This document shows, one piece after another, positions 1 through 64,000 of a stretch of 64,000 nucleotides of DNA. The translations under genes were made by a program, and so were the position numbers. Position 1 is the stretch's first letter, and each line of letters begins with the position of its first letter. This DNA is from a virus: positions 213,090-277,089 of the IMG/VR virus record IMGVR_UViG_3300046787_000200; one strand, written 5' to 3'. Below the pieces are notes generated by a model. The model saw only the letters and a list, made by a program, of their open reading frames with translations. It was not told where the DNA came from and searched no databases.

Positions 1-43
1 TTGGTGAAGAAGAATTCTTAAAAGAACACGAACAAACTAAAAT

Positions 44-535
44 GTGGAGGACTCTTTCAAAATGATTTTCAATCACATTAAAGAATTAAAAGCACAAGGA
101 AAGAAGATCGGTATTACTTTTAGTACATTTGATCTTTTACATGCCGGTCATGTAGCTATGTTGAGTGAAGCAAAGAATCATTGTGATTACTTAATTTGTG
201 GACTGCAAACTGACCCTACAATTGATCGACCTGATACTAAGAACAAACCAATTCAAAGTATTGTAGAACGACAGATTCAATTAGCGGCTTGTCGCTATGT
301 TGATGAAGTAGTTGTATATCAAACTGAACAGGACCTCATTGACCTACTGCTTATTCTACCATTAGATGTTCGCATTTTGGGCGTAGAGTATGCAGATAAA
401 GAGTTTACCGGAAGATGGGAAGGTAGTGAGCGCGGCATTGAACTTGTGTTCAATGGTCGTGACCATAGTTTCAGTAGTAGTAGTTTAAGAAAACGAGTAG
501 CAGATGCTCAAATTATAAATACACTTAATAAATAA
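44..535 (+). CDS. HxGH nucleotidyltransferase (cytidylyl/adenylyltransferase; resembles TagD and HldE domain II)
   Basis: 163 aa. N-terminal GITFSTFDLLHAGHV (HxGH motif) and overall pattern match small sugar-phosphate nucleotidyltransferases. Confidence 0.6.
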   Translation: MEDSFKMIFNHIKELKAQGKKIGITFSTFDLLHAGHVAMLSEAKNHCDYLICGLQTDPTIDRPDTKNKPIQSIVERQIQLAACRYVDEVVVYQTEQDLIDLLLILPLDVRILGVEYADKEFTGRWEGSERGIELVFNGRDHSFSSSSLRKRVADAQIINTLNK

Positions 536-536
536 T

Positions 537-1331
537 ATGCCAAAAAGAATACTAATAATGGGTCTTCCAGGATCCGGAAAAACATACCTAGCACAGCACA
601 TTGTAGACCATCTACAAGCTGAAAAGAAAAAAGTTGGTTGGTTAAATGCCGATGACGTTCGTAAAAAGTACAACGATTGGGACTTTAGTACTGAAGGTCG
701 TATTCGTCAAAGCCATCGTATGCGTGAATTAGCAGATGCAATGACTAATGTTGATTATGTGATATGTGACTTTGTTGCACCACTTGTTGAAATGCGTAAC
801 AACTTCAAAGCAGACTGGACTATTTGGGTTGATACCATTGACAAAGGTCGTTTTGAAGATACTAATAAAGCCTTTATTCCACCTGATGTATATGACTTTA
901 GAATCACAGAACAACATGGTGAAAAGTGGGGTGAGTTCATTGCCGCACATATCTTAGATAATAGACGCAGACCGATATTTGATTGGCAAAAAGAAACAGT
1001 ACAGATGTTAGGCCGCTGGCAACCATGGCATGAAGGACATCGTAAATTATTTGAACGATCTATTGCCAAGACAGGACAGGTTGTAATACAGATACGTGAT
1101 TGTCAAGGATGGAATGGTTCTAATCCATTTGCCATCGAACAAGTAAAGAACTTTATTAAACGTGATTTAGATATGTTATATCAAGGTCAATATGAAATTC
1201 AAATTGTTCCAAATATTGTTAATATTACATATGGTCGTGATGTTGGATATAAGATTGAACAAGAAACTTTTGATGATGCTACACATTCTATTAGTGCCAC
1301 AAAGATTCGCAAGGAGATGGGCCTTAAGTAA
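537..1331 (+). CDS. fusion of a P-loop kinase-like domain and an HxGH nucleotidyltransferase-like domain
   Basis: N-terminal Walker A (IMGLPGSGKTYLAQHI). C-terminal WQPWHEGHRKLFE (HxGH). Starts 2 nt after the previous stop. Confidence 0.5.
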   Translation: MPKRILIMGLPGSGKTYLAQHIVDHLQAEKKKVGWLNADDVRKKYNDWDFSTEGRIRQSHRMRELADAMTNVDYVICDFVAPLVEMRNNFKADWTIWVDTIDKGRFEDTNKAFIPPDVYDFRITEQHGEKWGEFIAAHILDNRRRPIFDWQKETVQMLGRWQPWHEGHRKLFERSIAKTGQVVIQIRDCQGWNGSNPFAIEQVKNFIKRDLDMLYQGQYEIQIVPNIVNITYGRDVGYKIEQETFDDATHSISATKIRKEMGLK

Positions 1332-1921
1332 TGTTTTCTGATTTGAAGTTACCTATAGTAATTATTTCATCAATACGTACAGGATCTACCGGCCTTCTTT
1401 TTGAATTAGAAAAGATATTTTTAGAAAAGGGTATCAGTCCTGTAGTATTAAATGAACCTATAGTATATAACAACAAATCAGATTCAGTTATACCATTTTT
1501 AAAATCTATCAATACTAATCAATTTATTCTTAAAGTACATGCATATGATTTACAATATTACCCAAAATATTTTATTAAAAAACTAGAAAATAATTCATAT
1601 AATATTATAAGATTGCGTAGAAAATCAATAATTGATCAATGCTTAAGTTTATATATTAGTCTATATACAAAAATTTGGATTAATACTACTGAAACAAATA
1701 AACAGTTAGAAAATACTACTATTGAAATATCTGAACAATTATTACATAAAACAATTGAGGATGTTAAAAAATTTAATAAAGCTATTGATAATTGTGCATA
1801 TAAATTTTCATTAGATTTAATCTATGAGGATTTGGAATTAACAAAAACGTTTACGGTAAAAAGAAAAACGTCAATAACATACGAAGAACTAAGAAGTCGT
1901 ATTTCCAAAATGATTACATGA
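1331..1921 (+). CDS. hypothetical protein with a weak sulfotransferase-like P-loop
   Basis: 196 aa. Beta-strand followed by IRTGSTGLL, resembling a sulfotransferase PAPS loop. Start overlaps the upstream stop (TAATG). AT-rich. Confidence 0.35.
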   Translation: MFSDLKLPIVIISSIRTGSTGLLFELEKIFLEKGISPVVLNEPIVYNNKSDSVIPFLKSINTNQFILKVHAYDLQYYPKYFIKKLENNSYNIIRLRRKSIIDQCLSLYISLYTKIWINTTETNKQLENTTIEISEQLLHKTIEDVKKFNKAIDNCAYKFSLDLIYEDLELTKTFTVKRKTSITYEELRSRISKMIT

Positions 1922-1959
1922 GTTAAATATCACAACCGGTCTCTTTGGGCTCACCCCGG

Positions 1960-1989
1960 TATACAAATTCTGCGTCCTATGCTATAATC
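1960..1989 (+). promoter_or_regulatory. sigma70-like promoter (weak -35 TATACA, -10 TATAAT) upstream of queD
   Basis: TATAAT at 1984-1989 with 18-nt spacer. Conserved ACATAGGAGA ribosome-binding context before the ATG. Confidence 0.3.
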
Positions 1990-2006
1990 TAACATAGGAG
2001 AAATCA

Positions 2007-2489
2007 ATGGCAAATAAAAAATTCTTTTCAACAAAAACATACAGACAAATAGGTCCTGTCGCATACCGTCAATGGCGTGCTGATAGTCATTGTAATTTGA
2101 TTCATGGCTATGCTATGAGTTTTCACTTTGAGTTTGAAGCCGACACACTAGATGCTCGTAATTGGGTAACTGACTTCGGTGGACTACGCCCACTTAAAGA
2201 TAAACTAGAAGAATGGTTTGACCATACTCTATTAGTCGCACAAGATGATCCTATGCGTGATGAACTATTGCGTTTAGGTGAATTGAAACTAGCAAAGATT
2301 ACAGAAGTAGAACGCACTGGCTGTGAAGGTATTGCTGACTTCTTGTATGAATACATTAACACAATCTTCTTGCCCAATTGCGGTAGTGAAGAAGCTAAAC
2401 GTGTATGGTGCTGTAGAGTAGAGGTCCGTGAGACTGATAGTAATATGGCAGGGCGTGGTGGTCACCGAGAAGATAGAGAGTTTGAATGA
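2007..2489 (+). CDS. queD: 6-carboxy-5,6,7,8-tetrahydropterin synthase (QueD / PTPS family)
   Basis: 160 aa. CxxHGH-type motif SHCNLIHGYAMSFHFEF matches the QueD zinc site and fold pattern. Confidence 0.8.
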   Translation: MANKKFFSTKTYRQIGPVAYRQWRADSHCNLIHGYAMSFHFEFEADTLDARNWVTDFGGLRPLKDKLEEWFDHTLLVAQDDPMRDELLRLGELKLAKITEVERTGCEGIADFLYEYINTIFLPNCGSEEAKRVWCCRVEVRETDSNMAGRGGHREDREFE

Positions 2490-3661
2490 GCAAAAGAGTA
2501 GCAGTAATCGGTGCAGGCATTACCGGCATCACAACAGCATATTACCTTGCTAAACAAGGTTATCAAGTACACGTGTACGAACAAGAGCCTTACCCCGCAA
2601 TGCGTACTAGCTTTGCTAACGGGGGTCAGGTCTCTGTAAGTAACAGCGAAGTATGGACTACATGGAGTAACGTCAAGAAGGGCATCAAGTGGCTCTTTAA
2701 GAAAGATGCTCCACTACTCATTCGCCCTCGTTTAGATTTCAAACAATGGAAGTGGATCGCAAAGTTCTTATACAATACTGCCACCAATCAGTATGAAAAG
2801 AACACTAGCGAAACAATTAAAATGGGCCTAGAATCTAGTAAGTTGTACAAAGAGATTATTTACACAGAGAAACTATCGTTCGACCAATCACCTAGTGGCA
2901 TCTTGCACTTCTACAAAGACGACCAATACTTTGAAGCCGCTAAACAAGCACAAACTATCTATCGTAGTAATGGTTGCGAGTGGGATATTGTTAGTACACA
3001 AAAAGTTAAAGAACTAGAAAGTAAACTAGAATCTGTTAAAGGTATTGTAGGTGGTGCTTGGACATTAAGTGATTGGACCGGAGACATTCACAAGTTTTGT
3101 ATTGAACTAGAGAAAGTATTAAAGAAGAAATACGGTGTAGCCTTCATTTACAATACAACAGTTACCAAAGAGTATATGCAACAGCTAGTTAATTTGTATG
3201 ATAGTGTTGTTGTGTCAGCGGGTGTAGGTAGCGTTGAAATTGCTAAGTATGTCGGTGATAACCTTGATATATATCCAGTCAAGGGTTATAGTATCACTAT
3301 TAACAACGTAGATAAGAAACACTTACCTATCGTTAGTCTATTAGATGACCAGGCAAAGATTGTTACATCAACATTGGGCAACAAGTTCCGTGTTGCAGGT
3401 ACTGCTGAACTTGCAGGTGAGAACTACGATATCAGACACGATAGAGTTAAACCACTATTAGATTGGGTAAGAACTAACTTCCCGAATATCAATACGCATG
3501 ATTACAGTAGTTGGGCTTGCTTGCGACCAATGACTCCTAATATGATGCCTATTACCAAATGTAGTGACAAGAATAGTAAAGTGTACTATAATACAGGACA
3601 CGGTCACTTAGGCTGGACATTAGCACCATACACAGCAAAACTTATTTCGGAACAAATATGA
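2486..3661 (+). CDS. FAD-dependent oxidoreductase (D-amino-acid oxidase / ThiO-like)
   Basis: N-terminal Rossmann motif VAVIGAGITGITTAYYL. C-terminal GHGHLGW block. ATGA overlaps with both neighbours. Confidence 0.7.
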   Translation: MSKRVAVIGAGITGITTAYYLAKQGYQVHVYEQEPYPAMRTSFANGGQVSVSNSEVWTTWSNVKKGIKWLFKKDAPLLIRPRLDFKQWKWIAKFLYNTATNQYEKNTSETIKMGLESSKLYKEIIYTEKLSFDQSPSGILHFYKDDQYFEAAKQAQTIYRSNGCEWDIVSTQKVKELESKLESVKGIVGGAWTLSDWTGDIHKFCIELEKVLKKKYGVAFIYNTTVTKEYMQQLVNLYDSVVVSAGVGSVEIAKYVGDNLDIYPVKGYSITINNVDKKHLPIVSLLDDQAKIVTSTLGNKFRVAGTAELAGENYDIRHDRVKPLLDWVRTNFPNINTHDYSSWACLRPMTPNMMPITKCSDKNSKVYYNTGHGHLGWTLAPYTAKLISEQI

Positions 3662-4506
3662 GTCATTTAAAAGTATCAGAGTTATTTTACAGCATTCAAG
3701 GTGAGGGTAGATACATGGGTGTTCCCTCCGTGTTCTTACGAACATATGGATGTAATTTTACATGCGGTGGATTCGGCATGTCTAAGGGAGAAGTTAGTAG
3801 TGAGAGAGATGTTATTGCGATTAAAGCAGAAGATTATACAGATTATAAATCCCTACCGCTTGTCAGTACGGGATGTGATAGTTACGCAAGTTGGGACCCT
3901 AGGTTTAAACATCTTAGTCCTGTGCTCACTACCGATGCTATTGCTAGTAGCATTATGGATATACTTCCTCATGGGCGTTGGATGGATGAGCATCTTGTTA
4001 TTACAGGTGGTGAACCTCTTCTCGGTTGGCAAAGAGCGTATCCAGAATTACTTTCGCATGAAAAAATGAAGGCATTGAAAGAGATTACATTTGAAACTAA
4101 CGGCACACAAGAACTGAGTCAAGACCTTAAAGTATATCTACAACAATGGAAGATCAACAGAGAAAAGAATGCATTAACATTTAGTGTAAGCCCTAAATTA
4201 AGCATTAGCGGTGAGAAGTGGGAAGAAGCAATTCGTCCTGAGATTATTCATCAATATGAAAGTATAGGCTTTGTATATTTGAAGTTTGTTATTGCTACGA
4301 GTGAGGATGCACTTGAAGCAGATAAGGCAGTTAAAGAATATCGTCACAGAGGATTTAGAGGGCCAGTATACTTTATGCCATGCGGTGGTGTAGAATCACT
4401 TTACAATCTAAATGCTAAGAATGTAGCTATTGAAGCAATGAATCGAGGATATAGATACAGTGATAGATTGCAAGTGCCGTTGTTTAAAAATGAATGGGGA
4501 ACATAA
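3658..4506 (+). CDS. queE: 7-carboxy-7-deazaguanine synthase-like radical SAM protein (QueE)
   Basis: N-terminal ELFYSIQGEG matches the QueE signature. Cysteine motif is GCNFTCGGFG, i.e. non-canonical spacing. Confidence 0.7.
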   Translation: MSHLKVSELFYSIQGEGRYMGVPSVFLRTYGCNFTCGGFGMSKGEVSSERDVIAIKAEDYTDYKSLPLVSTGCDSYASWDPRFKHLSPVLTTDAIASSIMDILPHGRWMDEHLVITGGEPLLGWQRAYPELLSHEKMKALKEITFETNGTQELSQDLKVYLQQWKINREKNALTFSVSPKLSISGEKWEEAIRPEIIHQYESIGFVYLKFVIATSEDALEADKAVKEYRHRGFRGPVYFMPCGGVESLYNLNAKNVAIEAMNRGYRYSDRLQVPLFKNEWGT

Positions 4507-4688
4507 TGAAAGAAATAGTAATAACAAGAAATCAATTTGAGAAATTAAAAGAAGTTTTTGAAATGTACGACCTTGATAGAGTTGTTTGGAAAGAAAATTC
4601 ATCTAGTGGCATCGGTCCCACAGTTACAATTGAATTTGATCCAAAGAGCACAATGAAGATGGACATCACCGATGTTGATAGTTGGTAA
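4494..4688 (+). CDS. hypothetical protein
   Basis: 64 aa ORF overlapping the queE stop; in the operon orientation. Confidence 0.4.
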   Translation: MGNIMKEIVITRNQFEKLKEVFEMYDLDRVVWKENSSSGIGPTVTIEFDPKSTMKMDITDVDSW

Positions 4689-4705
4689 TAATATAAAGGA
4701 AATTA

Positions 4706-5806
4706 ATGAGTTATTTATTTACAAGTGAGAGCGTATCGGAGGGACACCCTGATAAAATTGCAGATGCAATTAGTGATAAAGTATTAGATTTAGTAATGAC
4801 ACATGAGGATCGAGCATTACGTTGTGCATGTGAAACATTGGTTACTACTAATCGTGTTATTGTTGCAGGTGAGTATAAAGGAGTATTGCACAACGAAGCC
4901 GTAGAAAATGCTGTACGTGATGTTATTAAAGATGTAGGTTATGAACAATTAGGTTTTGATTGGCGTACAGTAGAGATTACTAATCTATTGCACGGACAAA
5001 GTGCTGATATTGCGTTAGGTACAGATACGTTTGGTGCAGGTGATCAAGGATTAATGTTTGGCTATGCATGCAATGAAACAGATGTACATATGCCCTCAGC
5101 TATCTATTGGGCGCATCGTATTGTAGAAGAACTAACACAGATTCGTAAGTCAGGGTCAGTTGAATGGTTAGGTCCAGATGCTAAAAGTCAAGTAACATTT
5201 GAATATAACGATGACAATACACCTAAGCGTATTAGTAAAGTAGTGTGTTCAACGCAACACAGTGAAGGTATTGATATCAATTCAGTTAGAATGGGTGTTG
5301 AGAATATCATTCGAGGAATACTACCGGAACAATATTTAGACAATGAAACTGAATTCTTTATTAACCCAACTGGTCGATTTGTTATCGGTGGTCCTGATGG
5401 TGACACTGGGCTTACTGGCCGTAAGATTATCGTTGATACTTATGGTGGGTATAGCCCTCATGGTGGCGGAGCCTTCAGTGGCAAAGATCCTACTAAAGTG
5501 GATAGGTCTGCTGCCTACATGATGCGATATATTGCTAAAAATATTGTAGCAAGCGGACAAGCAAACTGGGCTACTTGTCAGATTAGTTATGCTATTGGTA
5601 TGGCACAACCTATGAGTTTCTACATTGAAACTGCACATACTGAACAAAGTCGCACACTAACAAAATGGGTACAAGACAATGTTGATTTGACACCTAACGG
5701 TATCATTGATCGTTTTGATTTGTTTAGACCGATCTATAGTAGCACAACTAACTATGGTCACTTTGGTAAGCCAGACTTGCCTTGGGAAAAAGTAGATTTG
5801 TTCTAA
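4706..5806 (+). CDS. metK: S-adenosylmethionine synthetase
   Basis: 366 aa. SESVSEGHPDKIADAISD N-terminus and MetK-wide conservation. Confidence 0.9.
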   Translation: MSYLFTSESVSEGHPDKIADAISDKVLDLVMTHEDRALRCACETLVTTNRVIVAGEYKGVLHNEAVENAVRDVIKDVGYEQLGFDWRTVEITNLLHGQSADIALGTDTFGAGDQGLMFGYACNETDVHMPSAIYWAHRIVEELTQIRKSGSVEWLGPDAKSQVTFEYNDDNTPKRISKVVCSTQHSEGIDINSVRMGVENIIRGILPEQYLDNETEFFINPTGRFVIGGPDGDTGLTGRKIIVDTYGGYSPHGGGAFSGKDPTKVDRSAAYMMRYIAKNIVASGQANWATCQISYAIGMAQPMSFYIETAHTEQSRTLTKWVQDNVDLTPNGIIDRFDLFRPIYSSTTNYGHFGKPDLPWEKVDLF

Positions 5807-5807
5807 A

Positions 5808-6038
5808 ATGCCACTAGACGAGTTTATATCACAGGCAGATGATTATTTCTATAAGAGATGTTTGGGGGCCGAGCTTAAATTTGCTTGGTTGCCCAAGACT
5901 TGTTATATATCCGGTAAAACTATTTGGTTGAAATACGGGTACAAAATGACAGCCATGTGGACTGGCCCTGATGATCCTGTCTTTGAACACAGATGGCACG
6001 ATAAGAATACCCATATTATATGGAAACTAACGAGGTAA
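5808..6038 (+). CDS. hypothetical protein
   Basis: 76 aa ORF starting 2 nt after the metK stop. Confidence 0.4.
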   Translation: MPLDEFISQADDYFYKRCLGAELKFAWLPKTCYISGKTIWLKYGYKMTAMWTGPDDPVFEHRWHDKNTHIIWKLTR

Positions 6039-6042
6039 ATAC

Positions 6043-6222
6043 ATGTATGAGTTAAGATATCTTGTCCGTCCTGGTTGGGATGGACCTGAAAAAGTGTTAC
6101 AATATAGAACACAGATTGAAGTTTCTGATTATAGTGCAGTAAATCCTAGAACTAGTGACTATATTAGAAAACTTGAATGGACAGAATGGCGTGACGTGCC
6201 AGTAGTAGATGAAACAAAATGA
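6043..6222 (+). CDS. hypothetical small protein (59 aa)
   Basis: Not in the ORF track (<60 aa). Its stop overlaps the next start (ATGA). Confidence 0.35.
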   Translation: MYELRYLVRPGWDGPEKVLQYRTQIEVSDYSAVNPRTSDYIRKLEWTEWRDVPVVDETK

Positions 6223-7550
6223 GAACATACGATAAACGCATTGGATTTTTAGTAAGCTATCAAACACTAATACCGCATGGTGGTATTGGACAATTTACAA
6301 AAAGTTTTTGTGAGTTGATGGATAGTCATAACATTAAAGTAGATATCATTACTGATAAGTTACCCCAAGACAATGAGTTTATTAAATCTATTCCGACTAA
6401 TATTATAGCACCAGCAGAATCATTACGATATACTGAGCATAGTAATATTTTTATGTATGGTGATACTTTCTGTTATGAACGTATGGCTAACTTCCGTAAT
6501 AGTATTATTAAAGCATTGAGTAGTAATTTATATGATGCATTAGTTTGCAATACATACGAGACTGTTCAAGTGGCTAGCACTATGGGTCTTGATGATTGCA
6601 TTCAAATCATCGCATATACTCATTTAGAAAGTCAAATCTTTAAAGATACAAAGAACCCTTTCTTATACAATACAAATGCAATGATGCGACAGCAATTAGA
6701 TACACCGGGAGTATATGTAGGGACTCAAAGTAAATTTAATCAATTGAATATCAGTGATACTGCGTATCATCTTCCTATCCCTATTACAGAGAAATCATTA
6801 TTAGAAGAATATCACGGACCACGTGAAGGTGTATTATTCGTTGGTCGTTGGGAAGAAGGCAAGAACCCTGAATTGTTTATTGACTTAATTGAACAGACTG
6901 GGTTGCCTGCTAAGGTTATGACTAGTCCTAATGGTGTAAAGAAGTTTGAAGATAGACTAGCAAAAATTGGTGCTGTGTTTGATGTTCGTTCTAGTATCAT
7001 TGGTCAAGAGAAAGTTGATTTCATCAAGTCAAGTCGTATTGCATTTAATCCTAGTGTAGTCGAAAGTTATGGCATGGCATTCTATGAACAACACATTCAA
7101 TTGCCTACGTTAGTATTAGAGAGCCAACGATGGACTAAAAACTTCAATGAAGATTTCTTTTACAAATGCACAAAGAAAGACATGGCTAAGAGTGCACAAG
7201 AGTTATATGATAGTTTTGAGAAACCAGAAACTTGGTATAACTTAGGATCATTGGATCATGCTAAACAGCAAGAAGATAGTGTATTTCACAAGTGGAATAG
7301 TTGCTTCCGTGAATTTCAGCCTAAGTTATCTAACAGTAATACAGCTAAAATTTGTAATGAAACAACTATTACACATTCTGACTTCATTGAAAATCTAGGT
7401 CGTAGTGTAATTTGTATTGATGATGTTCGTAGCGTGTTGACCAACAAACATAAGTTTAGAGTTATCTATACAGACAATGACACTTATTTAACTAAAGATC
7501 CAGTCTTTGAACCAGCAGAAGAAACTAGTGAGGAATTATTTCAGTGGTAA
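6219..7550 (+). CDS. glycosyltransferase, GT-B / GT4-like
   Basis: 443 aa. LFVGRWEEGKN ... VESYGMAFYEQ resembles the GT4 E-x7-E donor-binding region. Confidence 0.5.
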   Translation: MRTYDKRIGFLVSYQTLIPHGGIGQFTKSFCELMDSHNIKVDIITDKLPQDNEFIKSIPTNIIAPAESLRYTEHSNIFMYGDTFCYERMANFRNSIIKALSSNLYDALVCNTYETVQVASTMGLDDCIQIIAYTHLESQIFKDTKNPFLYNTNAMMRQQLDTPGVYVGTQSKFNQLNISDTAYHLPIPITEKSLLEEYHGPREGVLFVGRWEEGKNPELFIDLIEQTGLPAKVMTSPNGVKKFEDRLAKIGAVFDVRSSIIGQEKVDFIKSSRIAFNPSVVESYGMAFYEQHIQLPTLVLESQRWTKNFNEDFFYKCTKKDMAKSAQELYDSFEKPETWYNLGSLDHAKQQEDSVFHKWNSCFREFQPKLSNSNTAKICNETTITHSDFIENLGRSVICIDDVRSVLTNKHKFRVIYTDNDTYLTKDPVFEPAEETSEELFQW

Positions 7551-8377
7551 AAAAAGTTTTAATTACAGGTAACAGTGGTTACATAGGTTCACATCTTACT
7601 AAGATGTTAAAGAATGATTATGAAGTTTATGGATTAGATAAAGTAGAGCCACAAGAGTCACCTCATACATTCTATCATTGTGATATCAATCGTCAGTTTA
7701 GTTTAGAAGATGAGTTTGATTGTGTGATTCATTTAGCCGCATTGGTTAATGTAGGTGAAAGCGAAATCAAACCTATTCCATATTACATTACTAATTTGAA
7801 TGGCACAATGAATGTGTTGAATAAAATTAAAACAAAGAACTTTATCTTTGCAAGCACAGGAGCCGCACAAGATTGTTGTAGTGCATACGGAATTAGTAAA
7901 CGTGCGGCAGAAGATGTAGTTAGAGAATATTGTATCACCCATCGTCCAACACCATATACAATCTTTAGATTTTATAATGTTATTGGAAGCGAAGGCTTTG
8001 CTCCCACTAACCCCGATGGATTGATGTATAATCTAATTATGGCTATGCAATCAAAACAGTTTACTATATTCGGTAATGATTATGATGTATCACCTGATGG
8101 CACTTGTATTAGAGATTATGTTCATGTAAATGAAATATGTGATGCATTAAAACAAGCTATTGAGAAACCTAGTAATAGTGTAGAATGTTTGGGTCACGGA
8201 GTAGGATATACTGTAAAAGAGATTGTTGATGAGTTTCAAAAAGTCAATAATATCAACTTCAACGTGAAATACGGTTCAAGAAGAAAGGGTGATGTGGCCA
8301 GTAGTGTATTAGAAGATGTATCTCCTTATATGCGTAATTTGTATACAATAGACGAGTTGCTAAAGGTTGACAAATAA
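7544..8377 (+). CDS. NAD-dependent epimerase/dehydratase (SDR family)
   Basis: VLITGNSGYIGSHL Rossmann motif and a YGISK (YxxxK) catalytic motif. Confidence 0.7.
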   Translation: MVKKVLITGNSGYIGSHLTKMLKNDYEVYGLDKVEPQESPHTFYHCDINRQFSLEDEFDCVIHLAALVNVGESEIKPIPYYITNLNGTMNVLNKIKTKNFIFASTGAAQDCCSAYGISKRAAEDVVREYCITHRPTPYTIFRFYNVIGSEGFAPTNPDGLMYNLIMAMQSKQFTIFGNDYDVSPDGTCIRDYVHVNEICDALKQAIEKPSNSVECLGHGVGYTVKEIVDEFQKVNNINFNVKYGSRRKGDVASSVLEDVSPYMRNLYTIDELLKVDK

Positions 8378-8591
8378 TACATTTGGGTATATAATAGAGT
8401 CTTATTCAGTTGATTTACAGGGTAACAAAATGTCAGAAAAAGTAGAGCTTTATTGCACCCAAAATGACGAAGGTCAATGGCTTGTTTGGTTCCCTCATCC
8501 CTTAGGCGGTATGAATGTCTTGGAAACATTCGACAATGAAACCGACGCTAGGGCTTTTCACCAAGATCAAATTGATAGTGCTGAAATTTGA
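8367..8591 (+). CDS. hypothetical protein
   Basis: 74 aa. Its stop codon TGA lies inside the -35 of the downstream promoter. Confidence 0.4.
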   Translation: MTNNTFGYIIESYSVDLQGNKMSEKVELYCTQNDEGQWLVWFPHPLGGMNVLETFDNETDARAFHQDQIDSAEI

Positions 8592-8616
8592 CAATAAATG
8601 GCAATTGTGCTATAAT
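8588..8616 (+). promoter_or_regulatory. consensus sigma70-type phage early promoter TTGACAATAAAT-N-TATAAT
   Basis: TTGACA at 8588-8593, TATAAT at 8611-8616, 17-nt spacer. Confidence 0.55.
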
Positions 8617-8650
8617 ACTTGTATTGAGTTAATTAAAGGAATATAGATAT

Positions 8651-9322
8651 ATGGTTACGCAAACTAAATCGTTCAAATTGCCTAAAAATTTTCCACCAGT
8701 GGACAATGGTAGTGTATACAAAGAAATTACAAAAGTCATTAAAAACAATGAATTTGTATTTGATTTGGATAACCAAATATCAATGTTGGCATTACAAAAA
8801 ATGTTACCAGAGTATCCTTTTACTAAGGTTGCTGATTGTGTTTTGAATGTAGCTGAAAACTTTTTAGGTAAAAGTCTCTCTAGAAGAAAATATATTGATA
8901 GTATGTCATTTCAAGGTAATCTAGTTGATTATATTCCGGTAGCTGATATCAAAGCTTTGTGGGACGCTAGTCCTAAAGAATGGGTATACACTATTGTATA
9001 CAATGGTAAAATTGTTAAAATTGGCATGACTAGTTCGGGATTATCATCTAGGTATACTTCATATAAATCCGGAACTACCTTAGCAATGATTAAGGGTAGT
9101 TGTGCTACAACTAATTTTGTAGTTACACAATGCAATTATCTCGCATTATTGAAGAATATTAAGGTTGAAATTTTTGCATATGAAATTCCTCAGTTGATTA
9201 CTGAGCAGATTATTTTTGGCAAAAAAGAAAAAGTGCTAAATAAAGTAGCACATCAATTTGAATCTACCTTAATCAATATATACAAAGATTCAAAAGGATA
9301 TATTCCACCTTTGTGCGGATAA
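8651..9322 (+). CDS. hypothetical protein with a possible degenerate GIY-YIG nuclease motif
   Basis: VYTIVYNGKIVKIGMTSSGLSSRYTSY resembles GIY..YIG..R. Weak call. Confidence 0.3.
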   Translation: MVTQTKSFKLPKNFPPVDNGSVYKEITKVIKNNEFVFDLDNQISMLALQKMLPEYPFTKVADCVLNVAENFLGKSLSRRKYIDSMSFQGNLVDYIPVADIKALWDASPKEWVYTIVYNGKIVKIGMTSSGLSSRYTSYKSGTTLAMIKGSCATTNFVVTQCNYLALLKNIKVEIFAYEIPQLITEQIIFGKKEKVLNKVAHQFESTLINIYKDSKGYIPPLCG

Positions 9323-9335
9323 TTATAAAAACTTA

Positions 9336-10253
9336 ATGAAAACTAAATCTTTAATCAAAGCGCAGACTGTTGCTAAAATAAAAATAAAAAAAGAATTGGA
9401 TAAGTTTTACACACATCCAGACATTGCAAAGAAATTTGTTGATTATATAAATGCGTTAGTACCTTTATCTAACTTCGGCACAGTATTAGAACCTTCTGCC
9501 GGCTCAGGAAACATATTACAATTTCTACCGAACACTGCAATTGGAATGGACCTATACCCAGAATCAAAGAATATTATTCAACAAGATTTTTTCACATATG
9601 AACCGGAAGGGTACCCCTTTCCAGGGGTACCGATAGCGTGTGTAGGTAATCCACCATTCGGTAACGGTTATATGAATCCGTTGGCTAAAGGATTTTTTAA
9701 TCATGCGGCTAAATTCAGTGATGTAATAGCATTTATTGTTCCGGCAAAATGGCACACATCGTGGAAAGTTCATAAACAATTAGATACTAGATTTGGATTA
9801 TATTTTAGCGAAATTCTTCCTAAAAATAGTTTTTTATTAAATGATATAGCATATGATGTAAACTGTTGTATGCAAATTTGGAGTAAGAACGCATTAGGTA
9901 CCAATTTAAGAATTATTACGAAACCAAAAACATCGCATGAAGATTTTGATTTCTTTTTGACTTGTGACAATGTTCCCAGAAAAAAAGAAGTTATCCAACA
10001 ATTAACTAATAAAGAATATTGGGAATTTGGTTTGAAATACTGGGGAAAGATTGGTTTATGTGAGATCACTGACGTGCCGATAACCACTACAACTCATTAC
10101 TTGTTTAAATCTAAAAAGCCCTATGTTAGGTCTATCTTAGAGCAAATTGATTGGATGAAATATGTTTCTAATATGGGAGCCCCTAATATCGGTGGCAAGT
10201 CTATTCTTGTCAAAGCATATGAAGATAAAAAACACGAACTACAAATTAAATAA
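9336..10253 (+). CDS. DNA N6-adenine/N4-cytosine methyltransferase (amino-MTase, motif I then IV)
   Basis: LEPSAGSGNIL (motif I) and GNPPFGNGY (motif IV, NPPF). Confidence 0.7.
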   Translation: MKTKSLIKAQTVAKIKIKKELDKFYTHPDIAKKFVDYINALVPLSNFGTVLEPSAGSGNILQFLPNTAIGMDLYPESKNIIQQDFFTYEPEGYPFPGVPIACVGNPPFGNGYMNPLAKGFFNHAAKFSDVIAFIVPAKWHTSWKVHKQLDTRFGLYFSEILPKNSFLLNDIAYDVNCCMQIWSKNALGTNLRIITKPKTSHEDFDFFLTCDNVPRKKEVIQQLTNKEYWEFGLKYWGKIGLCEITDVPITTTTHYLFKSKKPYVRSILEQIDWMKYVSNMGAPNIGGKSILVKAYEDKKHELQIK

Positions 10254-10682
10254 TTATAATTGATTACGTTTCTTAGCTAAGAACTGTTCAGCAATCATCA
10301 CCAACTCTTGCATTTGCTCAATACTCTCACAGTTCCATCTACGCAAACTCTTGTTAATGTTACTATTTGGATCTCTCGCTGTCTTGGCGCTAGTTCTGCT
10401 TTTCTTCATGCCCTTCATTCTAGCACAGAATGATTTACGGCGTTTAGCGGCTTTACTGCCCTTTTTAAGTTTGCTAGGTTTAGTAGTAACAGCAGTTTGA
10501 ATCTTGCTACCAGGATGACTACGACGGTAGCTGGCTACACTCTTTTTACTCATGCCACCAACTCGTTTGTTATTATGCTTTGACCAATTTTCGCCTTCTT
10601 CTACATGCTCACACTCACATGGATTTTTTCCACAATGTGGACACATGTTGCTTGATTCAGTTAAAATTTCACTTATTCTCAT
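10254..10682 (-). CDS. highly basic small protein with an N-terminal Cys/His cluster (possible DNA-binding or internal virion protein)
   Basis: 142 aa on the minus strand. CPHCGKNPCECEH, then a K/R-rich body. Confidence 0.5.
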   Translation of the reverse strand: MRISEILTESSNMCPHCGKNPCECEHVEEGENWSKHNNKRVGGMSKKSVASYRRSHPGSKIQTAVTTKPSKLKKGSKAAKRRKSFCARMKGMKKSRTSAKTARDPNSNINKSLRRWNCESIEQMQELVMIAEQFLAKKRNQL

Positions 10683-10700
10683 AGTATCATCCGTAAATAG

Positions 10701-10729
10701 TTGACTTTATTGCGTAAACGTGTTACAAT
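10701..10729 (+). promoter_or_regulatory. sigma70-like promoter TTGACT-N17-TACAAT
   Basis: Lies in the divergent intergenic region before the UvdE-like gene. Confidence 0.4.
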
Positions 10730-10759
10730 ATATCTTATTATTTATCACTTCTTATTCTT

Positions 10760-11791
10760 ATGCACTCATTTGACACTACTAACAAACGTATCGGTTTCGC
10801 CTGTAAATGGGCAGAAATCAATAAAAAAGGTGAGATTGTATCTGCCGAAGGTCTTAACACTGGTGGTACTACACAAGCTTGGGCAAAGCGTAATAGTCGT
10901 AGTGTAGTAGAAGAAAAGATTATGGATGTTGCTAAACGTAACATTATGAATACTCACGCATTGGTTAAGAAAGTTGCTACACTTGAACCCGAACTACGAA
11001 TGTTGCGTCTTACTAGTGATATGCTCAGTTTCTATACTATGGATGAATACAAAGACTTTTGGCATTCAACTGATGTTCAGAATTCGCTTGAACGTTGGAT
11101 GGCTCCTATCGGTGAAACTGCTCGGGCTAATGACGTTCGCTTGTCATTTCATCCTGACCAATTTGTAGTTTTAGCAAGTGACCGTGAAGAAGTAGTAAAT
11201 AAGAGTATAGATGAATTTGAATATCACGTTGACATGGCTAGATTTATGGGTTATGGTCAGAAGTTTCAGGATATCAAAATCAATGTTCACATTTCTGGTC
11301 GTAAAGGTCCTCAGGGCATCAGGGATGTGTATGGTAGACTTAGCCCTGAGGCACGAAACACACTAACACTAGAGAATGAGGAATACACACATGGACTTAC
11401 TGACTGCTTATCATTATCTGACCTCGTACCTACGGTCATGGACATACATCATCACTGGATTCGTGAGGGAGAATACATCGATTGTAATGACGTACTTGTT
11501 AAAAGGGTTATTGACAGTTGGCGTGGCGTACGCCCTACTTTACATTATTCTGTCAGTAGGGAAGATTGTCTTGTTGAACACTCCCGAAATGAACGTCCCT
11601 CCCATAATGCGTTGATTGAGGCAGGATACAGTAAACAGAAGCTTAGGGCACACAGTGATTACTATTGGAATGATGCAGTGAACGATTGGGCATTGACATT
11701 TATTGATAGTTTTGATATGATGTGTGAAAGCAAAGCTAAGAACTTAGCTAGCTTTAAATTACTAGAGAGATACAAATGTTTGAAAAATTAA
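10760..11791 (+). CDS. uvsE: UV DNA damage endonuclease (UvdE/UvsE family)
   Basis: RLSFHPDQFVVLAS ... INVHISGRKG ... TLENEE ... DIHHH ... RAHSDYY align with UvsE catalytic blocks. Confidence 0.75.
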   Translation: MHSFDTTNKRIGFACKWAEINKKGEIVSAEGLNTGGTTQAWAKRNSRSVVEEKIMDVAKRNIMNTHALVKKVATLEPELRMLRLTSDMLSFYTMDEYKDFWHSTDVQNSLERWMAPIGETARANDVRLSFHPDQFVVLASDREEVVNKSIDEFEYHVDMARFMGYGQKFQDIKINVHISGRKGPQGIRDVYGRLSPEARNTLTLENEEYTHGLTDCLSLSDLVPTVMDIHHHWIREGEYIDCNDVLVKRVIDSWRGVRPTLHYSVSREDCLVEHSRNERPSHNALIEAGYSKQKLRAHSDYYWNDAVNDWALTFIDSFDMMCESKAKNLASFKLLERYKCLKN

Positions 11792-12186
11792 AAAACTTAT
11801 TTAAAAAGCCAGAACCTATCAAGGAACCTGCACCCAAGAAGGTTAAAGAAAAGAAAGTTGTAGCCGAGCTTACTGCTAAAGAGAAAGCTACTCAAGCAGG
11901 TGAGCCATACATTAACATACTGAGTCTAGAAATTGACCCGGCTGATGTTAACAACGGTGCATTTGAATTAGATTGGAATGATAAGTTTATTCTAAATTTA
12001 ATTCGTGCAGGTTACAAACAAAAAGATACTGACACTGATGATGTGATAGTTGATCGGTGGTTTCAAACAGTATGTAGAAATATTGCTTTAGAAGTATATG
12101 AGCAACAACAAGCTGATCCTACGAACCGTGACTTGCGAGTGGTAAGGACCAAGAACTTGGGTGGCGGCCGCACAGAGGTAAGTTGA
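11776..12186 (+). CDS. hypothetical protein
   Basis: 136 aa, overlaps the upstream stop. Confidence 0.4.
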   Translation: MFEKLKNLFKKPEPIKEPAPKKVKEKKVVAELTAKEKATQAGEPYINILSLEIDPADVNNGAFELDWNDKFILNLIRAGYKQKDTDTDDVIVDRWFQTVCRNIALEVYEQQQADPTNRDLRVVRTKNLGGGRTEVS

Positions 12187-12608
12187 TGAATAAAGTAGAA
12201 ATTAATGTACATAATGCCTTAGTACGCAATAAACAGCATGTAAATTGTTCATTGATTTTAAAAACGTCATACAAAGATGCATATAATTATGCGTTGTATT
12301 GTAGTGACCATGATCACTTTTTATGTTGGGCTAGTTATGATGATTTTGATAACTATGCAAAACTAGGTATTAACAAAGTAGAATATACAGATAATGATAA
12401 TTATTTAGGTGCATGTATCATACCTAGTAATAATTGGGCATTCGAAGACCATACTCCTAGTGGATTAGTCAAAACAAAAACAACTAAAGTTACTAATTAT
12501 AAGACAGGCAAGAAAACTGAAATTTGGGTAGCTTTTAAGGGAAACAAACTCCGAGACCCGTCAATGCCCGAATATTGGGAATTTATTGAAAAAGCACAAA
12601 AAGGTTGA
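12183..12608 (+). CDS. hypothetical protein
   Basis: 141 aa, ATGA overlap. Confidence 0.4.
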   Translation: MMNKVEINVHNALVRNKQHVNCSLILKTSYKDAYNYALYCSDHDHFLCWASYDDFDNYAKLGINKVEYTDNDNYLGACIIPSNNWAFEDHTPSGLVKTKTTKVTNYKTGKKTEIWVAFKGNKLRDPSMPEYWEFIEKAQKG

Positions 12609-12632
12609 CAACTAATGGTATTTCTGCTATAA
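12604..12632 (+). promoter_or_regulatory. sigma70-type early promoter TTGACA-N17-TATAAT
   Basis: TTGACA at 12604-12609 (overlapping the previous stop), TATAAT at 12627-12632. Confidence 0.5.
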
Positions 12633-12663
12633 TTAATCTATTAAATCATATAACGGATTACAA

Positions 12664-13455
12664 ATGGCAGCTATATCGTTCAATCTCTTTAAAAACTCAT
12701 GTGAAGAACGTGGGTATACCGAACGGGTATATGAAGAACAAAACAACTGTGTGTTGTATACAAACAACGGTGTAAAGTGTGAGATTAAAAAGAACCACTA
12801 TACCGTAGGTTGGTTGGCCCGTCCAGAAGACGTAGCCGAAATGCGTAGCCGCATTTTATCCCAAGGCTTTACTGAAAAAATTGGTAAACGTTCTCCGACC
12901 AGAAAAGATGCTAAAGATTTTATTAACATTAACTTTGACGGTGATGTACTAGAAAACTTTTGGATCATTGTTGGTACCATTGAAGCTATTGAAACCATTG
13001 TACGCAAGGTACGTGGTCAAGCTATCAAGCCTATTCCACGTGAAGTATCCGAACGTAACATCTTTGAGAAAATCGCAAAACGTTTCAAATACTTTATCGA
13101 TAATGAAGATGGGTTTGGTCTAGAAAATACTCGTGCCTTACTTGAAGGGGATAGCATCGACCATTTGATTACTATCGGCGAATCAGTTAAGCGCACCAAA
13201 GAAAATACATACCGTGAACATATTGTTCCTTGTATTATGATTTACAATCAAGCGGTTACTATGACTATGGAAAAGCGTAGTGTAACTGAAGTAGCACAAA
13301 TGATTAAAAACAATTTGGCTATTGTGTTGATTACTAATGAAGAAGCTACATTGCTTGACAATGAATTAGATATGCAGACTAGTATGCCCGAAGGTTGGGT
13401 GTTCGGTGACGATGTGTTTGCACGATTGTCAACTGCCCAAATACAATTGAAATAA
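12664..13455 (+). CDS. hypothetical protein
   Basis: 263 aa ORF downstream of the promoter. Confidence 0.45.
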   Translation: MAAISFNLFKNSCEERGYTERVYEEQNNCVLYTNNGVKCEIKKNHYTVGWLARPEDVAEMRSRILSQGFTEKIGKRSPTRKDAKDFININFDGDVLENFWIIVGTIEAIETIVRKVRGQAIKPIPREVSERNIFEKIAKRFKYFIDNEDGFGLENTRALLEGDSIDHLITIGESVKRTKENTYREHIVPCIMIYNQAVTMTMEKRSVTEVAQMIKNNLAIVLITNEEATLLDNELDMQTSMPEGWVFGDDVFARLSTAQIQLK

Positions 13456-13481
13456 TCTAAATAGTAGTATATAATAAACAT

Positions 13482-14495
13482 ATGAAATACGCACTAATAG
13501 ACACAGCTAACACATTCTTTCGTGCCCGTCACGTTGCCTCACGTAACAGTGATCCTTGGGAAAAGGTGGGCATGGCACTACATCTTACACTTGCATCAGT
13601 CAATCAAATGGTGCGTAAGTTTGGAATTGATCACGTAGTATTCTGCTTAGAGGGCCGTAGCTGGCGCAAAGATCATTACGAGCCCTACAAGAAAAATCGT
13701 GTAGTTGATGCACTATCACAAACTGAAGCAGAACGTGAAGAAAATGAAATGTTTTGGGATACATATGAAAAGTTTACTACGTATCTTAAAGAGAAAACTA
13801 ATGTTTCAGTATTGAGACACGAACGTGCCGAGGCAGATGACTTGATTGCTCGCTTCATTCACTTGCATCCTAATGATGAACATTTTATCATCAGTAGCGA
13901 TACCGACTATGTTCAACTTATCAATGAAAATGTTAAACAATATAATGGTGTAGCTGGTCAACTAATTACGCTTGAAGGTTACTTTGATGATAAGGGTAAA
14001 GTAGTTAAAGACAAGAAAACTAAAGAACCCAAGCTACTCGGTGACCCTCAATGGCATCTATTTATGAAATGTATGCGTGGTGATAGTAGTGACAATGTAT
14101 TCAGTGCTTATCCCGGTGTGCGTGAAAAAGGTACTAAGAATAAAGTTGGCTTGACTGAAGCGTATGCTGATAGACATAAGCAAGGCTTCAATTGGAACAA
14201 CATGATGTTGCAACGTTGGGTTGACCACAATGAGGTTGAACACCGTGTTAAAGATGATTACGAGCGCAACCGTGTACTGATTGACTTGACTGCACAACCA
14301 CAAGAAATCAAAGATGCAGTTGATGCACGTATTAAGGAGAGTGTTCGTGTAACTACTATACCTCAAGTTGGTATTCACTTTATGAAATTCTGCGGAAAAT
14401 ATGAACTTACTAAAATTTCTGAACAAGCCGAAACGTATGCTAAATGGCTTAATTCGCCCTATAACGGAGCCCTTCATGTTACCGAACGTACTTAA
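13482..14495 (+). CDS. 5'-3' exonuclease / flap endonuclease (T4 RNase H / T5 FEN family)
   Basis: ALIDTANTFFRA N-terminus and IISSDTDYVQLI (the -DKD-xQL- FEN block). Confidence 0.75.
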   Translation: MKYALIDTANTFFRARHVASRNSDPWEKVGMALHLTLASVNQMVRKFGIDHVVFCLEGRSWRKDHYEPYKKNRVVDALSQTEAEREENEMFWDTYEKFTTYLKEKTNVSVLRHERAEADDLIARFIHLHPNDEHFIISSDTDYVQLINENVKQYNGVAGQLITLEGYFDDKGKVVKDKKTKEPKLLGDPQWHLFMKCMRGDSSDNVFSAYPGVREKGTKNKVGLTEAYADRHKQGFNWNNMMLQRWVDHNEVEHRVKDDYERNRVLIDLTAQPQEIKDAVDARIKESVRVTTIPQVGIHFMKFCGKYELTKISEQAETYAKWLNSPYNGALHVTERT

Positions 14496-14712
14496 AAAAC
14501 AAATTTATGCCGGTATACTAGAGGTTTTGAAAGATAGACGATGCTATTATCGCAGTACTGTTGGTGGCGGTTCCTATTCTTACTTCACTGAAGAAGGAGA
14601 AAAGGCAATTATGCATTATATTAAAACAATGGCACCGACTATATTGGACCAGCATGATTATGAGATGAATGAGATTGCTAAGAAGATGGTTTGGGAAGAG
14701 TTAAAGAAGTGA
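14476..14712 (+). CDS. hypothetical protein
   Basis: Track ORF 14401-14712 trimmed to the internal ATG preceded by GGAG. Overlaps the FEN stop. Confidence 0.35.
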   Translation: MLPNVLKKQIYAGILEVLKDRRCYYRSTVGGGSYSYFTEEGEKAIMHYIKTMAPTILDQHDYEMNEIAKKMVWEELKK

Positions 14713-14770
14713 ACGATAAAATATTCTTTGGAACTGTCTTAGCATTGTTTGTTGCTATGACTGGACATCC

Positions 14771-15034
14771 TTGGATCGCATTGATTATATTTTGGTTGAG
14801 TATTATATGACATTCACAACTAATGAAATCAAGTTTAAAAAAATCAAACGAGGTGAGGCAGACTTTTTGATGACTGATGGGATAAAAGTTGTACCACGAG
14901 CCACTATCGAAATCAGTCAATGTTGTCCAGATAACTATAAAAGTTTGATTAATGAATGCGTTGAGCACGGTTGGATTAGACCAGTAGCATATATGAAAGA
15001 ATCAGAATTTGTTTGGGAAAAATTAGGAGAATAA
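14771..15034 (+). CDS. hypothetical protein
   Basis: 87 aa ORF. Confidence 0.35.
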   Translation: MDRIDYILVEYYMTFTTNEIKFKKIKRGEADFLMTDGIKVVPRATIEISQCCPDNYKSLINECVEHGWIRPVAYMKESEFVWEKLGE

Positions 15035-15035
15035 T

Positions 15036-15281
15036 ATGGATGAAAACGAACGAGAAATAAATATCAATGGATTGACTCCTGAAGAAGTTCAAATGCTTGA
15101 TATGATGTGGAGTATTGAATCAATTGAAGATATGGAAGATTGGGTAGCAAGTCTTAATAGAGATGAGCGTCTGATGGTATATCGTCTTAGGATGCTATTG
15201 ATTGCAGAAATGATTGATTACGATAATGTGCAGGATTTGTCACAAGCTAGAAACTATTTGAAAAAATTTCAGTTGAAATGA
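15036..15281 (+). CDS. hypothetical acidic protein
   Basis: 81 aa ORF. Confidence 0.35.
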   Translation: MDENEREININGLTPEEVQMLDMMWSIESIEDMEDWVASLNRDERLMVYRLRMLLIAEMIDYDNVQDLSQARNYLKKFQLK

Positions 15282-15742
15282 AAAAGCTTTATTACATTAA
15301 AGAAGGTAGAAAATATGTTCCAGTTTCAGAATATGATAACGAACTTTTGGATTCATTTACAAAAGGTAATCACTTGGTGTGCGTATATCCCGGAGGCAGT
15401 AGTCGCAGGTACAATATTGATCCTAACTATGCCGCGATGATTGCCGCAGGTCGTGTCGCAGAGGATGCTATCTGTGATTCATTGATGAAATCTAGTGAAT
15501 TACGACCAATGAAAGCCCCTATAACAGAAGCACAATCTAAAGCTTGGAAGAACTTTGCTAAAGAAATGGGTGATGATATCTGTGCGTTATCTTATGGCAG
15601 TACCCGTGACCATGCTGAAGCGGCTGTAAAAGCTATGCAGGAAGAAGCACTGAAACTAATGACCAACCCTGCAGTAAAGAAAGCGTATGAACATTTTATG
15701 TTAGTATGTGAATTAACCAAAGAACATAATGAAAACACGTGA
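15278..15742 (+). CDS. hypothetical protein
   Basis: 154 aa, ATGA overlap. Confidence 0.4.
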   Translation: MKKLYYIKEGRKYVPVSEYDNELLDSFTKGNHLVCVYPGGSSRRYNIDPNYAAMIAAGRVAEDAICDSLMKSSELRPMKAPITEAQSKAWKNFAKEMGDDICALSYGSTRDHAEAAVKAMQEEALKLMTNPAVKKAYEHFMLVCELTKEHNENT

Positions 15743-16025
15743 AGAAATTATTACTGAGATGTGTTATACATATCGACACGACTATGGTTTAGACAAAGAC
15801 CCTAACGATCCGCCTTGGACAGCAGGCATGACACCCGACGAGCGTAACGGCCTATATACTACAATGAGACAAATCTATGAACATAACATTGAACCAATGT
15901 TGAATCAATATAAAGATTTACAAGAAGGCAATAGCGTTGTTATTCCTAAAGATAAAGAACATGCTGAAGCGATGGTAAGAATTGGTATGTTTTATTTGGA
16001 GCAAAAGAATGGCAAGCCTAGCTGA
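15729..16025 (+). CDS. hypothetical protein
   Basis: 98 aa ORF. Confidence 0.4.
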   Translation: MKTREEIITEMCYTYRHDYGLDKDPNDPPWTAGMTPDERNGLYTTMRQIYEHNIEPMLNQYKDLQEGNSVVIPKDKEHAEAMVRIGMFYLEQKNGKPS

Positions 16026-16284
16026 GTACTTTGAAAAGAATCGTTACAAGCCTGTATATGAATTCATGGCTAGAGTTACTGGTATGTACGGTAAGATTCG
16101 TTGGGTAGGTAGTGTGGGCAATGATACTGTTATCAGCGAACTACGTGGTCCTGAATTGCATATTCATTTGGATTTACCATTAAAGATTGACGGCAAGTAT
16201 ACTTATGTGTTAATATGTAAGCATAAGGGTGTAACACGATTAATAAATTTTGATGACGAAATCGTATCAAAGAAAAGGAAATAA
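16009..16284 (+). CDS. hypothetical protein
   Basis: Start trimmed to the ATG after GGAGCAAAAGA. Confidence 0.35.
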   Translation: MASLAEYFEKNRYKPVYEFMARVTGMYGKIRWVGSVGNDTVISELRGPELHIHLDLPLKIDGKYTYVLICKHKGVTRLINFDDEIVSKKRK

Positions 16285-16287
16285 ACT

Positions 16288-16755
16288 ATGACTAATAAAA
16301 CACTAATTGCAAAACCTGTAGTAAAAAATCAATTCTGGATTGTAACTGACGGCAATGAAAAAGTAGGCAATGTACTTGCTGATGGGTCGGGCTTTGAAGT
16401 TAAACTTAATGGCAACAAGACACATTATAAAAATACCAAAGCTATTCAAAAAGTAGCTAACATTGAATTTCAAAATTTCAGTAGTTTTAGTAGTTCTAAA
16501 AAAGAAACACCATTAAGTGAATATCCAACTACAGGTAAAGTATCTAATTCAGTATTAGATATTAAACGTAAATTGCATTTATTTACTAAAGGAACTAAAA
16601 GTAAATGCTACTATGCCGCTGGGTGGTATACGTTTAAGCAAGGATCAGAAGAAAAAGTAATTTTTTGTCCAAAATACATCTTTATTCAACGTTATGAATA
16701 TCGTGGTCCATTTAAAACAAAAGACGAAGCAGAAGCATTGATAAATAATATATGA
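16288..16755 (+). CDS. hypothetical protein
   Basis: 155 aa ORF. Confidence 0.4.
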   Translation: MTNKTLIAKPVVKNQFWIVTDGNEKVGNVLADGSGFEVKLNGNKTHYKNTKAIQKVANIEFQNFSSFSSSKKETPLSEYPTTGKVSNSVLDIKRKLHLFTKGTKSKCYYAAGWYTFKQGSEEKVIFCPKYIFIQRYEYRGPFKTKDEAEALINNI

Positions 16756-16946
16756 TTATTATAAAGCGTTTCATTGATAAAGTAGCATCCACCCGTGGTA
16801 CTAATTTAGTTTTACCCATAGATGAGGCTAAAATGTTACGAGATGAGATTGCAAAATTACTAGCAGATAATTACGAGTTACTTAATAAAGAAAGTTCACA
16901 AGATAATACTGTTATACAACTAGAAGTTAACGGTGGTAAATTTTAA
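16752..16946 (+). CDS. hypothetical protein
   Basis: 64 aa, overlapping stops and starts. Confidence 0.35.
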   Translation: MIIIKRFIDKVASTRGTNLVLPIDEAKMLRDEIAKLLADNYELLNKESSQDNTVIQLEVNGGKF

Positions 16947-17239
16947 TGAGTAGAACACAACCCAAAGTACTACTAGAATTAGTAGACAAAAATACATATA
17001 AATGTGACCAAATAGTTGAAGCATCAGGTATATGGGCAGTATTCTATGACGGTCAGCCTATCAATTTAAAAAGTCAGCATTACCAAGATCCAGATGCAAC
17101 TCCTAAATATAAAAAGACTAGTTTCAGTAATCCTGGTCATGCAAGAAATCTGTGTCGTAAACTAAACGCACAATTTAAAACTGATAAATTTAGCGTTGTT
17201 TTTATGAACAACGGCAGTAAAGTATATCCGGACGATTGA
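16946..17239 (+). CDS. hypothetical protein
   Basis: 97 aa ORF. Confidence 0.4.
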   Translation: MSRTQPKVLLELVDKNTYKCDQIVEASGIWAVFYDGQPINLKSQHYQDPDATPKYKKTSFSNPGHARNLCRKLNAQFKTDKFSVVFMNNGSKVYPDD

Positions 17240-17242
17240 TAT

Positions 17243-17839
17243 ATGGCTAATGAGTTTCTTTATAAAATAAATATTCCACCTTTCATTGATATAGTTAGAG
17301 ATGATTGGAAACACAATTTAAATTGGAATTCACTAAAAAAATTGCCAGCTGTGATACCTGCCAATGTTTTGATGCAGGATCAGTATTTGAATTTTAACAA
17401 TATTGAATGGAAAAATATTGTTCGTTTGCCTTTAAATCCAACTATAGAAACATTCATCCATTCTGATAACTCCGGTGATTCGATTGATCCAAACTTAGAA
17501 AATCCTAAAATGATATGGTTTGCAATTAATTTCGTTTTATCAGGCTCAGGTAGAATGGATTATTATTTACCATCGCAGTTAGATCCTGAATCATTCTCTG
17601 ATCCAGATGATCCTTATCAGCAAAAAAATTGGACTACGAAACAACAACCATATAAAAGCTATGAGATGACACCGGGTGCATATTTAGTAAATGCTACAAT
17701 ACCACATAGAGCTACAGCATACAATGAAAGAATTGTATTGTCAGTAAGACCGAATCGTATGGGGGAACAAGGTATCTTACTTTGGAATAAAAGTTGGGAT
17801 AATATTGTAGATATGTTCAAAGAATACATAGTTGAATGA
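17243..17839 (+). CDS. hypothetical protein
   Basis: 198 aa ORF. Confidence 0.4.
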   Translation: MANEFLYKINIPPFIDIVRDDWKHNLNWNSLKKLPAVIPANVLMQDQYLNFNNIEWKNIVRLPLNPTIETFIHSDNSGDSIDPNLENPKMIWFAINFVLSGSGRMDYYLPSQLDPESFSDPDDPYQQKNWTTKQQPYKSYEMTPGAYLVNATIPHRATAYNERIVLSVRPNRMGEQGILLWNKSWDNIVDMFKEYIVE

Positions 17840-18240
17840 CAGAACGTGTTACTAGTAAAAAACATATAACAGAATTAGTACTGGCTGAACTCCCTGACAA
17901 ACATAAATTAGATTCTAGTGCAGATGCACTTATGGTTCGTATATGGGCTAGTGGGAGACAAGAAGGTTTAAGATTGACTGAGTATGGTGATTTTATATTC
18001 AGAATGGCTGATATTGAATATTACCAATCAGATTTTAAACTACGTGATGGTATATCAGACCATGCATACCTACTAGAAATAAACAAAAAAATCAAATGCC
18101 CATACTATTTGGGTGTAAATAAGATTGAAGGAAAGAAAAAGCAACCATATATAAGATTATATGATAGCAAGATTGCTATGATGATTGAGCTATATGGTGA
18201 TATTATAACTTACTTAGATTCAATAAAGGTAAAAAAATGA
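17836..18240 (+). CDS. hypothetical protein
   Basis: 134 aa ORF. Confidence 0.4.
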   Translation: MTERVTSKKHITELVLAELPDKHKLDSSADALMVRIWASGRQEGLRLTEYGDFIFRMADIEYYQSDFKLRDGISDHAYLLEINKKIKCPYYLGVNKIEGKKKQPYIRLYDSKIAMMIELYGDIITYLDSIKVKK

Positions 18241-18413
18241 CTGAAGAAAAGAAAAGCAAGAACCCGTTTATCAATATGGCTAGAGAAGCAAAAGCACGTG
18301 ATATGAAATTAGCCCCAGAGAAAGCTACTCAGATACAAAAAGCTAAAGCACCTAAACCAAGTAAAGGCTTCGGTGGTGCTAGTGTAGTTCGTAGAACCGG
18401 TCGTGGTGGTTAA
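18237..18413 (+). CDS. hypothetical small Gly-rich protein (58 aa)
   Basis: Not in the track. ATGA overlap upstream. Its stop overlaps the stop of a convergent minus-strand gene (TTAA). Confidence 0.3.
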   Translation: MTEEKKSKNPFINMAREAKARDMKLAPEKATQIQKAKAPKPSKGFGGASVVRRTGRGG

Positions 18414-18907
18414 TACCAAACACCCTCATTACGCATACGTTTAATATAAGTTAAGAATCCACTACATACCCCGTAGCTTCTTACCTTTACCATAGAATAT
18501 AAACTACGGTCGTTTATTTCCGGTAAAAACATAACACTATTATTGTTAATAGGAACTGTTCCGGGCGTTATTAGTTTACCATTACTAGCAGTCACATATG
18601 CAGGTGGAGGTGTAGGGGTTTCAAACCAAAAATAATTTGGATACACACTAATGGATTGGTCTGAAATCCAAGTCTGCATATCTTCATTCTTAGCATTAAT
18701 CCAGAATCTAGGACCTTTTATATAGTCAGCACTAACTTCAAATTGCGGTACAGGTTGTCCGTTGCCTACATACAATTTATTATCTATTCTCCAAACATCA
18801 ATTAAACATGAATATCCGGATCCTAGTGCTTTGTTTATTTGTTTGGGTAGATTGGCATCTTGGTAATTGGTACCATCGTAAATTCCCTGGTAAGATATAT
18901 ATAACAT
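18410..18907 (-). CDS. hypothetical protein
   Basis: 165 aa minus-strand ORF with diverse composition, convergent with upstream plus-strand genes. Confidence 0.4.
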   Translation of the reverse strand: MLYISYQGIYDGTNYQDANLPKQINKALGSGYSCLIDVWRIDNKLYVGNGQPVPQFEVSADYIKGPRFWINAKNEDMQTWISDQSISVYPNYFWFETPTPPPAYVTASNGKLITPGTVPINNNSVMFLPEINDRSLYSMVKVRSYGVCSGFLTYIKRMRNEGVWY

Positions 18908-18998
18908 AATATGTATTTATGTCAACGTATATAATAGCTGCCGCGTTATATATATGTAGACAATAAATTCTACTTCATTAACATAAAGGAAACTTAAA

Positions 18999-19259
18999 AT
19001 GAAAACATTAGCAATCGCAACATTAACAGCATTATCTTTCACAGCATTTGCCGCAGAACCAGCTAAAGCCCCTGCAACACCTGCTCCGGCAGTAGTAGCA
19101 CCGGCTGCACCTGCTAAAGCAGAAGCACCAAAGACTGAAATGAAGTTGGCTAAGAAGAAAGAAGATAAAAAGGCAGATGCCACTAAAAGTGCCCCTGCCA
19201 AGACAGAAGCGGCTCCAGCAACAACTGCTCCAAAACAAGACGCCAAGCCAACTAAGTGA
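18999..19259 (+). CDS. secreted Ala/Pro/Lys-rich low-complexity protein
   Basis: Signal peptide MKTLAIATLTALSFTAFA followed by AP/K-rich repeats. GGAAAC ribosome-binding site upstream. Confidence 0.5.
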   Translation: MKTLAIATLTALSFTAFAAEPAKAPATPAPAVVAPAAPAKAEAPKTEMKLAKKKEDKKADATKSAPAKTEAAPATTAPKQDAKPTK

Positions 19260-19458
19260 AGTAGATGATGACGAAAGCTACGATACGGTCGAAATTGACT
19301 TACATCGTGGCTTTAGTCGCCCGAAACTAATCACAGTTAATCTTTGGGATGATGATACTGAACTACCTGAACATATCACAAAAAGACTTGAAAACGCAAG
19401 AATTAAAGCATTGATGGCATATCATAGTAAATATACAAATGATTTTACCAAAGATTAA
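19177..19458 (+). CDS. hypothetical ORF overlapping the previous gene in the +1 frame (the acidic portion after 19260 looks protein-like)
   Basis: No in-frame ATG downstream of 19260. Either a long overlap or a frameshift fusion. Confidence 0.2.
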   Translation: MPLKVPLPRQKRLQQQLLQNKTPSQLSEVDDDESYDTVEIDLHRGFSRPKLITVNLWDDDTELPEHITKRLENARIKALMAYHSKYTNDFTKD

Positions 19459-20155
19459 GCTTATCACCTTTTCAAATCAATGTTTAGAATATTCAGGGTT
19501 AGACACATTAGAAGATTGTTTTGATAAAGAGCATTTTTTAAACTATCCATATAAAGTTGAATATAAGTACAACTCTAGGGGATTCAGAGGGCCTGAATGG
19601 CCTTCTGATTTAACCAACGTATGTTGGTGTGTGGGAGATAGTTTTACAGCCGGCCTAGGCTCACCATTCAATCATACTTGGCACTATGTATTAGCAGAGA
19701 AATCAAATATACAAACTGTAAATGTAAGTATGGACGGTGCTAGTAATTCTTGGATTTGTCGTAAAACTTTAGACTTGTTAACAATAAAACCAAAAAATAT
19801 TATAATACAATGGTCATATATTCATCGTAGAGAAACAGATAATATACATGATTTGGATGAAGTAAGGCGCATATATTCAATCAATACAACAACTGAGCAG
19901 GATATGCAACATATTATTGATTGTATTGATAAAGTAGAATCAAATAAAGAACAAACAAATATAATTCATACATTTATACCAGCATGTGTTCCTGAATCAG
20001 AAAAGAAACATTTTAAGGCACTAATAGAAAAGATGGATATAAACGTAGTTTTGTTTGACCAAGTAGATCGGGCAAGAGACGGTCATCATTATGATATCCA
20101 AACTAGTAGCAACTTAGCAGAAAAGTTGATACAATCTAAATATATAAATATTTAA
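19439..20155 (+). CDS. SGNH/GDSL-like hydrolase
   Basis: CVGDSFTAGLG (GDS block) and ARDGHHYD (DxxH block). Paralogous to the ORF at 61902. Confidence 0.45.
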   Translation: MILPKIKLITFSNQCLEYSGLDTLEDCFDKEHFLNYPYKVEYKYNSRGFRGPEWPSDLTNVCWCVGDSFTAGLGSPFNHTWHYVLAEKSNIQTVNVSMDGASNSWICRKTLDLLTIKPKNIIIQWSYIHRRETDNIHDLDEVRRIYSINTTTEQDMQHIIDCIDKVESNKEQTNIIHTFIPACVPESEKKHFKALIEKMDINVVLFDQVDRARDGHHYDIQTSSNLAEKLIQSKYINI

Positions 20156-20239
20156 CGACATTTTTGTTGTATAAATAATTATGAAGTTAGGGTTCTTCAT
20201 AAAAACCCAACACTTAAACACACACATAGGAGATATAAA

Positions 20240-20506
20240 ATGTTTAACACAGCAACTCACGCCTTTATCGACGGCGTTTCAGACTTCAAAAAGAAATTCG
20301 TAGAACAAACAGTTCAACACGATGGAATCAAAAATGCATTAAACGGTTTCGTTGATGCACAAACAAAATACACTAAATCAGCCGCAGATGCAGGTATGCA
20401 ATCAGCAATGGCTTTGGGTTTGATTTTCTCAAGCAAAGATTTCTATACAGAAATGGGTGACCAGTTCAAATCAATGGTTCCTGCTTTCAACAAGAAAGCA
20501 AAGTAA
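20240..20506 (+). CDS. hypothetical protein (possibly a late gene)
   Basis: Two TATAAATA motifs and a hairpin upstream. CACATAGGAGA ribosome-binding site. Confidence 0.45.
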   Translation: MFNTATHAFIDGVSDFKKKFVEQTVQHDGIKNALNGFVDAQTKYTKSAADAGMQSAMALGLIFSSKDFYTEMGDQFKSMVPAFNKKAK

Positions 20507-20508
20507 TC

Positions 20509-20673
20509 ATGGTTGATGTATTAATGGCATTTGCCGCACTAATGGTCATCGCCTGTTTTGGTATGTTCATTGCTTTCATGCGCACACATAGTTTTGAGTT
20601 ATCTAATACTTTTAACAGTGTTATGGAAGCGATAGAAGATATCAAATCTTACAAAGCGTCTAAGATGAAATGA
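20509..20673 (+). CDS. small membrane protein (54 aa)
   Basis: Not in the track. Hydrophobic MVDVLMAFAALMVIACFGMFIAF. ATGA overlap with the next gene. Confidence 0.35.
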   Translation: MVDVLMAFAALMVIACFGMFIAFMRTHSFELSNTFNSVMEAIEDIKSYKASKMK

Positions 20674-21245
20674 TTTACACATACCGCACGAACATATATA
20701 AGATACTTGATTACAGTAGGCATTTAAAAAATCTTACTGACGAAGATAAAATTAGTCGCTTTGGATATCTGATTACAGATCACATGATAGACCAATTGAT
20801 TTTAAATATGTGTTATAATCCTAGCGAACATGAATTATGGTATGCTAGAACAGATGATACACGTGTGGGATGGGGACACTTAGCAAGAAATCCCGACGGT
20901 AGTTGGGAGCTTGCTGTCTCGGTTGACCGAGAATTTCAACGACAAGGAATAGGAAACAAACTGATTTCAGAAATGTTAGAGTTTGCTAAATTCCATCATA
21001 TATCCGAAATCTATATGCATTGCATTGAAGATAATCGTGTCATACAACATTTAGCATCAAAGCATGATTTGACTACAAGAGAACGAGGTGCAGGTGAGCG
21101 TACAGCCGCATTGGAAGTTCCCGAGCCTACATTTGTTGAAGCTAATAAACAACTCTGGAAGGAACAAACAGAGATACTAAAAGAAATGGGTAAGTTACGC
21201 AGTCGTTTAACAAACTTGTGGACTAATCCAATATTACCGAAATAA
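20670..21245 (+). CDS. GNAT family N-acetyltransferase
   Basis: REFQRQGIGNKLI (GNAT motif A). Confidence 0.6.
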   Translation: MIYTYRTNIYKILDYSRHLKNLTDEDKISRFGYLITDHMIDQLILNMCYNPSEHELWYARTDDTRVGWGHLARNPDGSWELAVSVDREFQRQGIGNKLISEMLEFAKFHHISEIYMHCIEDNRVIQHLASKHDLTTRERGAGERTAALEVPEPTFVEANKQLWKEQTEILKEMGKLRSRLTNLWTNPILPK

Positions 21246-21303
21246 TTGTATAACAATATAAAACTGTTATACTCAATACACATACACTTTTTAAGGAAAT
21301 AAA

Positions 21304-21573
21304 ATGTCAGACTTTACACCAAAAGTACCCGAAGTTAAATTTAACAAAAACGGTTACGAAATCCGATCAGATATCTTAGCTATGGCTAAAGACCTAGTTG
21401 GTCAAGAATATCAAATGAAATTTCATGGTTGGGAAATGAGCGCCAAACGTGATGAGAAAACAGGTCAACTTGTTTCAACAGTTAACATGCCTGAGTTTCC
21501 AGGTCTAGAAAAGATTTTGGAAACTGCTGAAAAGATGTATGGCTTTGTAAATCAAAGTCAAACTAAAAAATAA
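21304..21573 (+). CDS. hypothetical protein
   Basis: 89 aa. AAGGAAATAAAATG ribosome-binding site. Confidence 0.4.
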   Translation: MSDFTPKVPEVKFNKNGYEIRSDILAMAKDLVGQEYQMKFHGWEMSAKRDEKTGQLVSTVNMPEFPGLEKILETAEKMYGFVNQSQTKK

Positions 21574-21635
21574 TTTATATTTAATTATTGAATAGGGTCT
21601 ATTTTAGGCCCTATTTTTTTGTAGATAAATACCAC

Positions 21636-22739
21636 ATGAATGTATTAATATTAACCCCAGATAGAGTAGGAAGTACCCTATTACAAAGACTGATAACTGT
21701 ATACATGGCAGGACACAACTATGATAAACCTGTCATTAACCTACATGAACTCACTAATGGAATTGAGCCTTATTACAGTGATGTGTATAACCGAGAAGTA
21801 TTAGGTAAACCAAAAAGCAGAGAATGGGGTTATTACCAAAGCCTAGAAGAAATAACAAATCTATTACATACTTCCGACCATTATAAAACATGTAGATTGG
21901 CTAGATATCATATCGTTCAACGTGGTGATAGTATGGCTGATCAAATTCAGTTTTACAAATATATCAATGATAACTTTTATGTTATATCTGCACGTAGAAA
22001 TAATTTATTTGAACATGCTATTAGTTGGGGCATAGCAGGTGTCACTAAAAAATTAAATGTGTTTACGCATGAGGAAAAAATTGATACATTTTATAACATA
22101 TATAAAAACGGTATAACTATTCATCCAACTAATTTAACCAATCATTTATATAGTTACAAAGAGTATATAAACTGGTGTGATACTTATTTTCAAGTAACAT
22201 CATACTTTGATTATGAAAAAGACTTAAAGAATATTGAACAATATATTTTAGGGTTAGATATATTCCCGGAACAAGAACGTAGAAGTTGGGAAGATATATT
22301 TTCAATTCCATGGAGTGATTGGAATAAATGTCATAAACTAGTAAGTGATTTCGGTGCTACTGATATGAAATTACTTGCAGATTATAGCAATAAAGAAACA
22401 TCAAAAGAATTAACTCCTGCATTATTGCAAACCAATTTAAGTTTAGCCGATCAAAATTATCTAGCCACACACGGTAAAAAATATGTAAGTGCATATAAAG
22501 GTATTGAGCAATTAGTAAGACAGGGTGCATTAGTTTCAGGTGTACCTATTAAATTACAGACACTAGCAGAAAAGAAAAAAATCATAAAGAACTTTGATGA
22601 ATGTGTTGAGGTATATAATAAATGGGTAGATGAAAACAACATGGGTGAGAAGTACACTAATGAGGAAATAAAACTGTTAGCTAATAATGAAGTCAAAGAA
22701 TGGTATAGTGAAGTTCCGCAGACATTATTGATATCATAA
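21636..22739 (+). CDS. hypothetical protein with a weak sulfotransferase-like P-loop
   Basis: Start trimmed to the ATG after a GATAAATA motif. LTPDRVGSTLL resembles the 1331 ORF loop. Confidence 0.4.
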   Translation: MNVLILTPDRVGSTLLQRLITVYMAGHNYDKPVINLHELTNGIEPYYSDVYNREVLGKPKSREWGYYQSLEEITNLLHTSDHYKTCRLARYHIVQRGDSMADQIQFYKYINDNFYVISARRNNLFEHAISWGIAGVTKKLNVFTHEEKIDTFYNIYKNGITIHPTNLTNHLYSYKEYINWCDTYFQVTSYFDYEKDLKNIEQYILGLDIFPEQERRSWEDIFSIPWSDWNKCHKLVSDFGATDMKLLADYSNKETSKELTPALLQTNLSLADQNYLATHGKKYVSAYKGIEQLVRQGALVSGVPIKLQTLAEKKKIIKNFDECVEVYNKWVDENNMGEKYTNEEIKLLANNEVKEWYSEVPQTLLIS

Positions 22740-22774
22740 GTTTTTTTTAGACACAACTAAAATATGATAACTAC

Positions 22775-23008
22775 ATGTGTAAAATATATTTTAGAGGAAC
22801 CAAAATGTCAGAACAAACGTCTAGTGATTCACTTACATTAACAATGAGCCCGGCTGATTTATCAGTTATGGCTAAAGCAATGGAAAAATCTGTGATTTCA
22901 ATGCAAATGGAATTTGCAGAATTAGAAAAAAAGGCAGTTATACTTAAACAAGATATAGACCGCCAAGTTGCTATGCTTAATATAATTAAATCGTCACTTA
23001 AAAGTTGA
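22775..23008 (+). CDS. hypothetical protein
   Basis: 77 aa ORF with a GGAAC ribosome-binding site. Confidence 0.4.
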   Translation: MCKIYFRGTKMSEQTSSDSLTLTMSPADLSVMAKAMEKSVISMQMEFAELEKKAVILKQDIDRQVAMLNIIKSSLKS

Positions 23009-23036
23009 CAATAATTAAACAAAAATACTACTTTTT

Positions 23037-23061
23037 GCCCCGTATCTTATGGGGCTTTTTT
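23037..23061 (+). terminator. rho-independent terminator
   Basis: GCCCC-gtatcttat-GGGGC stem-loop followed by a T6 run. Confidence 0.6.
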
Positions 23062-23072
23062 GTAGCCAAAAT

Positions 23073-23101
23073 TTGACAATAAATCATTTTGGGTCTATAA
23101 T
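23073..23101 (+). promoter_or_regulatory. consensus early promoter TTGACAATAAAT-N-TATAAT
   Basis: TTGACA at 23073-23078, TATAAT at 23096-23101. Confidence 0.55.
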
Positions 23102-23130
23102 ACATGTATAGATTGATTAAAGGAACTGAT

Positions 23131-23346
23131 ATGAACTTCACACAATACATGCTTGATTTTTATGGTCCAAATGGTATCTATCCACTGGGTTTCAATGCAA
23201 CACAAATTAGTTTAGCTACCCAACTTTACAAAACCCGTCTACCCGAGGGTGAAGAATTCTACGGAGATACAGTAGACCGTGAACGTGTCCGTGATATCAT
23301 CTTGGCCGCACGTGAATCAGTGGTTCCCGAATACGCCAAAATTTGA
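23131..23346 (+). CDS. hypothetical protein
   Basis: Start set at the ATG after AAAGGAACTGAT. Stop TGA lies inside the next promoter's -35. Confidence 0.4.
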   Translation: MNFTQYMLDFYGPNGIYPLGFNATQISLATQLYKTRLPEGEEFYGDTVDRERVRDIILAARESVVPEYAKI

Positions 23347-23371
23347 CAATAAATCAGTTTGGGTATATAAT
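23343..23371 (+). promoter_or_regulatory. consensus early promoter with conserved leader
   Basis: TTGACA at 23343, TATAAT at 23366. Leader AGAATCTTAGACAGTCAACTAAAGGAC. Confidence 0.55.
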
Positions 23372-23403
23372 AGAATCTTAGACAGTCAACTAAAGGACAC
23401 AAA

Positions 23404-23664
23404 ATGAAAGTAGAAACAGCATTGAAACAGATCCAAAAAGAAGCACAATTCTTGGGTCTGGGTGTTATGGAAACATTGCAGTTTATTGCACAAAATCCCT
23501 TAGCACAACCCGCTAAGACTTTGGAAGCTTTCAAGGTTCTCAACCCCAACTTTCAGTTCCCAAAGAAAAAGGTCAAGAATTTGATGACCGGCAAGGAAAT
23601 TGAAATTGATGCAGATACCCCTAACTGTTGCAACCCTGCATCGGAAACTTATTGGTCAATGTAA
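23404..23664 (+). CDS. hypothetical protein
   Basis: 86 aa ORF. Confidence 0.4.
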   Translation: MKVETALKQIQKEAQFLGLGVMETLQFIAQNPLAQPAKTLEAFKVLNPNFQFPKKKVKNLMTGKEIEIDADTPNCCNPASETYWSM

Positions 23665-23665
23665 T

Positions 23666-23694
23666 TTGACATTAAATGGGCATTGTGCTATAAT
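23666..23694 (+). promoter_or_regulatory. consensus early promoter with conserved leader
   Basis: TTGACA at 23666, TATAAT at 23689. Same leader as above. Confidence 0.55.
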
Positions 23695-23726
23695 AGAATC
23701 TTAAACAGTCAACTAAAGGAAATAAA

Positions 23727-23993
23727 ATGTCAGCATTAACAAAGTATTTGGATCGTAAGAATTCTTTTGCTACACTCTTTGGTAGCAAGGTACTTAGCCT
23801 GCAAAATGCTAAGGATCGTCAAAGTATTGCCGATTCAATTGATTGTGACTTGAGTCCAGAGAATTTGACTTGTGACGGTGAGTTGCCCCGTAGCTTAGTT
23901 CAATCACGTTATAAGGAATTGACTAAGGCGGCTTTTGAGTTGAAGAAATTGGATCCTTCAGTTAAGTTTTACGAATACGGTACAGAAGTTTAA
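23727..23993 (+). CDS. hypothetical protein
   Basis: 88 aa ORF. Confidence 0.4.
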   Translation: MSALTKYLDRKNSFATLFGSKVLSLQNAKDRQSIADSIDCDLSPENLTCDGELPRSLVQSRYKELTKAAFELKKLDPSVKFYEYGTEV

Positions 23994-24003
23994 GGAGAGA
24001 CAC

Positions 24004-24747
24004 ATGCCAGGATTTGTTAACGTATCACACATGACCAATCGTCAGATCCAACGCATGGGTCACGCTGATGACGACGGTGGCAATACATATCGCACAAGAA
24101 CCAACACTAAGAAAATTGTGTTGAATTACAATGCCGACGATGTATGGGGTGCGGCAGTTCAGGCACAACGTATCAATAATGCTTATGTTAAGTTGAGTAT
24201 GATTTCAGAGTCGGATCCTAATCTTACAAAACTATCCAATCGTATGATTGTTGAAAAGTTGTTAGCTGATCCATTCACTATTACCGATGAAGACCGTGAA
24301 GAAGGTAAAAAGGTTCGTGCATACTATCAAGCATTCACTTTCAAAATCTTGCAAGGCAAACGATTGAATGAGTTTGATAATACCGCAATGTTGATTGCCA
24401 ACAGGGATGCTATTACTAGCACTTATGATATTGCAGTTATTGCTAGTTTGCCCTCTGTATACGAGCGTGGTGTTAAACGTCAAACGGTTGATCAACGTAT
24501 TAGTTTTGCTAAAGGTGGCTATATTAGTGCAATTGGTAATAAAGTATCACTTACTGTTGAAGTACTGAGGTCAATTTATTCACTTAAGTGGGCTACAACC
24601 TATATTACCGGTATTACAGATGATGACCAAGTTGTATTCTTTGCATATAAGAATGAATTAGAAGTAGGTAAGATGGTTGACATTTACGGTACTGTCAAAG
24701 CACATAGAGATAATACTACCCAACTTAATCGTGTAAAGGTTATTTAA
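24004..24747 (+). CDS. hypothetical protein
   Basis: 247 aa. AAGGAG ribosome-binding site. Confidence 0.45.
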   Translation: MPGFVNVSHMTNRQIQRMGHADDDGGNTYRTRTNTKKIVLNYNADDVWGAAVQAQRINNAYVKLSMISESDPNLTKLSNRMIVEKLLADPFTITDEDREEGKKVRAYYQAFTFKILQGKRLNEFDNTAMLIANRDAITSTYDIAVIASLPSVYERGVKRQTVDQRISFAKGGYISAIGNKVSLTVEVLRSIYSLKWATTYITGITDDDQVVFFAYKNELEVGKMVDIYGTVKAHRDNTTQLNRVKVI

Positions 24748-24974
24748 TGAATACAGAATTGATTCAGAAATTGAAGTCGCAATGTATCTTCCGTGAACAA
24801 CGAGGTACTACTGCTTTTAACAGTTATATGGTTGATCGGTTTGATAGTGAAAAGTTTGCAGAACTGATTGTGAGAGAGTGTGACCGTTATGCCCGTAGTG
24901 TGTGGGAACATGGTCCGTTGTTGGGTAGGGATTTGTTAATCCATTTTGGAGTTGAGGAGATGAGTGATGATTAA
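24747..24974 (+). CDS. member of the small paralog family carrying KFAELIVREC and HFGVEE motifs
   Basis: Contains FAELIVRECDRYARS and a C-terminal HFGVEE. ATGA overlap upstream. Confidence 0.45.
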   Translation: MNTELIQKLKSQCIFREQRGTTAFNSYMVDRFDSEKFAELIVRECDRYARSVWEHGPLLGRDLLIHFGVEEMSDD

Positions 24975-25095
24975 TTTTATTGTAGGTGTTATTGTAGGTA
25001 TTGTTATTGCCACTGTTGGATTTAGCGGTATCGCTAAAATGGCAGACAAAGGTGTTGACAAAGTTAAAGAAGTAACTATTGAACAGGTGAAATAA
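24967..25095 (+). CDS. small single-pass membrane protein (42 aa)
   Basis: Not in the track. MINFIVGVIVGIVIATVGF. Its start is embedded in the GVEEM junction and its stop abuts the next ATG. Confidence 0.3.
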   Translation: MINFIVGVIVGIVIATVGFSGIAKMADKGVDKVKEVTIEQVK

Positions 25096-25548
25096 ATGGG
25101 ACTTGATATGTATGCTTATGTTGCCAGCAAAAAAGGTCAACAAAGTGAGTTTTATGAAACTGCTGAGTTTGATGCAACCACTAGTGAGTTTGTAAGTAAA
25201 ACAGTTACCAAGCCATACGAAATTGCTTATTGGCGTAAGCATCCTAACTTGCATGGTTGGATGGAAAAGTTGTGGTTACGCAAGAATGGGTACCCAACAA
25301 ATTCTAATGACCAATTCATTGAGGGTAAAGAACCACCAAGCTTCAATGGTATTGAACTTGAGCTAACGTGGGATGATTTGGATGAACTTGAACGAGTTAT
25401 TCGTCATGGTCAACTTCCAAACACAGAAGGTTTCTTTTTTGGTAAGCCTTCTGATAATCGTTACTATGAACAAGACCTTGAGTTTGTAAACAACGCTAAA
25501 GCAGAAGTGTTCTTAGGATTAAAAGTATTTTATAATAGTAGCTGGTGA
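25096..25548 (+). CDS. hypothetical protein
   Basis: 150 aa ORF. Confidence 0.4.
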   Translation: MGLDMYAYVASKKGQQSEFYETAEFDATTSEFVSKTVTKPYEIAYWRKHPNLHGWMEKLWLRKNGYPTNSNDQFIEGKEPPSFNGIELELTWDDLDELERVIRHGQLPNTEGFFFGKPSDNRYYEQDLEFVNNAKAEVFLGLKVFYNSSW

Positions 25549-25988
25549 TGCATAAGTTTTATTTCGCATATGGTATGAACACAAACATTGCCGAGATGGC
25601 TAATCGTTGCCCAAAAGCAACCAGTCTCGGTAAGTGTATATTAGAGAACTTTGAGTTAAGGTTCCGTACTCATGCAGATATTGACTTAGTGCCCGGCAGT
25701 TGTATGGAAGGTGTGCTATGGGAGATCACACCTGAATGTGAAGATGCATTGGATAGATTAGAAGGCTATCCTTATTATTACAATAAGATTAATGTAGTGG
25801 TCAATGACAATATCATTGCTATGGCTTACATTATGAATCAAAAAGGTAAAGAAGAGCCTCCCGGTTTAAGTTATGAAAAGTGTTTGATTGAAGGATACAC
25901 ATCACACGGATTGAATGTTGATTGGTTGACAGAAACTATTGATGATGTTATAATGAATTATGAACTTAACGAAATACAGCAAAAATAG
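25545..25988 (+). CDS. gamma-glutamyl cyclotransferase-like (GGCT/AIG2 fold)
   Basis: YFAYGMNTN (the YGSNM block) and LDRLEGYPYYY. Confidence 0.55.
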   Translation: MMHKFYFAYGMNTNIAEMANRCPKATSLGKCILENFELRFRTHADIDLVPGSCMEGVLWEITPECEDALDRLEGYPYYYNKINVVVNDNIIAMAYIMNQKGKEEPPGLSYEKCLIEGYTSHGLNVDWLTETIDDVIMNYELNEIQQK

Positions 25989-25992
25989 AGTA

Positions 25993-26355
25993 ATGGAAAC
26001 GTTTCAGCATTGGCATGTTCCTCGTGACTTTGCTGAGCCAATGTATAACTACCTTGTGTTTGGATACTATCCGGGTAGTTGTTTTACAAGTGTCCTTGCC
26101 AATGATTTTTTAGGTGCTATGTTCCGTAGTCATCCTAGCAATACTATTGAAGCATTTAAGGCTCTTGCTGGTTGGATGACTGATACTATCCCTAAACAAG
26201 CGCAAGGTAGTTACGGTGCAGTTGAAGATTGGATTAAGTTAGATGATGATGAACGCAGAACTATCCTTGAAAAGCACGATTTGATTTTCACTACTGAAAA
26301 TGAATCTTGGATGATTCTTAAAGATGAACCTATCAATGAAGTTGTATTATATTAA
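25993..26355 (+). CDS. hypothetical protein
   Basis: Start trimmed to the ATG after the previous stop. Confidence 0.35.
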   Translation: METFQHWHVPRDFAEPMYNYLVFGYYPGSCFTSVLANDFLGAMFRSHPSNTIEAFKALAGWMTDTIPKQAQGSYGAVEDWIKLDDDERRTILEKHDLIFTTENESWMILKDEPINEVVLY

Positions 26356-26364
26356 GGAAATGTA

Positions 26365-26850
26365 ATGGCTATACTATATCGTATTAAACCTGTAGACAAA
26401 AAATCAGTTGAAGCATTTTATGATGTTTACAAGCAAATGCCTGATGGCACTATCCGTGGTTGGAGTGTGACTGAACTCTATCGGTGGGGGCAAGGCTTTG
26501 TTGAAAATGAAGATGAACTGCCTTTTAGTGATGACCGGTATCATTGTGTCGATCCTACAATTGGTTGGGGATGTGAACTTGATGACCTCTGTGCAGTAGA
26601 CTTTGAGTTTGATGACAGTTTTACAGACGAAGAAAAGGCCGAGATTGAACAACACTGGGAAGACGGTGGTGCTGGATGGCTCTACGACGGGGAGCATGAT
26701 TGGGAAGTTGAAGAGGATACATTCACTATTTTGGGTCCGTTCACGGTTGACAAAATAGACGAAGATGTGTATAATGTTAGTATTGAAACAGTAGAACTTA
26801 AACAGCGTCCACCATTTGTAGCAACAACAGCGTGGCCATTCTCAGGATAA
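26365..26850 (+). CDS. hypothetical strongly acidic protein
   Basis: 161 aa, rich in D/E. AAGGAAATG ribosome-binding site. Confidence 0.45.
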   Translation: MAILYRIKPVDKKSVEAFYDVYKQMPDGTIRGWSVTELYRWGQGFVENEDELPFSDDRYHCVDPTIGWGCELDDLCAVDFEFDDSFTDEEKAEIEQHWEDGGAGWLYDGEHDWEVEEDTFTILGPFTVDKIDEDVYNVSIETVELKQRPPFVATTAWPFSG

Positions 26851-26853
26851 AAT

Positions 26854-27054
26854 ATGACAAATTTAGAAGTAAGAGAGAAGCTTTTGCAGGCACAAGATTT
26901 ACTATCCGATGTTTATCATTGGGCTAAGCAACCACATACCAAGTTTACTGGTATGGATATGAATAGTCAGATAGCTAGGTACACAAGCGATGCCGATTCT
27001 TCTATTAATGATTCCCTTGAGGAATTAAAACATCCCAATGGATGTATGCCTTAA
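26854..27054 (+). CDS. hypothetical protein
   Basis: 66 aa ORF. Confidence 0.35.
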   Translation: MTNLEVREKLLQAQDLLSDVYHWAKQPHTKFTGMDMNSQIARYTSDADSSINDSLEELKHPNGCMP

Positions 27055-27064
27055 GGAGTTAAGA

Positions 27065-28414
27065 ATGAGTGCAAGTTGGATTAATAAACTAAACGAATCA
27101 GATAGTCGCCTTCATAAGGAAGATGTACTCAAACAGGCATTAGAGGCAAGTGTCCTCGGTAGTGACAATGCTATCAAATTTTTGACATTGACTAAACTTA
27201 CATATAATCCCTATGTGACATTCGGTGTCAGAAAAGTTCCTGATACTGTGGGCATCGTTGATGCAGAAAATCCTTGGGAAGACTTTGATAAACTATTGTG
27301 TGAGTTAGGTTCACGAGGCTTGTCAGGTAATGCCGCACTTGATGCTATCAATGAAATGAGTGAGCGGTTTAACAGTGACGAATGGAATACATTCTGTGCT
27401 CCTGTTATTCGCAGAGACTTACGAGCAGGTATTAGCGATAAGACAATCAATAAAGTTTGTAAAAAGACTGACTACGAGATTCCTGTATTCGGTTGTCAGT
27501 TAGCAACTAACTGTGAAGGTCGCCCAGAGATGAAGGGTACTAAGCGTTTAGAGCCTAAACTTGATGGTGTGCGTGTATTGATGTTTGTGATTCCCGGTGC
27601 AGATTTCGGCATCACTACAGTTTGCTATAGTCGTAATGGTAAAGTGTTTGATAACTTTACACATATTGAACAACAAGTTAGTGATAACTTTGTTAAGATT
27701 GTTCGTGCTTGTAATGGTACCGATCAAGGTCGTAGTTTGATTGATGGCTTTGTATTAGATGGTGAAGTGATTGGTAATACATTCCAAGAACTGATGCGAC
27801 AGGCACGCCGTAAGACTGATGTACAAGCCGATGATAGTGTGTTTAATATCTTTGATATTATTCCATTAAGTGATTTCCGTCAAGGTCATTATAATGCACA
27901 ATTGCGTAAGCGTATCGCATTACTTGATAGTATGCGCCCAGTCGTTGACGAAATGCCCAATGTAGAGTTGTTGCCACACATCATGGTTGACTTAGATACT
28001 GCGGCAGGCAAGGATCAGTTCAATAGATATTGTAGAGATATGGTAGAAGCTGGTTTTGAAGGTGTGATGATTAAAGAGTTAGAAGCACCATACATCTGTA
28101 AGCGTAGCACTGATTGGATGAAATATAAACCCACATTAACGGTAGATTTGGAGGTCGTATGTGTTGAAGAAGGTACTGGTAGAAACTTGGGAAGACTTGG
28201 AGCATTGGTTTGTCATGGAGTTGACGACGGGAAAGAAATTACAGTCAATGTGGGTAGTGGCTTTAGTGATGGTGATCGAGATGATTACTGGACTAATCGC
28301 AATCTGGTCATTGGTCGAACTGCTGAAGTATTGTGTGATGTGATTACACAGAACAGGGATGGTACTTACAGTTTGCGTTTCCCTCGCTTTATTAGATTCA
28401 GGGATGACAAATGA
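27065..28414 (+). CDS. ATP-dependent DNA ligase
   Basis: Motif I EPKLDGVR (KxDGxR). Start set at the ATG after AAGGAG. Size is T4/T7-ligase-like. Confidence 0.7.
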   Translation: MSASWINKLNESDSRLHKEDVLKQALEASVLGSDNAIKFLTLTKLTYNPYVTFGVRKVPDTVGIVDAENPWEDFDKLLCELGSRGLSGNAALDAINEMSERFNSDEWNTFCAPVIRRDLRAGISDKTINKVCKKTDYEIPVFGCQLATNCEGRPEMKGTKRLEPKLDGVRVLMFVIPGADFGITTVCYSRNGKVFDNFTHIEQQVSDNFVKIVRACNGTDQGRSLIDGFVLDGEVIGNTFQELMRQARRKTDVQADDSVFNIFDIIPLSDFRQGHYNAQLRKRIALLDSMRPVVDEMPNVELLPHIMVDLDTAAGKDQFNRYCRDMVEAGFEGVMIKELEAPYICKRSTDWMKYKPTLTVDLEVVCVEEGTGRNLGRLGALVCHGVDDGKEITVNVGSGFSDGDRDDYWTNRNLVIGRTAEVLCDVITQNRDGTYSLRFPRFIRFRDDK

Positions 28415-28671
28415 ACGAAAAGATTAAACTACTTGCCAAACAGGCTGGAGGCAATCCTAACTATAAAGCATTCAGGGGCCACCCCTTACCTCCCCCACCT
28501 GACTACATCGATCCTGCTACAGTAGATTTGGCTAAGTTCGCAGAGTTGATTGTTCGGGAATGTGCCAGAGTTATTGATCGTGGCGATGGTGAAATGTCAA
28601 GTATGGATGAAACCATTTGGTGCAATGTGTGTAGAGACGATATTTTAGAACATTTTGGAGTGGAAGAATGA
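28411..28671 (+). CDS. KFAELIVREC/HFGVEE paralog family member
   Basis: FAELIVRECARVIDRG and a C-terminal EHFGVEE that contains the next ribosome-binding site and ATG. Confidence 0.45.
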   Translation: MNEKIKLLAKQAGGNPNYKAFRGHPLPPPPDYIDPATVDLAKFAELIVRECARVIDRGDGEMSSMDETIWCNVCRDDILEHFGVEE

Positions 28672-28901
28672 CTTATGAAGAAGCAAAAAATCTTAAATCG
28701 TTTAAGAACTATTGCAACTGTGGTGGTAGTGCTTGGACGATGAATGATCGTAATCCTGCAAGACCACATATGAGTTGGTGCCCACAGATTGAAGAATACA
28801 ATGAGTGGTATGATTTAGTTGGGGCAGAACTTATTGCCAAAGACAGAAAAGAAACTAAAAGTAAGTTGGGTTATAGTAGAATAGGATTGGGGAATGTATG
28901 A
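28668..28901 (+). CDS. hypothetical protein
   Basis: 77 aa, ATGA overlap. Confidence 0.4.
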   Translation: MTYEEAKNLKSFKNYCNCGGSAWTMNDRNPARPHMSWCPQIEEYNEWYDLVGAELIAKDRKETKSKLGYSRIGLGNV

Positions 28902-29125
28902 AAGTTGAGATTTGTCGGCCAGACGGAACACCATATCTAACCCTGCGTAAGGATGATAGGTTAGCTTATATCCAAATACACGATTATGATTTTTTGGGAG
29001 ATCCCATTGAGTTTAACTTTGATAGGCGAACTATCCCAGCACTGATTGATGCACTCAGCAGACTTCAGCGTGGAGAAGATAGTTCAACCATTCGCACCCA
29101 CTACTTTAATCAGGATATAGAATGA
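28898..29125 (+). CDS. hypothetical protein
   Basis: 75 aa, ATGA overlap. Confidence 0.4.
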   Translation: MKVEICRPDGTPYLTLRKDDRLAYIQIHDYDFLGDPIEFNFDRRTIPALIDALSRLQRGEDSSTIRTHYFNQDIE

Positions 29126-29433
29126 TACACATTACTGAAGAAGGCGGAGTGATTCGCAATGGTTTGAATTTTTACCCGCTAACGGATAAAAGCAGTTTTG
29201 GGTTTAGGTTTCGTTATGGATCAAAAATCTTTTGGTTTCGGTATAGCCGAATCACTCAACGCTGGACCATTAAAAACAGCACCAATCTGGTTGATAGTTA
29301 AAAATTTACTTTGGTATTGCCCTAAAATTTACTTTGGTATTGCTCCGGTATAAGAGTAATACTTTTTGCTGACTTGACACAAAATCCATTTGGTTGTATA
29401 ATATACACATAGACAGACAAAAAGGAGAGAAAA

Positions 29434-29637
29434 ATGCGTAGTATCAAAGAAGTCAAAACAGAACTTGAAAAACTCCGTGAAGAATACGAAAGTAAAGTTT
29501 CCTTGCTCAAAACTGAAATAGTAAGTATCCGTGAAAGTCGTGGATATAAACTCAAAGTACCCAAGTATGAAACTTATTACGAACCAGGACGCTCAACAAT
29601 GCCCACACCCTCAGGTGGTATGGGTGCAGGATATTAA
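29434..29637 (+). CDS. hypothetical protein
   Basis: 67 aa. AAAGGAGAGAAAAATG ribosome-binding site. Confidence 0.4.
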   Translation: MRSIKEVKTELEKLREEYESKVSLLKTEIVSIRESRGYKLKVPKYETYYEPGRSTMPTPSGGMGAGY

Positions 29638-29639
29638 GG

Positions 29640-29669
29640 TTGACAATAAATGAGTATTATGTTATAATA
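29640..29669 (+). promoter_or_regulatory. consensus early promoter with conserved leader
   Basis: TTGACA at 29640, TATAAT at 29664 (18-nt spacer). Leader AGAATCTTAGACAGTAAAG. Confidence 0.5.
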
Positions 29670-29701
29670 GAATCTTAGACAGTAAAGAAAAGGACTAACA
29701 A

Positions 29702-29941
29702 ATGAACAAACGAATTAAAGAACTTGCTGAACAATGTACTACAATCAATGATTCTACAACTATTCCAGTTGATAAGGATTTTGACTATGAAAAGTTCGCC
29801 GAGTTGATTATTGCTGAATGTATTGATGTATTCAGTAAAGATTTACCGGATACTACAAGCCCGGATTATCAACTAGGTAGCCTTCCAGAAGTCGTCAATC
29901 GTATCGCTAATGTAGCAGAACATTTCGGAGTTGAACTATGA
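29702..29941 (+). CDS. KFAELIVREC/HFGVEE paralog family member
   Basis: KFAELIIAECIDVF and a C-terminal EHFGVEL with the overlapping next ATG. Confidence 0.45.
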   Translation: MNKRIKELAEQCTTINDSTTIPVDKDFDYEKFAELIIAECIDVFSKDLPDTTSPDYQLGSLPEVVNRIANVAEHFGVEL

Positions 29942-30309
29942 TCGTTCCGGATTTAATCAAAGCAGTTGAACAAGGATTCAGGAAACATACTATGATTGCC
30001 GCAAAAGAAGCCAAAGCACTCTACCACTATAGTGGTGCAGAGGTTGAACAGTTTCTAAAAACTGAAGTTGAGCCTCGAGTGACTGAAGCCGCAAAAGGTG
30101 GTAAGAGGTCGGCTATGATTCATCTTGGCTCAAAAGGTCCGTACGAATATCTTAGTCAATTAGTTACTCCACAACAAATGGCAGCGGTAGCCAGATTGAT
30201 TGAATTGGGCTATAGTGCTCAGATTCAATTGTACGATGAAAAGTATGTTCCAGGCGGTCCAGCTGACGGATCTTTTGAAGCATTCTATGGCATTCAAATT
30301 GGGTGGTAA
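29938..30309 (+). CDS. hypothetical protein
   Basis: 123 aa ORF. Confidence 0.4.
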   Translation: MIVPDLIKAVEQGFRKHTMIAAKEAKALYHYSGAEVEQFLKTEVEPRVTEAAKGGKRSAMIHLGSKGPYEYLSQLVTPQQMAAVARLIELGYSAQIQLYDEKYVPGGPADGSFEAFYGIQIGW

Positions 30310-30312
30310 ATT

Positions 30313-30456
30313 ATGAATTGGCAAGAAGATCCTGATAATCCATTGAAAGAAAAGTTCGCCGAGTTGATTGTTCGGGAATGTGCGTTAGTTATACAAAAGA
30401 AAGTTGGACCAAAGTCTGCCTTAGATGTATTAGAACATTTCGGAGTTGAAGAATGA
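30313..30456 (+). CDS. KFAELIVREC/HFGVEE paralog (47 aa)
   Basis: Not in the track. KEKFAELIVRECALV ... LEHFGVEE, then an overlapping ATG. Confidence 0.4.
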   Translation: MNWQEDPDNPLKEKFAELIVRECALVIQKKVGPKSALDVLEHFGVEE

Positions 30457-30587
30457 GTTGCGATATTATTCCACCACCACCAAGACAGAGATGTGAAGGT
30501 TGTGGGCCGTTAATTAATGGGAAACATACAAGTGTTGTTTGCAAATTTTTACAATGGGTTGATAAACATTTCGGAGTTAAAGAATGA
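30453..30587 (+). CDS. small Cys-rich paralog (44 aa) ending in HFGVKE
   Basis: Not in the track. CEGCGPLINGKHTSVVC, and a C-terminal KHFGVKE that carries the next start. Confidence 0.35.
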   Translation: MSCDIIPPPPRQRCEGCGPLINGKHTSVVCKFLQWVDKHFGVKE

Positions 30588-30814
30588 ACGAACGAATTAG
30601 AGAACTTTTTAAAAAGGCTGGCGGAAAAACATCCACCCGTAATCTCGCAAGCAACCCTGTCCAAGTGGTAAAAACACATGAACTTTGGGATGACCGTATT
30701 GAAAAGTTCGCCGAGTTGATTGTGAAAGAATGTATTGATATTGCTGAACAAACAAGATACGATGGTAAAGTAGTAGCCGAGCGAATCAAGTTTGTTTTCG
30801 GAGTTGAAGAATGA
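30584..30814 (+). CDS. KFAELIVREC/HFGVEE paralog family member
   Basis: KFAELIVKECIDIAEQ and a C-terminal FVFGVEE. Confidence 0.45.
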   Translation: MNERIRELFKKAGGKTSTRNLASNPVQVVKTHELWDDRIEKFAELIVKECIDIAEQTRYDGKVVAERIKFVFGVEE

Positions 30815-31011
30815 ACGAAAATATAAAGGCAGGGGCAAACATTCACGCAGGTGATGGTGGGTATAGTGAAGGCACACAAGAAGCATACGATGAGTTTGTA
30901 AAGATCCGCAACTATCAAGTTATTTGCCCTAAGTGTGGAGTAGATAGACTTAAAGTTGATTGTCCCAATATCAATAGATTAGATTGTGGTATTAAGGTAG
31001 AAGCACAATGA
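30811..31011 (+). CDS. small zinc-ribbon protein
   Basis: CPKCGVDRLKVDCPNINRLDCG. Shares a module with the C-terminus of the next ORF. Confidence 0.4.
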   Translation: MNENIKAGANIHAGDGGYSEGTQEAYDEFVKIRNYQVICPKCGVDRLKVDCPNINRLDCGIKVEAQ

Positions 31012-31334
31012 AAGAACTGATTAGAAAGTTTGAAAAAGAATCTGGCCTTGAAATCTACGGACTCGGAGCGAGACGAGAAAAGTGGGAACACTGTATGGAA
31101 AAGTTCACTGAGTTGGTTGTTCGGGAATGTGTTTCTATCTGTAAAGATAAAGAACGCCCAAATCTATATGGTATTAAAGAAGTTGAAGTAGCGATTAAAC
31201 AACATTTTGGTATTATTGAACCTAAAGGCTGGGTCTGCCCCAAATGCAAGGCTGATAGAACTAAGATTCCTTGCCCATTAGGTTTTGGAGCACAAGTAGA
31301 TGGTCGTTGCCCTATGACTGCGGAGGCACAATGA
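31008..31334 (+). CDS. fusion-type paralog: KFTELVVREC core plus a C-terminal zinc-ribbon module
   Basis: KFTELVVRECVSICKD ... HFGIIEP ... CPKCKADRTKIPCP ... RCP. Confidence 0.45.
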   Translation: MKELIRKFEKESGLEIYGLGARREKWEHCMEKFTELVVRECVSICKDKERPNLYGIKEVEVAIKQHFGIIEPKGWVCPKCKADRTKIPCPLGFGAQVDGRCPMTAEAQ

Positions 31335-31507
31335 TTAAAGTATTATTTGCATTTGTATTACTATTTGCTGTATTTTATGCGGGTATTACACTTGCCCGAA
31401 AAATGACAGGTAAAGAGGCATTAGCCTTGACAAAAATTGCAGGATACAGTATACTATCTTCATTACTGACACTTGCAGTATTAATCTCAATCGTTGTAAT
31501 TTTTTAA
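31331..31507 (+). CDS. small two-helix membrane protein
   Basis: Track ORF trimmed to the ATG after GGAGG (ATGA overlap). Hydrophobic VLFAFVLLFAVFYAGITL and LLTLAVLISIVVIF. Confidence 0.4.
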   Translation: MIKVLFAFVLLFAVFYAGITLARKMTGKEALALTKIAGYSILSSLLTLAVLISIVVIF

Positions 31508-31603
31508 GGACTATAATGTTTCCTGAATTTCTTGTGAGACCATTATATTTTATTCTTGGTTTCGTATTTTGTTTCTTTCTTTTTGTAAAAGGTATTATCT
31601 AAA

Positions 31604-32416
31604 ATGAATCGTTCTATTAAACTCTCTCTTATCGCTATCGCAGTTGCATTGACTAGTGCTTGCACCCGTATTGAAACTGGTGAGGTCGGTGTTCGTGTTG
31701 GCTTTGACAAACAAGTCAAGCCCGGTGAACTTGAACCCGGTAGCTTCAACCAAGTGCTTGTCGGTGATGTGTTGACCTTCCCATACAAGGATGTTAATAT
31801 CACTATTGACAATATGACTCCTGTTGCGAAAGACAACAGCACTATGAAAGACCTTGATGCGGTGATTGTTTACAACATCAACAAGAATCAAGCCGCTGAA
31901 CTGTATTCTACCAAGAACCGCAGTTTCCACGCTGACTTCAAAGGCGACACTTACTTGATGTATAACTACATTGTTCAGAATGCCCGTAATGCTATCTACA
32001 AGTCTGCACGAAAGTATGAAGCATTGGATATGGCAGACAATCGCACTGAGATGGAGAATTACATCAAAGATGAAATCACACGCAACCTTGCAGAAGAAAA
32101 ACTAGATGGTAGTATCACTATCACACAGGTTATGATTCGTACTGTAGTTCCAAGTGATACAGTTGTTGCAAGTGCAAATGATTTGGTTCGTAGTAAAAAC
32201 GAATTGAAGCAAAAAGAAGTTGAAGTTAAAACTGCTGAAGCAGAGGCCCGTCGTATTGCGGCTCTAGCACAAAATGCAGGTGCTATTCAATATATGGATG
32301 CTCAGGCTCGTATGAAGCAAGCAGATGCGGCACTTGAAACTGCTAAGGCTATTGCATCATTCAAGGGTAATACTCTTGTGATTGGTGCTGGAACTAATGT
32401 CAATGTAGGTAAATAA
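31604..32416 (+). CDS. SPFH/Band-7 (stomatin/HflK-like) domain lipoprotein
   Basis: Lipobox LTSAC. IETGEVGVRVGF ... DLDAVIVYNI is SPFH-like. Coiled-coil C-terminus. Confidence 0.55.
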   Translation: MNRSIKLSLIAIAVALTSACTRIETGEVGVRVGFDKQVKPGELEPGSFNQVLVGDVLTFPYKDVNITIDNMTPVAKDNSTMKDLDAVIVYNINKNQAAELYSTKNRSFHADFKGDTYLMYNYIVQNARNAIYKSARKYEALDMADNRTEMENYIKDEITRNLAEEKLDGSITITQVMIRTVVPSDTVVASANDLVRSKNELKQKEVEVKTAEAEARRIAALAQNAGAIQYMDAQARMKQADAALETAKAIASFKGNTLVIGAGTNVNVGK

Positions 32417-32545
32417 ATAGCATGTACCGACTATTCTATAAAATAGGATATGAGGTCGGTACATGCCTCTCATTATTATTGAGCAGGCAATCAATCACAA
32501 TGTGGGCTATGCTCACAATTTTTTATATTTTAAAAGGAAATTAAA

Positions 32546-32863
32546 ATGGCAACAAGAGTAATGATGAAGAATACTAAAACAGGTATTCGCAAAGAAGGTT
32601 ATTTTGGATTCAGTTGGACATACTTGTTCTTTGGATTCTGGGTACCATTGTTTAGAGGTCACTTCCCAATGGCAGGTATTCACCTAGTCATTAGTTTCAT
32701 CAGTGTCTTTATGTTTGGAATTCCACAACTTGTTCTTGCTTTCTTCTTCAATAAGTTTTATACTCTAAGACTCATTGAAGATGGTTATGAATTTGATGAT
32801 GATGAACAATTAGTAAAAACTGCATCTACCATCTTAAATATCGCACAACCTACAAAATCATGA
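32546..32863 (+). CDS. membrane protein
   Basis: 105 aa with two hydrophobic helices. AAAGGAAATTAAAATG ribosome-binding site. Confidence 0.45.
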   Translation: MATRVMMKNTKTGIRKEGYFGFSWTYLFFGFWVPLFRGHFPMAGIHLVISFISVFMFGIPQLVLAFFFNKFYTLRLIEDGYEFDDDEQLVKTASTILNIAQPTKS

Positions 32864-32977
32864 TGACCTTGAACGAATTCTCTATGTTTGTCGCTGGAGT
32901 TATCTGGGGCATCTTTATTATTAAGCCGTTATGGGAAATAGGGGCAAAGATTTACAAGAACGCTAAGGAGGCGCAAA

Positions 32978-33253
32978 ATGGTAACAATCGTTAAACATGA
33001 GTGGCATCAACATGATCGCCAATACGCAATTGAACTTGATGAGGCACTATTAAGTGAAATCTATCCTGATTTGGATGAAGATGAAATCGCACAGAAACTT
33101 GCTGATATTGAATCAGGTGAAGTTGATTACGAAGAAGTTATCAACGATGCCTACGAGAATGATGTAGAGATTGAATGGGACTTTCAATATGATGATTGTT
33201 GGACTGACCGCAAAGGTGGTTATGATGTTACATATGAATTGGTCAATAAATGA
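32978..33253 (+). CDS. small highly acidic protein
   Basis: 91 aa, about one third D/E. AAGGAGG ribosome-binding site. Confidence 0.45.
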   Translation: MVTIVKHEWHQHDRQYAIELDEALLSEIYPDLDEDEIAQKLADIESGEVDYEEVINDAYENDVEIEWDFQYDDCWTDRKGGYDVTYELVNK

Positions 33254-33453
33254 CTGACGATCCTAACTTATTAGTTGGTAAATCGTTTGTCTTTGAGGAT
33301 GGGGCTGAAATAACAGTAACACAGGCTAAGTTACGTGATGAAGGTATATATTGGGTAACATATATTACTAAAACAGGTCCCGGTATACCCGTAAGATATG
33401 TAATGAGACATGAAGAATTTATCAATACATATGGTCATTTGTTTAAAGACTAA
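33250..33453 (+). CDS. hypothetical protein
   Basis: 67 aa, ATGA overlap. Confidence 0.35.
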   Translation: MTDDPNLLVGKSFVFEDGAEITVTQAKLRDEGIYWVTYITKTGPGIPVRYVMRHEEFINTYGHLFKD

Positions 33454-33460
33454 ATATTAG

Positions 33461-35029
33461 ATGCGCTTAAAATTCCTATCTTTTTCAAATCTTACATTAT
33501 TGGTTGCACTATCATTAAGTTCAGTAGCAGCCTGGTATAGTATCATTGGCTTAACCGCTATCTTTGCAGGTGCGGTTATTCCTGTTATCATTATGGGTTC
33601 TATACTCGAAGTAGGTAAGATTACTACTACAGTATGGTTACGTAAATACTGGCATCGTGCTAGTTGGGTACTCAAACTATATCTTGTTCCTGCTGTTGTA
33701 GCATTAGCATTACTCACAAGCATGGGTATCTTTGGCTTCTTAAGTAAAGCGCACATGGACCAAGGTATCACATCAGGTGATGTGCAGGCTAAGTTAGCAC
33801 TTTATGATGAGAAGATAAAGACACAAAGAGATAATATTGAGTTAGCACGTAAAGCATTAACTCAAATGGATAACCAAGTTGACCAACGATTAAGTAGAGG
33901 TGATAGTGAAACTAGTGCTGAACGTGCAGTTGCTATTCGTAGACAACAAGCAGGTGAACGTAGTAAACTACAAAAAGATATTGGTGATGCACAAACACAA
34001 ATTGCTAAACTAAACGAAGAACGTGCGCCTATTGCGGCAGAGAATCGTAAAGTAGAAGCAGAAGTAGGTCCTATCAAATATATTGCCGCATTAATTTATG
34101 GTGATACTGCTGATAATAATATGTTAGAAAGTGCGGTAAGATGGGTTATTATATTATTGGTTGTTGTATTTGATCCATTGGCAATTGCACTTGTTCTTGC
34201 CGCTAATGCAAGTAAAGAATGGGATCTTGAAGAACCCGCAGAATATGATAAACCAGATGCATGGGTTGCTGATGTAGGTGAAAAACCTACTGTAGAAGAA
34301 ATTGAACCAGCATACGAGCCAGATGACGGTCCATTAACTGAAGAACAGATTGAACAAATCAAAGAAAGTGTCGATCCTGCTCCACCTGGATGGATGTTTG
34401 AGAAAAGTTCTATTATAAAAGATGAACCAGAAAAGTCAGTTGCAGAGTTGCATCCATACTTGAATCAGCCGTTCACACACTTTACTGATACTAAGCCAAT
34501 GGTTGCGCCCAAAGAAGAAGTAAAAGAAGAACCTATCGTTGAGAAAAAGCTAAAGAAGAAACGTGCTAAGAAAAAGGTTGAGCCAACTATTGAAACAGTA
34601 GACGTAACTACTGAAGAAGTTGTATTGCCTCCGGTAACAAAGTATAAAGAAATGCCTGGTGGTTATGTTGACTTTGAAGGTAAGCAGATTCAAAAAGATG
34701 CATTAAAGAGTTTGCGTCCGGATTTGTTTATGGTTAAACCAGACAGAACAAATGGGCAAGTTGAAACAGATTTTGGAACAAAGTTCCCCGAAACAGCAAA
34801 ACGTGGTAATATCTTTGTTCGTGTAGATGTTTCTCCCAATCGTGTCTATAAGTTTGATGGCCGTCAATGGATTGAAATGCAAAAGGAACAAACCGATACA
34901 TACCTTCACAACCAAAAGTATATTGAATTCCTAGTAGGAAAAATAGAAAAAGGTGAGTATGATATCGAGTTATTGTCCGATACCGAACGTGAAGAAATTG
35001 CCCAATATTTAGGTAACCAAAAGAGTTGA
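33461..35029 (+). CDS. large membrane protein with an N-terminal multi-TM region and extended coiled-coil/charged domains
   Basis: 522 aa. Three or four hydrophobic helices in the first 100 aa, a heptad-like charged middle section, and another TM around residue 225. Confidence 0.5.
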   Translation: MRLKFLSFSNLTLLVALSLSSVAAWYSIIGLTAIFAGAVIPVIIMGSILEVGKITTTVWLRKYWHRASWVLKLYLVPAVVALALLTSMGIFGFLSKAHMDQGITSGDVQAKLALYDEKIKTQRDNIELARKALTQMDNQVDQRLSRGDSETSAERAVAIRRQQAGERSKLQKDIGDAQTQIAKLNEERAPIAAENRKVEAEVGPIKYIAALIYGDTADNNMLESAVRWVIILLVVVFDPLAIALVLAANASKEWDLEEPAEYDKPDAWVADVGEKPTVEEIEPAYEPDDGPLTEEQIEQIKESVDPAPPGWMFEKSSIIKDEPEKSVAELHPYLNQPFTHFTDTKPMVAPKEEVKEEPIVEKKLKKKRAKKKVEPTIETVDVTTEEVVLPPVTKYKEMPGGYVDFEGKQIQKDALKSLRPDLFMVKPDRTNGQVETDFGTKFPETAKRGNIFVRVDVSPNRVYKFDGRQWIEMQKEQTDTYLHNQKYIEFLVGKIEKGEYDIELLSDTEREEIAQYLGNQKS

Positions 35030-35035
35030 AAACAA

Positions 35036-35064
35036 TTAAGTATTAGTATATAATATACATATTG
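35036..35064 (+). promoter_or_regulatory. sigma70-like promoter TTGAAA-N17-TATAAT
   Basis: Upstream of the lipoprotein gene at 35085. Confidence 0.4.
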
Positions 35065-35084
35065 TAACAACTATCGGAGTAATT

Positions 35085-35705
35085 ATGAAGCTCACGCTTA
35101 TCGCATTGTCTTGTGTAATCTTTGCAGGATGTGCTAGTAATAAAGGTGAAATTCCTACTATTGAATCACAATCATTCAAAATCAGTAAAAATGAATCAAT
35201 CAAAATTGATAAAGCATGTGGTTGGATTCAACGAGATAAATGTACTATTGAAAGAATCGAAGCTGTTGGTGTTCAACCATCAGTAGGTGCAACACGTTCA
35301 TTGCAAAAATCAACTACACTTATGGCTTGTGATAACGCTAGAGCCAACGTAGTTAGTTATGTGTTCGGCACTAATGTTAGTGAGAATAGAGTTGCACGAA
35401 CAAAGAACAAGCAGAATGAAAATCAAAAAGACCGTGTAAAGTCTAAGACTGAGATTGGTCAAGATGTTGATATGGCAAGTGATGACAATGAGAAAGATAC
35501 TAATTACAGTATCCGAGAAGCATTGATTAACTCTGACATTGATATGGTTCGAACAATCACTACATCTAGTCAAGGTAAATTAGTTGGATTTAGGATTGAA
35601 GATGCTAGACCAATTGATGCTAAAACAATTGCTTGTACTATCACTTGGAGCAAGAATGATAGCCAAGATTTGAAGAAAGTCCGTAGTTTAATTTCAGGAC
35701 AATAA
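35085..35705 (+). CDS. lipoprotein (LPP20-like)
   Basis: Lipobox IFAGC and an LPP20-like VGVQPSVGATRS ... A..A..V block. Confidence 0.45.
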   Translation: MKLTLIALSCVIFAGCASNKGEIPTIESQSFKISKNESIKIDKACGWIQRDKCTIERIEAVGVQPSVGATRSLQKSTTLMACDNARANVVSYVFGTNVSENRVARTKNKQNENQKDRVKSKTEIGQDVDMASDDNEKDTNYSIREALINSDIDMVRTITTSSQGKLVGFRIEDARPIDAKTIACTITWSKNDSQDLKKVRSLISGQ

Positions 35706-36673
35706 TGAAAAAATTACTATCAGGATTGTTATGTCTGGTAGCTACAACTGCAGGTGCTATACAAGTTACTGGCGAAGGTTCTACGTTTGAAGAAGCAAAA
35801 CAAAATGCTTTTAAAACAGCAATTGAATTTGAAGCTGGTGCGGTTGTAGTTAGTGAACGTGAAAGCAGTAACTATAAATTAGTAAGGAATGAGATTCTAG
35901 TTTATAGTTCTGGCTACATCACTGATTATAAAATCATTAGTTCCATTAATCAAGGCAATCAATTCAAGGTATTAGTAGATGTTCAAGTTGCTAGTAACAA
36001 ACTAGCTGATAGGATATTGGGTGTAGGTAAGGATGCTAAAACTTTTGATACTGACAAACACAGTAATCAATATAATAGTTATTTGCAGGGTAAACAAAAC
36101 GGTGATAGATTGTTACAACAACTATTAAATGATTACCCTAAAAAAGCATACAATCTTACACAAGGTGTTCATCAGTTAAAAGTTGATGTTAATCGTAATG
36201 GTATCATTGAAATCCCATTAGAGTTACGTTGGAACTATAAGTTTATTGAATCATTTAATGAGGCACTTAAAATTTTAGAAGATGGTAGTAATGGTTTATT
36301 AAAAGCTAGTCCGAGTAACGTTACAGTAATGGCGAAGGATCCTAAAGATTGGGTAATAGGTAGTAAAAATCAGTATAAGTTTAATGATATGAATACTGTA
36401 TCTATGATTACGCAAACATTACAGAACAATCAACCTAGAATTTTAGTTAGCATTAAGAATCTTAATAACAAGATTGCATTTCAACAATGTTATATTCCCG
36501 ACTCAATGTCAGGAAAGAAGCCGGCATTTTATGATGCTAGCAATCACGTTGTAGTATATGGAAATCGTGTTGAGAAGAATAAAATTTTCTTAAATTTTGT
36601 AAACATGCACGAAGTAATTAAAGAGATTCAAAGCATAGAACTAAACATTGTAGCAGATAATAACTGTCCATAA
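35705..36673 (+). CDS. secreted/periplasmic protein with an N-terminal LPP20-like domain
   Basis: Signal peptide, then VTGEGSTFEEAKQNAFKTAIEFEAGAVVVSE. TAATG overlap. Confidence 0.45.
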   Translation: MKKLLSGLLCLVATTAGAIQVTGEGSTFEEAKQNAFKTAIEFEAGAVVVSERESSNYKLVRNEILVYSSGYITDYKIISSINQGNQFKVLVDVQVASNKLADRILGVGKDAKTFDTDKHSNQYNSYLQGKQNGDRLLQQLLNDYPKKAYNLTQGVHQLKVDVNRNGIIEIPLELRWNYKFIESFNEALKILEDGSNGLLKASPSNVTVMAKDPKDWVIGSKNQYKFNDMNTVSMITQTLQNNQPRILVSIKNLNNKIAFQQCYIPDSMSGKKPAFYDASNHVVVYGNRVEKNKIFLNFVNMHEVIKEIQSIELNIVADNNCP

Positions 36674-36711
36674 AAAATCATTCACATAAAAAAACACAGA
36701 TAAGTATTAAT

Positions 36712-37914
36712 ATGTCAACAGAAAACAAACTCAATCATTGCTCATTTTGTGATAAACACAAAGATGATGTTAAGAAACTAATTGTTAGCGAAGAAGTGGC
36801 AATTTGTAGTGATTGCGTAGAACTATGCAATTCACTTATGTTAGATGATGATGGTAAAAGTGAATTTGTATCGGAAGATACTGTATCATATGATCCAGAA
36901 TCAATTAAAGATTATCTTGACCAACATGTTATCGGACAAGATAATGCTAAAAAAGTGTTAAGTGTTGCTATTGCTAATCACTATAAACGTATCAACCGGC
37001 CACCAAAAGACTTAGAAATCTCTAAGGGTAATGTGTTGCTTGTTGGTCCTACTGGCTCAGGTAAAACATTGCTTGCTAAGACAGTTGCCAAATATCTCAA
37101 AGTGCCCTTTGTTGTAGCAGATGCGACAAGTATCACTGAAGCTGGTTATGTAGGTGATGACGTTGAATCCATGATTAGTATGTTACTCAATGCCGCTGGC
37201 GGTGATGTTAAACTGGCCGAGCGTGGTATTGTGTTCATTGATGAGATTGACAAGATTGCACGTAAAGGCGAATCTGCAAGTATCACCCGTGATGTGTCAG
37301 GTGAGGGTGTTCAGCAAGCTTTACTGAAAATGGTTGAAGGCACTGTATGTCGTATTCCAGCAGGTGGTGGACGTAAACATCCCGGTGGTGATATGATTGA
37401 GATTAACACTAAGAATATCTTATTCATTGCCGGTGGTGCATTTGTTGGGTTGAAAGATATTATTAAAAGTAGAGAAACTGGATCTAGTATCGGGTTCGGG
37501 GCTAAAATCAAAGATAAGAGCATAGAGGGCAATCTAAGCAACGTTAGCCCAGACGATTTAGTTAAATTCGGTATGATTCCTGAATTCATCGGACGTTTCA
37601 CTACTACTGTAAACGTAGAGGATTTGAGCAAAGAAGATTTGGTAAAGGTATTGACTGGTATTAAGAATAACTATATCGACCAATACAAGTATTTGCTGAG
37701 TTTAGACAACATTGAGTTAAACTTCACAGAAGATGCATTGGATCAGTTAGCAGAGAATACACTAGCATTGAAAACAGGTGCTCGTGGATTGCATACTGAG
37801 ATTGAGCGTGTATTGATGACACATATGTTTAATACTAAGAAATACCGTGAAAATAAAATTCTAAACATAAATATAGATAGAAAACAAATTTTGGAGCCAA
37901 AAGTATTAGTATGA
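36712..37914 (+). CDS. clpX: ATP-dependent Clp protease ATP-binding subunit ClpX
   Basis: N-terminal C4 zinc domain (CSFC ... CSDC), Walker A LLVGPTGSGKTLLAKT, and ClpX-wide similarity over 400 aa. Confidence 0.9.
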   Translation: MSTENKLNHCSFCDKHKDDVKKLIVSEEVAICSDCVELCNSLMLDDDGKSEFVSEDTVSYDPESIKDYLDQHVIGQDNAKKVLSVAIANHYKRINRPPKDLEISKGNVLLVGPTGSGKTLLAKTVAKYLKVPFVVADATSITEAGYVGDDVESMISMLLNAAGGDVKLAERGIVFIDEIDKIARKGESASITRDVSGEGVQQALLKMVEGTVCRIPAGGGRKHPGGDMIEINTKNILFIAGGAFVGLKDIIKSRETGSSIGFGAKIKDKSIEGNLSNVSPDDLVKFGMIPEFIGRFTTTVNVEDLSKEDLVKVLTGIKNNYIDQYKYLLSLDNIELNFTEDALDQLAENTLALKTGARGLHTEIERVLMTHMFNTKKYRENKILNINIDRKQILEPKVLV

Positions 37915-38126
37915 GAGGTAGAAAGGTTTTAGTTCAGGACGGAAACGTAGACAAAGCATTGCGAAAATTTAAAAAAATTATCGCAGACTATGGTACCTTG
38001 CAAGAGGTTCGTGACCGTCAAGAATTTGTAAAGCCTACTATCAAACGCAAATTAGCAAGAAGCCAGGCGAAAAGACGCTGGAACAAGTATTTGCGTGACC
38101 AAAGTCTTCCTAAGAAAAACTTTTAA
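37911..38126 (+). CDS. rpsU: ribosomal protein bS21
   Basis: 71 aa. KVLVQDGNVDKALRKFKK ... EVRDRQEFVKPTIKRK aligns with bacterial S21. ATGA overlap with clpX. Confidence 0.8.
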   Translation: MRGRKVLVQDGNVDKALRKFKKIIADYGTLQEVRDRQEFVKPTIKRKLARSQAKRRWNKYLRDQSLPKKNF

Positions 38127-38232
38127 GTTCCAAAATAGTAGATTTTTTTGCATATTTTTATTATAATAAATATGTATTCAGATGCCGATGGTCGGGTCTG
38201 AAATATGTCATCTTGCTTAAAAGGAGAAAAAA

Positions 38233-38685
38233 ATGACAAATCAATTAACCCTTCGTTCCTTAGACATTCCGTCTATTCATAAGTTCTCAGTCGGTTTCGA
38301 CCGTATGTTTGACGAACTAACTCGTAATCAAGCGCAACAATCAAACTACCCCCCATATAACATTGTACAAATCAATGAAGATGAATATATGATTAGTGTT
38401 GCTGTTGCAGGTTTCGGGCCTGATAATCTATCAGTTACAAAAGATAAAAACTTCCTAGTAATTGAAGGTAATCATGCATTGAATAGTATTAAAACTAACG
38501 ATGCAGATCCTGTATATCTACATAAGGGTATCAGTGAGCGTAACTTCCGACGTGAGTTCCGTTTAGCGGACCATGTAGAGATTGAGAACGCACATTTAGA
38601 ATTGGGTATCTTAAGTATTCACTTGAAACGTGAAGTTCCTGAAGAACAAAAGCCCAAGTCTATTGCAATTACCTACACTAAATAA
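38233..38685 (+). CDS. ibpA: small heat-shock protein (IbpA/IbpB, Hsp20 family)
   Basis: SVGFDRMFDEL ... YPPYNIVQINEDEYMISVAVAGF, i.e. the alpha-crystallin domain. Confidence 0.85.
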   Translation: MTNQLTLRSLDIPSIHKFSVGFDRMFDELTRNQAQQSNYPPYNIVQINEDEYMISVAVAGFGPDNLSVTKDKNFLVIEGNHALNSIKTNDADPVYLHKGISERNFRREFRLADHVEIENAHLELGILSIHLKREVPEEQKPKSIAITYTK

Positions 38686-38748
38686 TATAATAGTGTTTCA
38701 TTAAAACAAGTGTGCGGGGCAACTCGCACACATAACTAAAAGAAAATT

Positions 38749-39054
38749 ATGTCTAAAACTGATACTAAAATTAAAATCAAACCTAATCTTGCACTAGCAG
38801 AACCCCCATTGTATAAAATCATTTATATCAATGATGAAGTAACCAGTATGCAATTTGTAGTAAACAGTTTGATTAGTTATTTTAATTATAATGAAGATAC
38901 TGCAACTTCATTGACAGAGAATATTCATCATCAAGGTAGTGCAGTTGTTGCAGTTTTACCGTACGAAATTGCAGAGCAAAAGGGAATTGAAGTAACACTT
39001 GATGCACGTAGCAAGGGTTTTCCACTACAAGTCAAAGTAGAAGCTGAGGCTTAA
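38749..39054 (+). CDS. clpS: Clp protease adaptor ClpS (N-degron recognin)
   Basis: PPLYKIIYINDEVTSMQFVV ... HHQGSAVVAVLPYEIAE matches the ClpS core. Confidence 0.8.
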   Translation: MSKTDTKIKIKPNLALAEPPLYKIIYINDEVTSMQFVVNSLISYFNYNEDTATSLTENIHHQGSAVVAVLPYEIAEQKGIEVTLDARSKGFPLQVKVEAEA

Positions 39055-39752
39055 ACTTCTATATCAATGCGTTTAGGCCAATACGGTCTACGTCCGTAAT
39101 ATGAATTGTTGATATAATTAATATTTTCTATTGTTGTATCAACATTTTTATCATAACTTCCATATATCCAAGTAGATACTTTATGTTCAGAATCATGACC
39201 TAGTATCTGTGTTAACGGGATTTGATCACTTATCATATCTGGTTGTTCCCCAAAATATAAATTAGGTCCCGGAACTGAATGTGTAACTACTATTATCTTT
39301 TTTACATCTAAATGTAATTGTAGTTTTGATAGGCTTGATCCTATGTAAGATATATCTTCTACATGTTGTCCATGTAGGTGTAATTTCTCTAATGTTGACG
39401 GTGTATCAATGTTACTACCATACCATCCGTTAGTTCCCAATATAGCTATACCGTTTATAACGACAACATGTCTATGTAGGAACGCAACATTGTTTATTGA
39501 TTTACATATTTGATTTATTTCAAGGTATCTGTTTTTTACTAGATGAAGCGAATCATGTTCTAATGATCCTGCAATGTAAAAAATACCCTGATAAAATTTT
39601 GATAAATGAAGCAGGGTTTGATGTATTACTCGCAATTCACTGCTTATATTTCCAGCAATTATTAGGTATAGGCTTGTTGCCTTATTTTCCCAATTAAAGC
39701 TATCTTCAGCGCCTAAATTTAAGTCGCTGATAACATCAAACCCTATATTCAT
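39051..39752 (-). CDS. calcineurin-like metallophosphoesterase (weak motifs)
   Basis: 233 aa on the minus strand. LIIAGNIS, GSLEHD and VVTHS blocks. TAATG-coupled to the upstream minus-strand gene. Confidence 0.45.
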   Translation of the reverse strand: MNIGFDVISDLNLGAEDSFNWENKATSLYLIIAGNISSELRVIHQTLLHLSKFYQGIFYIAGSLEHDSLHLVKNRYLEINQICKSINNVAFLHRHVVVINGIAILGTNGWYGSNIDTPSTLEKLHLHGQHVEDISYIGSSLSKLQLHLDVKKIIVVTHSVPGPNLYFGEQPDMISDQIPLTQILGHDSEHKVSTWIYGSYDKNVDTTIENINYINNSYYGRRPYWPKRIDIEV

Positions 39753-40030
39753 TAAGCTTGAGTAGTTGGCTTAGCTTTTGGTGCTCTTGGCTTAGCTGGT
39801 GCTTTAGCCTTAGGTGCAGCCGGAGCTTTTGGCTTGGCTGGAGCTTTTGGCTTTGCAGGTGCTTTTGCTTTAGCTTTTGCCGGCGCCTTTTCAGCAACCG
39901 GAACAGGTGCTTCTACAGCCAATGGAATCGGCGTAGTTGCGGCTGGCTCTGGAACTTTGTATGGGGCAGATGGGGCTGCCTCTACTGGTTTAGCTGAAAA
40001 ACCAAACAAATTCTTTAAAAAATCTAACAT
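39752..40030 (-). CDS. Ala/Pro/Lys-rich (histone H1/AlgP-like KAPAKP repeat) protein
   Basis: 92 aa with repeats of KAPAKPKAPAKP. AGGAGA ribosome-binding site on the minus strand. Confidence 0.5.
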   Translation of the reverse strand: MLDFLKNLFGFSAKPVEAAPSAPYKVPEPAATTPIPLAVEAPVPVAEKAPAKAKAKAPAKPKAPAKPKAPAAPKAKAPAKPRAPKAKPTTQA

Positions 40031-40128
40031 TTCTGTCTCCTAAACATATATTTACTCGGGTTGGAAATCCGTATATTTTTTCCGTAAAGTACGCATTGTT
40101 ATGGGCAATATAGTATCATAAATACATT

Positions 40129-40620
40129 ATGTTCAGAAACGCAAATTTAGCCGAACTTATGCGTGAGGAGTTGCCTCCGATAGCATATCAAAAACGCCTT
40201 CTTTATAGAACGGACTATGATGAAGTTGTAGCACTTTATCGCCTGATTAATAAAACTATTTTCAACAATAAACTTATCATGCCTGAAATTGAGGTTATGC
40301 CACGTTGTAGAAAATACTGGGGAATGTGCTATGGTGCATTAAAAATGCCCACTAAGAATAAAAGCTTTTGCAAAATACGTATGATGGATAAATGGTATTG
40401 TCGTCAATGGTTAATTAATGTATTAGCACATGAAATGTGTCATCAATATCAATGGGATGTTGAGGGAGTTCGTAGACTTAATCGAGGACAACAACCTATA
40501 ATGAGTCATGGTCCTAGTTTCTTTGTATTCAGAGACAAATTAAAGAAACATGGCATAGCATTAAAAAGCGCACATAGCAAACGTAAGTGGTTTCACCATC
40601 AAAACTTATTTAAGTGTTGA
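40129..40620 (+). CDS. SprT-like zinc metalloprotease domain protein
   Basis: HEMCH (HExxH motif) in NVLAHEMCHQYQW. Confidence 0.45.
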   Translation: MFRNANLAELMREELPPIAYQKRLLYRTDYDEVVALYRLINKTIFNNKLIMPEIEVMPRCRKYWGMCYGALKMPTKNKSFCKIRMMDKWYCRQWLINVLAHEMCHQYQWDVEGVRRLNRGQQPIMSHGPSFFVFRDKLKKHGIALKSAHSKRKWFHHQNLFKC

Positions 40621-40638
40621 ATCTGATAAATACTCATT

Positions 40639-42207
40639 ATGCGTGATTTAATAACATTACTTGAAAACCTAGCTATGGCAGAAGCCGCAAAGAAAGATCC
40701 TAATGCTCCTTCTACACTCTTTGCTAATGGCTTAACACCTACACAAATTAATAAAGAGCCTGCAAGATGGAACTTATTGATTAATAAAATAAAGACTAAT
40801 AAACCATTTGTTGATAACTACACAGGTGAGGATATCTATATCAAACCAAGTGAAGTCAATCGTCTTACACAACTTAAAGATGAAGGTAAGTTTAAAGGGG
40901 AAAAAGTTACTATTATAACTAAAGATGGTAGAGAAATCCCAATGGCTCAGTTAGCCAAAAATGAAGAATTTGGCGGCAGTACTAAAGAATCTGTTTTACT
41001 AAAGCCATCACTAATTAAAATCACTGATAGAGATATACCTGCGTCTGACTTGTATGAAACAATTGAAAACAATCAAGTATTAGCAAGCACCGATTACGGG
41101 CAAGTAGTCCAACAACTTGCTACATATATTGTATCCGGTGAGTATGTTCAGATGCCAGAACAATATACAACAAAAGAAAAAGAAAAAGAACGCAAAGCTA
41201 TTGTTGATTATGCAGGTGAGTATTTAGGTGTGTTAGCTTTGTTATATGACCGTAGTCGTTTCCCGAGAAAACGTCAGTTCCAAGAATGGCTTGGTGGTGA
41301 TATGGGTTCATTGGTATTAAATTTCCCTAGTGCGGCTAACAATAACATTGCAGATAGTTATGCTACTATCACTAATCCAGGTACAAGTCATAGCTTGAAC
41401 ATTTCAAGTAAAGGAACCGGTGGCGGAGCGGCGCCTGCAGTATCTGGATTGAAAGTTAGTGAAGATATTAAACGTAATCCTAAATTACGAAACGCAGTAA
41501 AACTTATTGAATTATGCCAAGCAGGTAAAGATGCTAGTGGTCCAAGCACAATTGTTCAAGCATTTAAGATTATGGATTTCTTATTTAAAGTGAATCCAAG
41601 TAGCATTCCTAAAATATGGCACAAGTTTTTGCCATTCGAAAGTAAAGCTCCAAAGATACTACAACAAAGTATTGATAGCATAAACAACGGCACTTCATTA
41701 CCATCGTCATATCAACCACTGCTTAATGCAGTAAACAGTGAAACTGCTACTGATGGTGGTAAGCTGGTATATCTCATTAAGAAAACTATTGCACATAGTG
41801 TAAATGAGGGTAATGCAATTCCTGAATTTGCTGATACTATCTTACAAGTTTTAGAAATGAACTTCATCCAACAATATACAGATTATCATAGCAACGGTGA
41901 ACTAACCTTTGCAACTCAGTGGCCATCTAAGTTGTCAGGTGTCGTTACATTAGAAAACAAGTCAAGTGCAAAAGAACCAAGTAGTGCTGGTTTTAGCTTC
42001 AAGTTGGGTAGAAATGCACAAGATTATGATGATCCAGGTCCAGACGGTGCGACCGGAGATGTTATTCAGCCAGATGAATACGGAGATGATGTGGGTGCGG
42101 CTGCGGCAGATATTGTTGAACCAAAAATCAACAACAAAAATGTCAGGGCATTCGCCAAACCTGAACCCGAAGCTGATATCGGCATCGGTCGTAAGAAGCG
42201 TAAATAA
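40639..42207 (+). CDS. hypothetical protein (522 aa) with a basic C-terminal tail
   Basis: Long ORF with diverse composition, ending GIGRKKRK. Confidence 0.5.
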   Translation: MRDLITLLENLAMAEAAKKDPNAPSTLFANGLTPTQINKEPARWNLLINKIKTNKPFVDNYTGEDIYIKPSEVNRLTQLKDEGKFKGEKVTIITKDGREIPMAQLAKNEEFGGSTKESVLLKPSLIKITDRDIPASDLYETIENNQVLASTDYGQVVQQLATYIVSGEYVQMPEQYTTKEKEKERKAIVDYAGEYLGVLALLYDRSRFPRKRQFQEWLGGDMGSLVLNFPSAANNNIADSYATITNPGTSHSLNISSKGTGGGAAPAVSGLKVSEDIKRNPKLRNAVKLIELCQAGKDASGPSTIVQAFKIMDFLFKVNPSSIPKIWHKFLPFESKAPKILQQSIDSINNGTSLPSSYQPLLNAVNSETATDGGKLVYLIKKTIAHSVNEGNAIPEFADTILQVLEMNFIQQYTDYHSNGELTFATQWPSKLSGVVTLENKSSAKEPSSAGFSFKLGRNAQDYDDPGPDGATGDVIQPDEYGDDVGAAAADIVEPKINNKNVRAFAKPEPEADIGIGRKKRK

Positions 42208-42220
42208 TTACCAAAAACAT

Positions 42221-42249
42221 TTGACTTTAACATAAACTTCTGTTATAAT
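42221..42249 (+). promoter_or_regulatory. sigma70-like promoter TTGACT-N17-TATAAT upstream of clpP
   Basis: TTGACT at 42221, TATAAT at 42244. Confidence 0.5.
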
Positions 42250-42278
42250 AGTGGAAACATTATTTTTAAAGGAAGTTT

Positions 42279-42866
42279 ATGTCTCTAGTACCAATCGTTA
42301 TTGAACAAACAAGCAAAGGTGAACGTAGCTATGATATCTATAGCCGTCTAATGCGTGACCGTGTTATTCTGCTTGAAGGTGAAGTTCACGACCAAATGGC
42401 AAATCTAATTGTTGCTCAACTACTATTCCTCGAAAGTGAAGGTGACAAAGATATCTCAATGTATATCAATAGCCCAGGTGGTAGTGTAACTGCTGGTATG
42501 GCAATCTATGATGCTATGCAATTCATTAAACCCGATGTACAAACAATCGTTATGGGTCAAGCTTGTTCAATGGGTTCACTACTCGCACAAGCAGGAGCTA
42601 AAGGTAAACGTATGATGTTGCCTAATGCACGACACATGATTCACCAACCCTCAGGTGGCGCACGTGGTATGCAAAGTGATATCGAAATCAGCTATAAAGA
42701 AATTACTTACTTGAAGAAACGCCTAACCGATATCTATGTCAAGCATAACAGTGCAGGAAAGACTTATGAAGAATTTGAACGAGACATGGACCGTGATAAG
42801 TTCATGTCGGCTGAAGAAGCATTAGCTTACGGCTTGATTGATAAAATTATTGAAAAGAGAGAATAA
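42279..42866 (+). CDS. clpP: ATP-dependent Clp protease proteolytic subunit ClpP
   Basis: [19 protein letters not shown]-type N-terminus. Catalytic-region blocks [23 protein letters not shown] and HQPSGG. Confidence 0.9.
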
Positions 42867-42867
42867 A

Positions 42868-43359
42868 ATGCCTTGGATCGAGAATATTGCATTAGTAGAT
42901 GTAGCGAAGGCTCGTCATCATAATGCTGGCGAAAACAGTATGCTAATACAAATTGTCGATCCGGCTATGGAGTTCCCTGCTCCGTTGCATAAGTTCAAAG
43001 AGATTCATCAGTTTGAGTTTTTGGACCTTGAAAGCAATGATCCATGGGGAGAAGAATTTAAAGTAACTGATTCACAAGCTGAAAGCCTTGTTAAGTTACT
43101 ACAACATGCATTGGAGAAAAGAATGAATGTAGTAGTTCATTGTGTCGCCGGTGTATGTCGCAGTGGTGCAGTTTGTGAAGTTGGTGTTATGATGGGCTTC
43201 AATGATACTGAAGCTTTTCGTAGTCCTAACTTAATGGTTAAGCATAAGATGATGAAGGTTCTAGGATGGACCTACGATGAAAACGAGCCCCATACAATCA
43301 ATGGTGTAACTACTGATTGGGGCTTCGTCCTACCAAAAGAGCGTGAGGGCGATATCTAG
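42868..43359 (+). CDS. protein-tyrosine / dual-specificity phosphatase (CX5R)
   Basis: VVVHCVAGVCRSGAV. Start trimmed to the ATG just after the clpP stop. Confidence 0.6.
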   Translation: MPWIENIALVDVAKARHHNAGENSMLIQIVDPAMEFPAPLHKFKEIHQFEFLDLESNDPWGEEFKVTDSQAESLVKLLQHALEKRMNVVVHCVAGVCRSGAVCEVGVMMGFNDTEAFRSPNLMVKHKMMKVLGWTYDENEPHTINGVTTDWGFVLPKEREGDI

Positions 43360-43366
43360 CCAAAAT

Positions 43367-43395
43367 TTGACAATAAATCATTTTGGGTCTATAAT
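43367..43395 (+). promoter_or_regulatory. consensus early promoter
   Basis: TTGACA at 43367 (contains the PTP-gene stop TAG/TGA region), TATAAT at 43390. Confidence 0.55.
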
Positions 43396-43424
43396 ACATG
43401 TATTGATTGATTAAAGGAGCTGAA

Positions 43425-43679
43425 ATGACTGATTTTGAAACTAAGTGCTACGGAATGTCTGAACAAAATATCCGTGAACAGTACATGGAAAGTACTACTG
43501 CTAAGTTCGCAGGTCTAGAAATGGTTGTAATGGGTATTCTTTCTGACTGCCAAGAAATGCAAGCCATGAATAACCCTATGATTGCTTCTATGCGTTCAAA
43601 TGAATACGTTCGTAAACAATTGAATATTGCCAAATTTATCCTGTCTGAAATGATGGATGCAAAAGTAGCCAAAATTTGA
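43425..43679 (+). CDS. hypothetical protein
   Basis: Start at the ATG after AAAGGAGCTGAA. Stop TGA lies inside the next -35. Confidence 0.4.
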   Translation: MTDFETKCYGMSEQNIREQYMESTTAKFAGLEMVVMGILSDCQEMQAMNNPMIASMRSNEYVRKQLNIAKFILSEMMDAKVAKI

Positions 43680-43704
43680 CAATAAATGGGTAATCTGTTA
43701 CAAT
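43676..43704 (+). promoter_or_regulatory. consensus early promoter (TTGACA-N17-TACAAT) with conserved leader
   Basis: Leader GATACTTAGACAGTTAGATAAAGGAC. Confidence 0.5.
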
Positions 43705-43737
43705 AGATACTTAGACAGTTAGATAAAGGACTAGGAA

Positions 43738-44004
43738 ATGCGTAGACAACAAATTGTAAGTGGTATGAATAACAGTCAAAAAATCCGTTTTATGATTGAC
43801 GGATTTGGTATGTATTGCAAAGTTTCTGATATTGAGAACTTTGCTACTAGCTCACACCGTGTTGCAGTTATTTCGGCATTGCAACATTTACAATGCACCC
43901 GTGATTTAGCCAAAAGTTGCGGCAAAAAAGATATCCCATCTGGTTTCGGCACTCGCAGAACGTTTCAAGGTGTTGACCATGATGTTCAAGTTAACCTCAT
44001 CTAA
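43738..44004 (+). CDS. hypothetical protein
   Basis: 88 aa ORF. Confidence 0.4.
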   Translation: MRRQQIVSGMNNSQKIRFMIDGFGMYCKVSDIENFATSSHRVAVISALQHLQCTRDLAKSCGKKDIPSGFGTRRTFQGVDHDVQVNLI

Positions 44005-44014
44005 GGAGTAAACA

Positions 44015-44284
44015 ATGACTAAGAAAATTTCTATCAAAGTTTTCGGTGATCCAGGACACGCTTGGGCACGTTTCCCCAAAGCAAGATTGGTCAAGCTTGG
44101 TATCGCTGATAAGATTTCTTGCTATAGTTACCAAAACGGCACTAATGCTTTCCTCGAGGAAGATTGTGACCTCTCAACACTAATGACGGCTCTCCGTGAA
44201 CATGGCTACACGGATATCAAATTCAACGAAAGCCACACTAATAAACAGAGCAAAATCCGTAGTTACAATACCTACAGAATTTGA
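44015..44284 (+). CDS. hypothetical protein
   Basis: 89 aa. AAGGAG ribosome-binding site. Stop lies inside the next -35. Confidence 0.4.
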   Translation: MTKKISIKVFGDPGHAWARFPKARLVKLGIADKISCYSYQNGTNAFLEEDCDLSTLMTALREHGYTDIKFNESHTNKQSKIRSYNTYRI

Positions 44285-44309
44285 CAATAAATGGTGTTTG
44301 TGCTATAAT
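44281..44309 (+). promoter_or_regulatory. consensus early promoter with conserved leader
   Basis: TTGACA at 44281, TATAAT at 44304. Confidence 0.55.
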
Positions 44310-44343
44310 ATATTCTTAGACAGTTAAATAAAGGACTTACAAA

Positions 44344-44568
44344 ATGCGTAGTTTTACTTTTGATGTAGTGGACATTATGGATGCTAATGGGCATTGCCGC
44401 ACAATTGAAGGTGCTGAGTGGATTAAACTAGCAACCAAGATGGTTAGTGAAGGTCGTGCTACTCTTGTAGAAAACAACCGATCAATGTCTGGATCCGGGA
44501 CCGCATTTAGTAATTCGGCTGATGTATGTTATTTGCGTTCTAACATGACCGTGACTGAAGTTGTATAA
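44344..44568 (+). CDS. hypothetical protein
   Basis: 74 aa ORF. Confidence 0.4.
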   Translation: MRSFTFDVVDIMDANGHCRTIEGAEWIKLATKMVSEGRATLVENNRSMSGSGTAFSNSADVCYLRSNMTVTEVV

Positions 44569-44586
44569 AAACAACATATCCAAAAC

Positions 44587-44615
44587 TTGACAATAATTGG
44601 ATTTGGGACTATAAT
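44587..44615 (+). promoter_or_regulatory. consensus early promoter with conserved leader
   Basis: TTGACA at 44587, TATAAT at 44610. Confidence 0.55.
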
Positions 44616-44649
44616 AGAATCTTAGACAGTTAAATAAAGGACTTACAAA

Positions 44650-45144
44650 ATGGCTACTCGTTCTACAATCGCTTTAGAATTCGCTGATGGTACTATTGGT
44701 CAAGTGTACGCACACTGGGATGGTTACTTGTCAGGTAATGGCAAGACTCTGTTTGAATACTATTCTAATCCCTTCATCTTGCGTGACTTGATCGACCTCG
44801 GTAGTATCTCTAGCCTGGGTAACACAATAGGTACAAAACATCCCTTCAGTCACTATGACACCGAGTTGTCATTGGTTCAGTTCAATAACCTCTACGACAA
44901 TATGACTACATTCTATGGTCGTGACCGCGGCGAGACTGATGTAGAGGCAAAGTATTTCAAAGATTTTGCAGATTACAAAGCTAACTGCCAACAAGAAGAA
45001 TACGATTACATCCTGCGTAACGTGAATGGTGTTGCTACTTGGTTTGTATCAGATCATGGTAGCGAATTCATTTTGCTGACTGAGGCTTTTGCTGAGGAAG
45101 CACGTGTAATCGCTGAAGAATCAAAAGAAGCATTGCCCCTCTAA
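44650..45144 (+). CDS. hypothetical protein
   Basis: 164 aa ORF. Confidence 0.45.
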   Translation: MATRSTIALEFADGTIGQVYAHWDGYLSGNGKTLFEYYSNPFILRDLIDLGSISSLGNTIGTKHPFSHYDTELSLVQFNNLYDNMTTFYGRDRGETDVEAKYFKDFADYKANCQQEEYDYILRNVNGVATWFVSDHGSEFILLTEAFAEEARVIAEESKEALPL

Positions 45145-45154
45145 GGAGAAACAA

Positions 45155-45487
45155 ATGGAAGCAGTAGTAGAAACAACAGTATGGAGTGATAGCAACAAAG
45201 CCAATCACACTTATTTGCTCGATGGTAGCAAGATGGTTGCATACATTAGTGTTGGTTCTACTACTCCATTCTATTTTAAAAACCCGATCACAATTGACAA
45301 GCGTGGTCGTAAGTTTACTCCAGTAAAACCCAATCCTTTCAAGGCAGTAAAAGAAAAATCTACAATCATCAAAGTGTCCGGCAGTAAAGGTAATGTCTAT
45401 TCTATTGATACAGACGAAAAGACTTGTACATGCCCTGGCTTTATGTATCGTGGTACTTGTAAACACATAACTGAACTGGTGACATAA
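45155..45487 (+). CDS. hypothetical protein with a C-terminal SWIM-type zinc finger
   Basis: CTCPGFMYRGTCKH, i.e. the CxCxnCxH pattern. Confidence 0.45.
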   Translation: MEAVVETTVWSDSNKANHTYLLDGSKMVAYISVGSTTPFYFKNPITIDKRGRKFTPVKPNPFKAVKEKSTIIKVSGSKGNVYSIDTDEKTCTCPGFMYRGTCKHITELVT

Positions 45488-45801
45488 TGAAATTGCCAAA
45501 CAAATATAGACCATCGGATGTGAGTAAAAAATATCGCATCCGTTATCGTTTAGAAACAGGTCGTAGTGAGTCATTTCATTGGCATAGTCGTGTAAGATGG
45601 TATCCAGTAGGATGGAAACTGAATAAGCAAACACTAGGTAGAATCTTTAGTCGTTTACATTATTTGGCCCGTCACGCACCCAAACCAATTCAACTAAAAT
45701 ACAAACGGGTGTATAATCTATTTGAAGAAAAATATTTTGCAAGTAAAGGTAAAGCTAGTAGTCGGTACCTAGGAAACAACACACCATATAAATGGTTATG
45801 A
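45487..45801 (+). CDS. hypothetical basic protein
   Basis: 104 aa ORF. Confidence 0.4.
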   Translation: MKLPNKYRPSDVSKKYRIRYRLETGRSESFHWHSRVRWYPVGWKLNKQTLGRIFSRLHYLARHAPKPIQLKYKRVYNLFEEKYFASKGKASSRYLGNNTPYKWL

Positions 45802-45995
45802 ACGAAAAATTAAATACATTTAGAGCATTACAAGAATTGCCGCCGGCTGTAACAAGTATTTGGTGCCGCTTTAACTTACATAATTGGACTAAGTGGGGAC
45901 CGGTAGAAAGTAGTAACAGTTCTATCTGGGCGCGCCAAAATCGATTCTGTGTGCATTGTAATACAATCGAACAAAAGAAGTGGCAGGTAACATGA
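45792..45995 (+). CDS. hypothetical protein
   Basis: 67 aa ORF. Confidence 0.35.
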   Translation: MVMNEKLNTFRALQELPPAVTSIWCRFNLHNWTKWGPVESSNSSIWARQNRFCVHCNTIEQKKWQVT

Positions 45996-46255
45996 AAATC
46001 ATCAAATTAAATCGTAGATACAAAGCCTTTAAGGAACAGGGCCATACCGTTGGCTTACGATTTTATAGTTGGTGTAATGAAGCAGGCCCATACGAAAAGT
46101 ATTTGACAAAAATGTATGGATCCCAGTATGCGTATAACCACAATGAATGGCGTTGCGGCTTCGGTAGTCGTCCACGTCGCAATGAACCTAGACCATACTT
46201 CATCACACTGCGTGATGAAAAAGTATTGACTGCAATGTTGTTAGCCGTGCAATGA
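45980..46255 (+). CDS. hypothetical protein
   Basis: 91 aa ORF. Confidence 0.4.
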   Translation: MAGNMKIIKLNRRYKAFKEQGHTVGLRFYSWCNEAGPYEKYLTKMYGSQYAYNHNEWRCGFGSRPRRNEPRPYFITLRDEKVLTAMLLAVQ

Positions 46256-46449
46256 AAATCGAATCTACAAGTTATCCCGGATGGAACAATCATCCTACTT
46301 ATCATGTTGGCACATTTAGTGAATGGAAAGAACTTTGTTTTTGGATGTACAAGAATAAAGTGGAACATTTTCTATTGAGTAGTGGTAGCACTGGATATAT
46401 ATTCCAAGTTAAAAAAAATAACGAATGGTTTACATTGAGGTGGCTATGA
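46252..46449 (+). CDS. hypothetical protein
   Basis: 65 aa ORF. Confidence 0.35.
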   Translation: MKIESTSYPGWNNHPTYHVGTFSEWKELCFWMYKNKVEHFLLSSGSTGYIFQVKKNNEWFTLRWL

Positions 46450-46673
46450 TGTACGAATTGTACGAAGAAAAGTTAGATCCAATGTATCTGCCCTGCGGTG
46501 GCACCGCATACTTTGATGATAGTTCGGGCATTAGTTATCGTTGCGACCATTGTATGGCAGTTGTGGGTAGTATCGGACAACCGCAAAGTTGTAAAGATGA
46601 AGAACAGAAATATCTCAACTGGCAAAAGCTAGGTGGCAAGGGTTGGGACTATAATTTAGGGTGTGTGAAATGA
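46446..46673 (+). CDS. hypothetical Cys-containing protein
   Basis: Start trimmed to the ATG after GAGGTGG. Contains a CGG ... CDHC pattern. Confidence 0.35.
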   Translation: MMYELYEEKLDPMYLPCGGTAYFDDSSGISYRCDHCMAVVGSIGQPQSCKDEEQKYLNWQKLGGKGWDYNLGCVK

Positions 46674-46852
46674 ATGCTCAAACAATTTTGGCATTGCTCT
46701 TTATTATTTTGATGGTCAATGCCTGCAATAAGATTTACAATAATCCTAAAGTAGTGTATAATTGTGACTTAGCAGAAATAAGTCCAGACTATCCAAAAGA
46801 AGTCAAACAAAAATGTAGAGAATTAACAAATGAAAATCGCACTAGCAAGTGA
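46661..46852 (+). CDS. hypothetical small membrane/secreted protein
   Basis: Hydrophobic N-terminus ILALLFIILMVNAC. Confidence 0.35.
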   Translation: MCEMNAQTILALLFIILMVNACNKIYNNPKVVYNCDLAEISPDYPKEVKQKCRELTNENRTSK

Positions 46853-47678
46853 CTTGCACTTAGAGTTTGAAGATATTGACCTTAAGAACACCGAGGGTGC
46901 TGAGGTTCTTATCCTATCGGGTGACATTATGACAGCCGAAGATTTACACAACCATCCAGAAATGGATTACGGAATGTATTCCAGTGTGAACCTCGCTGAC
47001 TTAGGTCGTAGGCAACAAACAGCCCAAAGATTCCGTGACTTCTTAAAGCGTGTAAGTTTTGAGTTTCCGCATGTTGTTTATGTTGCAGGCAACCACGAAT
47101 TCTATCACGGTAAATGGAAAGCTAGCCTACAATATTTACGTGATGAATGTGCTAAGTTCCCCAACGTTTACTTTTTAGAACGTGATGTAAAGGTCATCAA
47201 TGACGTAACATTCATTGGTGCTACATTATGGACTGATTGTAACAAAGGTGATCCACTGACATTACATGCGTTGACTGACATGATGAATGATTATCGAGTG
47301 ATTCGTAATGATGAGCGTGAATACACTAAGTTACGGCCTGCACATTCAATGTATCGTCATCAGCAAACATTAAGTTATTTGAAGGCTGTATTGCCTGATA
47401 TGAAAGATAAGAAAGTTGTATTTGCAGGACATCATGGTCCTTCTGCAATGAGTACTCATCCTCGCTATGTTAATGAAACATTAATGAATGGCGGTTATCG
47501 TAGTGAATTGAGTGAGTTCATTTTAGACAATCCACAGATTGTATTATGGACTCATGGTCATATGCATGACCCGTTTGATTACATGATTGGGACGACTAGG
47601 GTGGTTTGTAATCCTCGCGGATATGCAGGCCATGATGAACAAGCTGACATATTTCAGCTAAAGTTTTTGGATATCTAA
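46830..47678 (+). CDS. calcineurin-like metallophosphoesterase
   Basis: LILSGDI, YVAGNHEF (GNHE block) and GHHG blocks. Confidence 0.65.
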   Translation: MKIALASDLHLEFEDIDLKNTEGAEVLILSGDIMTAEDLHNHPEMDYGMYSSVNLADLGRRQQTAQRFRDFLKRVSFEFPHVVYVAGNHEFYHGKWKASLQYLRDECAKFPNVYFLERDVKVINDVTFIGATLWTDCNKGDPLTLHALTDMMNDYRVIRNDEREYTKLRPAHSMYRHQQTLSYLKAVLPDMKDKKVVFAGHHGPSAMSTHPRYVNETLMNGGYRSELSEFILDNPQIVLWTHGHMHDPFDYMIGTTRVVCNPRGYAGHDEQADIFQLKFLDI

Positions 47679-47702
47679 GTGAAACAAGGTGTCCAGAATG
47701 TG

Positions 47703-47731
47703 TTGATTAACGATAGAGAATATCGTATAAT
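47703..47731 (+). promoter_or_regulatory. sigma70-like promoter TTGATT-N17-TATAAT
   Basis: Lies inside track ORF 47679-48032, upstream of the likely true start. Confidence 0.4.
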
Positions 47732-47774
47732 CTTTATACGTTGTGAGAACAACGAAATTTTTAAGGAAAATAAA

Positions 47775-48032
47775 ATGACAGAAACTAAACAAGCCCGTGT
47801 CTTAGAGGCACTTCAGTCTGGTGAGCAACTCACAGCAAAACAAATCTCCGCACGTTTCGGAGTAGCAAACCCAACAGCTACTATCAGTAGCTTGCGTTTC
47901 GCAGGTTATGCAGTTTATGCTAATGAGCGTACCGATACTAAGGGCCGTGTTACTACCAAGTACCGTCTAGGTAAGCCTTCCCGTGCTCTAGTAGCCGCAG
48001 GTTACCGTGCAATGGCACTAGGTATCGTTTAA
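47775..48032 (+). CDS. small helix-turn-helix-like protein
   Basis: Start at the ATG after AAGGAAAA. LTAKQISARFGVANPTATISSLR is HTH-like. Confidence 0.4.
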   Translation: MTETKQARVLEALQSGEQLTAKQISARFGVANPTATISSLRFAGYAVYANERTDTKGRVTTKYRLGKPSRALVAAGYRAMALGIV

Positions 48033-48053
48033 TCTCTTACTGAGAATGAACAA

Positions 48054-48076
48054 AAAGGGCAGTAATGCCCTTTTCC
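48054..48076 (+). terminator. rho-independent terminator
   Basis: AAAGGGCA-gtaa-TGCCCTTTT. Confidence 0.55.
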
Positions 48077-48079
48077 TAC

Positions 48080-48109
48080 TTGCATTTAATTCAAAAGTGT
48101 GCTATAATA
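48080..48109 (+). promoter_or_regulatory. sigma70-like promoter TTGCAT-N18-TATAAT
   Basis: Followed by a CACATAGGAGA ribosome-binding site and the ATG at 48132. Confidence 0.45.
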
Positions 48110-48131
48110 TGTTATCACATAGGAGATTGTA

Positions 48132-48647
48132 ATGAGTTTATTTCACAAGATTATGAATAAATTAGGCAGATATCGTCTTATTCCTGATCGTAGAACCGGT
48201 GAGGACTATATGCACCGTTACTACTTATTTCTCAAAGACCGTAGTTGGTTCCCCTTCAATGTAACATTGCATAAAATTGTACGTAGCGATGATCCTATTA
48301 TGCATGATCATCCTTGGCCTTATTTAACAATCGTTCTTAAAGGTGGTTATTGGGAACATACACCTGTGTTCAATAACGAAAATAAAATGATTGCAGAATT
48401 TCAGACTTGGCGAGGTCCAGGTAGTATCATCAAGCGTAGTGCAGGTGAATATCATTGGCTTGAGCTTGATGAAGGTACTACTGCTACTACATTGTTCTTT
48501 ATGGGACCACAACAACGTGAGTGGGGATTCTTAACAAAGACAAAAACAGGTAGAGATCGTTGGATAAAGTATGATCATTACTTAACTGATTGGAAGCCAT
48601 ACCACGAAAAATATGTTATGTCAAAAGCTAGTAGGAAAGAAAAATGA
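48132..48647 (+). CDS. hypothetical protein
   Basis: 171 aa ORF. Confidence 0.45.
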   Translation: MSLFHKIMNKLGRYRLIPDRRTGEDYMHRYYLFLKDRSWFPFNVTLHKIVRSDDPIMHDHPWPYLTIVLKGGYWEHTPVFNNENKMIAEFQTWRGPGSIIKRSAGEYHWLELDEGTTATTLFFMGPQQREWGFLTKTKTGRDRWIKYDHYLTDWKPYHEKYVMSKASRKEK

Positions 48648-48805
48648 TTTTATTAAATATAGGCGTTGTTTTATTCTTTGGACATTTGTTGATTACCAAA
48701 GATTACACTATTAATCCTAGATGGATGTATTACATGGATGGATTAGTATTTGCATTTAATTTTGCAATTGTGTTAAAATACATTACTGATATGATGGGAC
48801 TTTAA
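48644..48805 (+). CDS. small membrane protein (53 aa)
   Basis: Not in the track. ATGA overlap. Hydrophobic ILLNIGVVLFFGHLLI. Confidence 0.35.
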   Translation: MILLNIGVVLFFGHLLITKDYTINPRWMYYMDGLVFAFNFAIVLKYITDMMGL

Positions 48806-48806
48806 T

Positions 48807-49088
48807 ATGAATGATGATACAAAAGAAATACTAACTATTCTACAAGAAGAATGTGCCGAAGTAATTGTAGAGGTTAGTAAATGTTTTAGATTCGGTCCTG
48901 ATCAATGTTTAGAAAATACAGAAGTTTCAAACATCCAACGACTACAAAAAGAGTTAGGTGACCTACAAGCAATGATTGAACTACTAATTGATAATAATGT
49001 AGGTGTCACTACTCAGGGTCTTAAAGAAGCTAAAAAAGCTAAATTTAAGAAATTAAAACAATGGTCTAACTTAACTATCACTAAATAA
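48807..49088 (+). CDS. hypothetical protein
   Basis: 93 aa ORF. Confidence 0.4.
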   Translation: MNDDTKEILTILQEECAEVIVEVSKCFRFGPDQCLENTEVSNIQRLQKELGDLQAMIELLIDNNVGVTTQGLKEAKKAKFKKLKQWSNLTITK

Positions 49089-49094
49089 ATCACT

Positions 49095-49475
49095 ATGTTT
49101 GAAATTTTTATTATAGTATTCATATTTTGGCTAGGTTATCAATTTGGTCAAGTAGCATTATCTTGGAAGCTACGTGATATACTACGCAAGGAAGCGATTA
49201 AAGAAGGTCTTGTTGTTGATGGTAACTATAACATCATTAATGTAAAAGATGAGAAACCTAATGTGTTTCAGTTGTTTATAGAAAAAGCCAATAACATTCT
49301 CTATCTCTATGATAGAGAAAATGATACATTTGTATGTCAGGGTTCTTCTTTGGTAGAACTAGCCAAACTTGCAAAAGAATATAAAAACATTAAATATGCC
49401 GCAGTGATTGATGGCAATGAAGTCTACGCATTTGTCGACGGCACCGTTAAAACTGAACAAGAAGTATTAAAATGA
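49095..49475 (+). CDS. hypothetical protein with an N-terminal TM helix
   Basis: 126 aa ORF. Confidence 0.4.
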   Translation: MFEIFIIVFIFWLGYQFGQVALSWKLRDILRKEAIKEGLVVDGNYNIINVKDEKPNVFQLFIEKANNILYLYDRENDTFVCQGSSLVELAKLAKEYKNIKYAAVIDGNEVYAFVDGTVKTEQEVLK

Positions 49476-50011
49476 AAGTTAAAATTGGTCCTTTCCCTAA
49501 AAAGGGTAACAGAAGGAAAATCGATATTCAAATTGATAAATTTGATACTTGGAGTTTCGACCATACCCTAGCAACTATCATTTATCCGGCGTTGCTTCAA
49601 CTTAAAGCAACTAAGCACGGTATTCCTAGTGAATTAGTAGATGACGTGGGCGGGGAAGATTGGTCTCAACAAGATAGTTTTGATTTCTATAAAGAAACAC
49701 ACGATGAATCTTGGACTATTGCCGCAAAGCGTTGGGACGAGATCCTTGATAAAATGATTTGGTCATTCCAACAACTTACAATTGACGATTATAGTAGTAA
49801 ATACCATCACGGTACAAGCGAGTATGATTGGATTAAGAGTGACAAAACATATCCAAATCCTATTACTGGTAAAATAGAACCAACATATCAAATGGTTGAC
49901 AAAGATCCCGACAGTCATTGGTATGATGCAGAAGGACATCAATTACACGAAGACCGTATACAAGAAGGTCTTGAATTGTTCGGTAAGTATTATAGAAGTT
50001 TATGGGATTAA
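49472..50011 (+). CDS. hypothetical protein
   Basis: 179 aa ORF. Confidence 0.4.
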   Translation: MKVKIGPFPKKGNRRKIDIQIDKFDTWSFDHTLATIIYPALLQLKATKHGIPSELVDDVGGEDWSQQDSFDFYKETHDESWTIAAKRWDEILDKMIWSFQQLTIDDYSSKYHHGTSEYDWIKSDKTYPNPITGKIEPTYQMVDKDPDSHWYDAEGHQLHEDRIQEGLELFGKYYRSLWD

Positions 50012-50014
50012 TTA

Positions 50015-50254
50015 ATGTTTGATAATATGACAAAGCAACTAGACTTACAAACTCTAGGCAAGGGACAAAAAGATTTTAAAATTACTAAGGAAGAATTCGA
50101 AGATTTTTGCAAAGGGTTTCTGTTTGAACAGATTAAAGGCAATGATAAATTAGGTGAAGCCTTTTGCAAAAAGTACAACGAGACTAATTTTGTACTAAGT
50201 ATATTACCCAACGAATCTGCTATAGAGCATATTAAAAAATTCTACGTAAGATGA
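50015..50254 (+). CDS. hypothetical protein
   Basis: 79 aa ORF. Confidence 0.35.
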   Translation: MFDNMTKQLDLQTLGKGQKDFKITKEEFEDFCKGFLFEQIKGNDKLGEAFCKKYNETNFVLSILPNESAIEHIKKFYVR

Positions 50255-50772
50255 AACAAAAATTTATAGACTATTATATGGATGTTGCAGAACGCACATC
50301 AAAACTATCCAGCGCAATTCGCAGACAAGTAGGTGCTGTTATTGTTAAAGAGAATCGTATTCTCAGTTATGGTTACAATGGTATGCCAACTGGTTGGACT
50401 AACGAATGTGAGTACAAAGATTATATGAGTGGCGATGCAGGTGGATGGTTAAACCCTGACGAAATTTATGAAAAGTGGCCACATGAAGAATATGACAAAA
50501 CAGTAGAATCCAATCGAAGATACAGATTAGTCACTAAGGATGAAGTATTACACGCTGAGAGTAACGCAATCGCTAAAGTGTCCGGCTCAACAGAATCTAG
50601 CGAAGATGCTACATTGTTTGTGACCACAGCTCCATGCATTCATTGTGCTAAGATGATTTTTCAGTCAGGTATCAAAAGTGTATTCTACCGCGATACTTAC
50701 CGTGACGATGCGGGAGTAGAATTTTTAGAAAAGGGCGGAGTGAGTGTCACCCGATACCCAGTACAAGACTGA
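50251..50772 (+). CDS. dCMP (deoxycytidylate) deaminase
   Basis: HAESNAI and PCIHCAKMI zinc-binding motifs (the HAE ... PCxxC pattern). Confidence 0.75.
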   Translation: MKQKFIDYYMDVAERTSKLSSAIRRQVGAVIVKENRILSYGYNGMPTGWTNECEYKDYMSGDAGGWLNPDEIYEKWPHEEYDKTVESNRRYRLVTKDEVLHAESNAIAKVSGSTESSEDATLFVTTAPCIHCAKMIFQSGIKSVFYRDTYRDDAGVEFLEKGGVSVTRYPVQD

Positions 50773-50944
50773 AATAATTATTCGCTATGGACAACTAAGA
50801 CCAATTATTGATTGGTGTGAACGTAACTGCGAAAATGATTGGGGATTTAGTTGCCGGCATCCTGCAGGAGATCAAGGCGGGGTGTACGATTTCTATTTTG
50901 AAACAGAAGCTGACTACATAAACTTTATACTTTGGAAAAAATAA
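50744..50944 (+). CDS. hypothetical protein (GTG start)
   Basis: 66 aa. GGAG 3 nt upstream of the GTG. Confidence 0.3.
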   Translation: MSPDTQYKTEIIIRYGQLRPIIDWCERNCENDWGFSCRHPAGDQGGVYDFYFETEADYINFILWKK

Positions 50945-51213
50945 TGAAGTACTATACATTTTACCGTGAGAGTAATAACTTTGATGATATCTTAAATGAT
51001 CAAATTATCAAAAAGATCATTGATGAAAAAGTGCGTTGGTATCAACATTTGATTATTGGTATGCAGGACACCAACGAACAATCATTTAGTTATATCACAT
51101 TAAAATACGGTGACGAGATGGTGCAGGAATTGATAAAAGATCGTAGTCCTATACCGGGCGTTGACTATATGCCTAAACGTGATGCTAGTAAGTATAAGAA
51201 AGTCATAGAATGA
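50932..51213 (+). CDS. hypothetical protein
   Basis: 93 aa ORF. Confidence 0.4.
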   Translation: MEKIMKYYTFYRESNNFDDILNDQIIKKIIDEKVRWYQHLIIGMQDTNEQSFSYITLKYGDEMVQELIKDRSPIPGVDYMPKRDASKYKKVIE

Positions 51214-51707
51214 ACCATGATTATATTATAGAAAAGTTAACAACATGGATGAAGGGATTTGTAGAAATTCCTAATCCTTTATTGGGGAATTGGCCTCCCT
51301 GTCCTTATGCTAGACAAGCACGAATCAATAACAAAATCGAAATTGTTTATTCAGGTCACGATGTTATTCCTGCAACAGTAGAACAAAATCTAAGTAAGCT
51401 AGAAGATAAAGATGTTATCATTGTTTATTTTGATCATAAGATGATTCAGCCTGATGCACTTGCAGACTTAGTTAAAGTGTATAATGAGGGCTTCTTAATG
51501 CCTAGAAACTATGTAGCATTAGAGGATCATCCTGATTCAGTTGAATATGTCAATAATGTAAAGATGAACTTCGGTGAGTGTGGGCTATTGATTGTATCTA
51601 AACTAGACATGCTAAATGATGCTAGTGATAAGATACGAGAAAAGGGCTATTATAAACATTGGTCACAGGAAGAATTAGATTCAGTAGTCTCCTGGCGATA
51701 TAAATAA
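51210..51707 (+). CDS. hypothetical protein
   Basis: 165 aa ORF. Confidence 0.4.
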   Translation: MNHDYIIEKLTTWMKGFVEIPNPLLGNWPPCPYARQARINNKIEIVYSGHDVIPATVEQNLSKLEDKDVIIVYFDHKMIQPDALADLVKVYNEGFLMPRNYVALEDHPDSVEYVNNVKMNFGECGLLIVSKLDMLNDASDKIREKGYYKHWSQEELDSVVSWRYK

Positions 51708-51711
51708 GTTA

Positions 51712-52149
51712 ATGAAATTCTGCAGGATAAACTTATCTAAAACTAATTACACTCCCTTGAAATATGCCTATCATATGCCAATGATAGAACGTGATGCCAG
51801 TATGGATAATCTAAAAGAAATATACCGTAAATATTGCGCTTACAAACAATTTGATAGTGTAGTTCCTTTATTTGAAGGTATGATACTTGACAAATACACA
51901 GATGTAATTGGATACTATCCAAACGACAAGTTATCAGCATTTAGTATAGTTAAACGATATGACCGAGAAAATGCAGAAGCATTGCAATTTGCATGGGATT
52001 ATAAAAACCCTGAACTACGATTAGGCATAGAAAGCCTCAAGCATGAATGTGCTTACTATAAAAGTCAAGGATACAAATATTTGTATCTAGGACTTGCAGA
52101 CGAATATAAAAGCCAAATTGATGGCTACGAAATATTAGGACCATTATAA
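51712..52149 (+). CDS. hypothetical protein (weak resemblance to the Bpt/ATE C-terminal region)
   Basis: KYLYLGLADEY weakly resembles the YxYLGYW block of arginyl/leucyl-tRNA protein transferases. Confidence 0.35.
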   Translation: MKFCRINLSKTNYTPLKYAYHMPMIERDASMDNLKEIYRKYCAYKQFDSVVPLFEGMILDKYTDVIGYYPNDKLSAFSIVKRYDRENAEALQFAWDYKNPELRLGIESLKHECAYYKSQGYKYLYLGLADEYKSQIDGYEILGPL

Positions 52150-52481
52150 TGGATATATATCACATTTGGTGTGACAAATCAGAAGACATACCCGACTTAG
52201 AGTGGGTTAATAATATGAAGGGGTTCTTGGACCACCTCGTATCAGAAAAGAAAATGGAATCATATCGTATCACTAGATGCAAGATGGGATTTCGTAGTAT
52301 CGCAGATATGCCTGAATGGCATATTATGATGGAATTTACAGACATGGCTCAGATGGATAATGCATTCAAACGAGTCGCACCACTTGAAGGGGAATTAGAA
52401 ACTAAGCATAAGAGTTTCAATCAATTCGTTAGTGGTAATATACAACACGCACTTTTTAGAGATTGGCCAGACATATTATGA
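52149..52481 (+). CDS. hypothetical protein
   Basis: 110 aa ORF. Confidence 0.4.
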   Translation: MDIYHIWCDKSEDIPDLEWVNNMKGFLDHLVSEKKMESYRITRCKMGFRSIADMPEWHIMMEFTDMAQMDNAFKRVAPLEGELETKHKSFNQFVSGNIQHALFRDWPDIL

Positions 52482-53536
52482 CATATTCAGTTTATCAACA
52501 TTGGGATCCATTAAAGGTAATGGTAGTAGGAAAATCATATCCTCCCGAGTTATATGATTACATTAAGAACGAAAAGGTTCGTAAAGTATTTTATCAAATC
52601 GCAGAAGAAACAGAAGAAGATTATCAAAAGTTATCTAACTTGTTATCTACATTCGGAGTAAACGTTATACGTTGTGATATGGATGAACAAACAGCATTCG
52701 CAAAACAATGTATTAAGAAAAATGCTCCTATATCAAAACCATGGGCTATGCAACCGAGAGATGCTACAATTATGTTAGGCGAAACATTTTATTGTAGTGA
52801 TCATATGGTGCAACCATTGCATGAAGCGTTAGATTTATTAAAATTAAATGGTAATAAAATTGATACTATGGTTCCTGATTCAGGCTTCAAGTATAATAAT
52901 AACCCTATCTATATGAATGCCGCAATGACAACACGTGTGGGTAAAGATTTAATAATAGGAACACTTGATCAAGTTGACAAAGATACTAACATAGGTTTGT
53001 TAGAGAAAAATCTACAAGATAGGTTTACTGAGTACCGAGTCAAAATGATTGCTACACACGGGCATACTGATGGGTGTTTTTGTCCAGTAGTACCTGGTTT
53101 GATTTTTAGTATTATGGGACCATGGAATTATAAAAGTACTTTTCCTGATTGGGAAGTGTTGTACTTACACGGTGAATCTTGGTCTAAGGTACAAAACTTT
53201 TTAAACTTAAAGAAAAACAATGCAGGTAAATGGTGGGTGCCAGGACAAGAACTAAACCAAGATTTTACTGATTACGTAGAAACTTGGATGAATCATTGGG
53301 TTGGATATGTAGAAGAAAGTGTATTTGATGTTAATATGATTGTAGTTGACAAAAAGAATGTTATCGTAAATAGCTACAATGAAAAGGCATTCGATGCGTT
53401 TAGTCGTCATGGCATAACACCGCATATCTGCAACTTCCGTCATCGTTATTTCTGGGACGGTGGATTACATTGTATTACGTCAGATATCCACCGTGAAGGT
53501 GTGATGGAAGATTACTTCCCGGAACGTAATCAATAA
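52478..53536 (+). CDS. amidinotransferase-superfamily enzyme (glycine/inosamine amidinotransferase-like)
   Basis: C-terminal GGLHCITSDIHREG matches the GGxHCxTxDxxRxG catalytic-Cys block. Start at the ATG overlapping the previous stop. Confidence 0.45.
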   Translation: MTYSVYQHWDPLKVMVVGKSYPPELYDYIKNEKVRKVFYQIAEETEEDYQKLSNLLSTFGVNVIRCDMDEQTAFAKQCIKKNAPISKPWAMQPRDATIMLGETFYCSDHMVQPLHEALDLLKLNGNKIDTMVPDSGFKYNNNPIYMNAAMTTRVGKDLIIGTLDQVDKDTNIGLLEKNLQDRFTEYRVKMIATHGHTDGCFCPVVPGLIFSIMGPWNYKSTFPDWEVLYLHGESWSKVQNFLNLKKNNAGKWWVPGQELNQDFTDYVETWMNHWVGYVEESVFDVNMIVVDKKNVIVNSYNEKAFDAFSRHGITPHICNFRHRYFWDGGLHCITSDIHREGVMEDYFPERNQ

Positions 53537-54261
53537 GTAAGTGCAAGAAGCTTTGCTTCAGGAATACGTGTCTTAGTATTCTTTGAACCTAACAGGACTA
53601 CGGTCCTGATTCCATTTGCAGTATCAATCATCATAACGATACATCCACCTGCTTTACTAATAAAGCCTGTCTTACTGACTAAGAACTTATAGCCATTACC
53701 TACTAGACTATTTGTGTTTCTAAACTCTGCTGTTTTCTTCTTAGTAAGAGGCCAACGAACTGCATCCATATTACTTGCATGAACAATTAGTGGATACTGA
53801 CTTGCCGCAAGTACTAACTTAATCAAATCTTCTGCCGTACTTACGTTTGTATGAAATCTACCAGTTGGGTCAGTAAATGCACTATTAGACATTTGTAATG
53901 ATACTGCCTTTGCATTCATGGCTTCAACACAATTTTTATATCCACCGGGATAATAATCACATAACATCTTTGCGGCATTGTTGTCTGATTTTACAATTGC
54001 TAAATCAATCAATGTTTCACGTGTTAACTGCTTGTTGTACAATTTCTTTGGGATAATTTCCGTTAATGATTGTCCGCTGTCTAGTACGACCATTGCTGTC
54101 ATTAGTTTAGTAATGCTTGCGATACTACGGATCTCTGTGGTATTAGAACCTTCAAGTATCTTTCCATTAATATCAGCAACTAACCAAGCTTGCGCTGTTA
54201 ATGGGGTTGCATGTACTGAACTTGACACAAGCAATAATGTTATTAATAGTTTTTTAATCAT
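53530..54261 (-). CDS. serine-type D-Ala-D-Ala endopeptidase/carboxypeptidase (PBP7/PbpG-like, S11)
   Basis: Signal peptide, SITK (SxxK), SDN (SxN) and KTGF (KTG) motifs in the correct order. Confidence 0.7.
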   Translation of the reverse strand: MIKKLLITLLLVSSSVHATPLTAQAWLVADINGKILEGSNTTEIRSIASITKLMTAMVVLDSGQSLTEIIPKKLYNKQLTRETLIDLAIVKSDNNAAKMLCDYYPGGYKNCVEAMNAKAVSLQMSNSAFTDPTGRFHTNVSTAEDLIKLVLAASQYPLIVHASNMDAVRWPLTKKKTAEFRNTNSLVGNGYKFLVSKTGFISKAGGCIVMMIDTANGIRTVVLLGSKNTKTRIPEAKLLALTY

Positions 54262-54581
54262 ACTGATGGTCCTCTTTTATAATTTATAAGTTTCAAGTCA
54301 GTGCCTGTTCCAACAACACAGCTTAACTCATCTTTAGTTGCAATTATAGTCCAATCTTTATCAGTGCCATTCATCCAAACACTCATAGTAGATTCAGCTT
54401 CATCATCAGCTTTACCTGTTAGTAGTGGCAATTCTTTGTATTTCTCTCTGAGATTTTTAAAAAGTTCTTTTGTGTTATAGCACGGTAACTCTGCCTTCAC
54501 AGTGGTTTCTAATTTCTGAGAGTATAAATTGCTTGGTAATACTAAGCAACCTAAAATTAATATTAGGTAATGTAATTTCAC
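54258..54581 (-). CDS. secreted small protein
   Basis: Signal peptide MKLHYLILILGCLVLPSNLYSQ. ATGA-coupled to the PBP gene. Confidence 0.4.
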   Translation of the reverse strand: MKLHYLILILGCLVLPSNLYSQKLETTVKAELPCYNTKELFKNLREKYKELPLLTGKADDEAESTMSVWMNGTDKDWTIIATKDELSCVVGTGTDLKLINYKRGPSV

Positions 54582-54641
54582 TGGGATTCCTATTTTTACT
54601 ATTATAGCATATTATTGTTAAGTATGCTATTTAATCTTACC

Positions 54642-54824
54642 CTACTTGCAATCTTTGTTGTTTTTAACAAACCAATAATGCTTTTGTAATTCTCTAAGCA
54701 CTTCGCTTTCGGGTTGCTTGAATTGTCTTGCAGCCATTTCAACAAAATCTACCCATCTGAACCCGTAATCATTATTTCCTTGGCACCATTGTTGATACAT
54801 CAATTGTAATTCTCTGCCCGTCAT
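54642..54824 (-). CDS. hypothetical protein
   Basis: 60 aa minus-strand ORF. Confidence 0.3.
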   Translation of the reverse strand: MTGRELQLMYQQWCQGNNDYGFRWVDFVEMAARQFKQPESEVLRELQKHYWFVKNNKDCK

Positions 54825-54967
54825 TTCTTTTTCTTTTCTAGTGGTTCTTTTTGTTTAGTTACTTCGATTTTAGTTTCTTTCAACAGTTTTTCTGTTGTAG
54901 GGCTCGTGTAATGAGCATGAAGTTTAGGAGGATTCTTAGGTCTGGGCTTGTGTTTAAACCAACTCAT
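54821..54967 (-). CDS. hypothetical small basic protein (48 aa)
   Basis: Not in the track. ATGA-coupled to 54642-54824. Confidence 0.25.
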   Translation of the reverse strand: MSWFKHKPRPKNPPKLHAHYTSPTTEKLLKETKIEVTKQKEPLEKKKK

Positions 54968-55081
54968 AATAGTTCCTTTATGTTTATTTATCTACACACT
55001 TTATATTTGCCCATTTGTTGATAAATATCAATAGTAAAAACCATCTTTACTCAAATAAAAATAATAACAAGGAAAGAAAAG

Positions 55082-56209
55082 ATGAAAAAGACGATATTGG
55101 CTATAGCCATGAGCCTAAGCCTGGGTGTGATGGCTCAAACTACCACTACCTCAAGCAGTAGTGGAGGGACAACTACAGGAACAAGTACACTTATTAATCA
55201 AGGAACTTATGATTCTAAAAGTCTTGTAGATACAAATAGCACCAGTAACAGCACTAGCACAGTTACATCAAACAGTAATACAAATAGTACTAGCAATAGT
55301 AATAGTACCAGTGCGGTCACTAGCACTAGCACCAATACTAATAACAACAATAGCAATAGTACTAGTGTGAATACTAACAATAACATTCAAAGCGGAACTG
55401 TAACTAATAACAATAACAATGTTAATAGTGGGACAATGACATATAACAACAATAATGTCAATACAGGAACGATGACGTATAACAATAATAATGTTAGCAC
55501 AAGTACAAGTAATAACACAAACATTAACAAGAATGAAAATACTGGTACAATGACATATAACAACAATAATGTCAGTTCAAGTACGGCCACTAACAATAAC
55601 AACAATGTCAGCACAAGTACTGCCACTAACAATAATGTTAATACTGGTGATATGACTAACAGAAATATTAACACTTCAACTAGTTCTAGTACGGCTACTA
55701 ACAATAATATAAATCAAAATAATTCAGTTAATACGAATATTCAACAAGGTGAATTGACTAATAAGAATATCAACTCTACTGAGATTACACAAAAAGTTAT
55801 TCAGCCTCCACCTACTGCGGTAGCACCTGCTATGCTAAGTGGTGGAAACGCTGACCTATGTTCAACAGGTAGTTCAGGCAGCGTACAAACACAAGTGTTT
55901 GGTGTAAGTGCTGGCGGTACTGTACGTGATATGAATTGTGAACGATTAAAGTTGTCCAAGACCCTGTACGACATGGGCATGAAAGTTGCCGCAGTTGCTA
56001 CTATGTGTCAAGACCGTCGTGTGTTTGATGCTATGTTAGCCGCTGGCACACCTTGTCCGTTCGAAGGCAAGATAGGCGCACAAGCTCGTGCTGAATGGGA
56101 TGCAAATCCTGACAAGATTCCAAAACTAGATGAGGTAAAATTAGATGATACTTATAAGAAAGTTGGCATTGGCGCTATCCTTGGCGTTCTTGTCCACAAG
56201 TTATTCTAA
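55082..56209 (+). CDS. secreted Ser/Thr/Asn-rich repetitive protein with a conserved Cys-containing C-terminal domain
   Basis: Signal peptide MKKTILAIAMSLSLGVMA. GTMTYNNNNV tandem repeats. C-terminal domain with 4 Cys and a hydrophobic tail. Confidence 0.55.
   Translation: MKKTILAIAMSLSLGVMAQTTTTSSSSGGTTTGTSTLINQGTYDSKSLVDTNSTSNSTSTVTSNSNTNSTSNSNSTSAVTSTSTNTNNNNSNSTSVNTNNNIQSGTVTNNNNNVNSGTMTYNNNNVNTGTMTYNNNNVSTSTSNNTNINKNENTGTMTYNNNNVSSSTATNNNNNVSTSTATNNNVNTGDMTNRNINTSTSSSTATNNNINQNNSVNTNIQQGELTNKNINSTEITQKVIQPPPTAVAPAMLSGGNADLCSTGSSGSVQTQVFGVSAGGTVRDMNCERLKLSKTLYDMGMKVAAVATMCQDRRVFDAMLAAGTPCPFEGKIGAQARAEWDANPDKIPKLDEVKLDDTYKKVGIGAILGVLVHKLF
55420..55650 (+). repeat. in-frame tandem coding repeats (about 30-nt units encoding NNNNV(N/S)TGTMTY)
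   Basis: At least four near-identical units are visible within the 55082 ORF. Confidence 0.5.
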
Positions 56210-57824
56210 TAGTCAACAAATAGACACTACTGGTAATCTGACTAACTTTACTAATCAGGCTACTAGTATAACCTCTACTTGGCAAAATGCAGGTACTATA
56301 GGTCAACCTCTTACATGTTGGTACAGCGGTGATCCGGGCTATTGTGGTCCATTACCTAGAGTGGCTGCCTGGGGAGAAGGTAGTAATATCATTAACTTCT
56401 CGTATGGATTAACAGATTTATATCAAGTGGTTAACATCAAAAACGCATTACCTAACTCAGGTACAGGATTACAAGTCAATGGATTTAACTTTGGATTCAC
56501 TGCAAAAAACGGCAATGGATGGGATGACGGAAGACAAGATTACTTAACAGCTTATGTAAACATCTACAACAACACAAATTCAAAGGTACTTGAGTCTTAT
56601 AATTATAACGTGAATGGTCAATACAACTGGACACAGTTTTATTGGTCAGAAACATTCAAGTCACCATATGGTGTGCCTAGTCTAGGCAATGCTCAATACG
56701 GACTTATTGGTAAAGATAATAACTTTTGGGTTGGACCTTATGGTCCAGAAGTATCAGGTGTAAATTTTAGTTTAAAGTATAGTGTTGATCCTTGTGCAAC
56801 AAATCCACTATACTCACCTACATGTAAGGGCTACATGGATGCATTAGCAAAATTAGGTCCCGCTATTTTAACATCTACTGATACACCACCGCCTCCTCCA
56901 CCTGAAGATGGTGCGCCTCCAGCACCACCTCCTCCGGGTAGTCCTCCCCCACCTAGTAACCCGCAACAGTCTGGTCCTCTACCCCCTCCCGGTAGTCCAC
57001 CGCCTCCGGCAGGCTCTCAACCGCGTACAAATGAAACTAAAACTGCTAGTGATAATAAAGCGGGTCCTAGTTTAGGTTCTGTGTTGAGTATGATTAGCAG
57101 TAACCAAGCTAGAATAGGTAATGAAACTAAAGCAGTTGTTCAAGCCGCTGAGTCAGCCGCGGCTAAAGATGCACTACAAGCACAAGAACAGGCTGAGGCA
57201 GTTGCCGGGACATTGACTGCACAAAGTGTTACTAGCAGTATGGTAACTACAGGATCAACAACCTCACAAACAAACACATCTTCACAAACATCTGCGGTTG
57301 CCGTAGTAAACACTACACAAACTAACGTAGTTAGTGTCAGTGGATTACGTGCACCAATTCAGACTGTATTTTCTGACCCTAATATTACAATGAATAACAA
57401 TACATCATTTGGATCAACAGAAATGATGTATAGTTTGCAATCACCACAAGGTCGCAATGCTACTACTGAAATAGAAATCCCGCAGAATGAAGGTATCAAA
57501 ATGGGAACACGTTCTGTATTGAATGATGCGATTGAAGAACGACCAGTAGTACAAAATACAACTACACAAGAACAAAAGGCAGAAACAGTGAACAGAAATG
57601 TACAACCAAACGAATTAGCAGGTAAAGTAGATATTGCATCAATGGCGACACAACCTACAGGATATCAAGCATATTCTATGATGATGCCCGATGTAGCTTT
57701 CTATGCACCAAAAGAGATTTATAAGAATCAAAAGAACGTTGATAACGCTAGATTGTTAAGAGGTTTAGGTAGTGATAGACTACACCAAGAGATGGTTAAT
57801 CAACAGTATGCACCAAGGAATTAA
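56145..57824 (+). CDS. secreted protein with a beta-rich N-terminal domain, Pro-rich linker and Ser/Thr/Gln-rich C-terminus
   Basis: Signal-like N-terminus. PPPPPPEDGAPPAPPPPGSPPPP linker. Overlaps the previous ORF by 64 nt. Confidence 0.45.
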   Translation: MILIRKLALALSLAFLSTSYSNSQQIDTTGNLTNFTNQATSITSTWQNAGTIGQPLTCWYSGDPGYCGPLPRVAAWGEGSNIINFSYGLTDLYQVVNIKNALPNSGTGLQVNGFNFGFTAKNGNGWDDGRQDYLTAYVNIYNNTNSKVLESYNYNVNGQYNWTQFYWSETFKSPYGVPSLGNAQYGLIGKDNNFWVGPYGPEVSGVNFSLKYSVDPCATNPLYSPTCKGYMDALAKLGPAILTSTDTPPPPPPEDGAPPAPPPPGSPPPPSNPQQSGPLPPPGSPPPPAGSQPRTNETKTASDNKAGPSLGSVLSMISSNQARIGNETKAVVQAAESAAAKDALQAQEQAEAVAGTLTAQSVTSSMVTTGSTTSQTNTSSQTSAVAVVNTTQTNVVSVSGLRAPIQTVFSDPNITMNNNTSFGSTEMMYSLQSPQGRNATTEIEIPQNEGIKMGTRSVLNDAIEERPVVQNTTTQEQKAETVNRNVQPNELAGKVDIASMATQPTGYQAYSMMMPDVAFYAPKEIYKNQKNVDNARLLRGLGSDRLHQEMVNQQYAPRN

Positions 57825-57825
57825 T

Positions 57826-57963
57826 ATGAGTGCCGAAACATTACTGACAATTATAACATTCTTATTGTTAGTGTACTCCGGTATACTTTCGTATATATTA
57901 TATAGAGTTGTAGTGGTGATGCTTACAGAAGCAGACAAGAAGAAAAAGAATTCATTATTTTAA
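57826..57963 (+). CDS. small single-pass membrane protein (45 aa)
   Basis: Track ORF 57772-57963 trimmed to the ATG after the previous stop. LLTIITFLLLVYSGILSYILYRVVVVML. Confidence 0.35.
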   Translation: MSAETLLTIITFLLLVYSGILSYILYRVVVVMLTEADKKKKNSLF

Positions 57964-57974
57964 AGGAAAATGAT

Positions 57975-58562
57975 ATGTCAGAAGAAATTAAAGACGTTAA
58001 CGCAAAGATTGACGAAGCAGAAGCGGCAATGAAGAAGTATGCTAGTAAAGATACTGTTATCAGTATCGGTGGCTACGAATTTACACCTGCTAAACTAATG
58101 GTAGCATTCACCATTGTGAGTTCTACATTAGGTGGATTATATGGTGCTTTTGAAGTTTACAAAGACTATCAGAGTATGAAGAAGAAAATTGCTGAGTATA
58201 GTGCGCCGGACTTATCTGGCTTTGACAAACGACTAGCAGTCATTGAAGAAAACAGTGCCAAAACTAGTGACTATACACGTGATATCAAAACAGACTTAAA
58301 GAATGATTTGCGTAGAAATGAATCAGTTACAGAACAAGTTGAGCGTAGTGTTAAACAGGCACAGCGTGAAACTGAAAGTGAAATGCGTGAAATGCGTAAA
58401 GCTGTACGTGAAGATTTAGAAAAAGCAAGAAATGAAGCTAACACTATTCGTAGAGAGATGGCTGACGCACGTAGAGAAATTGAGCGTGAAGTAGTCCAAT
58501 TAAAGAAAGAAGTTGATAGCAAAATTCAGAAGGCTATCGATAATCCGTTAGCAAACAAATGA
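57975..58562 (+). CDS. membrane-anchored coiled-coil protein
   Basis: One TM (LMVAFTIVSSTLGGLYGAF) followed by a long charged heptad-like region. AAAGGAAAATGATATG ribosome-binding site. Confidence 0.5.
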   Translation: MSEEIKDVNAKIDEAEAAMKKYASKDTVISIGGYEFTPAKLMVAFTIVSSTLGGLYGAFEVYKDYQSMKKKIAEYSAPDLSGFDKRLAVIEENSAKTSDYTRDIKTDLKNDLRRNESVTEQVERSVKQAQRETESEMREMRKAVREDLEKARNEANTIRREMADARREIEREVVQLKKEVDSKIQKAIDNPLANK

Positions 58563-58719
58563 GATATCTAGTGCTACTGTTGGTGGGTATAACTATCCCG
58601 TCGACAGCGGCACGATGGGAATGTGTTCGTTGGGTATGGAGTGGCGATGTTTACAATCGTAAAGTAGTATGTTTAGAATGGCGAGATAGAGATGCACCGA
58701 AAAAGGTTGATAAGAAGAA

Positions 58720-59208
58720 ATGATAGATCCTATTACTATTGGTATTGCTTTTGCTACTGCACAGAAAACAGTAGGTTACATTAAGCAAGCCGTTGCCTTA
58801 GGAAAAGATGTTAACAGTCTTTACAAACAATTCAGTAGTTTTTTTATAAATTGCGACACAGTTCATTCTGGTAGTATGGAATTACAAGCCAAGATTGAAA
58901 AATCCATGTTATCAGATGGACAAATTAGAGCACAATCTTTGCAAATTGCTATGCAAAGTAAAGCATTAAGAGAAGCAGAAAAGCAACTGAAAGACATATT
59001 AATTTGGTCGGGCAACAAAGATGTGTGGGACGAAATGATGCGTGAGCGTATTCGTATGTATAAGGAAAGAGCGGCGGCAGAAAAGAAACGCAGAGAAGTC
59101 ATTGCCAAAGCACATGCTGATATGATTGATAGAGTGCTAATCGGAATTAGTACGATGGCAATAGGTGTCCCTGTAATGTTGGGATGTTTCACTGTAGTAG
59201 TCAGATAA
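58720..59208 (+). CDS. coiled-coil protein with a C-terminal TM anchor
   Basis: C-terminal LIGISTMAIGVPVMLGCFTVVV. Confidence 0.45.
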   Translation: MIDPITIGIAFATAQKTVGYIKQAVALGKDVNSLYKQFSSFFINCDTVHSGSMELQAKIEKSMLSDGQIRAQSLQIAMQSKALREAEKQLKDILIWSGNKDVWDEMMRERIRMYKERAAAEKKRREVIAKAHADMIDRVLIGISTMAIGVPVMLGCFTVVVR

Positions 59209-59228
59209 ATAATTTAAAGGAGCATTTT

Positions 59229-59765
59229 ATGGCAGAAGTAAAAACATTATCACGTTCAGAGCGTGAAGCACAAATTAAAGACAAAGCAGGTTGGGTTATC
59301 ACCGTCATCGCTTTATTACTAGCATGCACTACATATGTAGCGAACGGATTTAGTAGCAAGATACTAAGTAACACCATCAAAGCAAATGATACTTGGAATT
59401 TCTATCAAGCTAAAAGTATCAAGCAAAGTATCGCTGAAGGTCAATTAGAAGAAACTAAAGATCCAAAGCGTAAAGAAATGTTACAAGCTAAGATTGACCG
59501 TTATGAATCTGACCCTGTTAAAAATGAGGGTAAGAAAGAATTAATGGCTAAAGCATTGAAGATTGAAGCCGAGCGTGACGAAGCTAAGAAGCATACACCG
59601 TGGTTAACATTTGCCGCAATGGCATTTCAGTTAGCGATTGTATTATTATCTGCTAGTATTTTGGCTGTAGATAAGCGTATGTTTTGGGGAAGTATCGCAG
59701 TAAGTACATTCGGGGCAATACTATTAGCCCAGGGCATTTGGCTTTTCTTGCCATTTGCGATATAA
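59229..59765 (+). CDS. two-TM membrane protein
   Basis: Start at the ATG after AAGGAG. Two hydrophobic helices. Confidence 0.45.
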   Translation: MAEVKTLSRSEREAQIKDKAGWVITVIALLLACTTYVANGFSSKILSNTIKANDTWNFYQAKSIKQSIAEGQLEETKDPKRKEMLQAKIDRYESDPVKNEGKKELMAKALKIEAERDEAKKHTPWLTFAAMAFQLAIVLLSASILAVDKRMFWGSIAVSTFGAILLAQGIWLFLPFAI

Positions 59766-59772
59766 TGTATCA

Positions 59773-60321
59773 ATGAAACTTGACGAATTAGAAAAAAACA
59801 AAATGCCCCATCTATATTTGGATATGGATGGGGTCCAAGCTGATTTCTTTGGAGCTTGGGCAAAAAGACATGGCCTTACACATTACAAAGAAATACCTCA
59901 TCCAGAAGATGCTATTAATGAATTGGCTCATAGCAGTCCAAAAGAGGTATATCATTTCTTCCATAAGTTGCAACCACTACAAGGTGGTATGAAAATCATT
60001 CAATGGTTGCACAAAAACAAGATTCCGTTCACTGTATTAAGTGCCCCATTACGTGGCCCATATGCTAGTTCTAGTATACAAGCTAAAAAAGATTGGTTAG
60101 ACAAACATAATCCAGGCACTAGTAATAATGCTATATTTACTAGCAAAAAGTTTAAATATGCTACTGATAACGGTGAACAGAATGTGTTAGTAGATGACTT
60201 CGGTAGATACTTAGACGGTTGGAGTAATGCAGGTGGCATTGCAGTTAAGCACGAAGATAGTAATACCAATAATACAATTAATGAGTTAGAAAAGATTTAC
60301 GCACCTTATATAAACAGATAA
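59773..60321 (+). CDS. HAD-family 5'(3')-deoxyribonucleotidase-like protein
   Basis: LYLDMDGVQADF (the DxDGV-ADF motif I of the dNT family). Confidence 0.5.
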   Translation: MKLDELEKNKMPHLYLDMDGVQADFFGAWAKRHGLTHYKEIPHPEDAINELAHSSPKEVYHFFHKLQPLQGGMKIIQWLHKNKIPFTVLSAPLRGPYASSSIQAKKDWLDKHNPGTSNNAIFTSKKFKYATDNGEQNVLVDDFGRYLDGWSNAGGIAVKHEDSNTNNTINELEKIYAPYINR

Positions 60322-60328
60322 GTAAAGT

Positions 60329-60514
60329 ATGTCTAAGAAAAATCCAGCAAAAAATTATGATAGCTATGAAGTTATCACCCAAGAAGATCCTGAAACGGGC
60401 GATATGTTGATACCCATTCCTCCTCATTTGTTAGCAGAATTAGGTTGGAAAGAAGGAGATGATGTTGATTTTTCTATCGATGAAAAAGGCAGAATAATAG
60501 TTAAAAAAGTATGA
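60329..60514 (+). CDS. hypothetical protein
   Basis: 61 aa ORF. Confidence 0.35.
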   Translation: MSKKNPAKNYDSYEVITQEDPETGDMLIPIPPHLLAELGWKEGDDVDFSIDEKGRIIVKKV

Positions 60515-60948
60515 GTTATTCAATATACGACAATACAATGAATACTGTTAACACAGTATCAGTTACCGGCCCTACTCCATCCCCGGTATATACTACTACC
60601 GGAACAGGAAGTTCAGGACTATATTGGGGTATGAATGGGACGAGCGGTGGTTCTGGTCAAGTACTGACTACAAACGGCACTAATCCTAGTTGGATTACTG
60701 CAGATCCAAATCTAAAAGGTGCATCAATTCAAGTTAAAGGTGATGCTGAGTTTGACGGTGAAGTCACTATTAAAGGCAAGAAGCTAACAGAAATGTTTGA
60801 AAAGATAGAAGAACGATTAGCTATCCTTCACCCAAACCCAGAGTTAGAAGATAAATGGGAAAATCTTCGTGGCTTACGCAAAGCTTACATGGAATTAGAG
60901 CAGGAAATCATAGAAAAAGAGCGTGTTTGGAAGATTCTAAAAGATTGA
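60511..60948 (+). CDS. hypothetical protein
   Basis: 145 aa. Stop TGA lies inside the next -35. Confidence 0.4.
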   Translation: MSYSIYDNTMNTVNTVSVTGPTPSPVYTTTGTGSSGLYWGMNGTSGGSGQVLTTNGTNPSWITADPNLKGASIQVKGDAEFDGEVTIKGKKLTEMFEKIEERLAILHPNPELEDKWENLRGLRKAYMELEQEIIEKERVWKILKD

Positions 60949-60973
60949 CAAATATTCCATATTTTGCTATAAT
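60945..60973 (+). promoter_or_regulatory. consensus early promoter TTGACA-N17-TATAAT
   Basis: TTGACA at 60945, TATAAT at 60968. Confidence 0.5.
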
Positions 60974-61005
60974 AGAGACTGTTTAATAACTATGACCTAC
61001 ACATC

Positions 61006-61398
61006 ATGACCATGCACTTAGCACATCCCGCACTATCCATGGGCGGCAAACGCAAAGGTAAAACAAAGTTTCGCAATAGCGCAGAAGCTCAGAAAGCCCG
61101 TCAGCTTGATGCTGATTGGAAAGAATTACAGAAAAAATGGGAAGTCGATGCCGATGACAAAAAGCGCAAACGTGCATTGGCGGCTGAACCATTATCATAT
61201 AACTTATCAGCACCGGTAGGTCGTGCGACATCAAACAACATCCCAAGTCGTGTAACTGCAGGTGGTTCTACTGCACCTATTCATAAGGTCTATACTGGTA
61301 ATAAGATTCTTGGTATTGGTACTATGCACAAAAGTAATGCTGTGCCTATCTTTAGTGACGAGCAGGCTGTAGAAATTTCAAGGATGCGCCGTGGCTGA
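61006..61398 (+). CDS. hypothetical basic protein
   Basis: 130 aa ORF. Confidence 0.4.
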   Translation: MTMHLAHPALSMGGKRKGKTKFRNSAEAQKARQLDADWKELQKKWEVDADDKKRKRALAAEPLSYNLSAPVGRATSNNIPSRVTAGGSTAPIHKVYTGNKILGIGTMHKSNAVPIFSDEQAVEISRMRRG

Positions 61399-61675
61399 GT
61401 ATACTTTCTATTGTGTAGTGTCTAAAGATCGCCCACAACTTGAAATTAGTGCAGGTACATATAGATTTACTTCAATGAGTACCTATCATAGAAATACTAA
61501 AATAGTTGCGGCAAGCGACAAAGTTTGGCGTGTGGGTCCTAAAGGTGGTGTAAAGATTACCAAAGACCGTTATCATTTGTTTGGTAGCAGTAAATATGTT
61601 ACCAAAGATGAAACACAAATGAAACAATTTATGTGGGTTAAACTACAAGCCCAAGAATTTAAAAAAGGAGCGTAA
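61391..61675 (+). CDS. hypothetical protein
   Basis: 94 aa ORF. Confidence 0.4.
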
Positions 61676-61686
61676 AGCAAACATAT

Positions 61687-61902
61687 ATGGCTAAAGAAGA
61701 AGGCATTAGGATGGACGGTAAGGTAATCGATGTATTACCTAATGCCGTCTTTAGAGTTACATTAAACAGCGGTGCTACTGTTACCGGCTATATATCGGGT
61801 AAGATGCGTCAGCACGATATTAAAATACTATTAGGTGACACTGTAGAAATTGAGTTTAGTCCATATGATTTGACTAAAGGTCGCATAGTAAGACGCAGAT
61901 AA
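61687..61902 (+). CDS. infA: translation initiation factor IF-1
   Basis: 71 aa. [24 protein letters not shown] ... GYISGKMR ... [22 protein letters not shown] is near-collinear with bacterial IF-1 (S1/OB fold). Confidence 0.85.
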
Positions 61903-62648
61903 TGTTACACATTAATGATGGGTTTTTAGGATTAAGCCCAATGCATACTGTCAATAATATTAATAATACTCTCTATTCAGGGCATGATAGTTTAGAACTA
62001 TACAAAAAGAACTTGAAGTATAAACCAATCGATTGGTATTACAGAGATAAAATGATAAATTATTCCTACAATAATTTAGGTCACAGATGTAAACCTATCA
62101 GAGAAATCAATTTAGAAAATTATATCCTATTTATAGGATGTAGCCATACTGAAGGTGTAGGTAATCTATTAGAAGATACATTTCCCTATATTGTATCTAA
62201 TGAGTTACAATGCGATTATTATAACTTATCTATTGGTGGTACCGGAATCGATACAATGGTTTATAATTTAAATATGTGGTTGCATAAGATTAAAAATCCA
62301 CCAAAATATATAGTCTGGCAACAACCAGAACCAACTAGATATCTATCATATGATGATAAAACTATTAATATAAATGGACTTTGGCACAATACAGAACTAG
62401 TGCAAAACTTCATTATTGCCGGGGATATGAATAACTTCTTTAATGCTAGAGTAAAACTAGCACAGGAACTATTAAAACAAATACCTAATGTCATTCAAAT
62501 TGACTTTTTTACAAAAACAAATAACAATATATTCTTTGAAAAGCTAGATTCAGCAAGAGATGATCGCCATTACGGTATGTTATCTAATAGAAATGTTGCA
62601 AACTTATTAATAGAAAATATAAAAAATCATAATAATAAGGATAAATAA
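61902..62648 (+). CDS. SGNH-like hydrolase paralog
   Basis: [11 protein letters not shown] and ARDDRHYG blocks parallel those of the ORF at 19439. Confidence 0.4.
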
Positions 62649-62652
62649 TAGT

Positions 62653-62985
62653 ATGAATTTAACAATCACCGAATCAGCAGCCGCTAGAATGGCTGAATTA
62701 TTAGCAGACGAAGGTTTAACAGACCACACTAGAGTTCGTGTTTTTGTTCAAGGAGGGGGCTGTTCCGGTATGGAATATGGCTTTACTTTTTCGGATGAAA
62801 AGAACGAAGATGACTGGGAAGTTCCAGCCGGCTCATCAGTTGTATTAGTTGATAGTATGTCAGCCCAATACTTAAGTAGCGCAGAAATTGACTATGTTGA
62901 AGATTTAAACGGTGCTAGATTCAAAATAAACAATCCAAACGCACAAACTACGTGCGGATGCGGTAGTAGCTTTAGTCCATTCTGA
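62653..62985 (+). CDS. iscA: A-type iron-sulfur cluster carrier (IscA/ErpA, HesB family)
   Basis: [15 protein letters not shown] and a C-terminal CGCGSSF. Confidence 0.8.
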
Positions 62986-62998
62986 TGATATAGCATTT

Positions 62999-63030
62999 AG
63001 TCCTATTCTGATAAATACAGAATAAGGACT
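62999..63030. promoter_or_regulatory. perfect 13-bp inverted repeat with a GATAAATA loop, upstream of the tail-fibre gene
   Basis: AGTCCTATTCTG-ATAAATA-CAGAATAAGGACT. The loop resembles the T4 late promoter TATAAATA. Confidence 0.3.
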
Positions 63031-63034
63031 AAAA

Positions 63035-64000
63035 ATGGCTATAGGAAACTTACAAGTAATCAGTATTGGCTTGCCCAATGAGTCTACGGGCAGTGATTCA
63101 CTTTATACCGCATTTACCAAAACAGCAGAAAATTTTGACACATTATTCGCATGTGCCAGCCCATACTCCACGTTTGCTAACGGAGCGGGTATTGAAACTA
63201 ATACCAATTCAAATACTAATACAGTAACAATCACTAACACTGGTGTAACTTATTTACAAGCAGGGTCAGGTGTTACACTATCTGGTAATACTGGAAATAT
63301 TACAATTTCAACTACAGGAAGTAACGGTGGTGCCGGCACTGTTACTAGTGTAGGCGTGAATTCTAGTACGTTAACCATATCTAACAGCCCTATTATTAGT
63401 GCAGGTAATATCACTGTTAATCTGCCAGTAACTGGTATTACTGCAGGTACATATACCAATCCTACTGTTGCAGTAGACGTATATGGTAGAGTAACAACTA
63501 TATCAAATAATACAGTTTCAGGTACTGTTACTAGCGTAGGTATCACTCCGGGGACGGGTATCTTAGTCACAAATAGTCCAATTACAAGCTCAGGTAATAT
63601 TACTGTTACTAATACAGGTGTTACTAGAATTAGTGCCGGAACAGGCATTGCAGTTAGTGGTAGCAACGGTAATGTAACTGTGTCTGCTACAGGATTGACA
63701 AACGGAACAGTAACCAGTGTTACTGTAACTAGTAACAATTTGACTGTTTCAGGTGGGACTATCACAACGTCAGGTTCAATAGCAGTTGATTTACCTAGTG
63801 CAATAACACTTGCAGGAAACATTACTGCAGGTAATGTATTATCTAATGGTAGAATGATACTTAACGGTAGTGAAGATTTAGCTGATGCGGCTGCGGCAAA
63901 TCTATTAGTTACTGCAAGTTACTTCACTACAACTACCGCAGAGACTGCTACATTAGCAGCCGGAACTACCGGACAAATTAAAACATTTATGATGGCAGGT
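63035..64000 (+). CDS. tail fibre protein (N-terminal part; runs off the window end)
   Basis: Repeats such as GITAGTYTNPTVAVDVYGRVTTI and VTSVG..S..ISNSPI.S.GNITV are Phage_fiber_2-type tail-fibre repeats. No stop before 64000. Confidence 0.6.
   Translation, partial: MAIGNLQVISIGLPNESTGSDSLYTAFTKTAENFDTLFACASPYSTFANGAGIETNTNSNTNTVTITNTGVTYLQAGSGVTLSGNTGNITISTTGSNGGAGTVTSVGVNSSTLTISNSPIISAGNITVNLPVTGITAGTYTNPTVAVDVYGRVTTISNNTVSGTVTSVGITPGTGILVTNSPITSSGNITVTNTGVTRISAGTGIAVSGSNGNVTVSATGLTNGTVTSVTVTSNNLTVSGGTITTSGSIAVDLPSAITLAGNITAGNVLSNGRMILNGSEDLADAAAANLLVTASYFTTTTAETATLAAGTTGQIKTFMMAG

Follow-up and report, generated by a model that had tools for sequence, protein, structure and literature searches.

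Do the nine genes that precede clpX in this DNA form a single envelope-directed module, or did they come together by separate routes? All nine ORFs (g1–g9, Table 1) are closely packed on the + strand where the sequence-only reading, which proposed one such module at 31331–36673, had placed them; every gene it described is present, although g4 and g6 were missing from its list. Its view of the DNA as phage-derived also holds, since its relatives belong to IMG/VR contigs as long as 524 kb and the neighbouring genes in the window (the whole 64-kb stretch of DNA analysed) are phage-type. The interval lies in the putative early/middle region of a jumbo phage that is uncultured and has a genome of about 350 kb. 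The adjoining Clp module was confirmed, with ClpX, S21, HSP20, ClpS, a SprT-like protein and ClpP; its clpX-S21-sHSP-clpS block always follows g7 or g8–g9 (synteny in about 60–73/86 loci). Envelope targeting stands for most of the products, which carry a signal peptide, lipoboxes or membrane helices, whereas g5 and g6 are of the cytoplasmic type. Six or seven envelope-directed products among nine neighbouring genes is more than we would expect by chance, but credible lipobox genes are limited to g2 and g8 across the whole window, and the comparison of loci shows part of this closeness to be fortuitous.

Table 1. Positions of the genes and sequence features of the interval and the adjoining Clp block.
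Feature	Position	Strand	Description
g1	31331..31507	+	58-aa peptide, two membrane helices; partner gene of SPFH lipoprotein g2
Promoter-like site TTGACA-17-TATACT, 5' of g2	31427..31455	+	Pattern match, 11/12 consensus positions
g2	31604..32416	+	270 aa, SPFH/Band-7 lipoprotein, accessory
Terminator-like hairpin and T-run, just 3' of g2	32501..32517	+	
g3	32546..32863	+	105-aa membrane protein, accessory; PHROG 4915
g4	32860..32994	+	44-aa single-helix peptide; hydrophobic N-terminus
g5	32978..33253	+	91 aa, acidic, cytoplasmic type
g6	33250..33453	+	67-aa soluble protein directly 5' of g7
g7	33461..35029	+	522-aa polytopic inner-membrane protein; conserved anchor gene of the region
g7 N-terminal module, residues 1–255	33461..34225	+	TM1-TM2-TM3, predicted periplasmic hairpin, TM4
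g7 helical hairpin, residues ~105–205	33773..34075	+	Turn at 147–149
g7 C-terminal domain, residues ~395–522	34643..35026	+	Specific to the phage clade
Sigma-70-type promoter TTGAAA-17-TATAAT, 5' of g8	35026..35054	+	Overlaps g7 stop codon; 11/12 consensus positions
g8	35085..35705	+	206-aa lipoprotein; possibly split LPP20-like domain
g9	35705..36673	+	322-aa secreted periplasmic protein; start overlaps g8 stop
g9 N-terminal FlgT_N/LPP20-like domain, residues ~19–97	35759..35995	+	
clpX, bS21, sHSP, clpS block	36712..39054	+	Pfam matches

The comparison covered about 250 related loci overall, and presence counts were taken from 86 related loci. Ga0620986_00405 is a 358-kb contig of the same phage clade. 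A single functional module is contradicted by the uneven presence of the genes: g5, g6 and g7 occur in nearly all of the 86 loci (78–85; g5 in 78 and g6, immediately 5' of g7, in 82), g8 and g9 in about 60, g4 in 20 (tblastn matches), the g1–g2 pair in 17 (16–17 by the count of g1 alongside g2, its length constant at 58 aa) and g3 in none. In one relative, with a g9 that is 94% identical, a 358-kb contig carries DNA ligase followed by g5-g6-g7-g8-g9-clpX, without the SPFH gene or the island. A 58-aa two-helix peptide is also encoded 5' of the SPFH homologue of Synechococcus phage BUCT-ZZ01, an unrelated cyanophage, and homologues of g3 (PHROG 4915, E = 2e-23) are found in PBECO4-like jumbo coliphages and Lactobacillus phages, which are likewise unrelated. 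Given these four observations, the interval is very likely a patchwork of three evolutionary layers. The first, an island at 31331–32994, appears to consist of variable, imported small envelope genes, with g1–g2 as its main item; the second would be the conserved trio g5-g6-g7 (32978–35029), and the third the clade-restricted, translationally coupled pair g8–g9 (35026–36673). Such a patchwork, combined with an early conditioning of the host envelope, is the best overall explanation of the locus, to which we assign a probability of roughly 0.4.

The assignment of g2 as an SPFH/Band-7 lipoprotein with the lipobox LTSAC is well founded: it matches Pfam Band_7 with an E-value of 1.4e-18 (68 bits against a cut-off of 23.6) and PHROG 200 'lipoprotein' at 2e-33, and the lipobox, with Thr at +2, is present in all 14 distinct family members compared. 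Homologues of g2 occur in 191 deposited phage genomes. The two-helix membrane peptide g1 has hydrophobic segments at residues 1–25 and 34–58. Together, g1 and g2 appear to be a mobile two-gene cassette, and the promoter-like site and terminator-like hairpin suggest a self-contained layout in which the cassette seems to have its own signals, the total of promoter-like matches across the region being no higher than in shuffled sequence. Within the clade, the SPFH gene and g8–g9 are inversely distributed (counts 5/46/10/5, Fisher p = 3e-5, phylogeny ignored). The proposed link to FtsH/HflKC proteolysis found no support: g2 is predicted to be of a lipid-anchored periplasmic type with no membrane helix of the HflK/C kind, and an FtsH gene was not seen at the locus, so the analogy does not extend beyond the name of the domain.

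Among the small genes, g3 is indeed a second small membrane protein and g5 the strongly acidic protein described before, with a net charge of −22. The relatives of g5 are mostly 173–535 aa long, with added CxxC zinc ribbons and a C-terminal domain; g5 amounts to the N-terminal domain alone of this longer, conserved cytoplasmic protein. The product of g6 has neither a membrane helix nor a signal peptide, and both proteins are predicted to be cytoplasmic.

More than 8000 metagenomic homologues were found for g7, the family of which is very abundant in aquatic phages and Bdellovibrionota; there are no characterised homologues of g7, g8 or g9. The N-terminal membrane helices attributed to g7 are present, but in place of long charged coiled coils there is a single helical hairpin of about 100 residues. 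Three N-terminal membrane helices precede it; behind it come a fourth, an acidic linker that is disordered, and a globular domain at the C-terminus. The pLDDT of the g7 model is 58, and within the N-terminal half it is confident for the hairpin only. Since the TM2–TM3 loop and the segment beyond TM4 are rich in K and R, the positive-inside rule would assign the C-terminus to the cytoplasm and the hairpin to the periplasm, into which it would reach roughly 7 nm by our estimate. S27, G30, F35, K53, S87, G89, G92, L94, G203, P204, D238, P239 and A241 are invariant across phage and bacterial homologues, and E50 is nearly so. The active part is probably the highly conserved four-helix bundle with its buried charged residues E50, K53 and D238. 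The C-terminal domain is conserved in the clade and modelled with a pLDDT of about 70–80; it matches PHROG 11591 weakly (E = 6.7e-5), has no Pfam match and was not found in cultured-phage homologues.

The lipoprotein g8 and the signal-peptide protein g9 were both described correctly as exported proteins. The g8 family keeps the lipobox Cys16 without exception, with A, S or G at +2, and likewise the pair C45/C53, while g9 has a signal of the signal-peptidase-I type (TTAGA|IQV), replaced by a lipobox in many of its relatives, and invariant C262 and C321. These cysteine pairs are compatible with periplasmic disulfides. Probably, g8 is an outer-membrane lipoprotein and g9 a periplasmic three-domain protein (AF2 pLDDT 78). 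The g8 family comprises only 135 clusters among 1.84 billion representative proteins, and a search of 50,697 deposited phage genomes found no g8 match; g9 has none in deposited phage genomes either, and three in BFVD, all from uncultured phages.

Support for the LPP20-like domains suggested for both proteins is weak. Searches of the window's g8 and g9 with the LPP20 Pfam HMM gave no match at E ≤ 0.1. For g9 it comes indirectly from the relatives, of which 9/32 match FlgT_N (best 4.3e-5) and 8/32 LPP20 (best 2e-4), all below threshold, and by its predicted model, which resembles the FlgT_N/LPP20 folds. One of 22 relatives of g8 matches LPP20 (E = 0.19), and a single local hhalign comparison of g8 with the N-domain of g9 gave a probability of 54% (E = 1.8e-5). 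Both proteins may carry LPP20/FlgT-N-like domains.

Both g8 and g9 diverge fast, with 25–45% identity against about 75% for the neighbouring ClpX. Nevertheless, nearly all of 14 relatives checked, with a g8 only 25–37% identical, have TTGAC(A) and TATAAT/TATACT-like elements at the same place 5' of g8, and behind them a GGAG ribosome site. This conserved promoter, a pattern-based call, would fit early expression, which is compatible with superinfection exclusion or envelope conditioning. Our best guess for the mechanism, offered tentatively, is early envelope conditioning or an inner-to-outer-membrane bridge. The g8 and g9 proteins would be produced early by the host RNA polymerase, exported, and then condition the outer membrane and periplasm for a long infection, whether by shutting out competitor phages or by making the envelope more stable; possibly they also dock on the periplasmic hairpin of g7 and so form the bridge.

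The gene neighbourhoods of g7 bear on such a partnership in both directions. In 63/82 clade members a lipoprotein gene begins 54–79 nt past the g7 stop. Among distant viral loci, 8/72 have a lipoprotein ORF of 45–66 aa, from about four families, that runs across the g7-like stop codon (1.9% expected per window, binomial p = 8e-5, locus kinship ignored), and 34/80 (kinship ignored) encode a membrane-anchored glucosaminidase just 5' of the g7-like gene, as does Pelagibacter phage Mosig. We therefore propose that g7 could work with periplasmic partners. About 15 clade members have g7 without g8–g9, and no lipoprotein ORF was found beside the g7-like gene in any of the six cultured phages checked or in Bdellovibrionota chromosomes; g7 thus does not require these partners, and the promoter lying between g7 and g8 means that their adjacency may be historical.

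It is rather unlikely, on these data, that the genes have no joint function and are neighbours by history, with g7 working by itself by means of its membrane bundle (for example as a channel, transporter or regulator of some conserved process in the host membrane) and g8–g9 inserted independently where the Clp/S21 transcription unit begins. In most lineages g7 is solitary, beside DNA polymerase B, UvsX or clamp-loader genes, and in Bdellovibrionota it has a different conserved partner; the invariant intramembrane E/K/D residues, set beside a hairpin that varies, suggest that function resides in the bundle rather than the hairpin, and -10-like elements are found in the g7–clpX intergenic regions even in the absence of g8–g9. 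However, lipoprotein genes of differing families have repeatedly been gained right after g7-like genes, above chance, and a periplasmic hydrolase recurs 5' of them.

A spanin-like lysis device, in which g7 and g8 as an i-spanin/o-spanin pair would couple or fuse the membranes after wall degradation with g9 as an accessory, is unlikely. As in the two-component spanins (lambda Rz/Rz1, T4 PseT.3/PseT.2), the gene for an inner-membrane protein with a coiled periplasmic stretch precedes one for an outer-membrane lipoprotein, and g8 has conserved periplasmic cysteines. Among the distant marine relatives, in seven viral loci and one MAG contig, a membrane-anchored glucosaminidase, the g7-like gene and a small lipoprotein overlapping its stop follow one another, an arrangement resembling an endolysin/spanin cassette. 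In Flavobacterium phage immuto a chitinase-like hydrolase and a holin are encoded 2 kb away from the homologue, and in Mosig the homologue is located between the glucosaminidase and a GH108 hydrolase. Known i-spanins, however, have one membrane helix, a free periplasmic C-terminus and a fast evolution, whereas g7 is polytopic, with four helices, invariant buried charges in a conserved bundle, a cytoplasmic domain and a hairpin of which both ends are held in the membrane; g8 is folded and 190 residues long, not a short proline-rich peptide. The host-type promoter is conserved and speaks for early expression, the neighbourhood of g7 in this clade contains no cell-wall hydrolase, the chromosomal Bdellovibrionota homologues lack lipoprotein partners, and an HMM search found no similarity to spanin families.

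That the whole interval is a superinfection-exclusion or envelope-stress module, organised by SPFH and tied to FtsH/HflKC or Clp proteolysis, as the sequence-only reading suggested, is very unlikely. In its favour, most products are envelope-located, the promoters are early-type, the classical exclusion factors include T5 Llp (an early lipoprotein) and T4 Imm and Sp (inner-membrane), and Salicola phage SCTP-2 retains the order of a g7-like gene (gp195, 31% identical), ClpX, an S21-like gene and ClpS. Against it, clpX adjoins a g7-like gene in 0/80 more distant loci, the SPFH–g1 pair, g3 and g4 behave as accessory genes without coupling to g5–g9, a PADLOC search gave no matches, and none of the cluster proteins is homologous to exclusion factors.

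Among known systems, g2 resembles the phage SPFH lipoproteins of PHROG 200 in its full Band_7 domain above the Pfam threshold; we know of no tested function for phage SPFH proteins. With g1 as a small membrane partner the cassette recalls the bacterial SPFH–NfeD operons (QmcA–YbbJ) or HflK/C–FtsH, from which it differs in the lipobox anchor in place of an N-terminal membrane helix and in the missing FtsH partner. NfeD proteins are typified by a soluble domain, for which the 58-aa g1 is too short. The closest domain model for g7 is DUF4407 (PF14362), which has no known function: g7 itself scores below threshold (23.8 bits against 31.3), for 32 of 41 relatives there is a match to the model's C-terminal half, comprising the hairpin and last membrane helix (best E = 7e-6), though none of the 41 comes near the gathering score, and about half of the g7 database homologues have a precomputed match, while distant homologues from Bdellovibrio, Polynucleobacter and WOR-3 have none. 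T4 Imm and Sp and T5 Llp differ in having one component where the present locus has three, and are alike as envelope products of lytic phage with apparently host-type promoters. The LPP20/FlgT-N-like fold often builds rings beneath the outer membrane. The N-domain of g9 resembles the LPP20 family (H. pylori HP1454/HP1456/HP1457) and the Vibrio flagellar H-ring proteins FlgT/FlgP in family-level HMM matches and fold, and g8, a lipoprotein, may carry this domain in split form. FlgT, like g9 a secreted three-domain protein, forms a 26-mer ring together with FlgP, which is a lipoprotein (10.64898/2025.12.04.692373).

Nine tightly spaced genes, all on the plus strand and here called g1 to g9, fill positions 31331-36673 of the window. 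They are preceded by a DNA ligase gene and an array of small paralogous genes, and followed by clpX, the genes for ribosomal protein bS21 (S21) and an HSP20-type small heat-shock protein (sHSP), clpS, a SprT-like gene and clpP. The sequence-only reading, which proposed one envelope module with an SPFH protein as possible organiser, described genes that are indeed present, but left out g4 and g6.

Genes and sites of the interval and its 3' flank, with the number of the 86 related loci carrying a homolog
Feature	Coordinates	Strand	Description	Homologs (of 86 loci)
g1	31331-31507	+	58 aa, two membrane helices	16-17 (together with g2)
Promoter-like site flanking g2	31427-31455		pattern match	
g2	31604-32416	+	270 aa, SPFH lipoprotein	16-17 (together with g1)
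Terminator-like hairpin flanking g2	32501-32517			
g3	32546-32863	+	105 aa, membrane protein	0
g4	32860-32994	+	44 aa, one membrane helix	20
g5	32978-33253	+	91 aa, acidic, net charge -22	78
g6	33250-33453	+	67 aa, soluble	82
g7	33461-35029	+	522 aa, polytopic membrane protein	85
g8	35085-35705	+	206 aa, lipoprotein	59
g9	35705-36673	+	322 aa, secreted protein	61
clpX				73
bS21	37911-38126; L167 6347-6607		phage-encoded ribosomal protein, Pfam E 5.5e-16; start overlaps clpX stop	60-65
sHSP, clpS				60-65

Comparison with 86 related IMG/VR loci, on contigs up to 524 kb, resolves the interval into an accessory island (g1-g4), a conserved trio (g5-g7) and a clade-restricted pair (g8-g9). That these three layers have different histories, and form a mosaic rather than a module, is well supported. 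The uncoupling of the layers speaks against the single-module reading, with g1 and g2 in 16-17 loci, g3 in none and g4 in 20 versus 78-85 loci for g5-g7, and the correction of this over-unified picture is the main yield of the analysis. A relative with a 94%-identical g9, on a 358,613-bp contig, has the order ligase, long g5, g6, g7, g8, g9, clpX, S21, sHSP, clpS and, further on, SprT and ClpP, and carries neither the paralog array nor the SPFH gene; therefore, positions 28.4-33.0 kb of the window are a variable island. Nucleotide searches against deposited phages returned short patches only, and therefore no cultured close relative. None of the nine proteins matched a PADLOC model of known anti-phage defence or exclusion systems at E<=0.01, an NCBIfam search gave nothing meaningful, and PDB profile or sequence searches for g9, g8, g7 and g2 returned nothing or generic coiled coils only.

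The SPFH cassette and g8-g9 are inversely distributed among those clade loci (L001-L086) that cover both flanks: both occur in 5, g8-g9 only in 46, SPFH only in 10 and neither in 5 (Fisher p 3e-5, related loci treated as independent), which could reflect functional substitution or mere subclade structure. The order clpX-S21-(sHSP)-clpS is kept clade-wide and shared by Salicola phage SCTP-2, where gp193 and the window S21 have 40% identity. Beyond clpS, positions 40129-42866 continue the proteolysis cluster with a SprT-like metallopeptidase (E 1e-7) and ClpP (E 1e-79), and also hold an ORF of 522 aa that matches neither Pfam nor PHROG. A few nucleotides 5' of the clpX start codon lies a conserved GATAAGTA / GATAAATTA-like motif (36690-36711), with equivalent sites in L001-L059 and L167, whether or not the locus has g8-g9, and also in SCTP-2; a promoter element of the phage and a signal for translation are both conceivable. 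The small-paralog array (29.4-31.3 kb), whose products end in ...HFGVE(E/L) and which is not found in a close relative, is preceded by two promoters that match the sigma-70 consensus perfectly (TTGACA-17-TATAAT, 12/12; 29374-29402 and 29640-29668).

Within the accessory island, the SPFH assignment of g2 proved genuine: the protein matches Pfam Band_7 (PF01145) over the full profile length (positions 2-176 of 176) with 68 bits (E 1.4e-18), against a gathering cut-off of 23.6 bits, and PHROG 200 'lipoprotein' with E 2e-33. Its lipobox, LTSAC, had also been recognised correctly; the Cys is kept in all family members and lipidation is predicted. SPFH lipoproteins were found in 191 deposited phage genomes, and the best cultured-phage match of g2 is that of Synechococcus phage BUCT-ZZ01 (41.6% identity), where the gene of a 58-aa two-helix peptide again precedes that of the SPFH lipoprotein. 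The g1-g2 pair is mobile, and the position of g2 between a promoter-like site and a terminator-like hairpin is the layout of what appears to be a self-contained imported cassette. The pair is a clear case of an envelope module of two genes that is mobile and common to unrelated phages; a comparative-genomics paper on jumbo phages (PMC7824862) mentions neither SPFH nor lipoproteins. Homologs of g3 occur in PBECO4-like jumbo coliphages and Lactobacillus phages.

Relatives of g5 usually have 173-535 aa, and the window copy is a truncated form consisting of the N-domain only. The longer relatives (e.g., L003 8504-9784 and L025 4401-6005) have between one and three CxxC...CxxC zinc ribbons plus, at the C-terminus, a domain of ~200 aa without Pfam match. 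In g7, the largest member of the trio, three membrane helices lead into a helical hairpin of ~100 residues; a fourth membrane helix follows, then a variable acidic linker and, at the C-terminal end, a conserved domain of ~125 residues. The structure model of g7 is poor, and the hairpin (turn at 147-149) is the sole well-modelled part of the N-terminal half. All homologs have a K/R-rich TM2-TM3 loop and a K/R-rich segment after TM4; under the positive-inside rule, the hairpin would then be periplasmic and the tail cytoplasmic. Residues S27, G30, F35, K53, S87, G89, G92, L94, G203, P204, D238, P239 and A241 are invariant across the phage and bacterial homologs and E50 is nearly so, while the hairpin varies in length and sequence, which makes the membrane bundle, with its buried charges, look like the functional core. 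Many relatives (e.g., L002, L004, L013) contain a CxxCG...GIGxFCPNKxCDV (CxxC...CPNxxC) zinc ribbon in the cytoplasmic linker, at about columns 350-376 of alignments A3/A6; window g7 is without this insert.

The match of g7 to Pfam DUF4407 (PF14362) reaches 23.8 bits, below the gathering score of 31.3, and covers profile positions 132-283 only; 32/41 relatives also match this profile, likewise below threshold (best E 7e-6), and literature searches on it gave incidental mentions only. The family has >8000 metagenomic homologs, none named, and ranges over phages of Proteobacteria, Bacteroidota and Cyanobacteria as well as Bdellovibrionota chromosomes. Its N-terminal module was found in cultured phages whose hosts differ widely, namely Pelagibacter phage Mosig, Xanthomonas XacN1 and Xoo-sp13, Stenotrophomonas CM1 and RAS14, Salicola SCTP-2, Microcystis Mel-JY01, Ralstonia RsoM2USA and Flavobacterium immuto, in 735-kb metagenomic phages, in >600 IMG/VR stretches, and in many Bdellovibrionota chromosomes, where a conserved membrane protein is always encoded next 3'.

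On Bdellovibrio/Pseudobdellovibrionaceae chromosomes, including complete genomes, the g7-like gene encodes 260-300 aa (~7970-9650 in L140, L144, L145, L109, L132, L137 and L157) and the partner 250-290 aa, in a variable wider neighbourhood. Neither gene has a Pfam annotation, and the partner is similar to none of the window proteins. Genes with 36-53% identity to g7 also lie on Polynucleobacter isolate and MAG contigs (L100, L101, L103), one within a 2.0-Mb contig, and may hint at a prophage, at a homolog of cellular origin or at a link between related freshwater phages and this host.

The neighbourhood of g7 differs between lineages. In SCTP-2 (440 kb; g7 31% identical), the g7-like gp195 is followed by ClpX, S21-like and ClpS genes, with different genes upstream, and three other large contigs have g7-S21-sHSP-clpS without clpX, while clpX adjoins the g7-like gene in none of 80 more distant viral loci. 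The association with the Clp block is apparently confined to jumbo lineages, and the proposed tie to Clp or FtsH-type proteolysis turned out to be positional. A role of g7 as a membrane adaptor of ClpX was considered for the conserved adjacency, including that in SCTP-2, and then down-weighted because the distant loci do not keep it, because a promoter separates the genes, and because the C-terminal tails of g7 are not homologous between lineages. Elsewhere, the g7-like gene adjoins DNA polymerase B, UvsX or clamp-loader genes.

Genes of periplasmic partners recur beside g7 and its relatives. Just upstream of the g7-like gene, 34/80 distant viral loci and Mosig encode a glucosaminidase with a membrane anchor (PF01832, E 7e-18). 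At 8 of 72 distant loci, 7 of which also have the glucosaminidase, a lipobox ORF of 45-66 aa, from about four unrelated families, overlaps the g7-like stop by 3-25 nt (expected 1.9% per window; binomial p 8e-5, related loci treated as independent). In the clade, a lipoprotein gene starts 54-79 nt 3' of the g7 stop in 63/82 members; the marine glucosaminidase has no homolog in the window or the close clade, and no hydrolase adjoins g7 there. The glucosaminidase to g7-like cassette was seen in marine viral contigs (L177 5312-7099, L179, L229, L188, L189, L186, L227, L097) and in Mosig (L088 5289-6921), and the overlapping lipoprotein ORF, of 45-57 aa in these contigs, is not present in Mosig. 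The marine arrangement resembles an unconventional cassette for lysis or the cell wall.

The g8 and g9 genes overlap at stop and start, and are present or absent together in the compared loci. The signals assigned to them at the outset were borne out: g8 has a lipobox (FAGC) with a Cys invariant in the family, and is predicted to be lipidated, and window g9 has a signal-peptidase-I type signal. Many g9 relatives carry a lipobox instead, so that anchored and soluble forms of the periplasmic protein alternate within the family. Invariant cysteine pairs (C45/C53 in g8, C262/C321 in g9) are compatible with periplasmic disulfides. The LPP20-like label held in part. The LPP20 (PF02169) HMM matched neither window g8 nor, together with FlgT_N (PF16548), window g9 at E<=0.1, but sub-threshold matches among g9 relatives (FlgT_N in 9/32, best 4.3e-5; LPP20 in 8/32, best 2e-4) make it a reasonable candidate label for g9 at the level of the domain's beta-alpha-beta-beta fold. 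For g8 it is tentative: LPP20 appeared in 1/22 relatives only (E 0.19), the full-length profile comparison with g9 aligned the signal peptide only, and the fold assignment rests on one weak domain-restricted hhalign comparison, in which g8 matches the N-domain of g9 with a probability of 54% (E 1.8e-5) and covers all 89 columns only if g8 has several tens of residues inserted behind its first helix. An exhaustive profile search found g8 to be a small closed family (135 clusters among 1.84 billion representative proteins), whose distant short members have no LPP20 Pfam match and thus give no transitive link. Neither protein had a match in 50,697 deposited phage genomes, and g9 had three in BFVD, all from uncultured phages; the pair is restricted to this uncultured clade.

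The g7-g8 spacer contains a sigma-70-type promoter (TTGAAA-17-TATAAT) whose -35 element overlaps the g7 stop codon. Nearly all of 14 relatives examined have TTGAC(A) and TATAAT/TATACT-like elements at the same position, followed by a GGAG ribosome site, although their g8 proteins are only 25-37% identical. All promoter calls are pattern matches, this one being also backed by conservation. A promoter conserved before so diverged a gene is good evidence that host polymerase would transcribe g8-g9 early in infection; clpX-S21 behind them is probably transcribed early by it as well.

Our preferred reading, with a probability of about 0.35, is an early conditioning of the envelope, in which g8 and g9, as early products, would alter the periplasm and the outer membrane. 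Residue +2 of g8 is A, S or G, never Asp, so that by the E. coli Lol rule the protein would probably be sorted to the outer membrane, and g9 would be periplasmic with a FlgT-N-like domain, a kind that builds rings in flagellar motors (10.64898/2025.12.04.692373). That would make the pair an uncommon instance of the ring-forming FlgT/LPP20 fold in phage proteins. As a result, competing phages could be excluded or the envelope stabilised during a long infection. Both proteins might dock on the g7 hairpin, bridging the two membranes; that g7 and g8-g9 instead serve independent functions is less likely but quite conceivable. The main rival, a spanin-like lysis role of g7/g8, draws on the glucosaminidase, g7-like and small-lipoprotein cassettes of marine relatives, but is unlikely given the polytopic conserved bundle of g7, the size of g8, the putative early promoter and the Bdellovibrio homologs of g7. 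Support is weakest for one module organised by SPFH and tied to FtsH or Clp proteolysis, a very doubtful reading.

A wider idea, which we also hold unlikely, is that the g7 family forms the core of an unrecognised widespread phage envelope machine, whose four-helix bundle would recruit or control periplasmic effectors via the hairpin. In marine phages its effectors would, just as speculatively, be the glucosaminidase and the small lipoproteins, and in the jumbo clade the FlgT/LPP20-like g8/g9; a polytopic spanin-like device, or an inner-to-outer-membrane link controlling cell-wall hydrolases, is a similarly doubtful description of the whole. Hardly any envelope protein of an uncultured jumbo phage has been characterised. 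Should g7 prove to be a membrane hub that works with lipoproteins and hydrolases of the cell wall, a role would be gained for an unknown membrane-protein family that is among the more abundant in aquatic viromes, and its homologs in predatory Bdellovibrionota would also be explained.

Among known systems, T4 gp40 is presumably no homolog of g7, having been rejected on size and architecture. SPFH proteins of the HflK/C or QmcA type have an N-terminal membrane helix and an NfeD operon partner or FtsH, whereas in g2 a lipobox signal peptide takes the place of the membrane anchor, the partner g1 is a two-helix peptide of 58 aa that lacks a soluble domain, and the window genes examined included no FtsH gene; g2 thus falls outside this type. 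The pair g7/g8 likewise departs from the architecture of a two-component spanin. Spanins also disrupt the outer membrane at lysis and show genetic linkage to holin and endolysin; a hydrolase gene adjoins the g7-like gene in distant relatives, not in this clade. An i-spanin has a single N-terminal membrane helix and a free periplasmic coiled-coil C-terminus, while g7 has four helices, its hairpin is held in the membrane at either end, and its C-terminus is predicted to be cytoplasmic; an o-spanin is a short lipoprotein, while mature g8 has ~190 residues.

Follow-up and report, generated by a model that had tools for sequence, protein, structure and literature searches.

The 64-kb stretch of DNA analyzed here (the window) probably carries a conserved proteostasis and translation neighborhood that belongs to an uncultivated jumbo phage and is a more compact form of a region known from the cultured jumbo phages Atu_ph07 and Phosso. 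Judged by homology, the phage encodes a complete ClpXP protease, composed of a ClpX with all of its loops and a mature-type ClpP, and also a stand-alone ClpS, an IbpA-type holdase, and ribosomal protein bS21; the activities of all module proteins are expected to be those of their homologs. Profile searches recovered ClpX, ClpP, ClpS, and the HSP20 protein as true homologs, with scores far above chance, and the named genes lie where an earlier note on this DNA had placed them (Table 1). Its further assignments of bS21, an HExxH SprT-like protein, and a CX5R phosphatase held up as well, the last with a perfect P-loop.

As relatives, we used the best 80 of 458 IMG/VR stretches that encode a ClpX relative. 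These lie on contigs of up to 525 kb, and their ClpX sequences are 72 to 91% identical to that of the window. Gene order is common to all 80, and catalytic, pore, docking, and pocket residues are invariant in 45 to 62 distinct relatives. Since both order and catalytic and contact residues are kept among these best viral relatives, we conclude that the neighborhood is a real conserved module.

Table 1. Features of the module and their supporting evidence (positions in the window)
Feature	Position	Strand	Evidence
Sigma-70 promoter, near-consensus	35026..35054	+	TTGAAA-17-TATAAT, 11/12
Predicted lipoprotein	35085..35705	+	Signal peptide ending in FAGC lipobox; first gene of clpX unit; no Pfam or PHROG match
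Predicted secreted protein (up1)	35705..36673	+	N-terminal signal peptide; directly upstream of clpX; no Pfam or PHROG family match
ClpX, AAA+ unfoldase	36712..37914	+	PRK05342 equivalog, 520 bits (cutoff 359); Pfam zf-C4_ClpX and AAA_2
bS21 (rpsU)	37911..38126	+	Pfam, 58.5 bits; TIGR00030, 55.7 bits (cutoff 29); both above cutoff
ROSE-like 5' leader of sHSP gene	38176..38238	+	Two hairpins; Rfam, covariation, fold
Small heat shock protein (sHSP), IbpA type	38233..38685	+	Pfam HSP20, 59.6 bits; PHROG 432, E 2e-41
clpS promoter, sigma-70-like	38663..38691	+	TTGCAA-17-TATAAT, 10/12
ClpS, N-degron adaptor of ClpA/ClpC-type unfoldases	38749..39054	+	Pfam ClpS, 84 bits
Metallophosphoesterase-like	39051..39752	-	PHROG 1649, E 2.8e-9; TIGR03729, E 5.8e-5, below cutoff; no Pfam match
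Ala/Pro/Lys-rich low-complexity protein, 92 aa	39752..40030	-	ORF sequence; no match in Pfam, NCBIfam, or PHROG
SprT-like zinc metalloprotease	40129..40620	+	Pfam SprT-like, 32 bits (cutoff 25.6); motif HEMCH
522-aa ORF	40639..42207	+	Variable neighborhood member; no match in Pfam, NCBIfam, PHROG, or PDB
clpP promoter	42221..42249	+	TTGACT-17-TATAAT, upstream TG, 11/12
ClpP	42279..42866	+	Pfam CLP_protease, 267 bits; PRK00277, 307 bits (cutoff 249)
Cys-based phosphatase	42868..43359	+	HCVAGVCRS P-loop; ATG 2 nt past clpP stop; Pfam DSPc, 28.3 bits (below cutoff 33.5); Y_phosphatase, 21.2 bits (cutoff 20.9)

Gene organization and transcription units

The genes run in the order ClpX, bS21, sHSP, ClpS, two minus-strand genes, SprT-like protease, 522-aa ORF, ClpP, and phosphatase. 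The earlier note had described a single plus-strand block; instead, with two minus-strand genes inside it, the region comprises at least five transcription units spread over both strands. The units are lipoprotein-secreted protein-clpX-rpsU, ROSE-like leader-sHSP, clpS alone, the minus-strand pair, sprT-522-aa ORF, and clpP-phosphatase. The promoter content marks the region as early type and full of consensus sigma-70 promoters: the plus strand has 23 promoters scoring at least 11/12, every one with a spacer of 17 nt, and the minus strand has none, where about two would be expected on each. Host RNA polymerase would be expected to transcribe the module units soon after infection. The unit containing clpX and rpsU likely begins at the promoter ahead of the lipoprotein gene; at 10/12 or better, a promoter is found before that gene in 49 of 61 relatives, while up1, clpX, and rpsU mostly have none. 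At the same threshold, clpS is preceded by a promoter in 64 of 77 relatives and clpP in 46 of 66. The earlier claim that clpP has a consensus promoter of its own is confirmed in the window (Table 1). No recognizable Shine-Dalgarno sequence was found for clpX. The bS21 start codon overlaps the clpX stop codon (ATGA), and 61 of 73 relatives share this 4-nt overlap; this arrangement implies translational coupling of the two genes, and bS21 produced in this way would join host ribosomes and bias initiation.

Genes around this core differ in how widely they are kept. The secreted protein occurs at the same position in most of the 80 relatives, and a tblastn match to the lipoprotein occurs there in 63 (mostly 26 to 37% identity, 72 to 77% in four). 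The metallophosphoesterase-like gene, convergent with clpS and overlapping its end by 4 nt, keeps its site and direction in practically every relative whose sequence covers it, and the SprT-like H-E-x-x-H motif is invariant in 45 relatives. The 92-aa protein was detected in some relatives only, the 522-aa ORF in 28 of the best 80 (30 to 93% identity), and the phosphatase is a variable neighbor that adjoins clpP in just 4 of them. The start of the phosphatase is more likely the ATG at 42868 than the TTG at 42838, where the mechanical ORF call begins.

Variability in the 522-aa ORF and phosphatase is what would be expected of arms-race genes. Together with the early-type promoters, it raises the possibility that the module is chiefly a means of eliminating or disabling particular host proteins (defense proteins, regulators, or host ClpA substrates), with ClpS inhibiting or redirecting host ClpAP and the SprT-like protease and phosphatase acting as anti-host effectors. 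Such sabotage would accord with the published view that patchily distributed ClpS, ClpP, and SprT-like peptidases of phages fit host-directed weapons (PMC7824862). However, the core genes here are not patchy but strictly conserved and syntenic across the clade, and their company includes general chaperones (the sHSP and, in 35 of the best 80 relatives, DnaK) under heat shock-type leaders, which fits bulk protein quality control. We therefore consider sabotage an unlikely primary role and favor a general proteostasis function.

A phage-encoded ClpXP protease

As the earlier note had it, ClpX is full length and retains the zinc-binding N-domain. Residue-level alignment to E. coli ClpX (8e91) places a C4 zinc finger N-domain, Walker A and B motifs, GYVG pore loop, RKH loop, IGF ClpP-docking loop, and sensor II, and these motifs and the four Cys are all kept in 62 distinct relatives. 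ClpP has an intact Ser-His-Asp triad, which is invariant among relatives, and is divergent enough to score below the NCBIfam equivalog cutoff of TIGR00493 (295.6 versus 308.6). A propeptide, whose presence the earlier note had left to be checked, is absent: the first residue pairs with position 15 in a ClpP chain of 208 residues (8r05) and the third with residue 2 in the mature E. coli enzyme (1tyf), so that the protein starts where mature E. coli ClpP does. Hexamers of the phage ClpX would dock on the ClpP of the phage, and possibly also on that of the host, forming an ATP-dependent protease whose supply and specificity would be independent of host gene expression.

It has been proposed that the Clp proteins of Atu_ph07 (PMC6102473) and phage HSP20 proteins (PMC7674155) act in morphogenesis, one RefSeq record labels Atu_ph07 ClpP a "head maturation protease," and bS21 is found among late structural genes in other phages. 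ClpXP and the sHSP might serve virion assembly, for instance through scaffold removal or the holding of capsid proteins, rather than cellular proteostasis. We find this improbable, given that ClpP reaches 307 bits on a true ClpP model versus 104 bits on the phage head-maturation-protease model, that the region has early-type promoters and no structural genes in 64 kb, and that ClpX retains the RKH and zinc finger elements used for cellular degrons and adaptors.

ClpS and its predicted unfoldase partner

The assignment of ClpS was likewise borne out, although the protein scores below the cutoff of every NCBIfam ClpS equivalog and is thus divergent. It aligns without gaps to residues 18 to 104 of E. 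coli ClpS and carries a 19-residue N-terminal extension. Across 57 relatives, pocket residues N34, D35, T38, and H66 are invariant, as are the ClpA-contact residues E79 and E82, while K84 is K or R. The docking partner of ClpS is the N-domain of ClpA or ClpC rather than ClpX (PMC9663308), and ClpA pore loops engage the N-terminal extension of ClpS (PMC9663308, PMC8666677). We found no ClpA in the 64-kb window or in 1.36 Mb of flanks from the 80 best relatives. Since ClpS docks on ClpA/ClpC, the contacts are kept, and window and flanks lack ClpA, the predicted partner must be host ClpA or a phage ClpA encoded elsewhere. Cultured ClpS-bearing phages (Phosso, and PA5oct with its relatives) also encode ClpA, and the Atu_ph07 paper reports ClpS alongside ClpA (PMC6102473).

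These observations bear on the proposal, made in the earlier note, of a self-contained take-over in which the phage ClpS feeds N-degron substrates to the phage ClpXP, independently of the host. That the three genes adjoin and are co-conserved in the 80 best relatives could be taken in its favor, as could the lack of ClpA noted above and the absence of all seven large module-bearing contigs from the best 80 of either of two ClpA match lists. However, the known docking site of ClpS is a ClpA/ClpC N-domain, whereas the N-domain of ClpX is a zinc finger, and the contacts that phage ClpS retains are exactly those for ClpA. Furthermore, clpS has its own promoter, two minus-strand genes separate it from clpP, and cultured relatives that have ClpS also encode a ClpA of their own. 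We consider it very doubtful that ClpX and ClpS form one machine; what stands of the coordinated take-over module is its conservation and synteny in a phage. More plausibly, ClpS would bind the N-domain of a ClpA-type unfoldase, from the host or from elsewhere in the phage genome, and switch that enzyme to N-degron substrates and away from others.

A ROSE-like leader before the sHSP gene

The sHSP consists of an alpha-crystallin domain and a C-terminal I-x-I motif and is 40% identical to E. coli IbpA over its full length. This is consistent with its earlier naming as IbpA, although its score on the NCBIfam IbpA model (130 bits, below the equivalog cutoff of 212) makes it a divergent one. The counterparts of Y34 and R93, like the I-x-I motif, do not vary among 58 relatives, and the residues that IbpA requires to bind its own 5' UTR are invariant in the phage protein.

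The leader of this gene contains two hairpins. Hairpin I is GC-rich and covarying; RNAalifold finds it unaided in an alignment of 57 distinct leaders, with compensatory changes at 7 of 9 pairs. In hairpin II, UUGCU pairs with the Shine-Dalgarno sequence AGGAG around a bulged G, and GUCAU pairs with the start region AUGAC. In the alignment, 97.6% of cells pair, versus 41 to 46% when partners are slid, and none of 500 shuffles reaches the observed value. The leader matches Rfam ROSE_3 over its full length (27.1 bits, E 0.02), below the gathering score of 43. Its single-sequence fold sequesters the AUG, and in nearest-neighbor folding it opens only gradually with temperature. A model built from the sHSP leaders alone finds a second copy before dnaK in relatives and also recovers the sHSP leader of Phosso. 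A conserved -10-like TATAAT lies ahead of the leader (38162 to 38167); since 75 of 78 relatives lack a promoter of at least 10/12 before the sHSP gene, this gene may be expressed at another time than the rest of the module. The sHSP would hold unfolded proteins, and its leader may keep the start codon and ribosome-binding site hidden until it is opened by heat or until free IbpA has been titrated away.

Phage origin of the module

The region is assigned to a phage because it belongs to an IMG/VR record, is syntenic with cultured jumbo phages, and has the gene content and promoter pattern of one. The window also codes for a phage-type DNA ligase, FEN exonuclease, UvdE, and dCMP deaminase, along with many ORFs without a family. 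Among stretches scanned in 185,579 species representatives, the closest bacterial ClpX has 53% identity, and the top bacterial matches are spread over mixed phyla. Since ClpX identity is far higher within the phage clade than to any scanned bacterial representative, the comparison raised in the earlier note supports an old phage-lineage trait rather than recent host capture. In bacteria, clpP normally directly precedes clpX. The earlier note had named a bacterial chromosome fragment as a way to be wrong. That reading, widened to plasmid fragments and host-derived islands wrongly binned as viral, is suggested by the bacterial, housekeeping type of every core gene and by our identifying no capsid, portal, terminase, or tail gene within the 64-kb window, but is extremely improbable given the ClpX identities, the reversed order and 4.4-kb spacing of clpX and clpP, the one-directional consensus promoters, the phage-type and family-less genes, the 80 syntenic viral contigs, and the order shared with cultured jumbo phages.

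Comparison with known phages

In Atu_ph07, a one-strand series that crosses the origin reads clpX, IF-3, sHSP, tk, clpS, and clpP, and Phosso carries clpX, IF-3, bS21, sHSP, tk, and clpS; between these two records, clpP follows in Atu_ph07 only. The order is that of the module described here, which is compact, whereas the genes of Atu_ph07 and Phosso are more dispersed. AP-J-162 carries the same genes, according to its paper. In neighbor-joining bootstrap trees, whose bacterial sample holds no Rhizobiales, the clade groups with Atu_ph07 and Phosso (54 of 60 replicates for ClpX, 56 of 60 for ClpP), a grouping that could be due to long-branch attraction; ClpX identity to these phages is 51 to 52%, no higher than to bacteria. 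Phage ClpX, ClpP, ClpS, ClpA, Hsp20, S21, and SprT-like proteins have already been described in Atu_ph07 (2018; PMC6102473), jumbo-phage surveys (2021), and AP-J-162 (2024), and a 2022 survey places Hsp20 and Clp proteases among the commonest neighbors of phage bS21. The gene set is therefore not new in kind; what seems new is the ROSE-like leader before the sHSP gene, a bacterial-type RNA thermometer that appears to be unreported in phages.

Composition of the proteolysis and chaperone module

Every gene that the earlier note had named in this region was recovered in an ORF map combined with profile searches, and the ORFs matched the ClpX, ClpP, ClpS, HSP20 and bS21 families above Pfam or family cutoffs (see the table). 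In addition to the two equivalog models that it exceeds, ClpX scores 48.8 bits against Pfam zf-C4_ClpX over its zinc-finger N-domain, and a residue-level alignment to E. coli ClpX recovers all four zinc-binding cysteines, GYVG, RKH, IGF and sensor II. The four cysteines, Walker A, the GYVG pore-1 loop and Walker B (D-E-x-D-K) are invariant in the ClpX of 62 relatives, which are ClpX-bearing IMG/VR contigs of the same clade, and substitutions in the RKH loop and the IGF ClpP-docking loop are rare (1 to 3 of 62). Judged by these cutoffs and motifs, phage ClpX is the AAA+ unfoldase of a predicted ClpXP protease. ClpP falls narrowly under the stricter equivalog TIGR00493 (295.6 bits versus 308.6), and its Ser-His-Asp triad motifs, including RD-x-F, are invariant in relatives. 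Its residue 1 aligns with residue 15 of the 208-residue chain 8r05 and its residue 3 with residue 2 of mature E. coli ClpP (1tyf). Since the first residue aligns at the mature N terminus, ClpP lacks a propeptide, which settles a point that the earlier note had raised as a question.

The remaining members are more diverged from their bacterial counterparts or less securely assigned. The small heat-shock protein (sHSP) misses the cutoff of the IbpA equivalog NF008013 (130.2 bits versus 212), and by these scores we regard it as IbpA-like and not as an IbpA equivalog; its C-terminal I-x-I motif (I144-x-I146) is invariant among relatives. Likewise, ClpS scores below the cutoff of all ten NCBIfam ClpS equivalogs (best, 72 versus 149 bits) and is therefore a divergent member of its family. 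In the SprT-like protein, the H, E and H of HExxH are invariant in relatives. The phosphatase named in the earlier note has a perfect P-loop but a DSPc score under the Pfam cutoff (28.3 versus 33.5 bits), and its Y_phosphatase score is borderline (21.2 versus 20.9). The clpX stop codon overlaps the start of the bS21 gene, rpsU (ATGA), in the window and in 61 of 73 relatives, which implies translational coupling. The region is not a purely plus-strand block, as two minus-strand genes interrupt it. The first of these, encoding a metallophosphoesterase-like protein, lies tail to tail with clpS and has its last 4 nt in common with it (39051-39054), an arrangement kept in relatives. The second encodes a 92-residue protein that presumably resembles histone-H1-like or AlgP-like DNA-binding tails.

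Coordinates of features in the window and of leaders in related loci
Feature	Position	Strand	Evidence
Sigma-70 promoters (examples)	8367, 8588, 12605, 23073, 23343, 23666, 25926, 26747, 29374, 29640, 43367, 44281, 44587, 60945	+	
ClpX	36712-37914	+	NCBIfam equivalog NF003745, 520.2 bits (cutoff, 359); TIGR00382, 500.4 (370.75); Pfam zf-C4_ClpX and AAA_2
bS21	37911-38126	+	PF01165, 58.5 bits (27); TIGR00030, 55.7 (28.95)
ROSE-like leader (putative)	38176-38238	+	Full-length Rfam ROSE_3 match, 27.1 bits, E = 0.02 (7-kb search), under the gathering score of 43
sHSP, HSP20 family	38233-38685	+	PF00011, 59.6 bits; 40% identity to E. coli IbpA, full length
ClpS	38749-39054	+	PF02617, 84.1 bits (23)
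Metallophosphoesterase-like ORF	39051-39752	-	
Ala/Pro/Lys-rich ORF, 92 aa	39752-40030	-	Repeats KAPAKPKAPA...; no family match
SprT-like metalloprotease	40129-40620	+	PF10263, 32 bits (25.6); HEMCH at residues 101-105
522-aa ORF between SprT-like gene and clpP	40639-42207	+	No match in Pfam, NCBIfam, PHROG or PDB
ClpP	42279-42866	+	PF00574, 267 bits; PRK00277, 307.4 (249)
Cys-based phosphatase	42868 (probable ATG start)-43359	+	HCX5R(S/T) P-loop, HCVAGVCRS
Leaders in L003, a related IMG/VR locus	11452-11522; 13415-13488		
Leader of Phosso sHSP gene (L165)	19832-19901		
Leader of Atu_ph07 sHSP gene (L163)	27745-27675	-	

Phage origin and age of the module

The concern that the contig might be a fragment of a bacterial chromosome is not borne out. 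ClpX relatives are encoded by 458 IMG/VR stretches, the best 80 of which are 72 to 91% identical and lie on contigs of up to 525 kb, and tblastn with all module proteins shows a nearly constant order in these 80 loci: two secreted proteins, ClpX, bS21, sHSP, ClpS, the minus-strand phosphoesterase, SprT and ClpP. The 522-residue ORF and the phosphatase are the variable members. By comparison, among the matches listed from 185,579 bacterial and archaeal species (one genome each), no bacterial ClpX exceeds 53% identity to phage ClpX, and the best of them are scattered over Spirochaetes, Bacteroidota, Campylobacterota, Proteobacteria and others. Beyond the module, the window encodes SAM synthetase, PTPS, an epimerase, UvdE, a FEN-type exonuclease, an ATP-dependent DNA ligase with its best matches in other phages, dCMP deaminase, NT5C and many ORFs of no family, and genes of these kinds are often carried by large phages. 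Structural genes and pmoC were not found among the ~50 larger window ORFs scanned, and the window holds no tRNAs and no Rfam families at gathering thresholds. No close relative at the DNA level was found in 50,697 phage records, and the sole Logan carrier of the exact window ClpX is a 1.7-kb contig.

Taken together, the synteny across IMG/VR, the absence of a close bacterial ClpX among the matches listed and the gene content of the window indicate that the module is old and has been passed down vertically within a large phage clade, and on these comparisons both a bacterial fragment and recent capture from a host are ruled out for it. In neighbor-joining trees with 29 to 40 bacterial sequences, the clade groups with the cultured jumbo phages Atu_ph07 and Phosso in 54 of 60 bootstraps for ClpX and 56 of 60 for ClpP, a grouping that is suggestive only, with long-branch attraction possible and bacterial sampling limited. 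Found on 80 or more IMG/VR contigs, of which some exceed 500 kb, the module is no sporadic auxiliary gene; a near-complete bacterial heat-shock proteolysis and holdase toolkit forms a stable syntenic unit in a clade of very large, mostly uncultivated phages, and it offers clean material for asking what phages gain from a ClpXP of their own.

Several further observations concern the records and the surroundings of the module. The 525-kb contig IMGVR_UViG_3300027749_002876 (524,565 bp) bears two module copies in opposite orientation, L003 (contig positions 462110-483309) and L010 (52530-73726); one copy has dnaK and a ClpX 89% identical to that of the window, while the other is without dnaK and is 81% identical. 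The pair could be a genuine duplication, or two related phages may have been assembled into one chimeric contig. Among GenBank-derived "phage" records, we suspect bacterial contamination in the form of short Listeria, Staphylococcus and E. coli fragments, and the ~220-kb contigs of "Acinetobacter phage MD-2021a," which bear clpP-clpX and clpS-clpA operons, look bacterial; apparent counts of phage ClpX, ClpP and ClpA are inflated as a result. In the window itself, a metabolic run at 537-5806 comprises genes for a P-loop protein (APS-kinase-like, with a cytidylyltransferase-like tail), a PTPS/QueD-like protein, an FAD-dependent oxidoreductase (DAO) and a complete SAM synthetase, together with a weak radical-SAM match, and it may represent a pathway of nucleotide or cofactor modification. 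Directly upstream of the module lie genes for an SPFH/Band-7 protein (31604-32416) and for a 522-residue membrane protein that has a coiled coil and matches DUF4407 weakly (33461-35029); bacterial SPFH proteins modulate membrane proteases. The few minus-strand genes of the window include one for a D-alanyl-D-alanine carboxypeptidase (Peptidase_S11, 124 bits; 53530-54261).

Promoters, transcription units and host clues

Promoter matches to at least 11 of the 12 sigma-70 consensus positions number 23 in the window, all on the plus strand; the minus strand has none, and ~2 per strand were expected. The spacer is 17 nt in every one of them, 13 are exact TTGACA-N17-TATAAT, and most stand 30 to 35 nt ahead of an ORF, which is mostly small. 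Such a set of one-strand promoters with a uniform spacer is the signature of an early region transcribed by host RNA polymerase. The module itself has promoters ahead of the lipoprotein gene that opens it (35026), clpS (38663) and clpP (42221), and they are kept in 49 of 61, 64 of 77 and 46 of 66 relatives, respectively. The consensus promoter that the earlier note had assigned to clpP is thus present (TTGACT-17-TATAAT with an upstream TG, 42221-42249). Because the secreted-protein gene, clpX and rpsU are mostly without a promoter of their own in relatives, clpX probably comes third in a unit of four genes. A candidate late-promoter motif, WAATAAATAY, taken from the region upstream of the sHSP gene, was not enriched in the window (3 matches versus 3.7 expected), and no sigma-32 promoter was recognizable by eye upstream of that gene.

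Shine-Dalgarno-like motifs precede 29 of the 63 window ORFs (6.9 expected). Given what is generally known of promoters and translation initiation in Bacteroidota, the TTGACA/TATAAT promoters and the Shine-Dalgarno usage argue against a host from that phylum. The indirect clues to the host of the window phage are its sigma-70 consensus promoters, its use of Shine-Dalgarno motifs and a leader of the proteobacterial ROSE type.

ROSE-like leaders ahead of sHSP and dnaK

That leader lies in the 106-nt gap between the bS21 and sHSP genes. Its hairpin I has the form UUCAGAU-G-CCG...CGG-GUCUGAA, and in hairpin II, CUU[G]CU pairs with AGGAG, the ROSE signature in which U(U/C)GCU faces the Shine-Dalgarno sequence and a G is bulged out. 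Hairpin II further pairs GUCAU with the start codon in AUGAC. In an alignment of 57 distinct leaders from relatives, RNAalifold finds hairpin I unaided, with compensatory double changes in 7 of its 9 pairs. Across the whole 19-pair structure, 97.6% of cells pair, compared with 41 to 46% when the partners are slid, and double-change cells number 105 versus 35.7 in shuffles, none of 500 shuffles reaching the observed value. For the Shine-Dalgarno helix (UUGCU/AGGAG) the share of pairing cells is 98.9%. In the UUGCUU motif, G-C-U-U is invariant and the other bases are at least 90% conserved; AUGAC is invariant and AGGAG at least 90% conserved in the same 57 leaders.

A covariance model built from the sHSP leaders alone finds a single copy in the window and, in relatives, a second copy (26 to 53 bits) ahead of a full-length dnaK. 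Full-length DnaK (Hsp70) is encoded by 35 of the 80 relatives, for instance at 11514-13409 in L003, mostly from a gene inserted between those for bS21 and sHSP and, in three relatives, from one upstream of clpX; the 64 kb of the window hold no dnaK. The Rfam ROSE_3 model scores 27.7 and 24.8 bits in L003, also under its gathering score. Outside the clade, the covariance model finds the leader of the Phosso sHSP gene (31 bits, E = 6e-4); it does not find that of Atu_ph07, which has the same architecture by eye. No Rfam ROSE match at an E value of 1 or less was obtained in the Atu_ph07 and Phosso loci.

With its two-hairpin signature, the leader is a putative ROSE-like RNA thermometer. Folding between 4 and 50°C under the nearest-neighbor model gave gradual opening only, with the AUG helix mostly closed; ROSE behavior relies on noncanonical pairs, which lie outside that model. 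Temperature may not be the sole input. E. coli IbpA binds its own 5′ untranslated region and thereby represses its translation, which requires Y34 and R93 (PMC10474464). The aligned residues of phage sHSP, Y39 and R103, are invariant in 58 phage sHSPs, so the signal read by the leader could be temperature, the sequestering of free sHSP by aggregates, or the two combined. According to a 2024 paper, only about three RNA thermometers are known in phages, none of the ROSE type (PMC11182007), and no phage ROSE element was found in the literature that we searched. ROSE-like leaders ahead of phage chaperone genes thus appear to be new for phages and, if their function is borne out, would be the first riboregulators of the ROSE type to be described from a virus, as far as that literature goes. 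Being short, conserved and easily testable RNA elements, they merit follow-up.

ClpS as a probable adaptor of ClpA-type enzymes

The earlier note had coupled phage ClpS to phage ClpX, which does not fit what is known of the adaptor. ClpS is an adaptor of ClpA/ClpC that docks on their N-domain, the ClpA pore engaging the N-terminal extension of ClpS (PMC9663308, PMC8666677). Phage ClpS aligns without gaps to residues 18 to 104 of E. coli ClpS. In 57 distinct phage sequences, the N-degron pocket residues N34, D35, T38 and H66 are invariant and M40 is kept in 49, while position D36 is E, D or N among relatives and M62 is T; of the contacts to the ClpA N-domain, E79 and E82 never vary, and position K84 holds K or R. 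This conservation of pocket and contact residues indicates selection to bind N-degrons and a ClpA-type N-domain.

Neither the 64-kb window nor the flanking sequence of the 80 relatives (±10 kb, 1.36 Mb) gave a ClpA N-domain or D1 ring in tblastn; the matches obtained were cross-matches from ClpA domain D2 onto ClpX. Nor did any of the seven module contigs of 231 to 525 kb occur among the best 80 of 211 IMG/VR matches to E. coli ClpA or the best 80 of 262 to Phosso ClpA. ClpA is carried by the cultured ClpS-bearing phages Atu_ph07, Phosso and PA5oct. Whether or not the present clade encodes ClpA, its ClpS, judged by its conserved residues, would not be an accessory of ClpX, and the proposed ClpX-ClpS coupling is unlikely. 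Experiments should accordingly pair ClpS with ClpA and not with ClpX.

Proposed role during infection

The sequence comparisons establish the identity of the parts, their phage origin and conservation, the layout of their transcription units and the leader structure. Beyond this, we infer a program in which early transcription by host polymerase would yield phage-supplied ClpXP, ClpS would retarget a ClpA-type enzyme, sHSP (with DnaK in relatives) would be supplied under ROSE-type translational control, and phage bS21 would join host ribosomes. Such a program might serve the targeted destruction of host proteins. However, the core genes are strictly conserved and travel with general chaperones bearing heat-shock-type leaders, and we therefore lean toward general proteostasis, or bulk quality control, in a long jumbo-phage infection.

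A joint reading, which we offer tentatively and rate as somewhat short of probable, is that the lineage has kept a ROSE-like switch on its own sHSP (and on dnaK in relatives) as a sensor of infection stress. The switch would be closed while the cell is cool or free IbpA-type protein is available and would open upon warming or upon titration of sHSP by aggregates. With the leader acting as such a sensor, chaperone supply would track the folding load of virion production. In parallel with a fully phage-encoded ClpXP, ClpS would plug into host ClpA and reprogram host ClpAP.

Comparison with known systems

As an observation, the gene combination that the earlier note read as a proteostasis takeover module is confirmed, but it is less novel than was thought there, and with ClpX-ClpS coupling unlikely, that interpretation is partly supported. 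Atu_ph07, described in 2018, encodes ClpX, ClpA, ClpB, ClpP and ClpS (PMC6102473). A 2021 survey of jumbo phages lists ClpP, ClpS (read as feeding host ClpAP), SprT-like peptidases, Hsp20, ClpA and ClpX (PMC7824862), and in AP-J-162 (2024) clpX adjoins the gene for IF-3, with S21 and Hsp20 also present (PMC11242549). In a 2022 study, the genes most often found within 10 genes of phage bS21 included those for Hsp20 (n = 127) and for two Clp proteases (n = 50 and n = 47) (PMC9723584).

The likeness to E. coli ClpXP and ClpAPS extends to all functional motifs of ClpX, the triad and N-terminal loop sequence of ClpP, and the pocket and ClpA contacts of ClpS; the lack of a ClpP propeptide and the residues at ClpS positions 36 and 62 are departures from E. 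coli. Bacterial operons are ordered clpP-clpX and clpS-clpA, whereas the window has clpX ... clpS ... clpP without clpA. For the leader, the closest described relatives are the two-hairpin thermometers of Pseudomonas ibpA (ROSE_3, RF02523; PMC3669281). Both have a 5′ untranslated region of ~60 nt in which hairpin I is GC-rich and stable and hairpin II is weak, the latter with imperfect pairing between U(U/C)GCU and the Shine-Dalgarno sequence. Both also precede an IbpA-type gene, and the inner part of the phage hairpin I (GAUGCCGA...GUCGGGUC) is nearly identical to the Rfam ROSE_3 consensus. The phage leader differs in its predicted pairing of the start codon (GUCAU with AUGAC), which is free in Pseudomonas, and in having a sigma-70-like -10 element upstream where Pseudomonas has a sigma-32 promoter; it is also phage encoded, scores under the Rfam gathering threshold and has a second copy ahead of dnaK in relatives.

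Among phages, the Pelagibacter phage HTVC008M and freshwater Bacteroidetes phages (PMC9723584) resemble the window in carrying a small basic bS21 in a large aquatic-type phage. The Bacteroidetes phages express bS21 late and from the reverse strand, where its neighbors are terminase, portal and capsid genes (PMC9723584), whereas in the window it runs in the direction of clpX, overlaps it and sits in an early-type promoter region. The Pseudomonas jumbo phage PA5oct and Rak2-like phages (ClpS and/or ClpA) have a ClpS of the same Pfam family at only 29% identity and, unlike the window, ClpA within ~21 kb of it; the published reading for these phages is that ClpS feeds the ClpA-ClpP protease. No full-length ClpX match (at least 80% coverage) from PA5oct or Rak2-like phages was among the matches listed.

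The nearest parallels are Atu_ph07 (Polybotosvirus), Sinorhizobium phage Phosso and AP-J-162, which like the window have their own ClpX, ClpP, ClpS and sHSP and, unlike the window and the flanks of its relatives, carry ClpA. bS21 is annotated in the Phosso stretch and reported for AP-J-162, where it is said to resemble an Atu_ph07 ORF; none was present in the Atu_ph07 stretches examined. On one strand, the window, Atu_ph07 and Phosso have in common the order clpX, translation-initiation gene, sHSP, clpS, followed in Atu_ph07 by clpP as well. In detail, the minus strand of Atu_ph07 reads across its origin clpX, IF-3, ..., sHSP, thymidine kinase, clpS, ..., clpP, and Phosso reads clpX, IF-3, ..., bS21, ..., sHSP, thymidine kinase, clpS. 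Many small ORFs, tRNAs and thymidine kinase stretch the interval to ~17 kb from clpX to clpS in Phosso and ~29 kb from clpX to clpP in Atu_ph07, compared with 6.2 kb from clpX to clpP in the window. Identities to Atu_ph07 and Phosso are 50 to 52% for ClpX, 35 to 38% for sHSP, 37% for ClpS and 66 to 69% for ClpP; only the Clp and sHSP genes match, the hypothetical neighbors having no detectable homology. A ROSE-like motif ahead of the sHSP gene is a further common feature, by eye in the case of Atu_ph07. The gene after clpX encodes IF-3 in Atu_ph07 (244-747 of the L164 stretch) and Phosso (5309-5830 of the L165 stretch) and bS21 in the window clade. Since IF-3 and bS21 both act in 30S initiation, a pairing of clpX with an initiation gene recurs across distant jumbo phages; this adjacency points to a linked early program of proteolysis and ribosome retuning and, like the leaders, is worth following up. 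Read from gene order, the window is a 6.2-kb compaction of the Atu_ph07/Phosso arrangement with bS21 in the IF-3 slot, and its module belongs, as a compact and uncultivated example, to a kind known already from Atu_ph07-like jumbo phages.

Follow-up and report, generated by a model that had tools for sequence, protein, structure and literature searches.

The window, a 64,000-nucleotide stretch of viral DNA, contains 121 open reading frames (ORFs), nearly all of them on the same strand and most of them without a family match. Its gene architecture is phage-like, with families found in PHROG only. At 37911..38126 on the plus strand lies a phage-encoded gene for the ribosomal protein bS21 (71 aa; PF01165, TIGR00030 and PHROG 21469), which follows clpX (36712..37914, plus strand, 400 aa) as the upstream cistron. 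ClpX is recognized by the profiles NF003745 (520 bits, cut-off 359) and TIGR00382 (500 bits, also above its cut-off) as well as by the Pfam domains zf-C4_ClpX, AAA_2 and ClpB_D2-small. Downstream, on the same strand, are hsp20 (38233..38685), encoding an Hsp20/IbpA-like protein of 150 aa (PF00011, 59.6 bits; PHROG 432; NF008013 IbpA at 130 bits, below the cut-off of 212), and a homologue of the adaptor gene clpS (38749..39054, 101 aa; PF02617, 84.1 bits, cut-off 23). A metallophosphoesterase-like gene on the minus strand (39051..39752, 233 aa; PHROG 1649, E=2.8e-9) is syntenic in nearly all related loci, and a gene for a SprT-like metallopeptidase (40129..40620, plus strand, 163 aa; PF10263, 32 bits, cut-off 25.6) in most of them. 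The ClpP peptidase (195 aa; PF00574, 267 bits) is encoded at 42279..42866 and a homologue of the translation initiation factor IF-1 (71 aa; PF01176, 78.4 bits), the second translation gene besides S21, at 61687..61902, both on the plus strand. An earlier note on this DNA had placed S21 inside a Clp module and in the same genome as IF-1. Both statements hold, since clpX, hsp20, clpS and clpP are all present in the window together with IF-1, and in IMG/VR the IF-1 gene shares contigs with clpX-S21 at a distance of ~13-30 kb.

The source is an uncultivated large freshwater phage, probably of the jumbo type. We found 458 relatives of ClpX on IMG/VR viral contigs with the same synteny, and the largest related contigs are mostly 230-367 kb, with the exception of one probably chimeric contig of 524 kb. 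Within the window there are no capsid, terminase or tail genes, and no tRNAs were found. A megablast search with positions 35000-42000 gave no match to cultured phages, whose best relatives are ~40% identical in S21 and ~50% in ClpX. The contigs of the clade are also not in the supplements of Chen et al. 2022 (PMC9723584).

The product of the S21 gene reads MRGRKVLVQDGNVDKALRKFKKIIADYGTLQEVRDRQEFVKPTIKRKLARSQAKRRWNKYLRDQSLPKKNF. It matches Pfam Ribosomal_S21 (PF01165) with 58.5 bits (E=5.5e-16, cut-off 27, positions 2-53 of 55 in the profile), the equivalog TIGR00030 with 55.7 bits (cut-off 28.95, positions 1-57 of 58) and PHROG 21469 'ribosomal protein S21' with E=2e-10, and all its PDB matches in a phmmer search are chains of bS21 or mitochondrial bS21m. 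Members of the bS21 family have about 55-90 residues, are very basic and share the core A-L-R-+-F-K-+ ... E-x-R-x-R ... K-P-x-x-x-R-K, and the window protein has all of these features (pI 11.1; 22 K+R versus 7 D+E). Residues A16, R18, K21, K22, E32, P42 and K47 are invariant within the clade. By its profile matches, the gene is a full-length homologue of bS21, far above chance. The homology over the whole length, for which the earlier note had proposed a Ribosomal_S21 HMM search, is thereby established with both profile families above their curated cut-offs. On the 30S platform, bS21 consists of a helical hairpin and a long C-terminal helix. An AlphaFold2 model of the window protein (mean pLDDT 76) has helices at 13-27, 29-38 and 42-65, and its top Foldseek match in the PDB is mitochondrial bS21m (6nu2_AQ), a weak match (E=0.056, TM 0.41); as bS21 is extended and folds on rRNA, such an isolated model says little.

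The S21 gene is well conserved at its position. It lies directly 3' of clpX in 73 of 80 related loci, and none of these 73 copies has a broken reading frame. In the remaining seven it is missing behind clpX, so that it is either dispensable there or has moved. A homologue search gave 725 matches, with at least 76% identity among the 120 listed. The median dN/dS was 0.117 and the maximum 0.27 in 154 unsaturated pairs (0.05<dS<1.5), and the phage S21 is under strong purifying selection. Its GC content (38.9%) is close to that of the window (36.6%), indicating long residence in the phage. The phage proteins form a cluster of their own, ~40-47% identical to the canonical bacterial-type S21s tested; identity is ~41% over 53 residues with E. 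coli bS21 and 47% with P0264, the sole betaproteobacterial-looking sequence compared. The clade-invariant R56-W57 stands where canonical S21 has R-H.

The junction between clpX and S21 can be read directly in the sequence. The clpX stop codon TGA occupies 37912..37914 and overlaps the S21 start codon by 4 nt in the context gtATGAga (ATGA at 37911..37914, plus strand), just as the earlier note had described. An overlap is present in all 74 junctions of the clade (73 related loci with S21 and the window), as ATGA in 62 and with a length of 1-35 nt in the remainder. We examined 46 distinct upstream contexts and found no Shine-Dalgarno (SD)-like 4-mer (GGAG, GAGG or AGGA) 4-10 nt 5' of the S21 ATG. 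GGAG is present 14 nt upstream in 8 of the 46 contexts; the sub-clade of the window has it at this distance, and elsewhere it is replaced by ACAG or AAAG. The next gene, hsp20, by contrast has an invariant AGGAG.

S21 is the second cistron of a pair whose stop and start codons overlap, and it has no SD of its own; we infer from this that the pair is coupled. The translational coupling to clpX postulated earlier is thus well backed by the overlap in 74 of 74 junctions and by the lack of an SD in 46 of 46 contexts. An RNA structure hiding the S21 start was rejected, because no stable structure was found at the junction (z = -0.07); this fits termination-reinitiation rather than the unmasking of a hidden start. 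ATGA overlaps are, however, common in the window (22 of 101 same-strand neighbouring ORF pairs), and hence genome compaction may explain this one just as well as a regulatory design. With coupling but no SD, S21 would be made in modest amounts, which would be awkward if a large share of the ribosomes needs conversion. Scans for sigma-70 promoters and terminators performed no better than on shuffled sequences, and no terminator was found after S21.

Between S21 and hsp20 we noticed two further elements. A palindrome-containing, promoter-like element, TTTTTGCATATTTTTATTATAATAAATATG (38145..38174, plus strand), separates S21 from the hsp20 unit. It occurs as a single copy in the window, where 0 matches are expected by chance, and it is kept in related loci, with paired changes of the half-sites (GCGTATTT...AAATACGT versus GCATATTT...AAATATGT). 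Its function as a promoter is putative. The 5'UTR of hsp20 (38176..38238, plus strand) contains a candidate for a ROSE-like RNA thermometer. Its match to RF02523 (ROSE_3, model positions 1-69) has 27.1 bits, below the gathering score of 43, with E=0.0014; at gathering thresholds Rfam gave no match anywhere in the window. In the 33 loci compared, 8 of the 10 hairpin pairs show compensatory changes, and 3' of the hairpin an invariant CUUGCUUA precedes the AGGAG SD of hsp20 by 2-6 nt. UUGCU was paired with the SD by eye, a pairing absent from the RNAalifold prediction. ROSE elements are marked by one or more conserved 5'UTR hairpins and by U(U/C)GCU facing the SD of a small heat-shock gene, and both features are found here.

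Parts of the gene order reach well beyond the clade. Even where S21 identity drops to 40-59%, phage lineages keep S21-(dnaK)-hsp20-clpS: among 132 such loci, hsp20 is present in 96 and clpS in 95. Most of these lineages have no clpX upstream of S21, and the genes found there instead gave no Pfam match. On this comparison of gene orders, S21-(dnaK)-hsp20-clpS is the deeper conserved unit, while the clpX-S21 junction is the state of one sub-lineage.

The C-terminal tail of the protein was compared with those of bacterial bS21. In the beta- and gammaproteobacterial subtype, the C-terminal extension ends in a basic, an aliphatic and an aromatic residue, RLY or KLY (PMC7550191). Betaproteobacterial bS21 proteins end in LPKKLY or LPPKLY (PMC7550191, supplementary file 1), and the RLY of E. 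coli bS21 contacts the head of the 30S subunit at h37 and A1167 (PMC7550191). The window protein ends in LPKKNF, keeping the basic and aromatic positions with N where L stands in LPKKLY. All 52 distinct proteins of the clade end in LP[KP]K.[YF], ten of them exactly in LPKKLY. The earlier note had called for a comparison with host tails; judged by its residues, the tail belongs to the betaproteobacterial six-residue type. Taken alone, this motif indicates that the host is probably betaproteobacterial.

A scan of genome contigs combined with an S21 alignment was rejected as host evidence, because it was biased by the two peptide patterns used. It yielded mainly Bacteroidota S21, aligned over the core only. 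The three best matches were 52-56% identical, two with the tails LPKKLY/LPKRLY and the third without. Their MAGs carry the labels Haliscomenobacter, Chitinophagales and Polynucleobacter; each match is either on a short contig or at the end of a contig and could be phage DNA binned wrongly. An exhaustive search of representative sequences and a cluster look-up yielded many more S21-like sequences, none of them with a taxonomic label.

It has been described that huge phages encode S21 proteins with KLY-like tails matching their host range (PMC7550191). These phages (PMC7162821, PMC7550191) resemble the source of the window most closely, since they are very large, uncultivated and also encode IF-1, and since their S21, with its K-L-Y-like C-terminus matching betaproteobacterial bS21, was suggested to take the place of host bS21 where initiation occurs. 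Unlike the clade of the window with its 71 residues, many of their S21 proteins carry basic or aromatic N-terminal extensions, and a fixed place behind clpX with a stop/start overlap has not been described for them (PMC7162821, PMC7550191). The earlier note was right that phage S21 has been published, but the Flavobacterium or Bacteroidetes case to which it pointed is not the apt precedent; the KLY-like S21 of huge phages (PMC7550191) is.

The freshwater Bacteroidetes phages (PMC9723584) share with the window the habitat, a large genome (up to 331 kb) and the combination of bS21 with chaperones and a Clp protease. However, their S21 is encoded on the reverse strand with terminase, capsid and portal genes around it, whereas that of the window has proteostasis neighbours. 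Moreover, their S21 proteins are Bacteroidetes-like and have a conserved aromatic residue at the anti-SD-blocking position Tyr54, while the tail in the window is betaproteobacterial, and their hosts do not use SD sequences. In the window, an SD 4-mer precedes 45 of 121 ORFs compared to a background of 6.7%, and with this use of SD sites the Bacteroidetes scenario of anti-SD blocking does not apply. We rejected it also in view of the tail and because W57 is not located at the position of Tyr54; the two residues do not align in an ungapped comparison made by eye on a Flavobacteriaceae S21 with the F. johnsoniae numbering.

The Pelagibacter phage HTVC008M (PMC6375957) is likewise an aquatic phage of lytic type with a host-derived bS21, which is under purifying selection and was proposed to compete with host bS21. 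This bS21 is the only one from a phage whose incorporation into ribosomes has experimental support (PMC6375957). It differs from the window in its alphaproteobacterial origin, its 147-kb myovirus genome, its tail and its gene context, and it was not among the tblastn matches to the window S21. Among cultured jumbo phages, Vibrio phage 2.275.O (RpsU3) and the Atu_ph07 / AP-J-162 group have S21 near translation-factor and Clp-related genes. The gene order in Vibrio phage 2.275.O is IF-3, S21, ClpS-like, and phages of the Atu_ph07 type carry ClpX, IF-3, S21, L7/L12 and Hsp20. Compared to the window, S21 of this group is 41% identical with the tail RKPKF and ClpX is ~50% identical; IF-3 rather than IF-1 is adjacent, and there is no overlap with clpX and no adjoining hsp20. 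Cellular bS21 (rpsU) of betaproteobacteria is similar in length (~70 aa), in the core (ALR+F+K and KP..RK) and in the tail type (LPKKLY/LPPKLY). It differs in that P0264 has KRH where the window protein has RRW, in the tail end KNF with N for L, and in that rpsU stands in a housekeeping context rather than behind clpX.

Overall, we consider it rather probable that the gene encodes a functional bS21 that is coupled to clpX and exchanges into the host 30S subunit within a proteostasis cassette. Ribosomes finishing clpX would start again at the ATG that overlaps its stop codon, so that the output of S21 would be tied to that of ClpX and never exceed it. The phage protein would then swap into the platform of the host 30S subunit beside the SD/anti-SD helix, a site at which bS21 binds loosely and can be exchanged. 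The K-x-F/Y at the end of the phage protein would contact h37/A1167 in the head, like RLY in E. coli. Together with the phage IF-1, the protein may keep the initiation machinery of the host running during infection, possibly tilted toward phage mRNAs. For phage S21, the prevailing hypothesis is that initiation is biased toward phage mRNAs (PMC6375957, PMC7162821, PMC9723584), and experiments have found the bS21 of HTVC008M in ribosomes of E. coli (PMC6375957). S21 would also be a fixed member of a cassette, (clpX)-S21-(dnaK)-hsp20-clpS ... clpP, through which ribosome remodelling and the handling of new proteins are inherited, and probably expressed, together.

A host-equivalent S21 might instead simply top up the ribosomes after host shut-down, with no preference for phage mRNAs. 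This is possible, though clearly less probable than the exchange just described. The core and tail of the protein are host-like rather than specialized, the clade lacks the N-terminal extension of many huge-phage S21s (PMC7162821), and IF-1 is likewise a generic component of initiation. In addition, Watson et al. found no relation between the ribosome-binding-site consensus of phage and host, and phage S21 was not linked to ribosome-binding-site motifs (PMC7550191). However, the phage proteins form a separate cluster at ~40-47% identity to the canonical forms tested, clade-specific invariants such as R56-W57 suggest some functional divergence, and low coupled expression is poorly suited to bulk replacement.

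The exchange into host ribosomes may go further. S21 would then be no isolated translation gene but a functional component of a phage cassette for making and quality-controlling proteins. The swap of host bS21 could be co-regulated with those chaperones and proteases which deal with the resulting burst of phage proteins, the host copy possibly being removed by phage ClpXP or by ClpS-directed host ClpAP. We regard this as doubtful; it would account for the linkage down to ~40% S21 identity and for the S21-ClpS pair of the Vibrio jumbo phage.

The same two observations could hint at a role outside the ribosome, with S21 acting as an adaptor, a substrate-like regulator or an RNA chaperone together with ClpX, ClpS, DnaK or Hsp20. 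A survey covering ten genes around S21 in 900 published phages, moreover, counted Hsp20 127 times and two Clp pVOGs 50 and 47 times, which puts Hsp20 and Clp among the most frequent neighbours (PMC9723584). Such a role is nevertheless unlikely, since the residues of the ribosomal family and the head-contacting tail are all kept, which would be difficult to account for if the protein did not bind ribosomes. A shared gene order may be plain inheritance among related phages, the S21 of Melnitz phages has no chaperone neighbours, and that of Bacteroidetes phages stands among structural genes.

We consider it very improbable that the phage protein is an inhibitor or decoy, which displaces host bS21 and disables host-type initiation for shut-off. 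Ribosomes with HTVC008M S21 were nearly inactive in vitro, at ~5% of wild-type translation (PMC6375957), but this result comes from a heterologous E. coli ribosome and the authors themselves suggested incompatibility. The phage depends on the same ribosomes, with ordinary SD sites at many genes of the window, and the host-like tail speaks for a proper fit. Finally, a chance ORF or a decaying passenger, to which the seven loci without the gene might point, is hardly conceivable and is refuted by profile scores of twice the curated cut-offs, a dN/dS of 0.12, the 725 homologue matches (at least 76% identity among the 120 listed) and the intact frame in 73 of 73 loci.

Phage bS21, KLY-like tails, IF-1 in huge phages and Hsp20 or Clp genes near S21 have all been published before, and the S21 of the window is a solid yet fairly ordinary example of the phage S21 genes described. 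Of the ribosomal proteins in viruses, phage-encoded bS21 is the most frequent. Our data leave current concepts unchanged and sharpen the known hypothesis on phage S21. The clade offers an unusually clean test system, combining an S21 of cellular length, a tail matching a defined host group, expression probably tied to clpX and IF-1 in the same genome, with natural variants with and without S21 (7 of 80 loci without). Earlier surveys listed the association of S21 with chaperone and Clp genes and left it uninterpreted; the wide conservation of S21-(dnaK)-hsp20-clpS shows that genes for ribosome remodelling and proteostasis travel together in many aquatic phages.

The 71-residue ORF at 37911..38126 (+) is a bona fide bS21 gene that is under selection in a phage. 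The observation in the earlier note holds in all particulars, and the interpretation given there is supported. Its membership of the S21 family, as proposed in the earlier note, was borne out by profile searches in which both curated cut-offs were exceeded: 58.5 bits against Pfam Ribosomal_S21 (cut-off 27; profile positions 2-53 of 55) and 55.7 bits against the equivalog model TIGR00030 (cut-off 28.95; positions 1-57 of 58). PHROG 21469, 'ribosomal protein S21', also matches the ORF, and a PDB sequence search returned bS21 and mitochondrial bS21m chains only. The protein is strongly basic, with a pI of 11.1. A search for homologous proteins gave 725 matches, and in all 120 matches listed the identity to the window protein was at least 76%. 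Pairwise dN/dS between 59 distinct coding sequences of the related loci had a median of 0.117 and a maximum of 0.27. The gene has the same GC content as the phage and is therefore regarded as an old resident.

The source is an uncultivated large phage, probably a jumbo phage. The GC content of the window is 36.6%. Its ORFs, about 121 in number, are almost all on the plus strand and either overlap or are separated by very short junctions. Megablast of 35000..42000 gave no match among cultured phages, and the window contains no tRNA or Rfam families and no capsid, terminase or tail genes. For most ORFs, no family in Pfam or PHROG was matched; those that can be recognised have auxiliary functions: SAM synthetase, FAD-dependent oxidoreductase (DAO), UvdE (UV endonuclease), ATP-dependent DNA ligase, 5'-3' exonuclease, NT5C 5'-nucleotidase, an IscA-like Fe-S assembly protein and a dual-specificity phosphatase. 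Apart from the exonuclease, this set lies at 2486..5806, 10760..11791, 27038..28414, 42868..43359, 59773..60321 and 62653..62985. A weak radical-SAM-like ORF was also seen; the phosphatase gene directly follows clpP, and the IscA-like gene is located one gene downstream of IF-1.

S21 indeed lies amid Clp genes. Upstream is clpX (36712..37914), unambiguous with 520 bits on NF003745, and downstream are an hsp20/ibpA-like gene (38233..38685), clpS (38749..39054), a conserved metallophosphoesterase-like gene on the opposite strand, a SprT-like peptidase gene and clpP (42279..42866). The IF-1 homologue that had been placed in the same genome was found at 61687..61902. ClpS is the adaptor of ClpA. 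ClpS, ClpX and ClpP are encoded, and no ClpA was detected within the window using the N-domain of E. coli ClpA as query; thus, the phage ClpS would need the ClpA of the host. Two further genes upstream of clpX, syntenic in the clade and fast-evolving (25-77% identity), encode a 206-residue protein with a lipoprotein-type signal (…FAGC; 35085..35705, +) and, just before clpX, a 322-residue protein with a signal peptide (35705..36673, +), both without Pfam match. Ahead of both lies the sigma-70-like site that scores best in this neighbourhood (35026..35054, 11/12 positions).

The earlier note had claimed translational coupling of S21 to clpX. The ATGA overlap on which this claim was based can be read directly in the sequence (gtATGAga), where the clpX TGA and the S21 ATG share three bases. 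On its own this is weak evidence, because the window has 101 pairs of neighbours on the same strand and 22 of them overlap in this way. However, clpX is followed by S21 in 73 of 80 related loci, and at all 74 junctions, window included, the two genes overlap, 62 times as ATGA and otherwise by 1-35 nt. Moreover, none of 46 distinct upstream contexts has an SD-like 4-mer at a distance of 4-10 nt from the S21 ATG. The window has a GGAG 14 nt upstream of the ATG, where other sub-clades have ACAG or AAAG. In front of hsp20, the gene after S21, AGGAG is invariant, and an SD 4-mer precedes 37% of the window ORFs versus 6.7% in the background. RNA structure was not detected at the clpX-S21 junction (z = -0.07). 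Together, the junction data show the pattern expected of termination-reinitiation coupling. The overlap and the SD-less start thus support the claim; coupling itself we infer, and consider probable.

A ClpX scan of IMG/VR yielded 458 relatives. The best 80 of these (L001-L080), with identities of 72-91%, come from viral contigs that reach 524 kb, several being 230-367 kb long, and have the gene order clpX-S21-(dnaK)-hsp20-clpS-233aa(-)-sprT in common. Metagenome contigs with an 86%-identical S21 show the same order, running on to clpP. In seven of the 80 loci (L040, L046, L047, L053, L073, L074 and L080) S21 is cleanly absent, and clpX borders directly on the hsp20 promoter and leader or on dnaK. 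Unless the gene moved elsewhere in those genomes, these loci are natural deletion variants; S21 is therefore not indispensable at the clpX-adjacent position. Full-length dnaK (625-648 aa) comes and goes between S21 and hsp20 across the clade, being found there in L003, L013, L020-L023, L026, L041, L054, L060 and L064, among others, and between clpX and hsp20 in L046, L047 and L080. L026 additionally carries a 247-aa Cys/His-rich ORF resembling an HNH-type homing endonuclease, and in L035 and L077 other ORFs, of opposite strand, are inserted.

In a second IMG/VR scan the queries were P0124 and P0145, divergent S21 proteins that have short N-terminal extensions and are 40-59% identical to that of the window; 132 further viral loci were obtained. 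Shortly downstream of S21, hsp20 is present in 96 and clpS in 95 of them, with dnaK in between in 73, whereas clpX lies upstream in only 21. Where clpX is missing, a 90-153-aa ORF that matches nothing in Pfam lies upstream and often runs into the S21 start. By this distribution, S21-(dnaK)-hsp20-clpS is the deeply conserved unit, and the clpX-S21 overlap is a state of one sub-lineage. IF-1 homologues, of which IMG/VR has 241, share contigs with clpX-S21 at a distance of about 13-30 kb. One contig, IMGVR_UViG_3300027749_002876 (524,565 bp; loci L003/L010 and L170/L192), carries clpX-S21 and IF-1 in two diverged, oppositely oriented copies each, the ClpX copies being 89% and 81% identical to that of the window; rather than being one genome, the contig probably results from chimeric or concatenated assembly of two related phages.

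The 106-nt spacer 3' of S21 contains two elements. The promoter-like element TTTTTGCATATTTTTATTATAATAAATATG (38145..38174, +) occurs once in the window and contains an inverted repeat, CATATTT/AAATATG, around TATAAT; the half-sites co-vary in relatives (CGTATTT/AAATACG), and the element may serve as an hsp20-specific operator or promoter. The second, in the hsp20 5'UTR (38176..38238, +) and in the same region of L001-L080, is a candidate ROSE-like RNA thermometer. It matches Rfam ROSE_3 over the full length but below threshold (27.1 bits versus 43, E=0.0014). Across 33 loci, 8 of the 10 pairs in the first hairpin have undergone compensatory changes, and CUUGCUUA is invariant just before the AGGAG. 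A hairpin followed by a CUUGCUUA-like element before the SD is typical of ROSE upstream of proteobacterial ibpA. The arrangement persists where dnaK instead of S21 precedes hsp20.

The C-terminal consensus of the clade is ...RRWxKYLRDQxLPKKLF, and all 52 distinct S21 proteins end in LP[KP]K.[YF], the window protein in LPKKNF. In the E. coli ribosome, bS21 reaches the 30S head with its terminal RLY, which is packed into h37 and stacked on A1167; the corresponding residues in Betaproteobacteria are KLY, and KLY-like tails, consistent with the hosts, occur in some huge-phage S21 proteins (PMC7550191). Betaproteobacterial tails read LPKKLY (Burkholderiales, including Polynucleobacter and Curvibacter) or LPPKLY (PMC7550191, supplementary table), hexamers that are also found in the clpX-S21 phage family. 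The comparison with host S21 suggested earlier thus points to a betaproteobacterial host and to an S21 built to dock like the host's own. In a genome-collection scan with S21, peptide patterns biased the results toward Bacteroidota core matches. The clear SD use in the window argues against a Bacteroidota host as well as against the anti-SD-sequestration mechanism discussed for Flavobacterium. Three bacterial MAGs, assigned to Haliscomenobacter (L081), Chitinophagales (L082) and Polynucleobacter (L083), contain S21 genes whose products are 52-56% identical to the phage protein; each gene is at the end of a contig or on a contig that is short. The L081 and L083 proteins carry N-terminal extensions and end in LPKKLY/LPKRLY, and that of L082 lacks such a tail; all three genes may be phage DNA binned into MAGs.

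On balance we favour a model in which ribosomes that have finished clpX would reinitiate at S21, and the S21 protein would exchange into 30S subunits of the host and, with the phage IF-1, support or bias initiation. Judged from sequence, ribosome binding is very likely, and true mRNA selectivity is a tentative proposal. Plain supplementation of host S21 we consider rather unlikely. That S21 serves as a functional component of a phage proteostasis cassette, next to hsp20 and clpS, appears unlikely, and an extraribosomal role in that cassette improbable. It would be more surprising still if a protein with a host-type tail acted as an inhibitor of host translation, and a non-functional gene is hardly conceivable under the selection observed.

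An independent case of S21 adjoining a Clp adaptor and an initiation factor is the cultured Vibrio jumbo phage 2.275.O (349 kb; locus L378, MG592671.1 31702..32933), with the order IF-3, S21 (RpsU3) and ClpS-like. Its S21 is 41% and its ClpS-like protein 32% identical (E=2e-12) to those of the window. In contrast, S21 of the OM43 phage Melnitz has no IF-3 or ClpS-type neighbours. It has been shown that bS21 is the dominant virus-encoded ribosomal protein, mostly in aquatic viruses, and that one viral bS21 enters E. coli ribosomes (PMC6375957). Huge phages carry IF1, IF3, S1, S4, S21 and L7/L12, and their S21 was proposed to redirect initiation (PMC7162821). In Bacteroidetes phages S21 lies amid late structural genes, and among 900 published S21 phages Hsp20 (n=127) and two Clp pVOGs (n=50 and 47) are among the commonest neighbours (PMC9723584). 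Hence, the kind of element, the tail type, the coexistence with IF-1 and the statistical neighbourhood are already published. What our data add is the universal SD-less overlap with clpX within the clade, the depth of the S21-(dnaK)-hsp20-clpS synteny, natural variants without S21, and the regulatory elements between S21 and hsp20.
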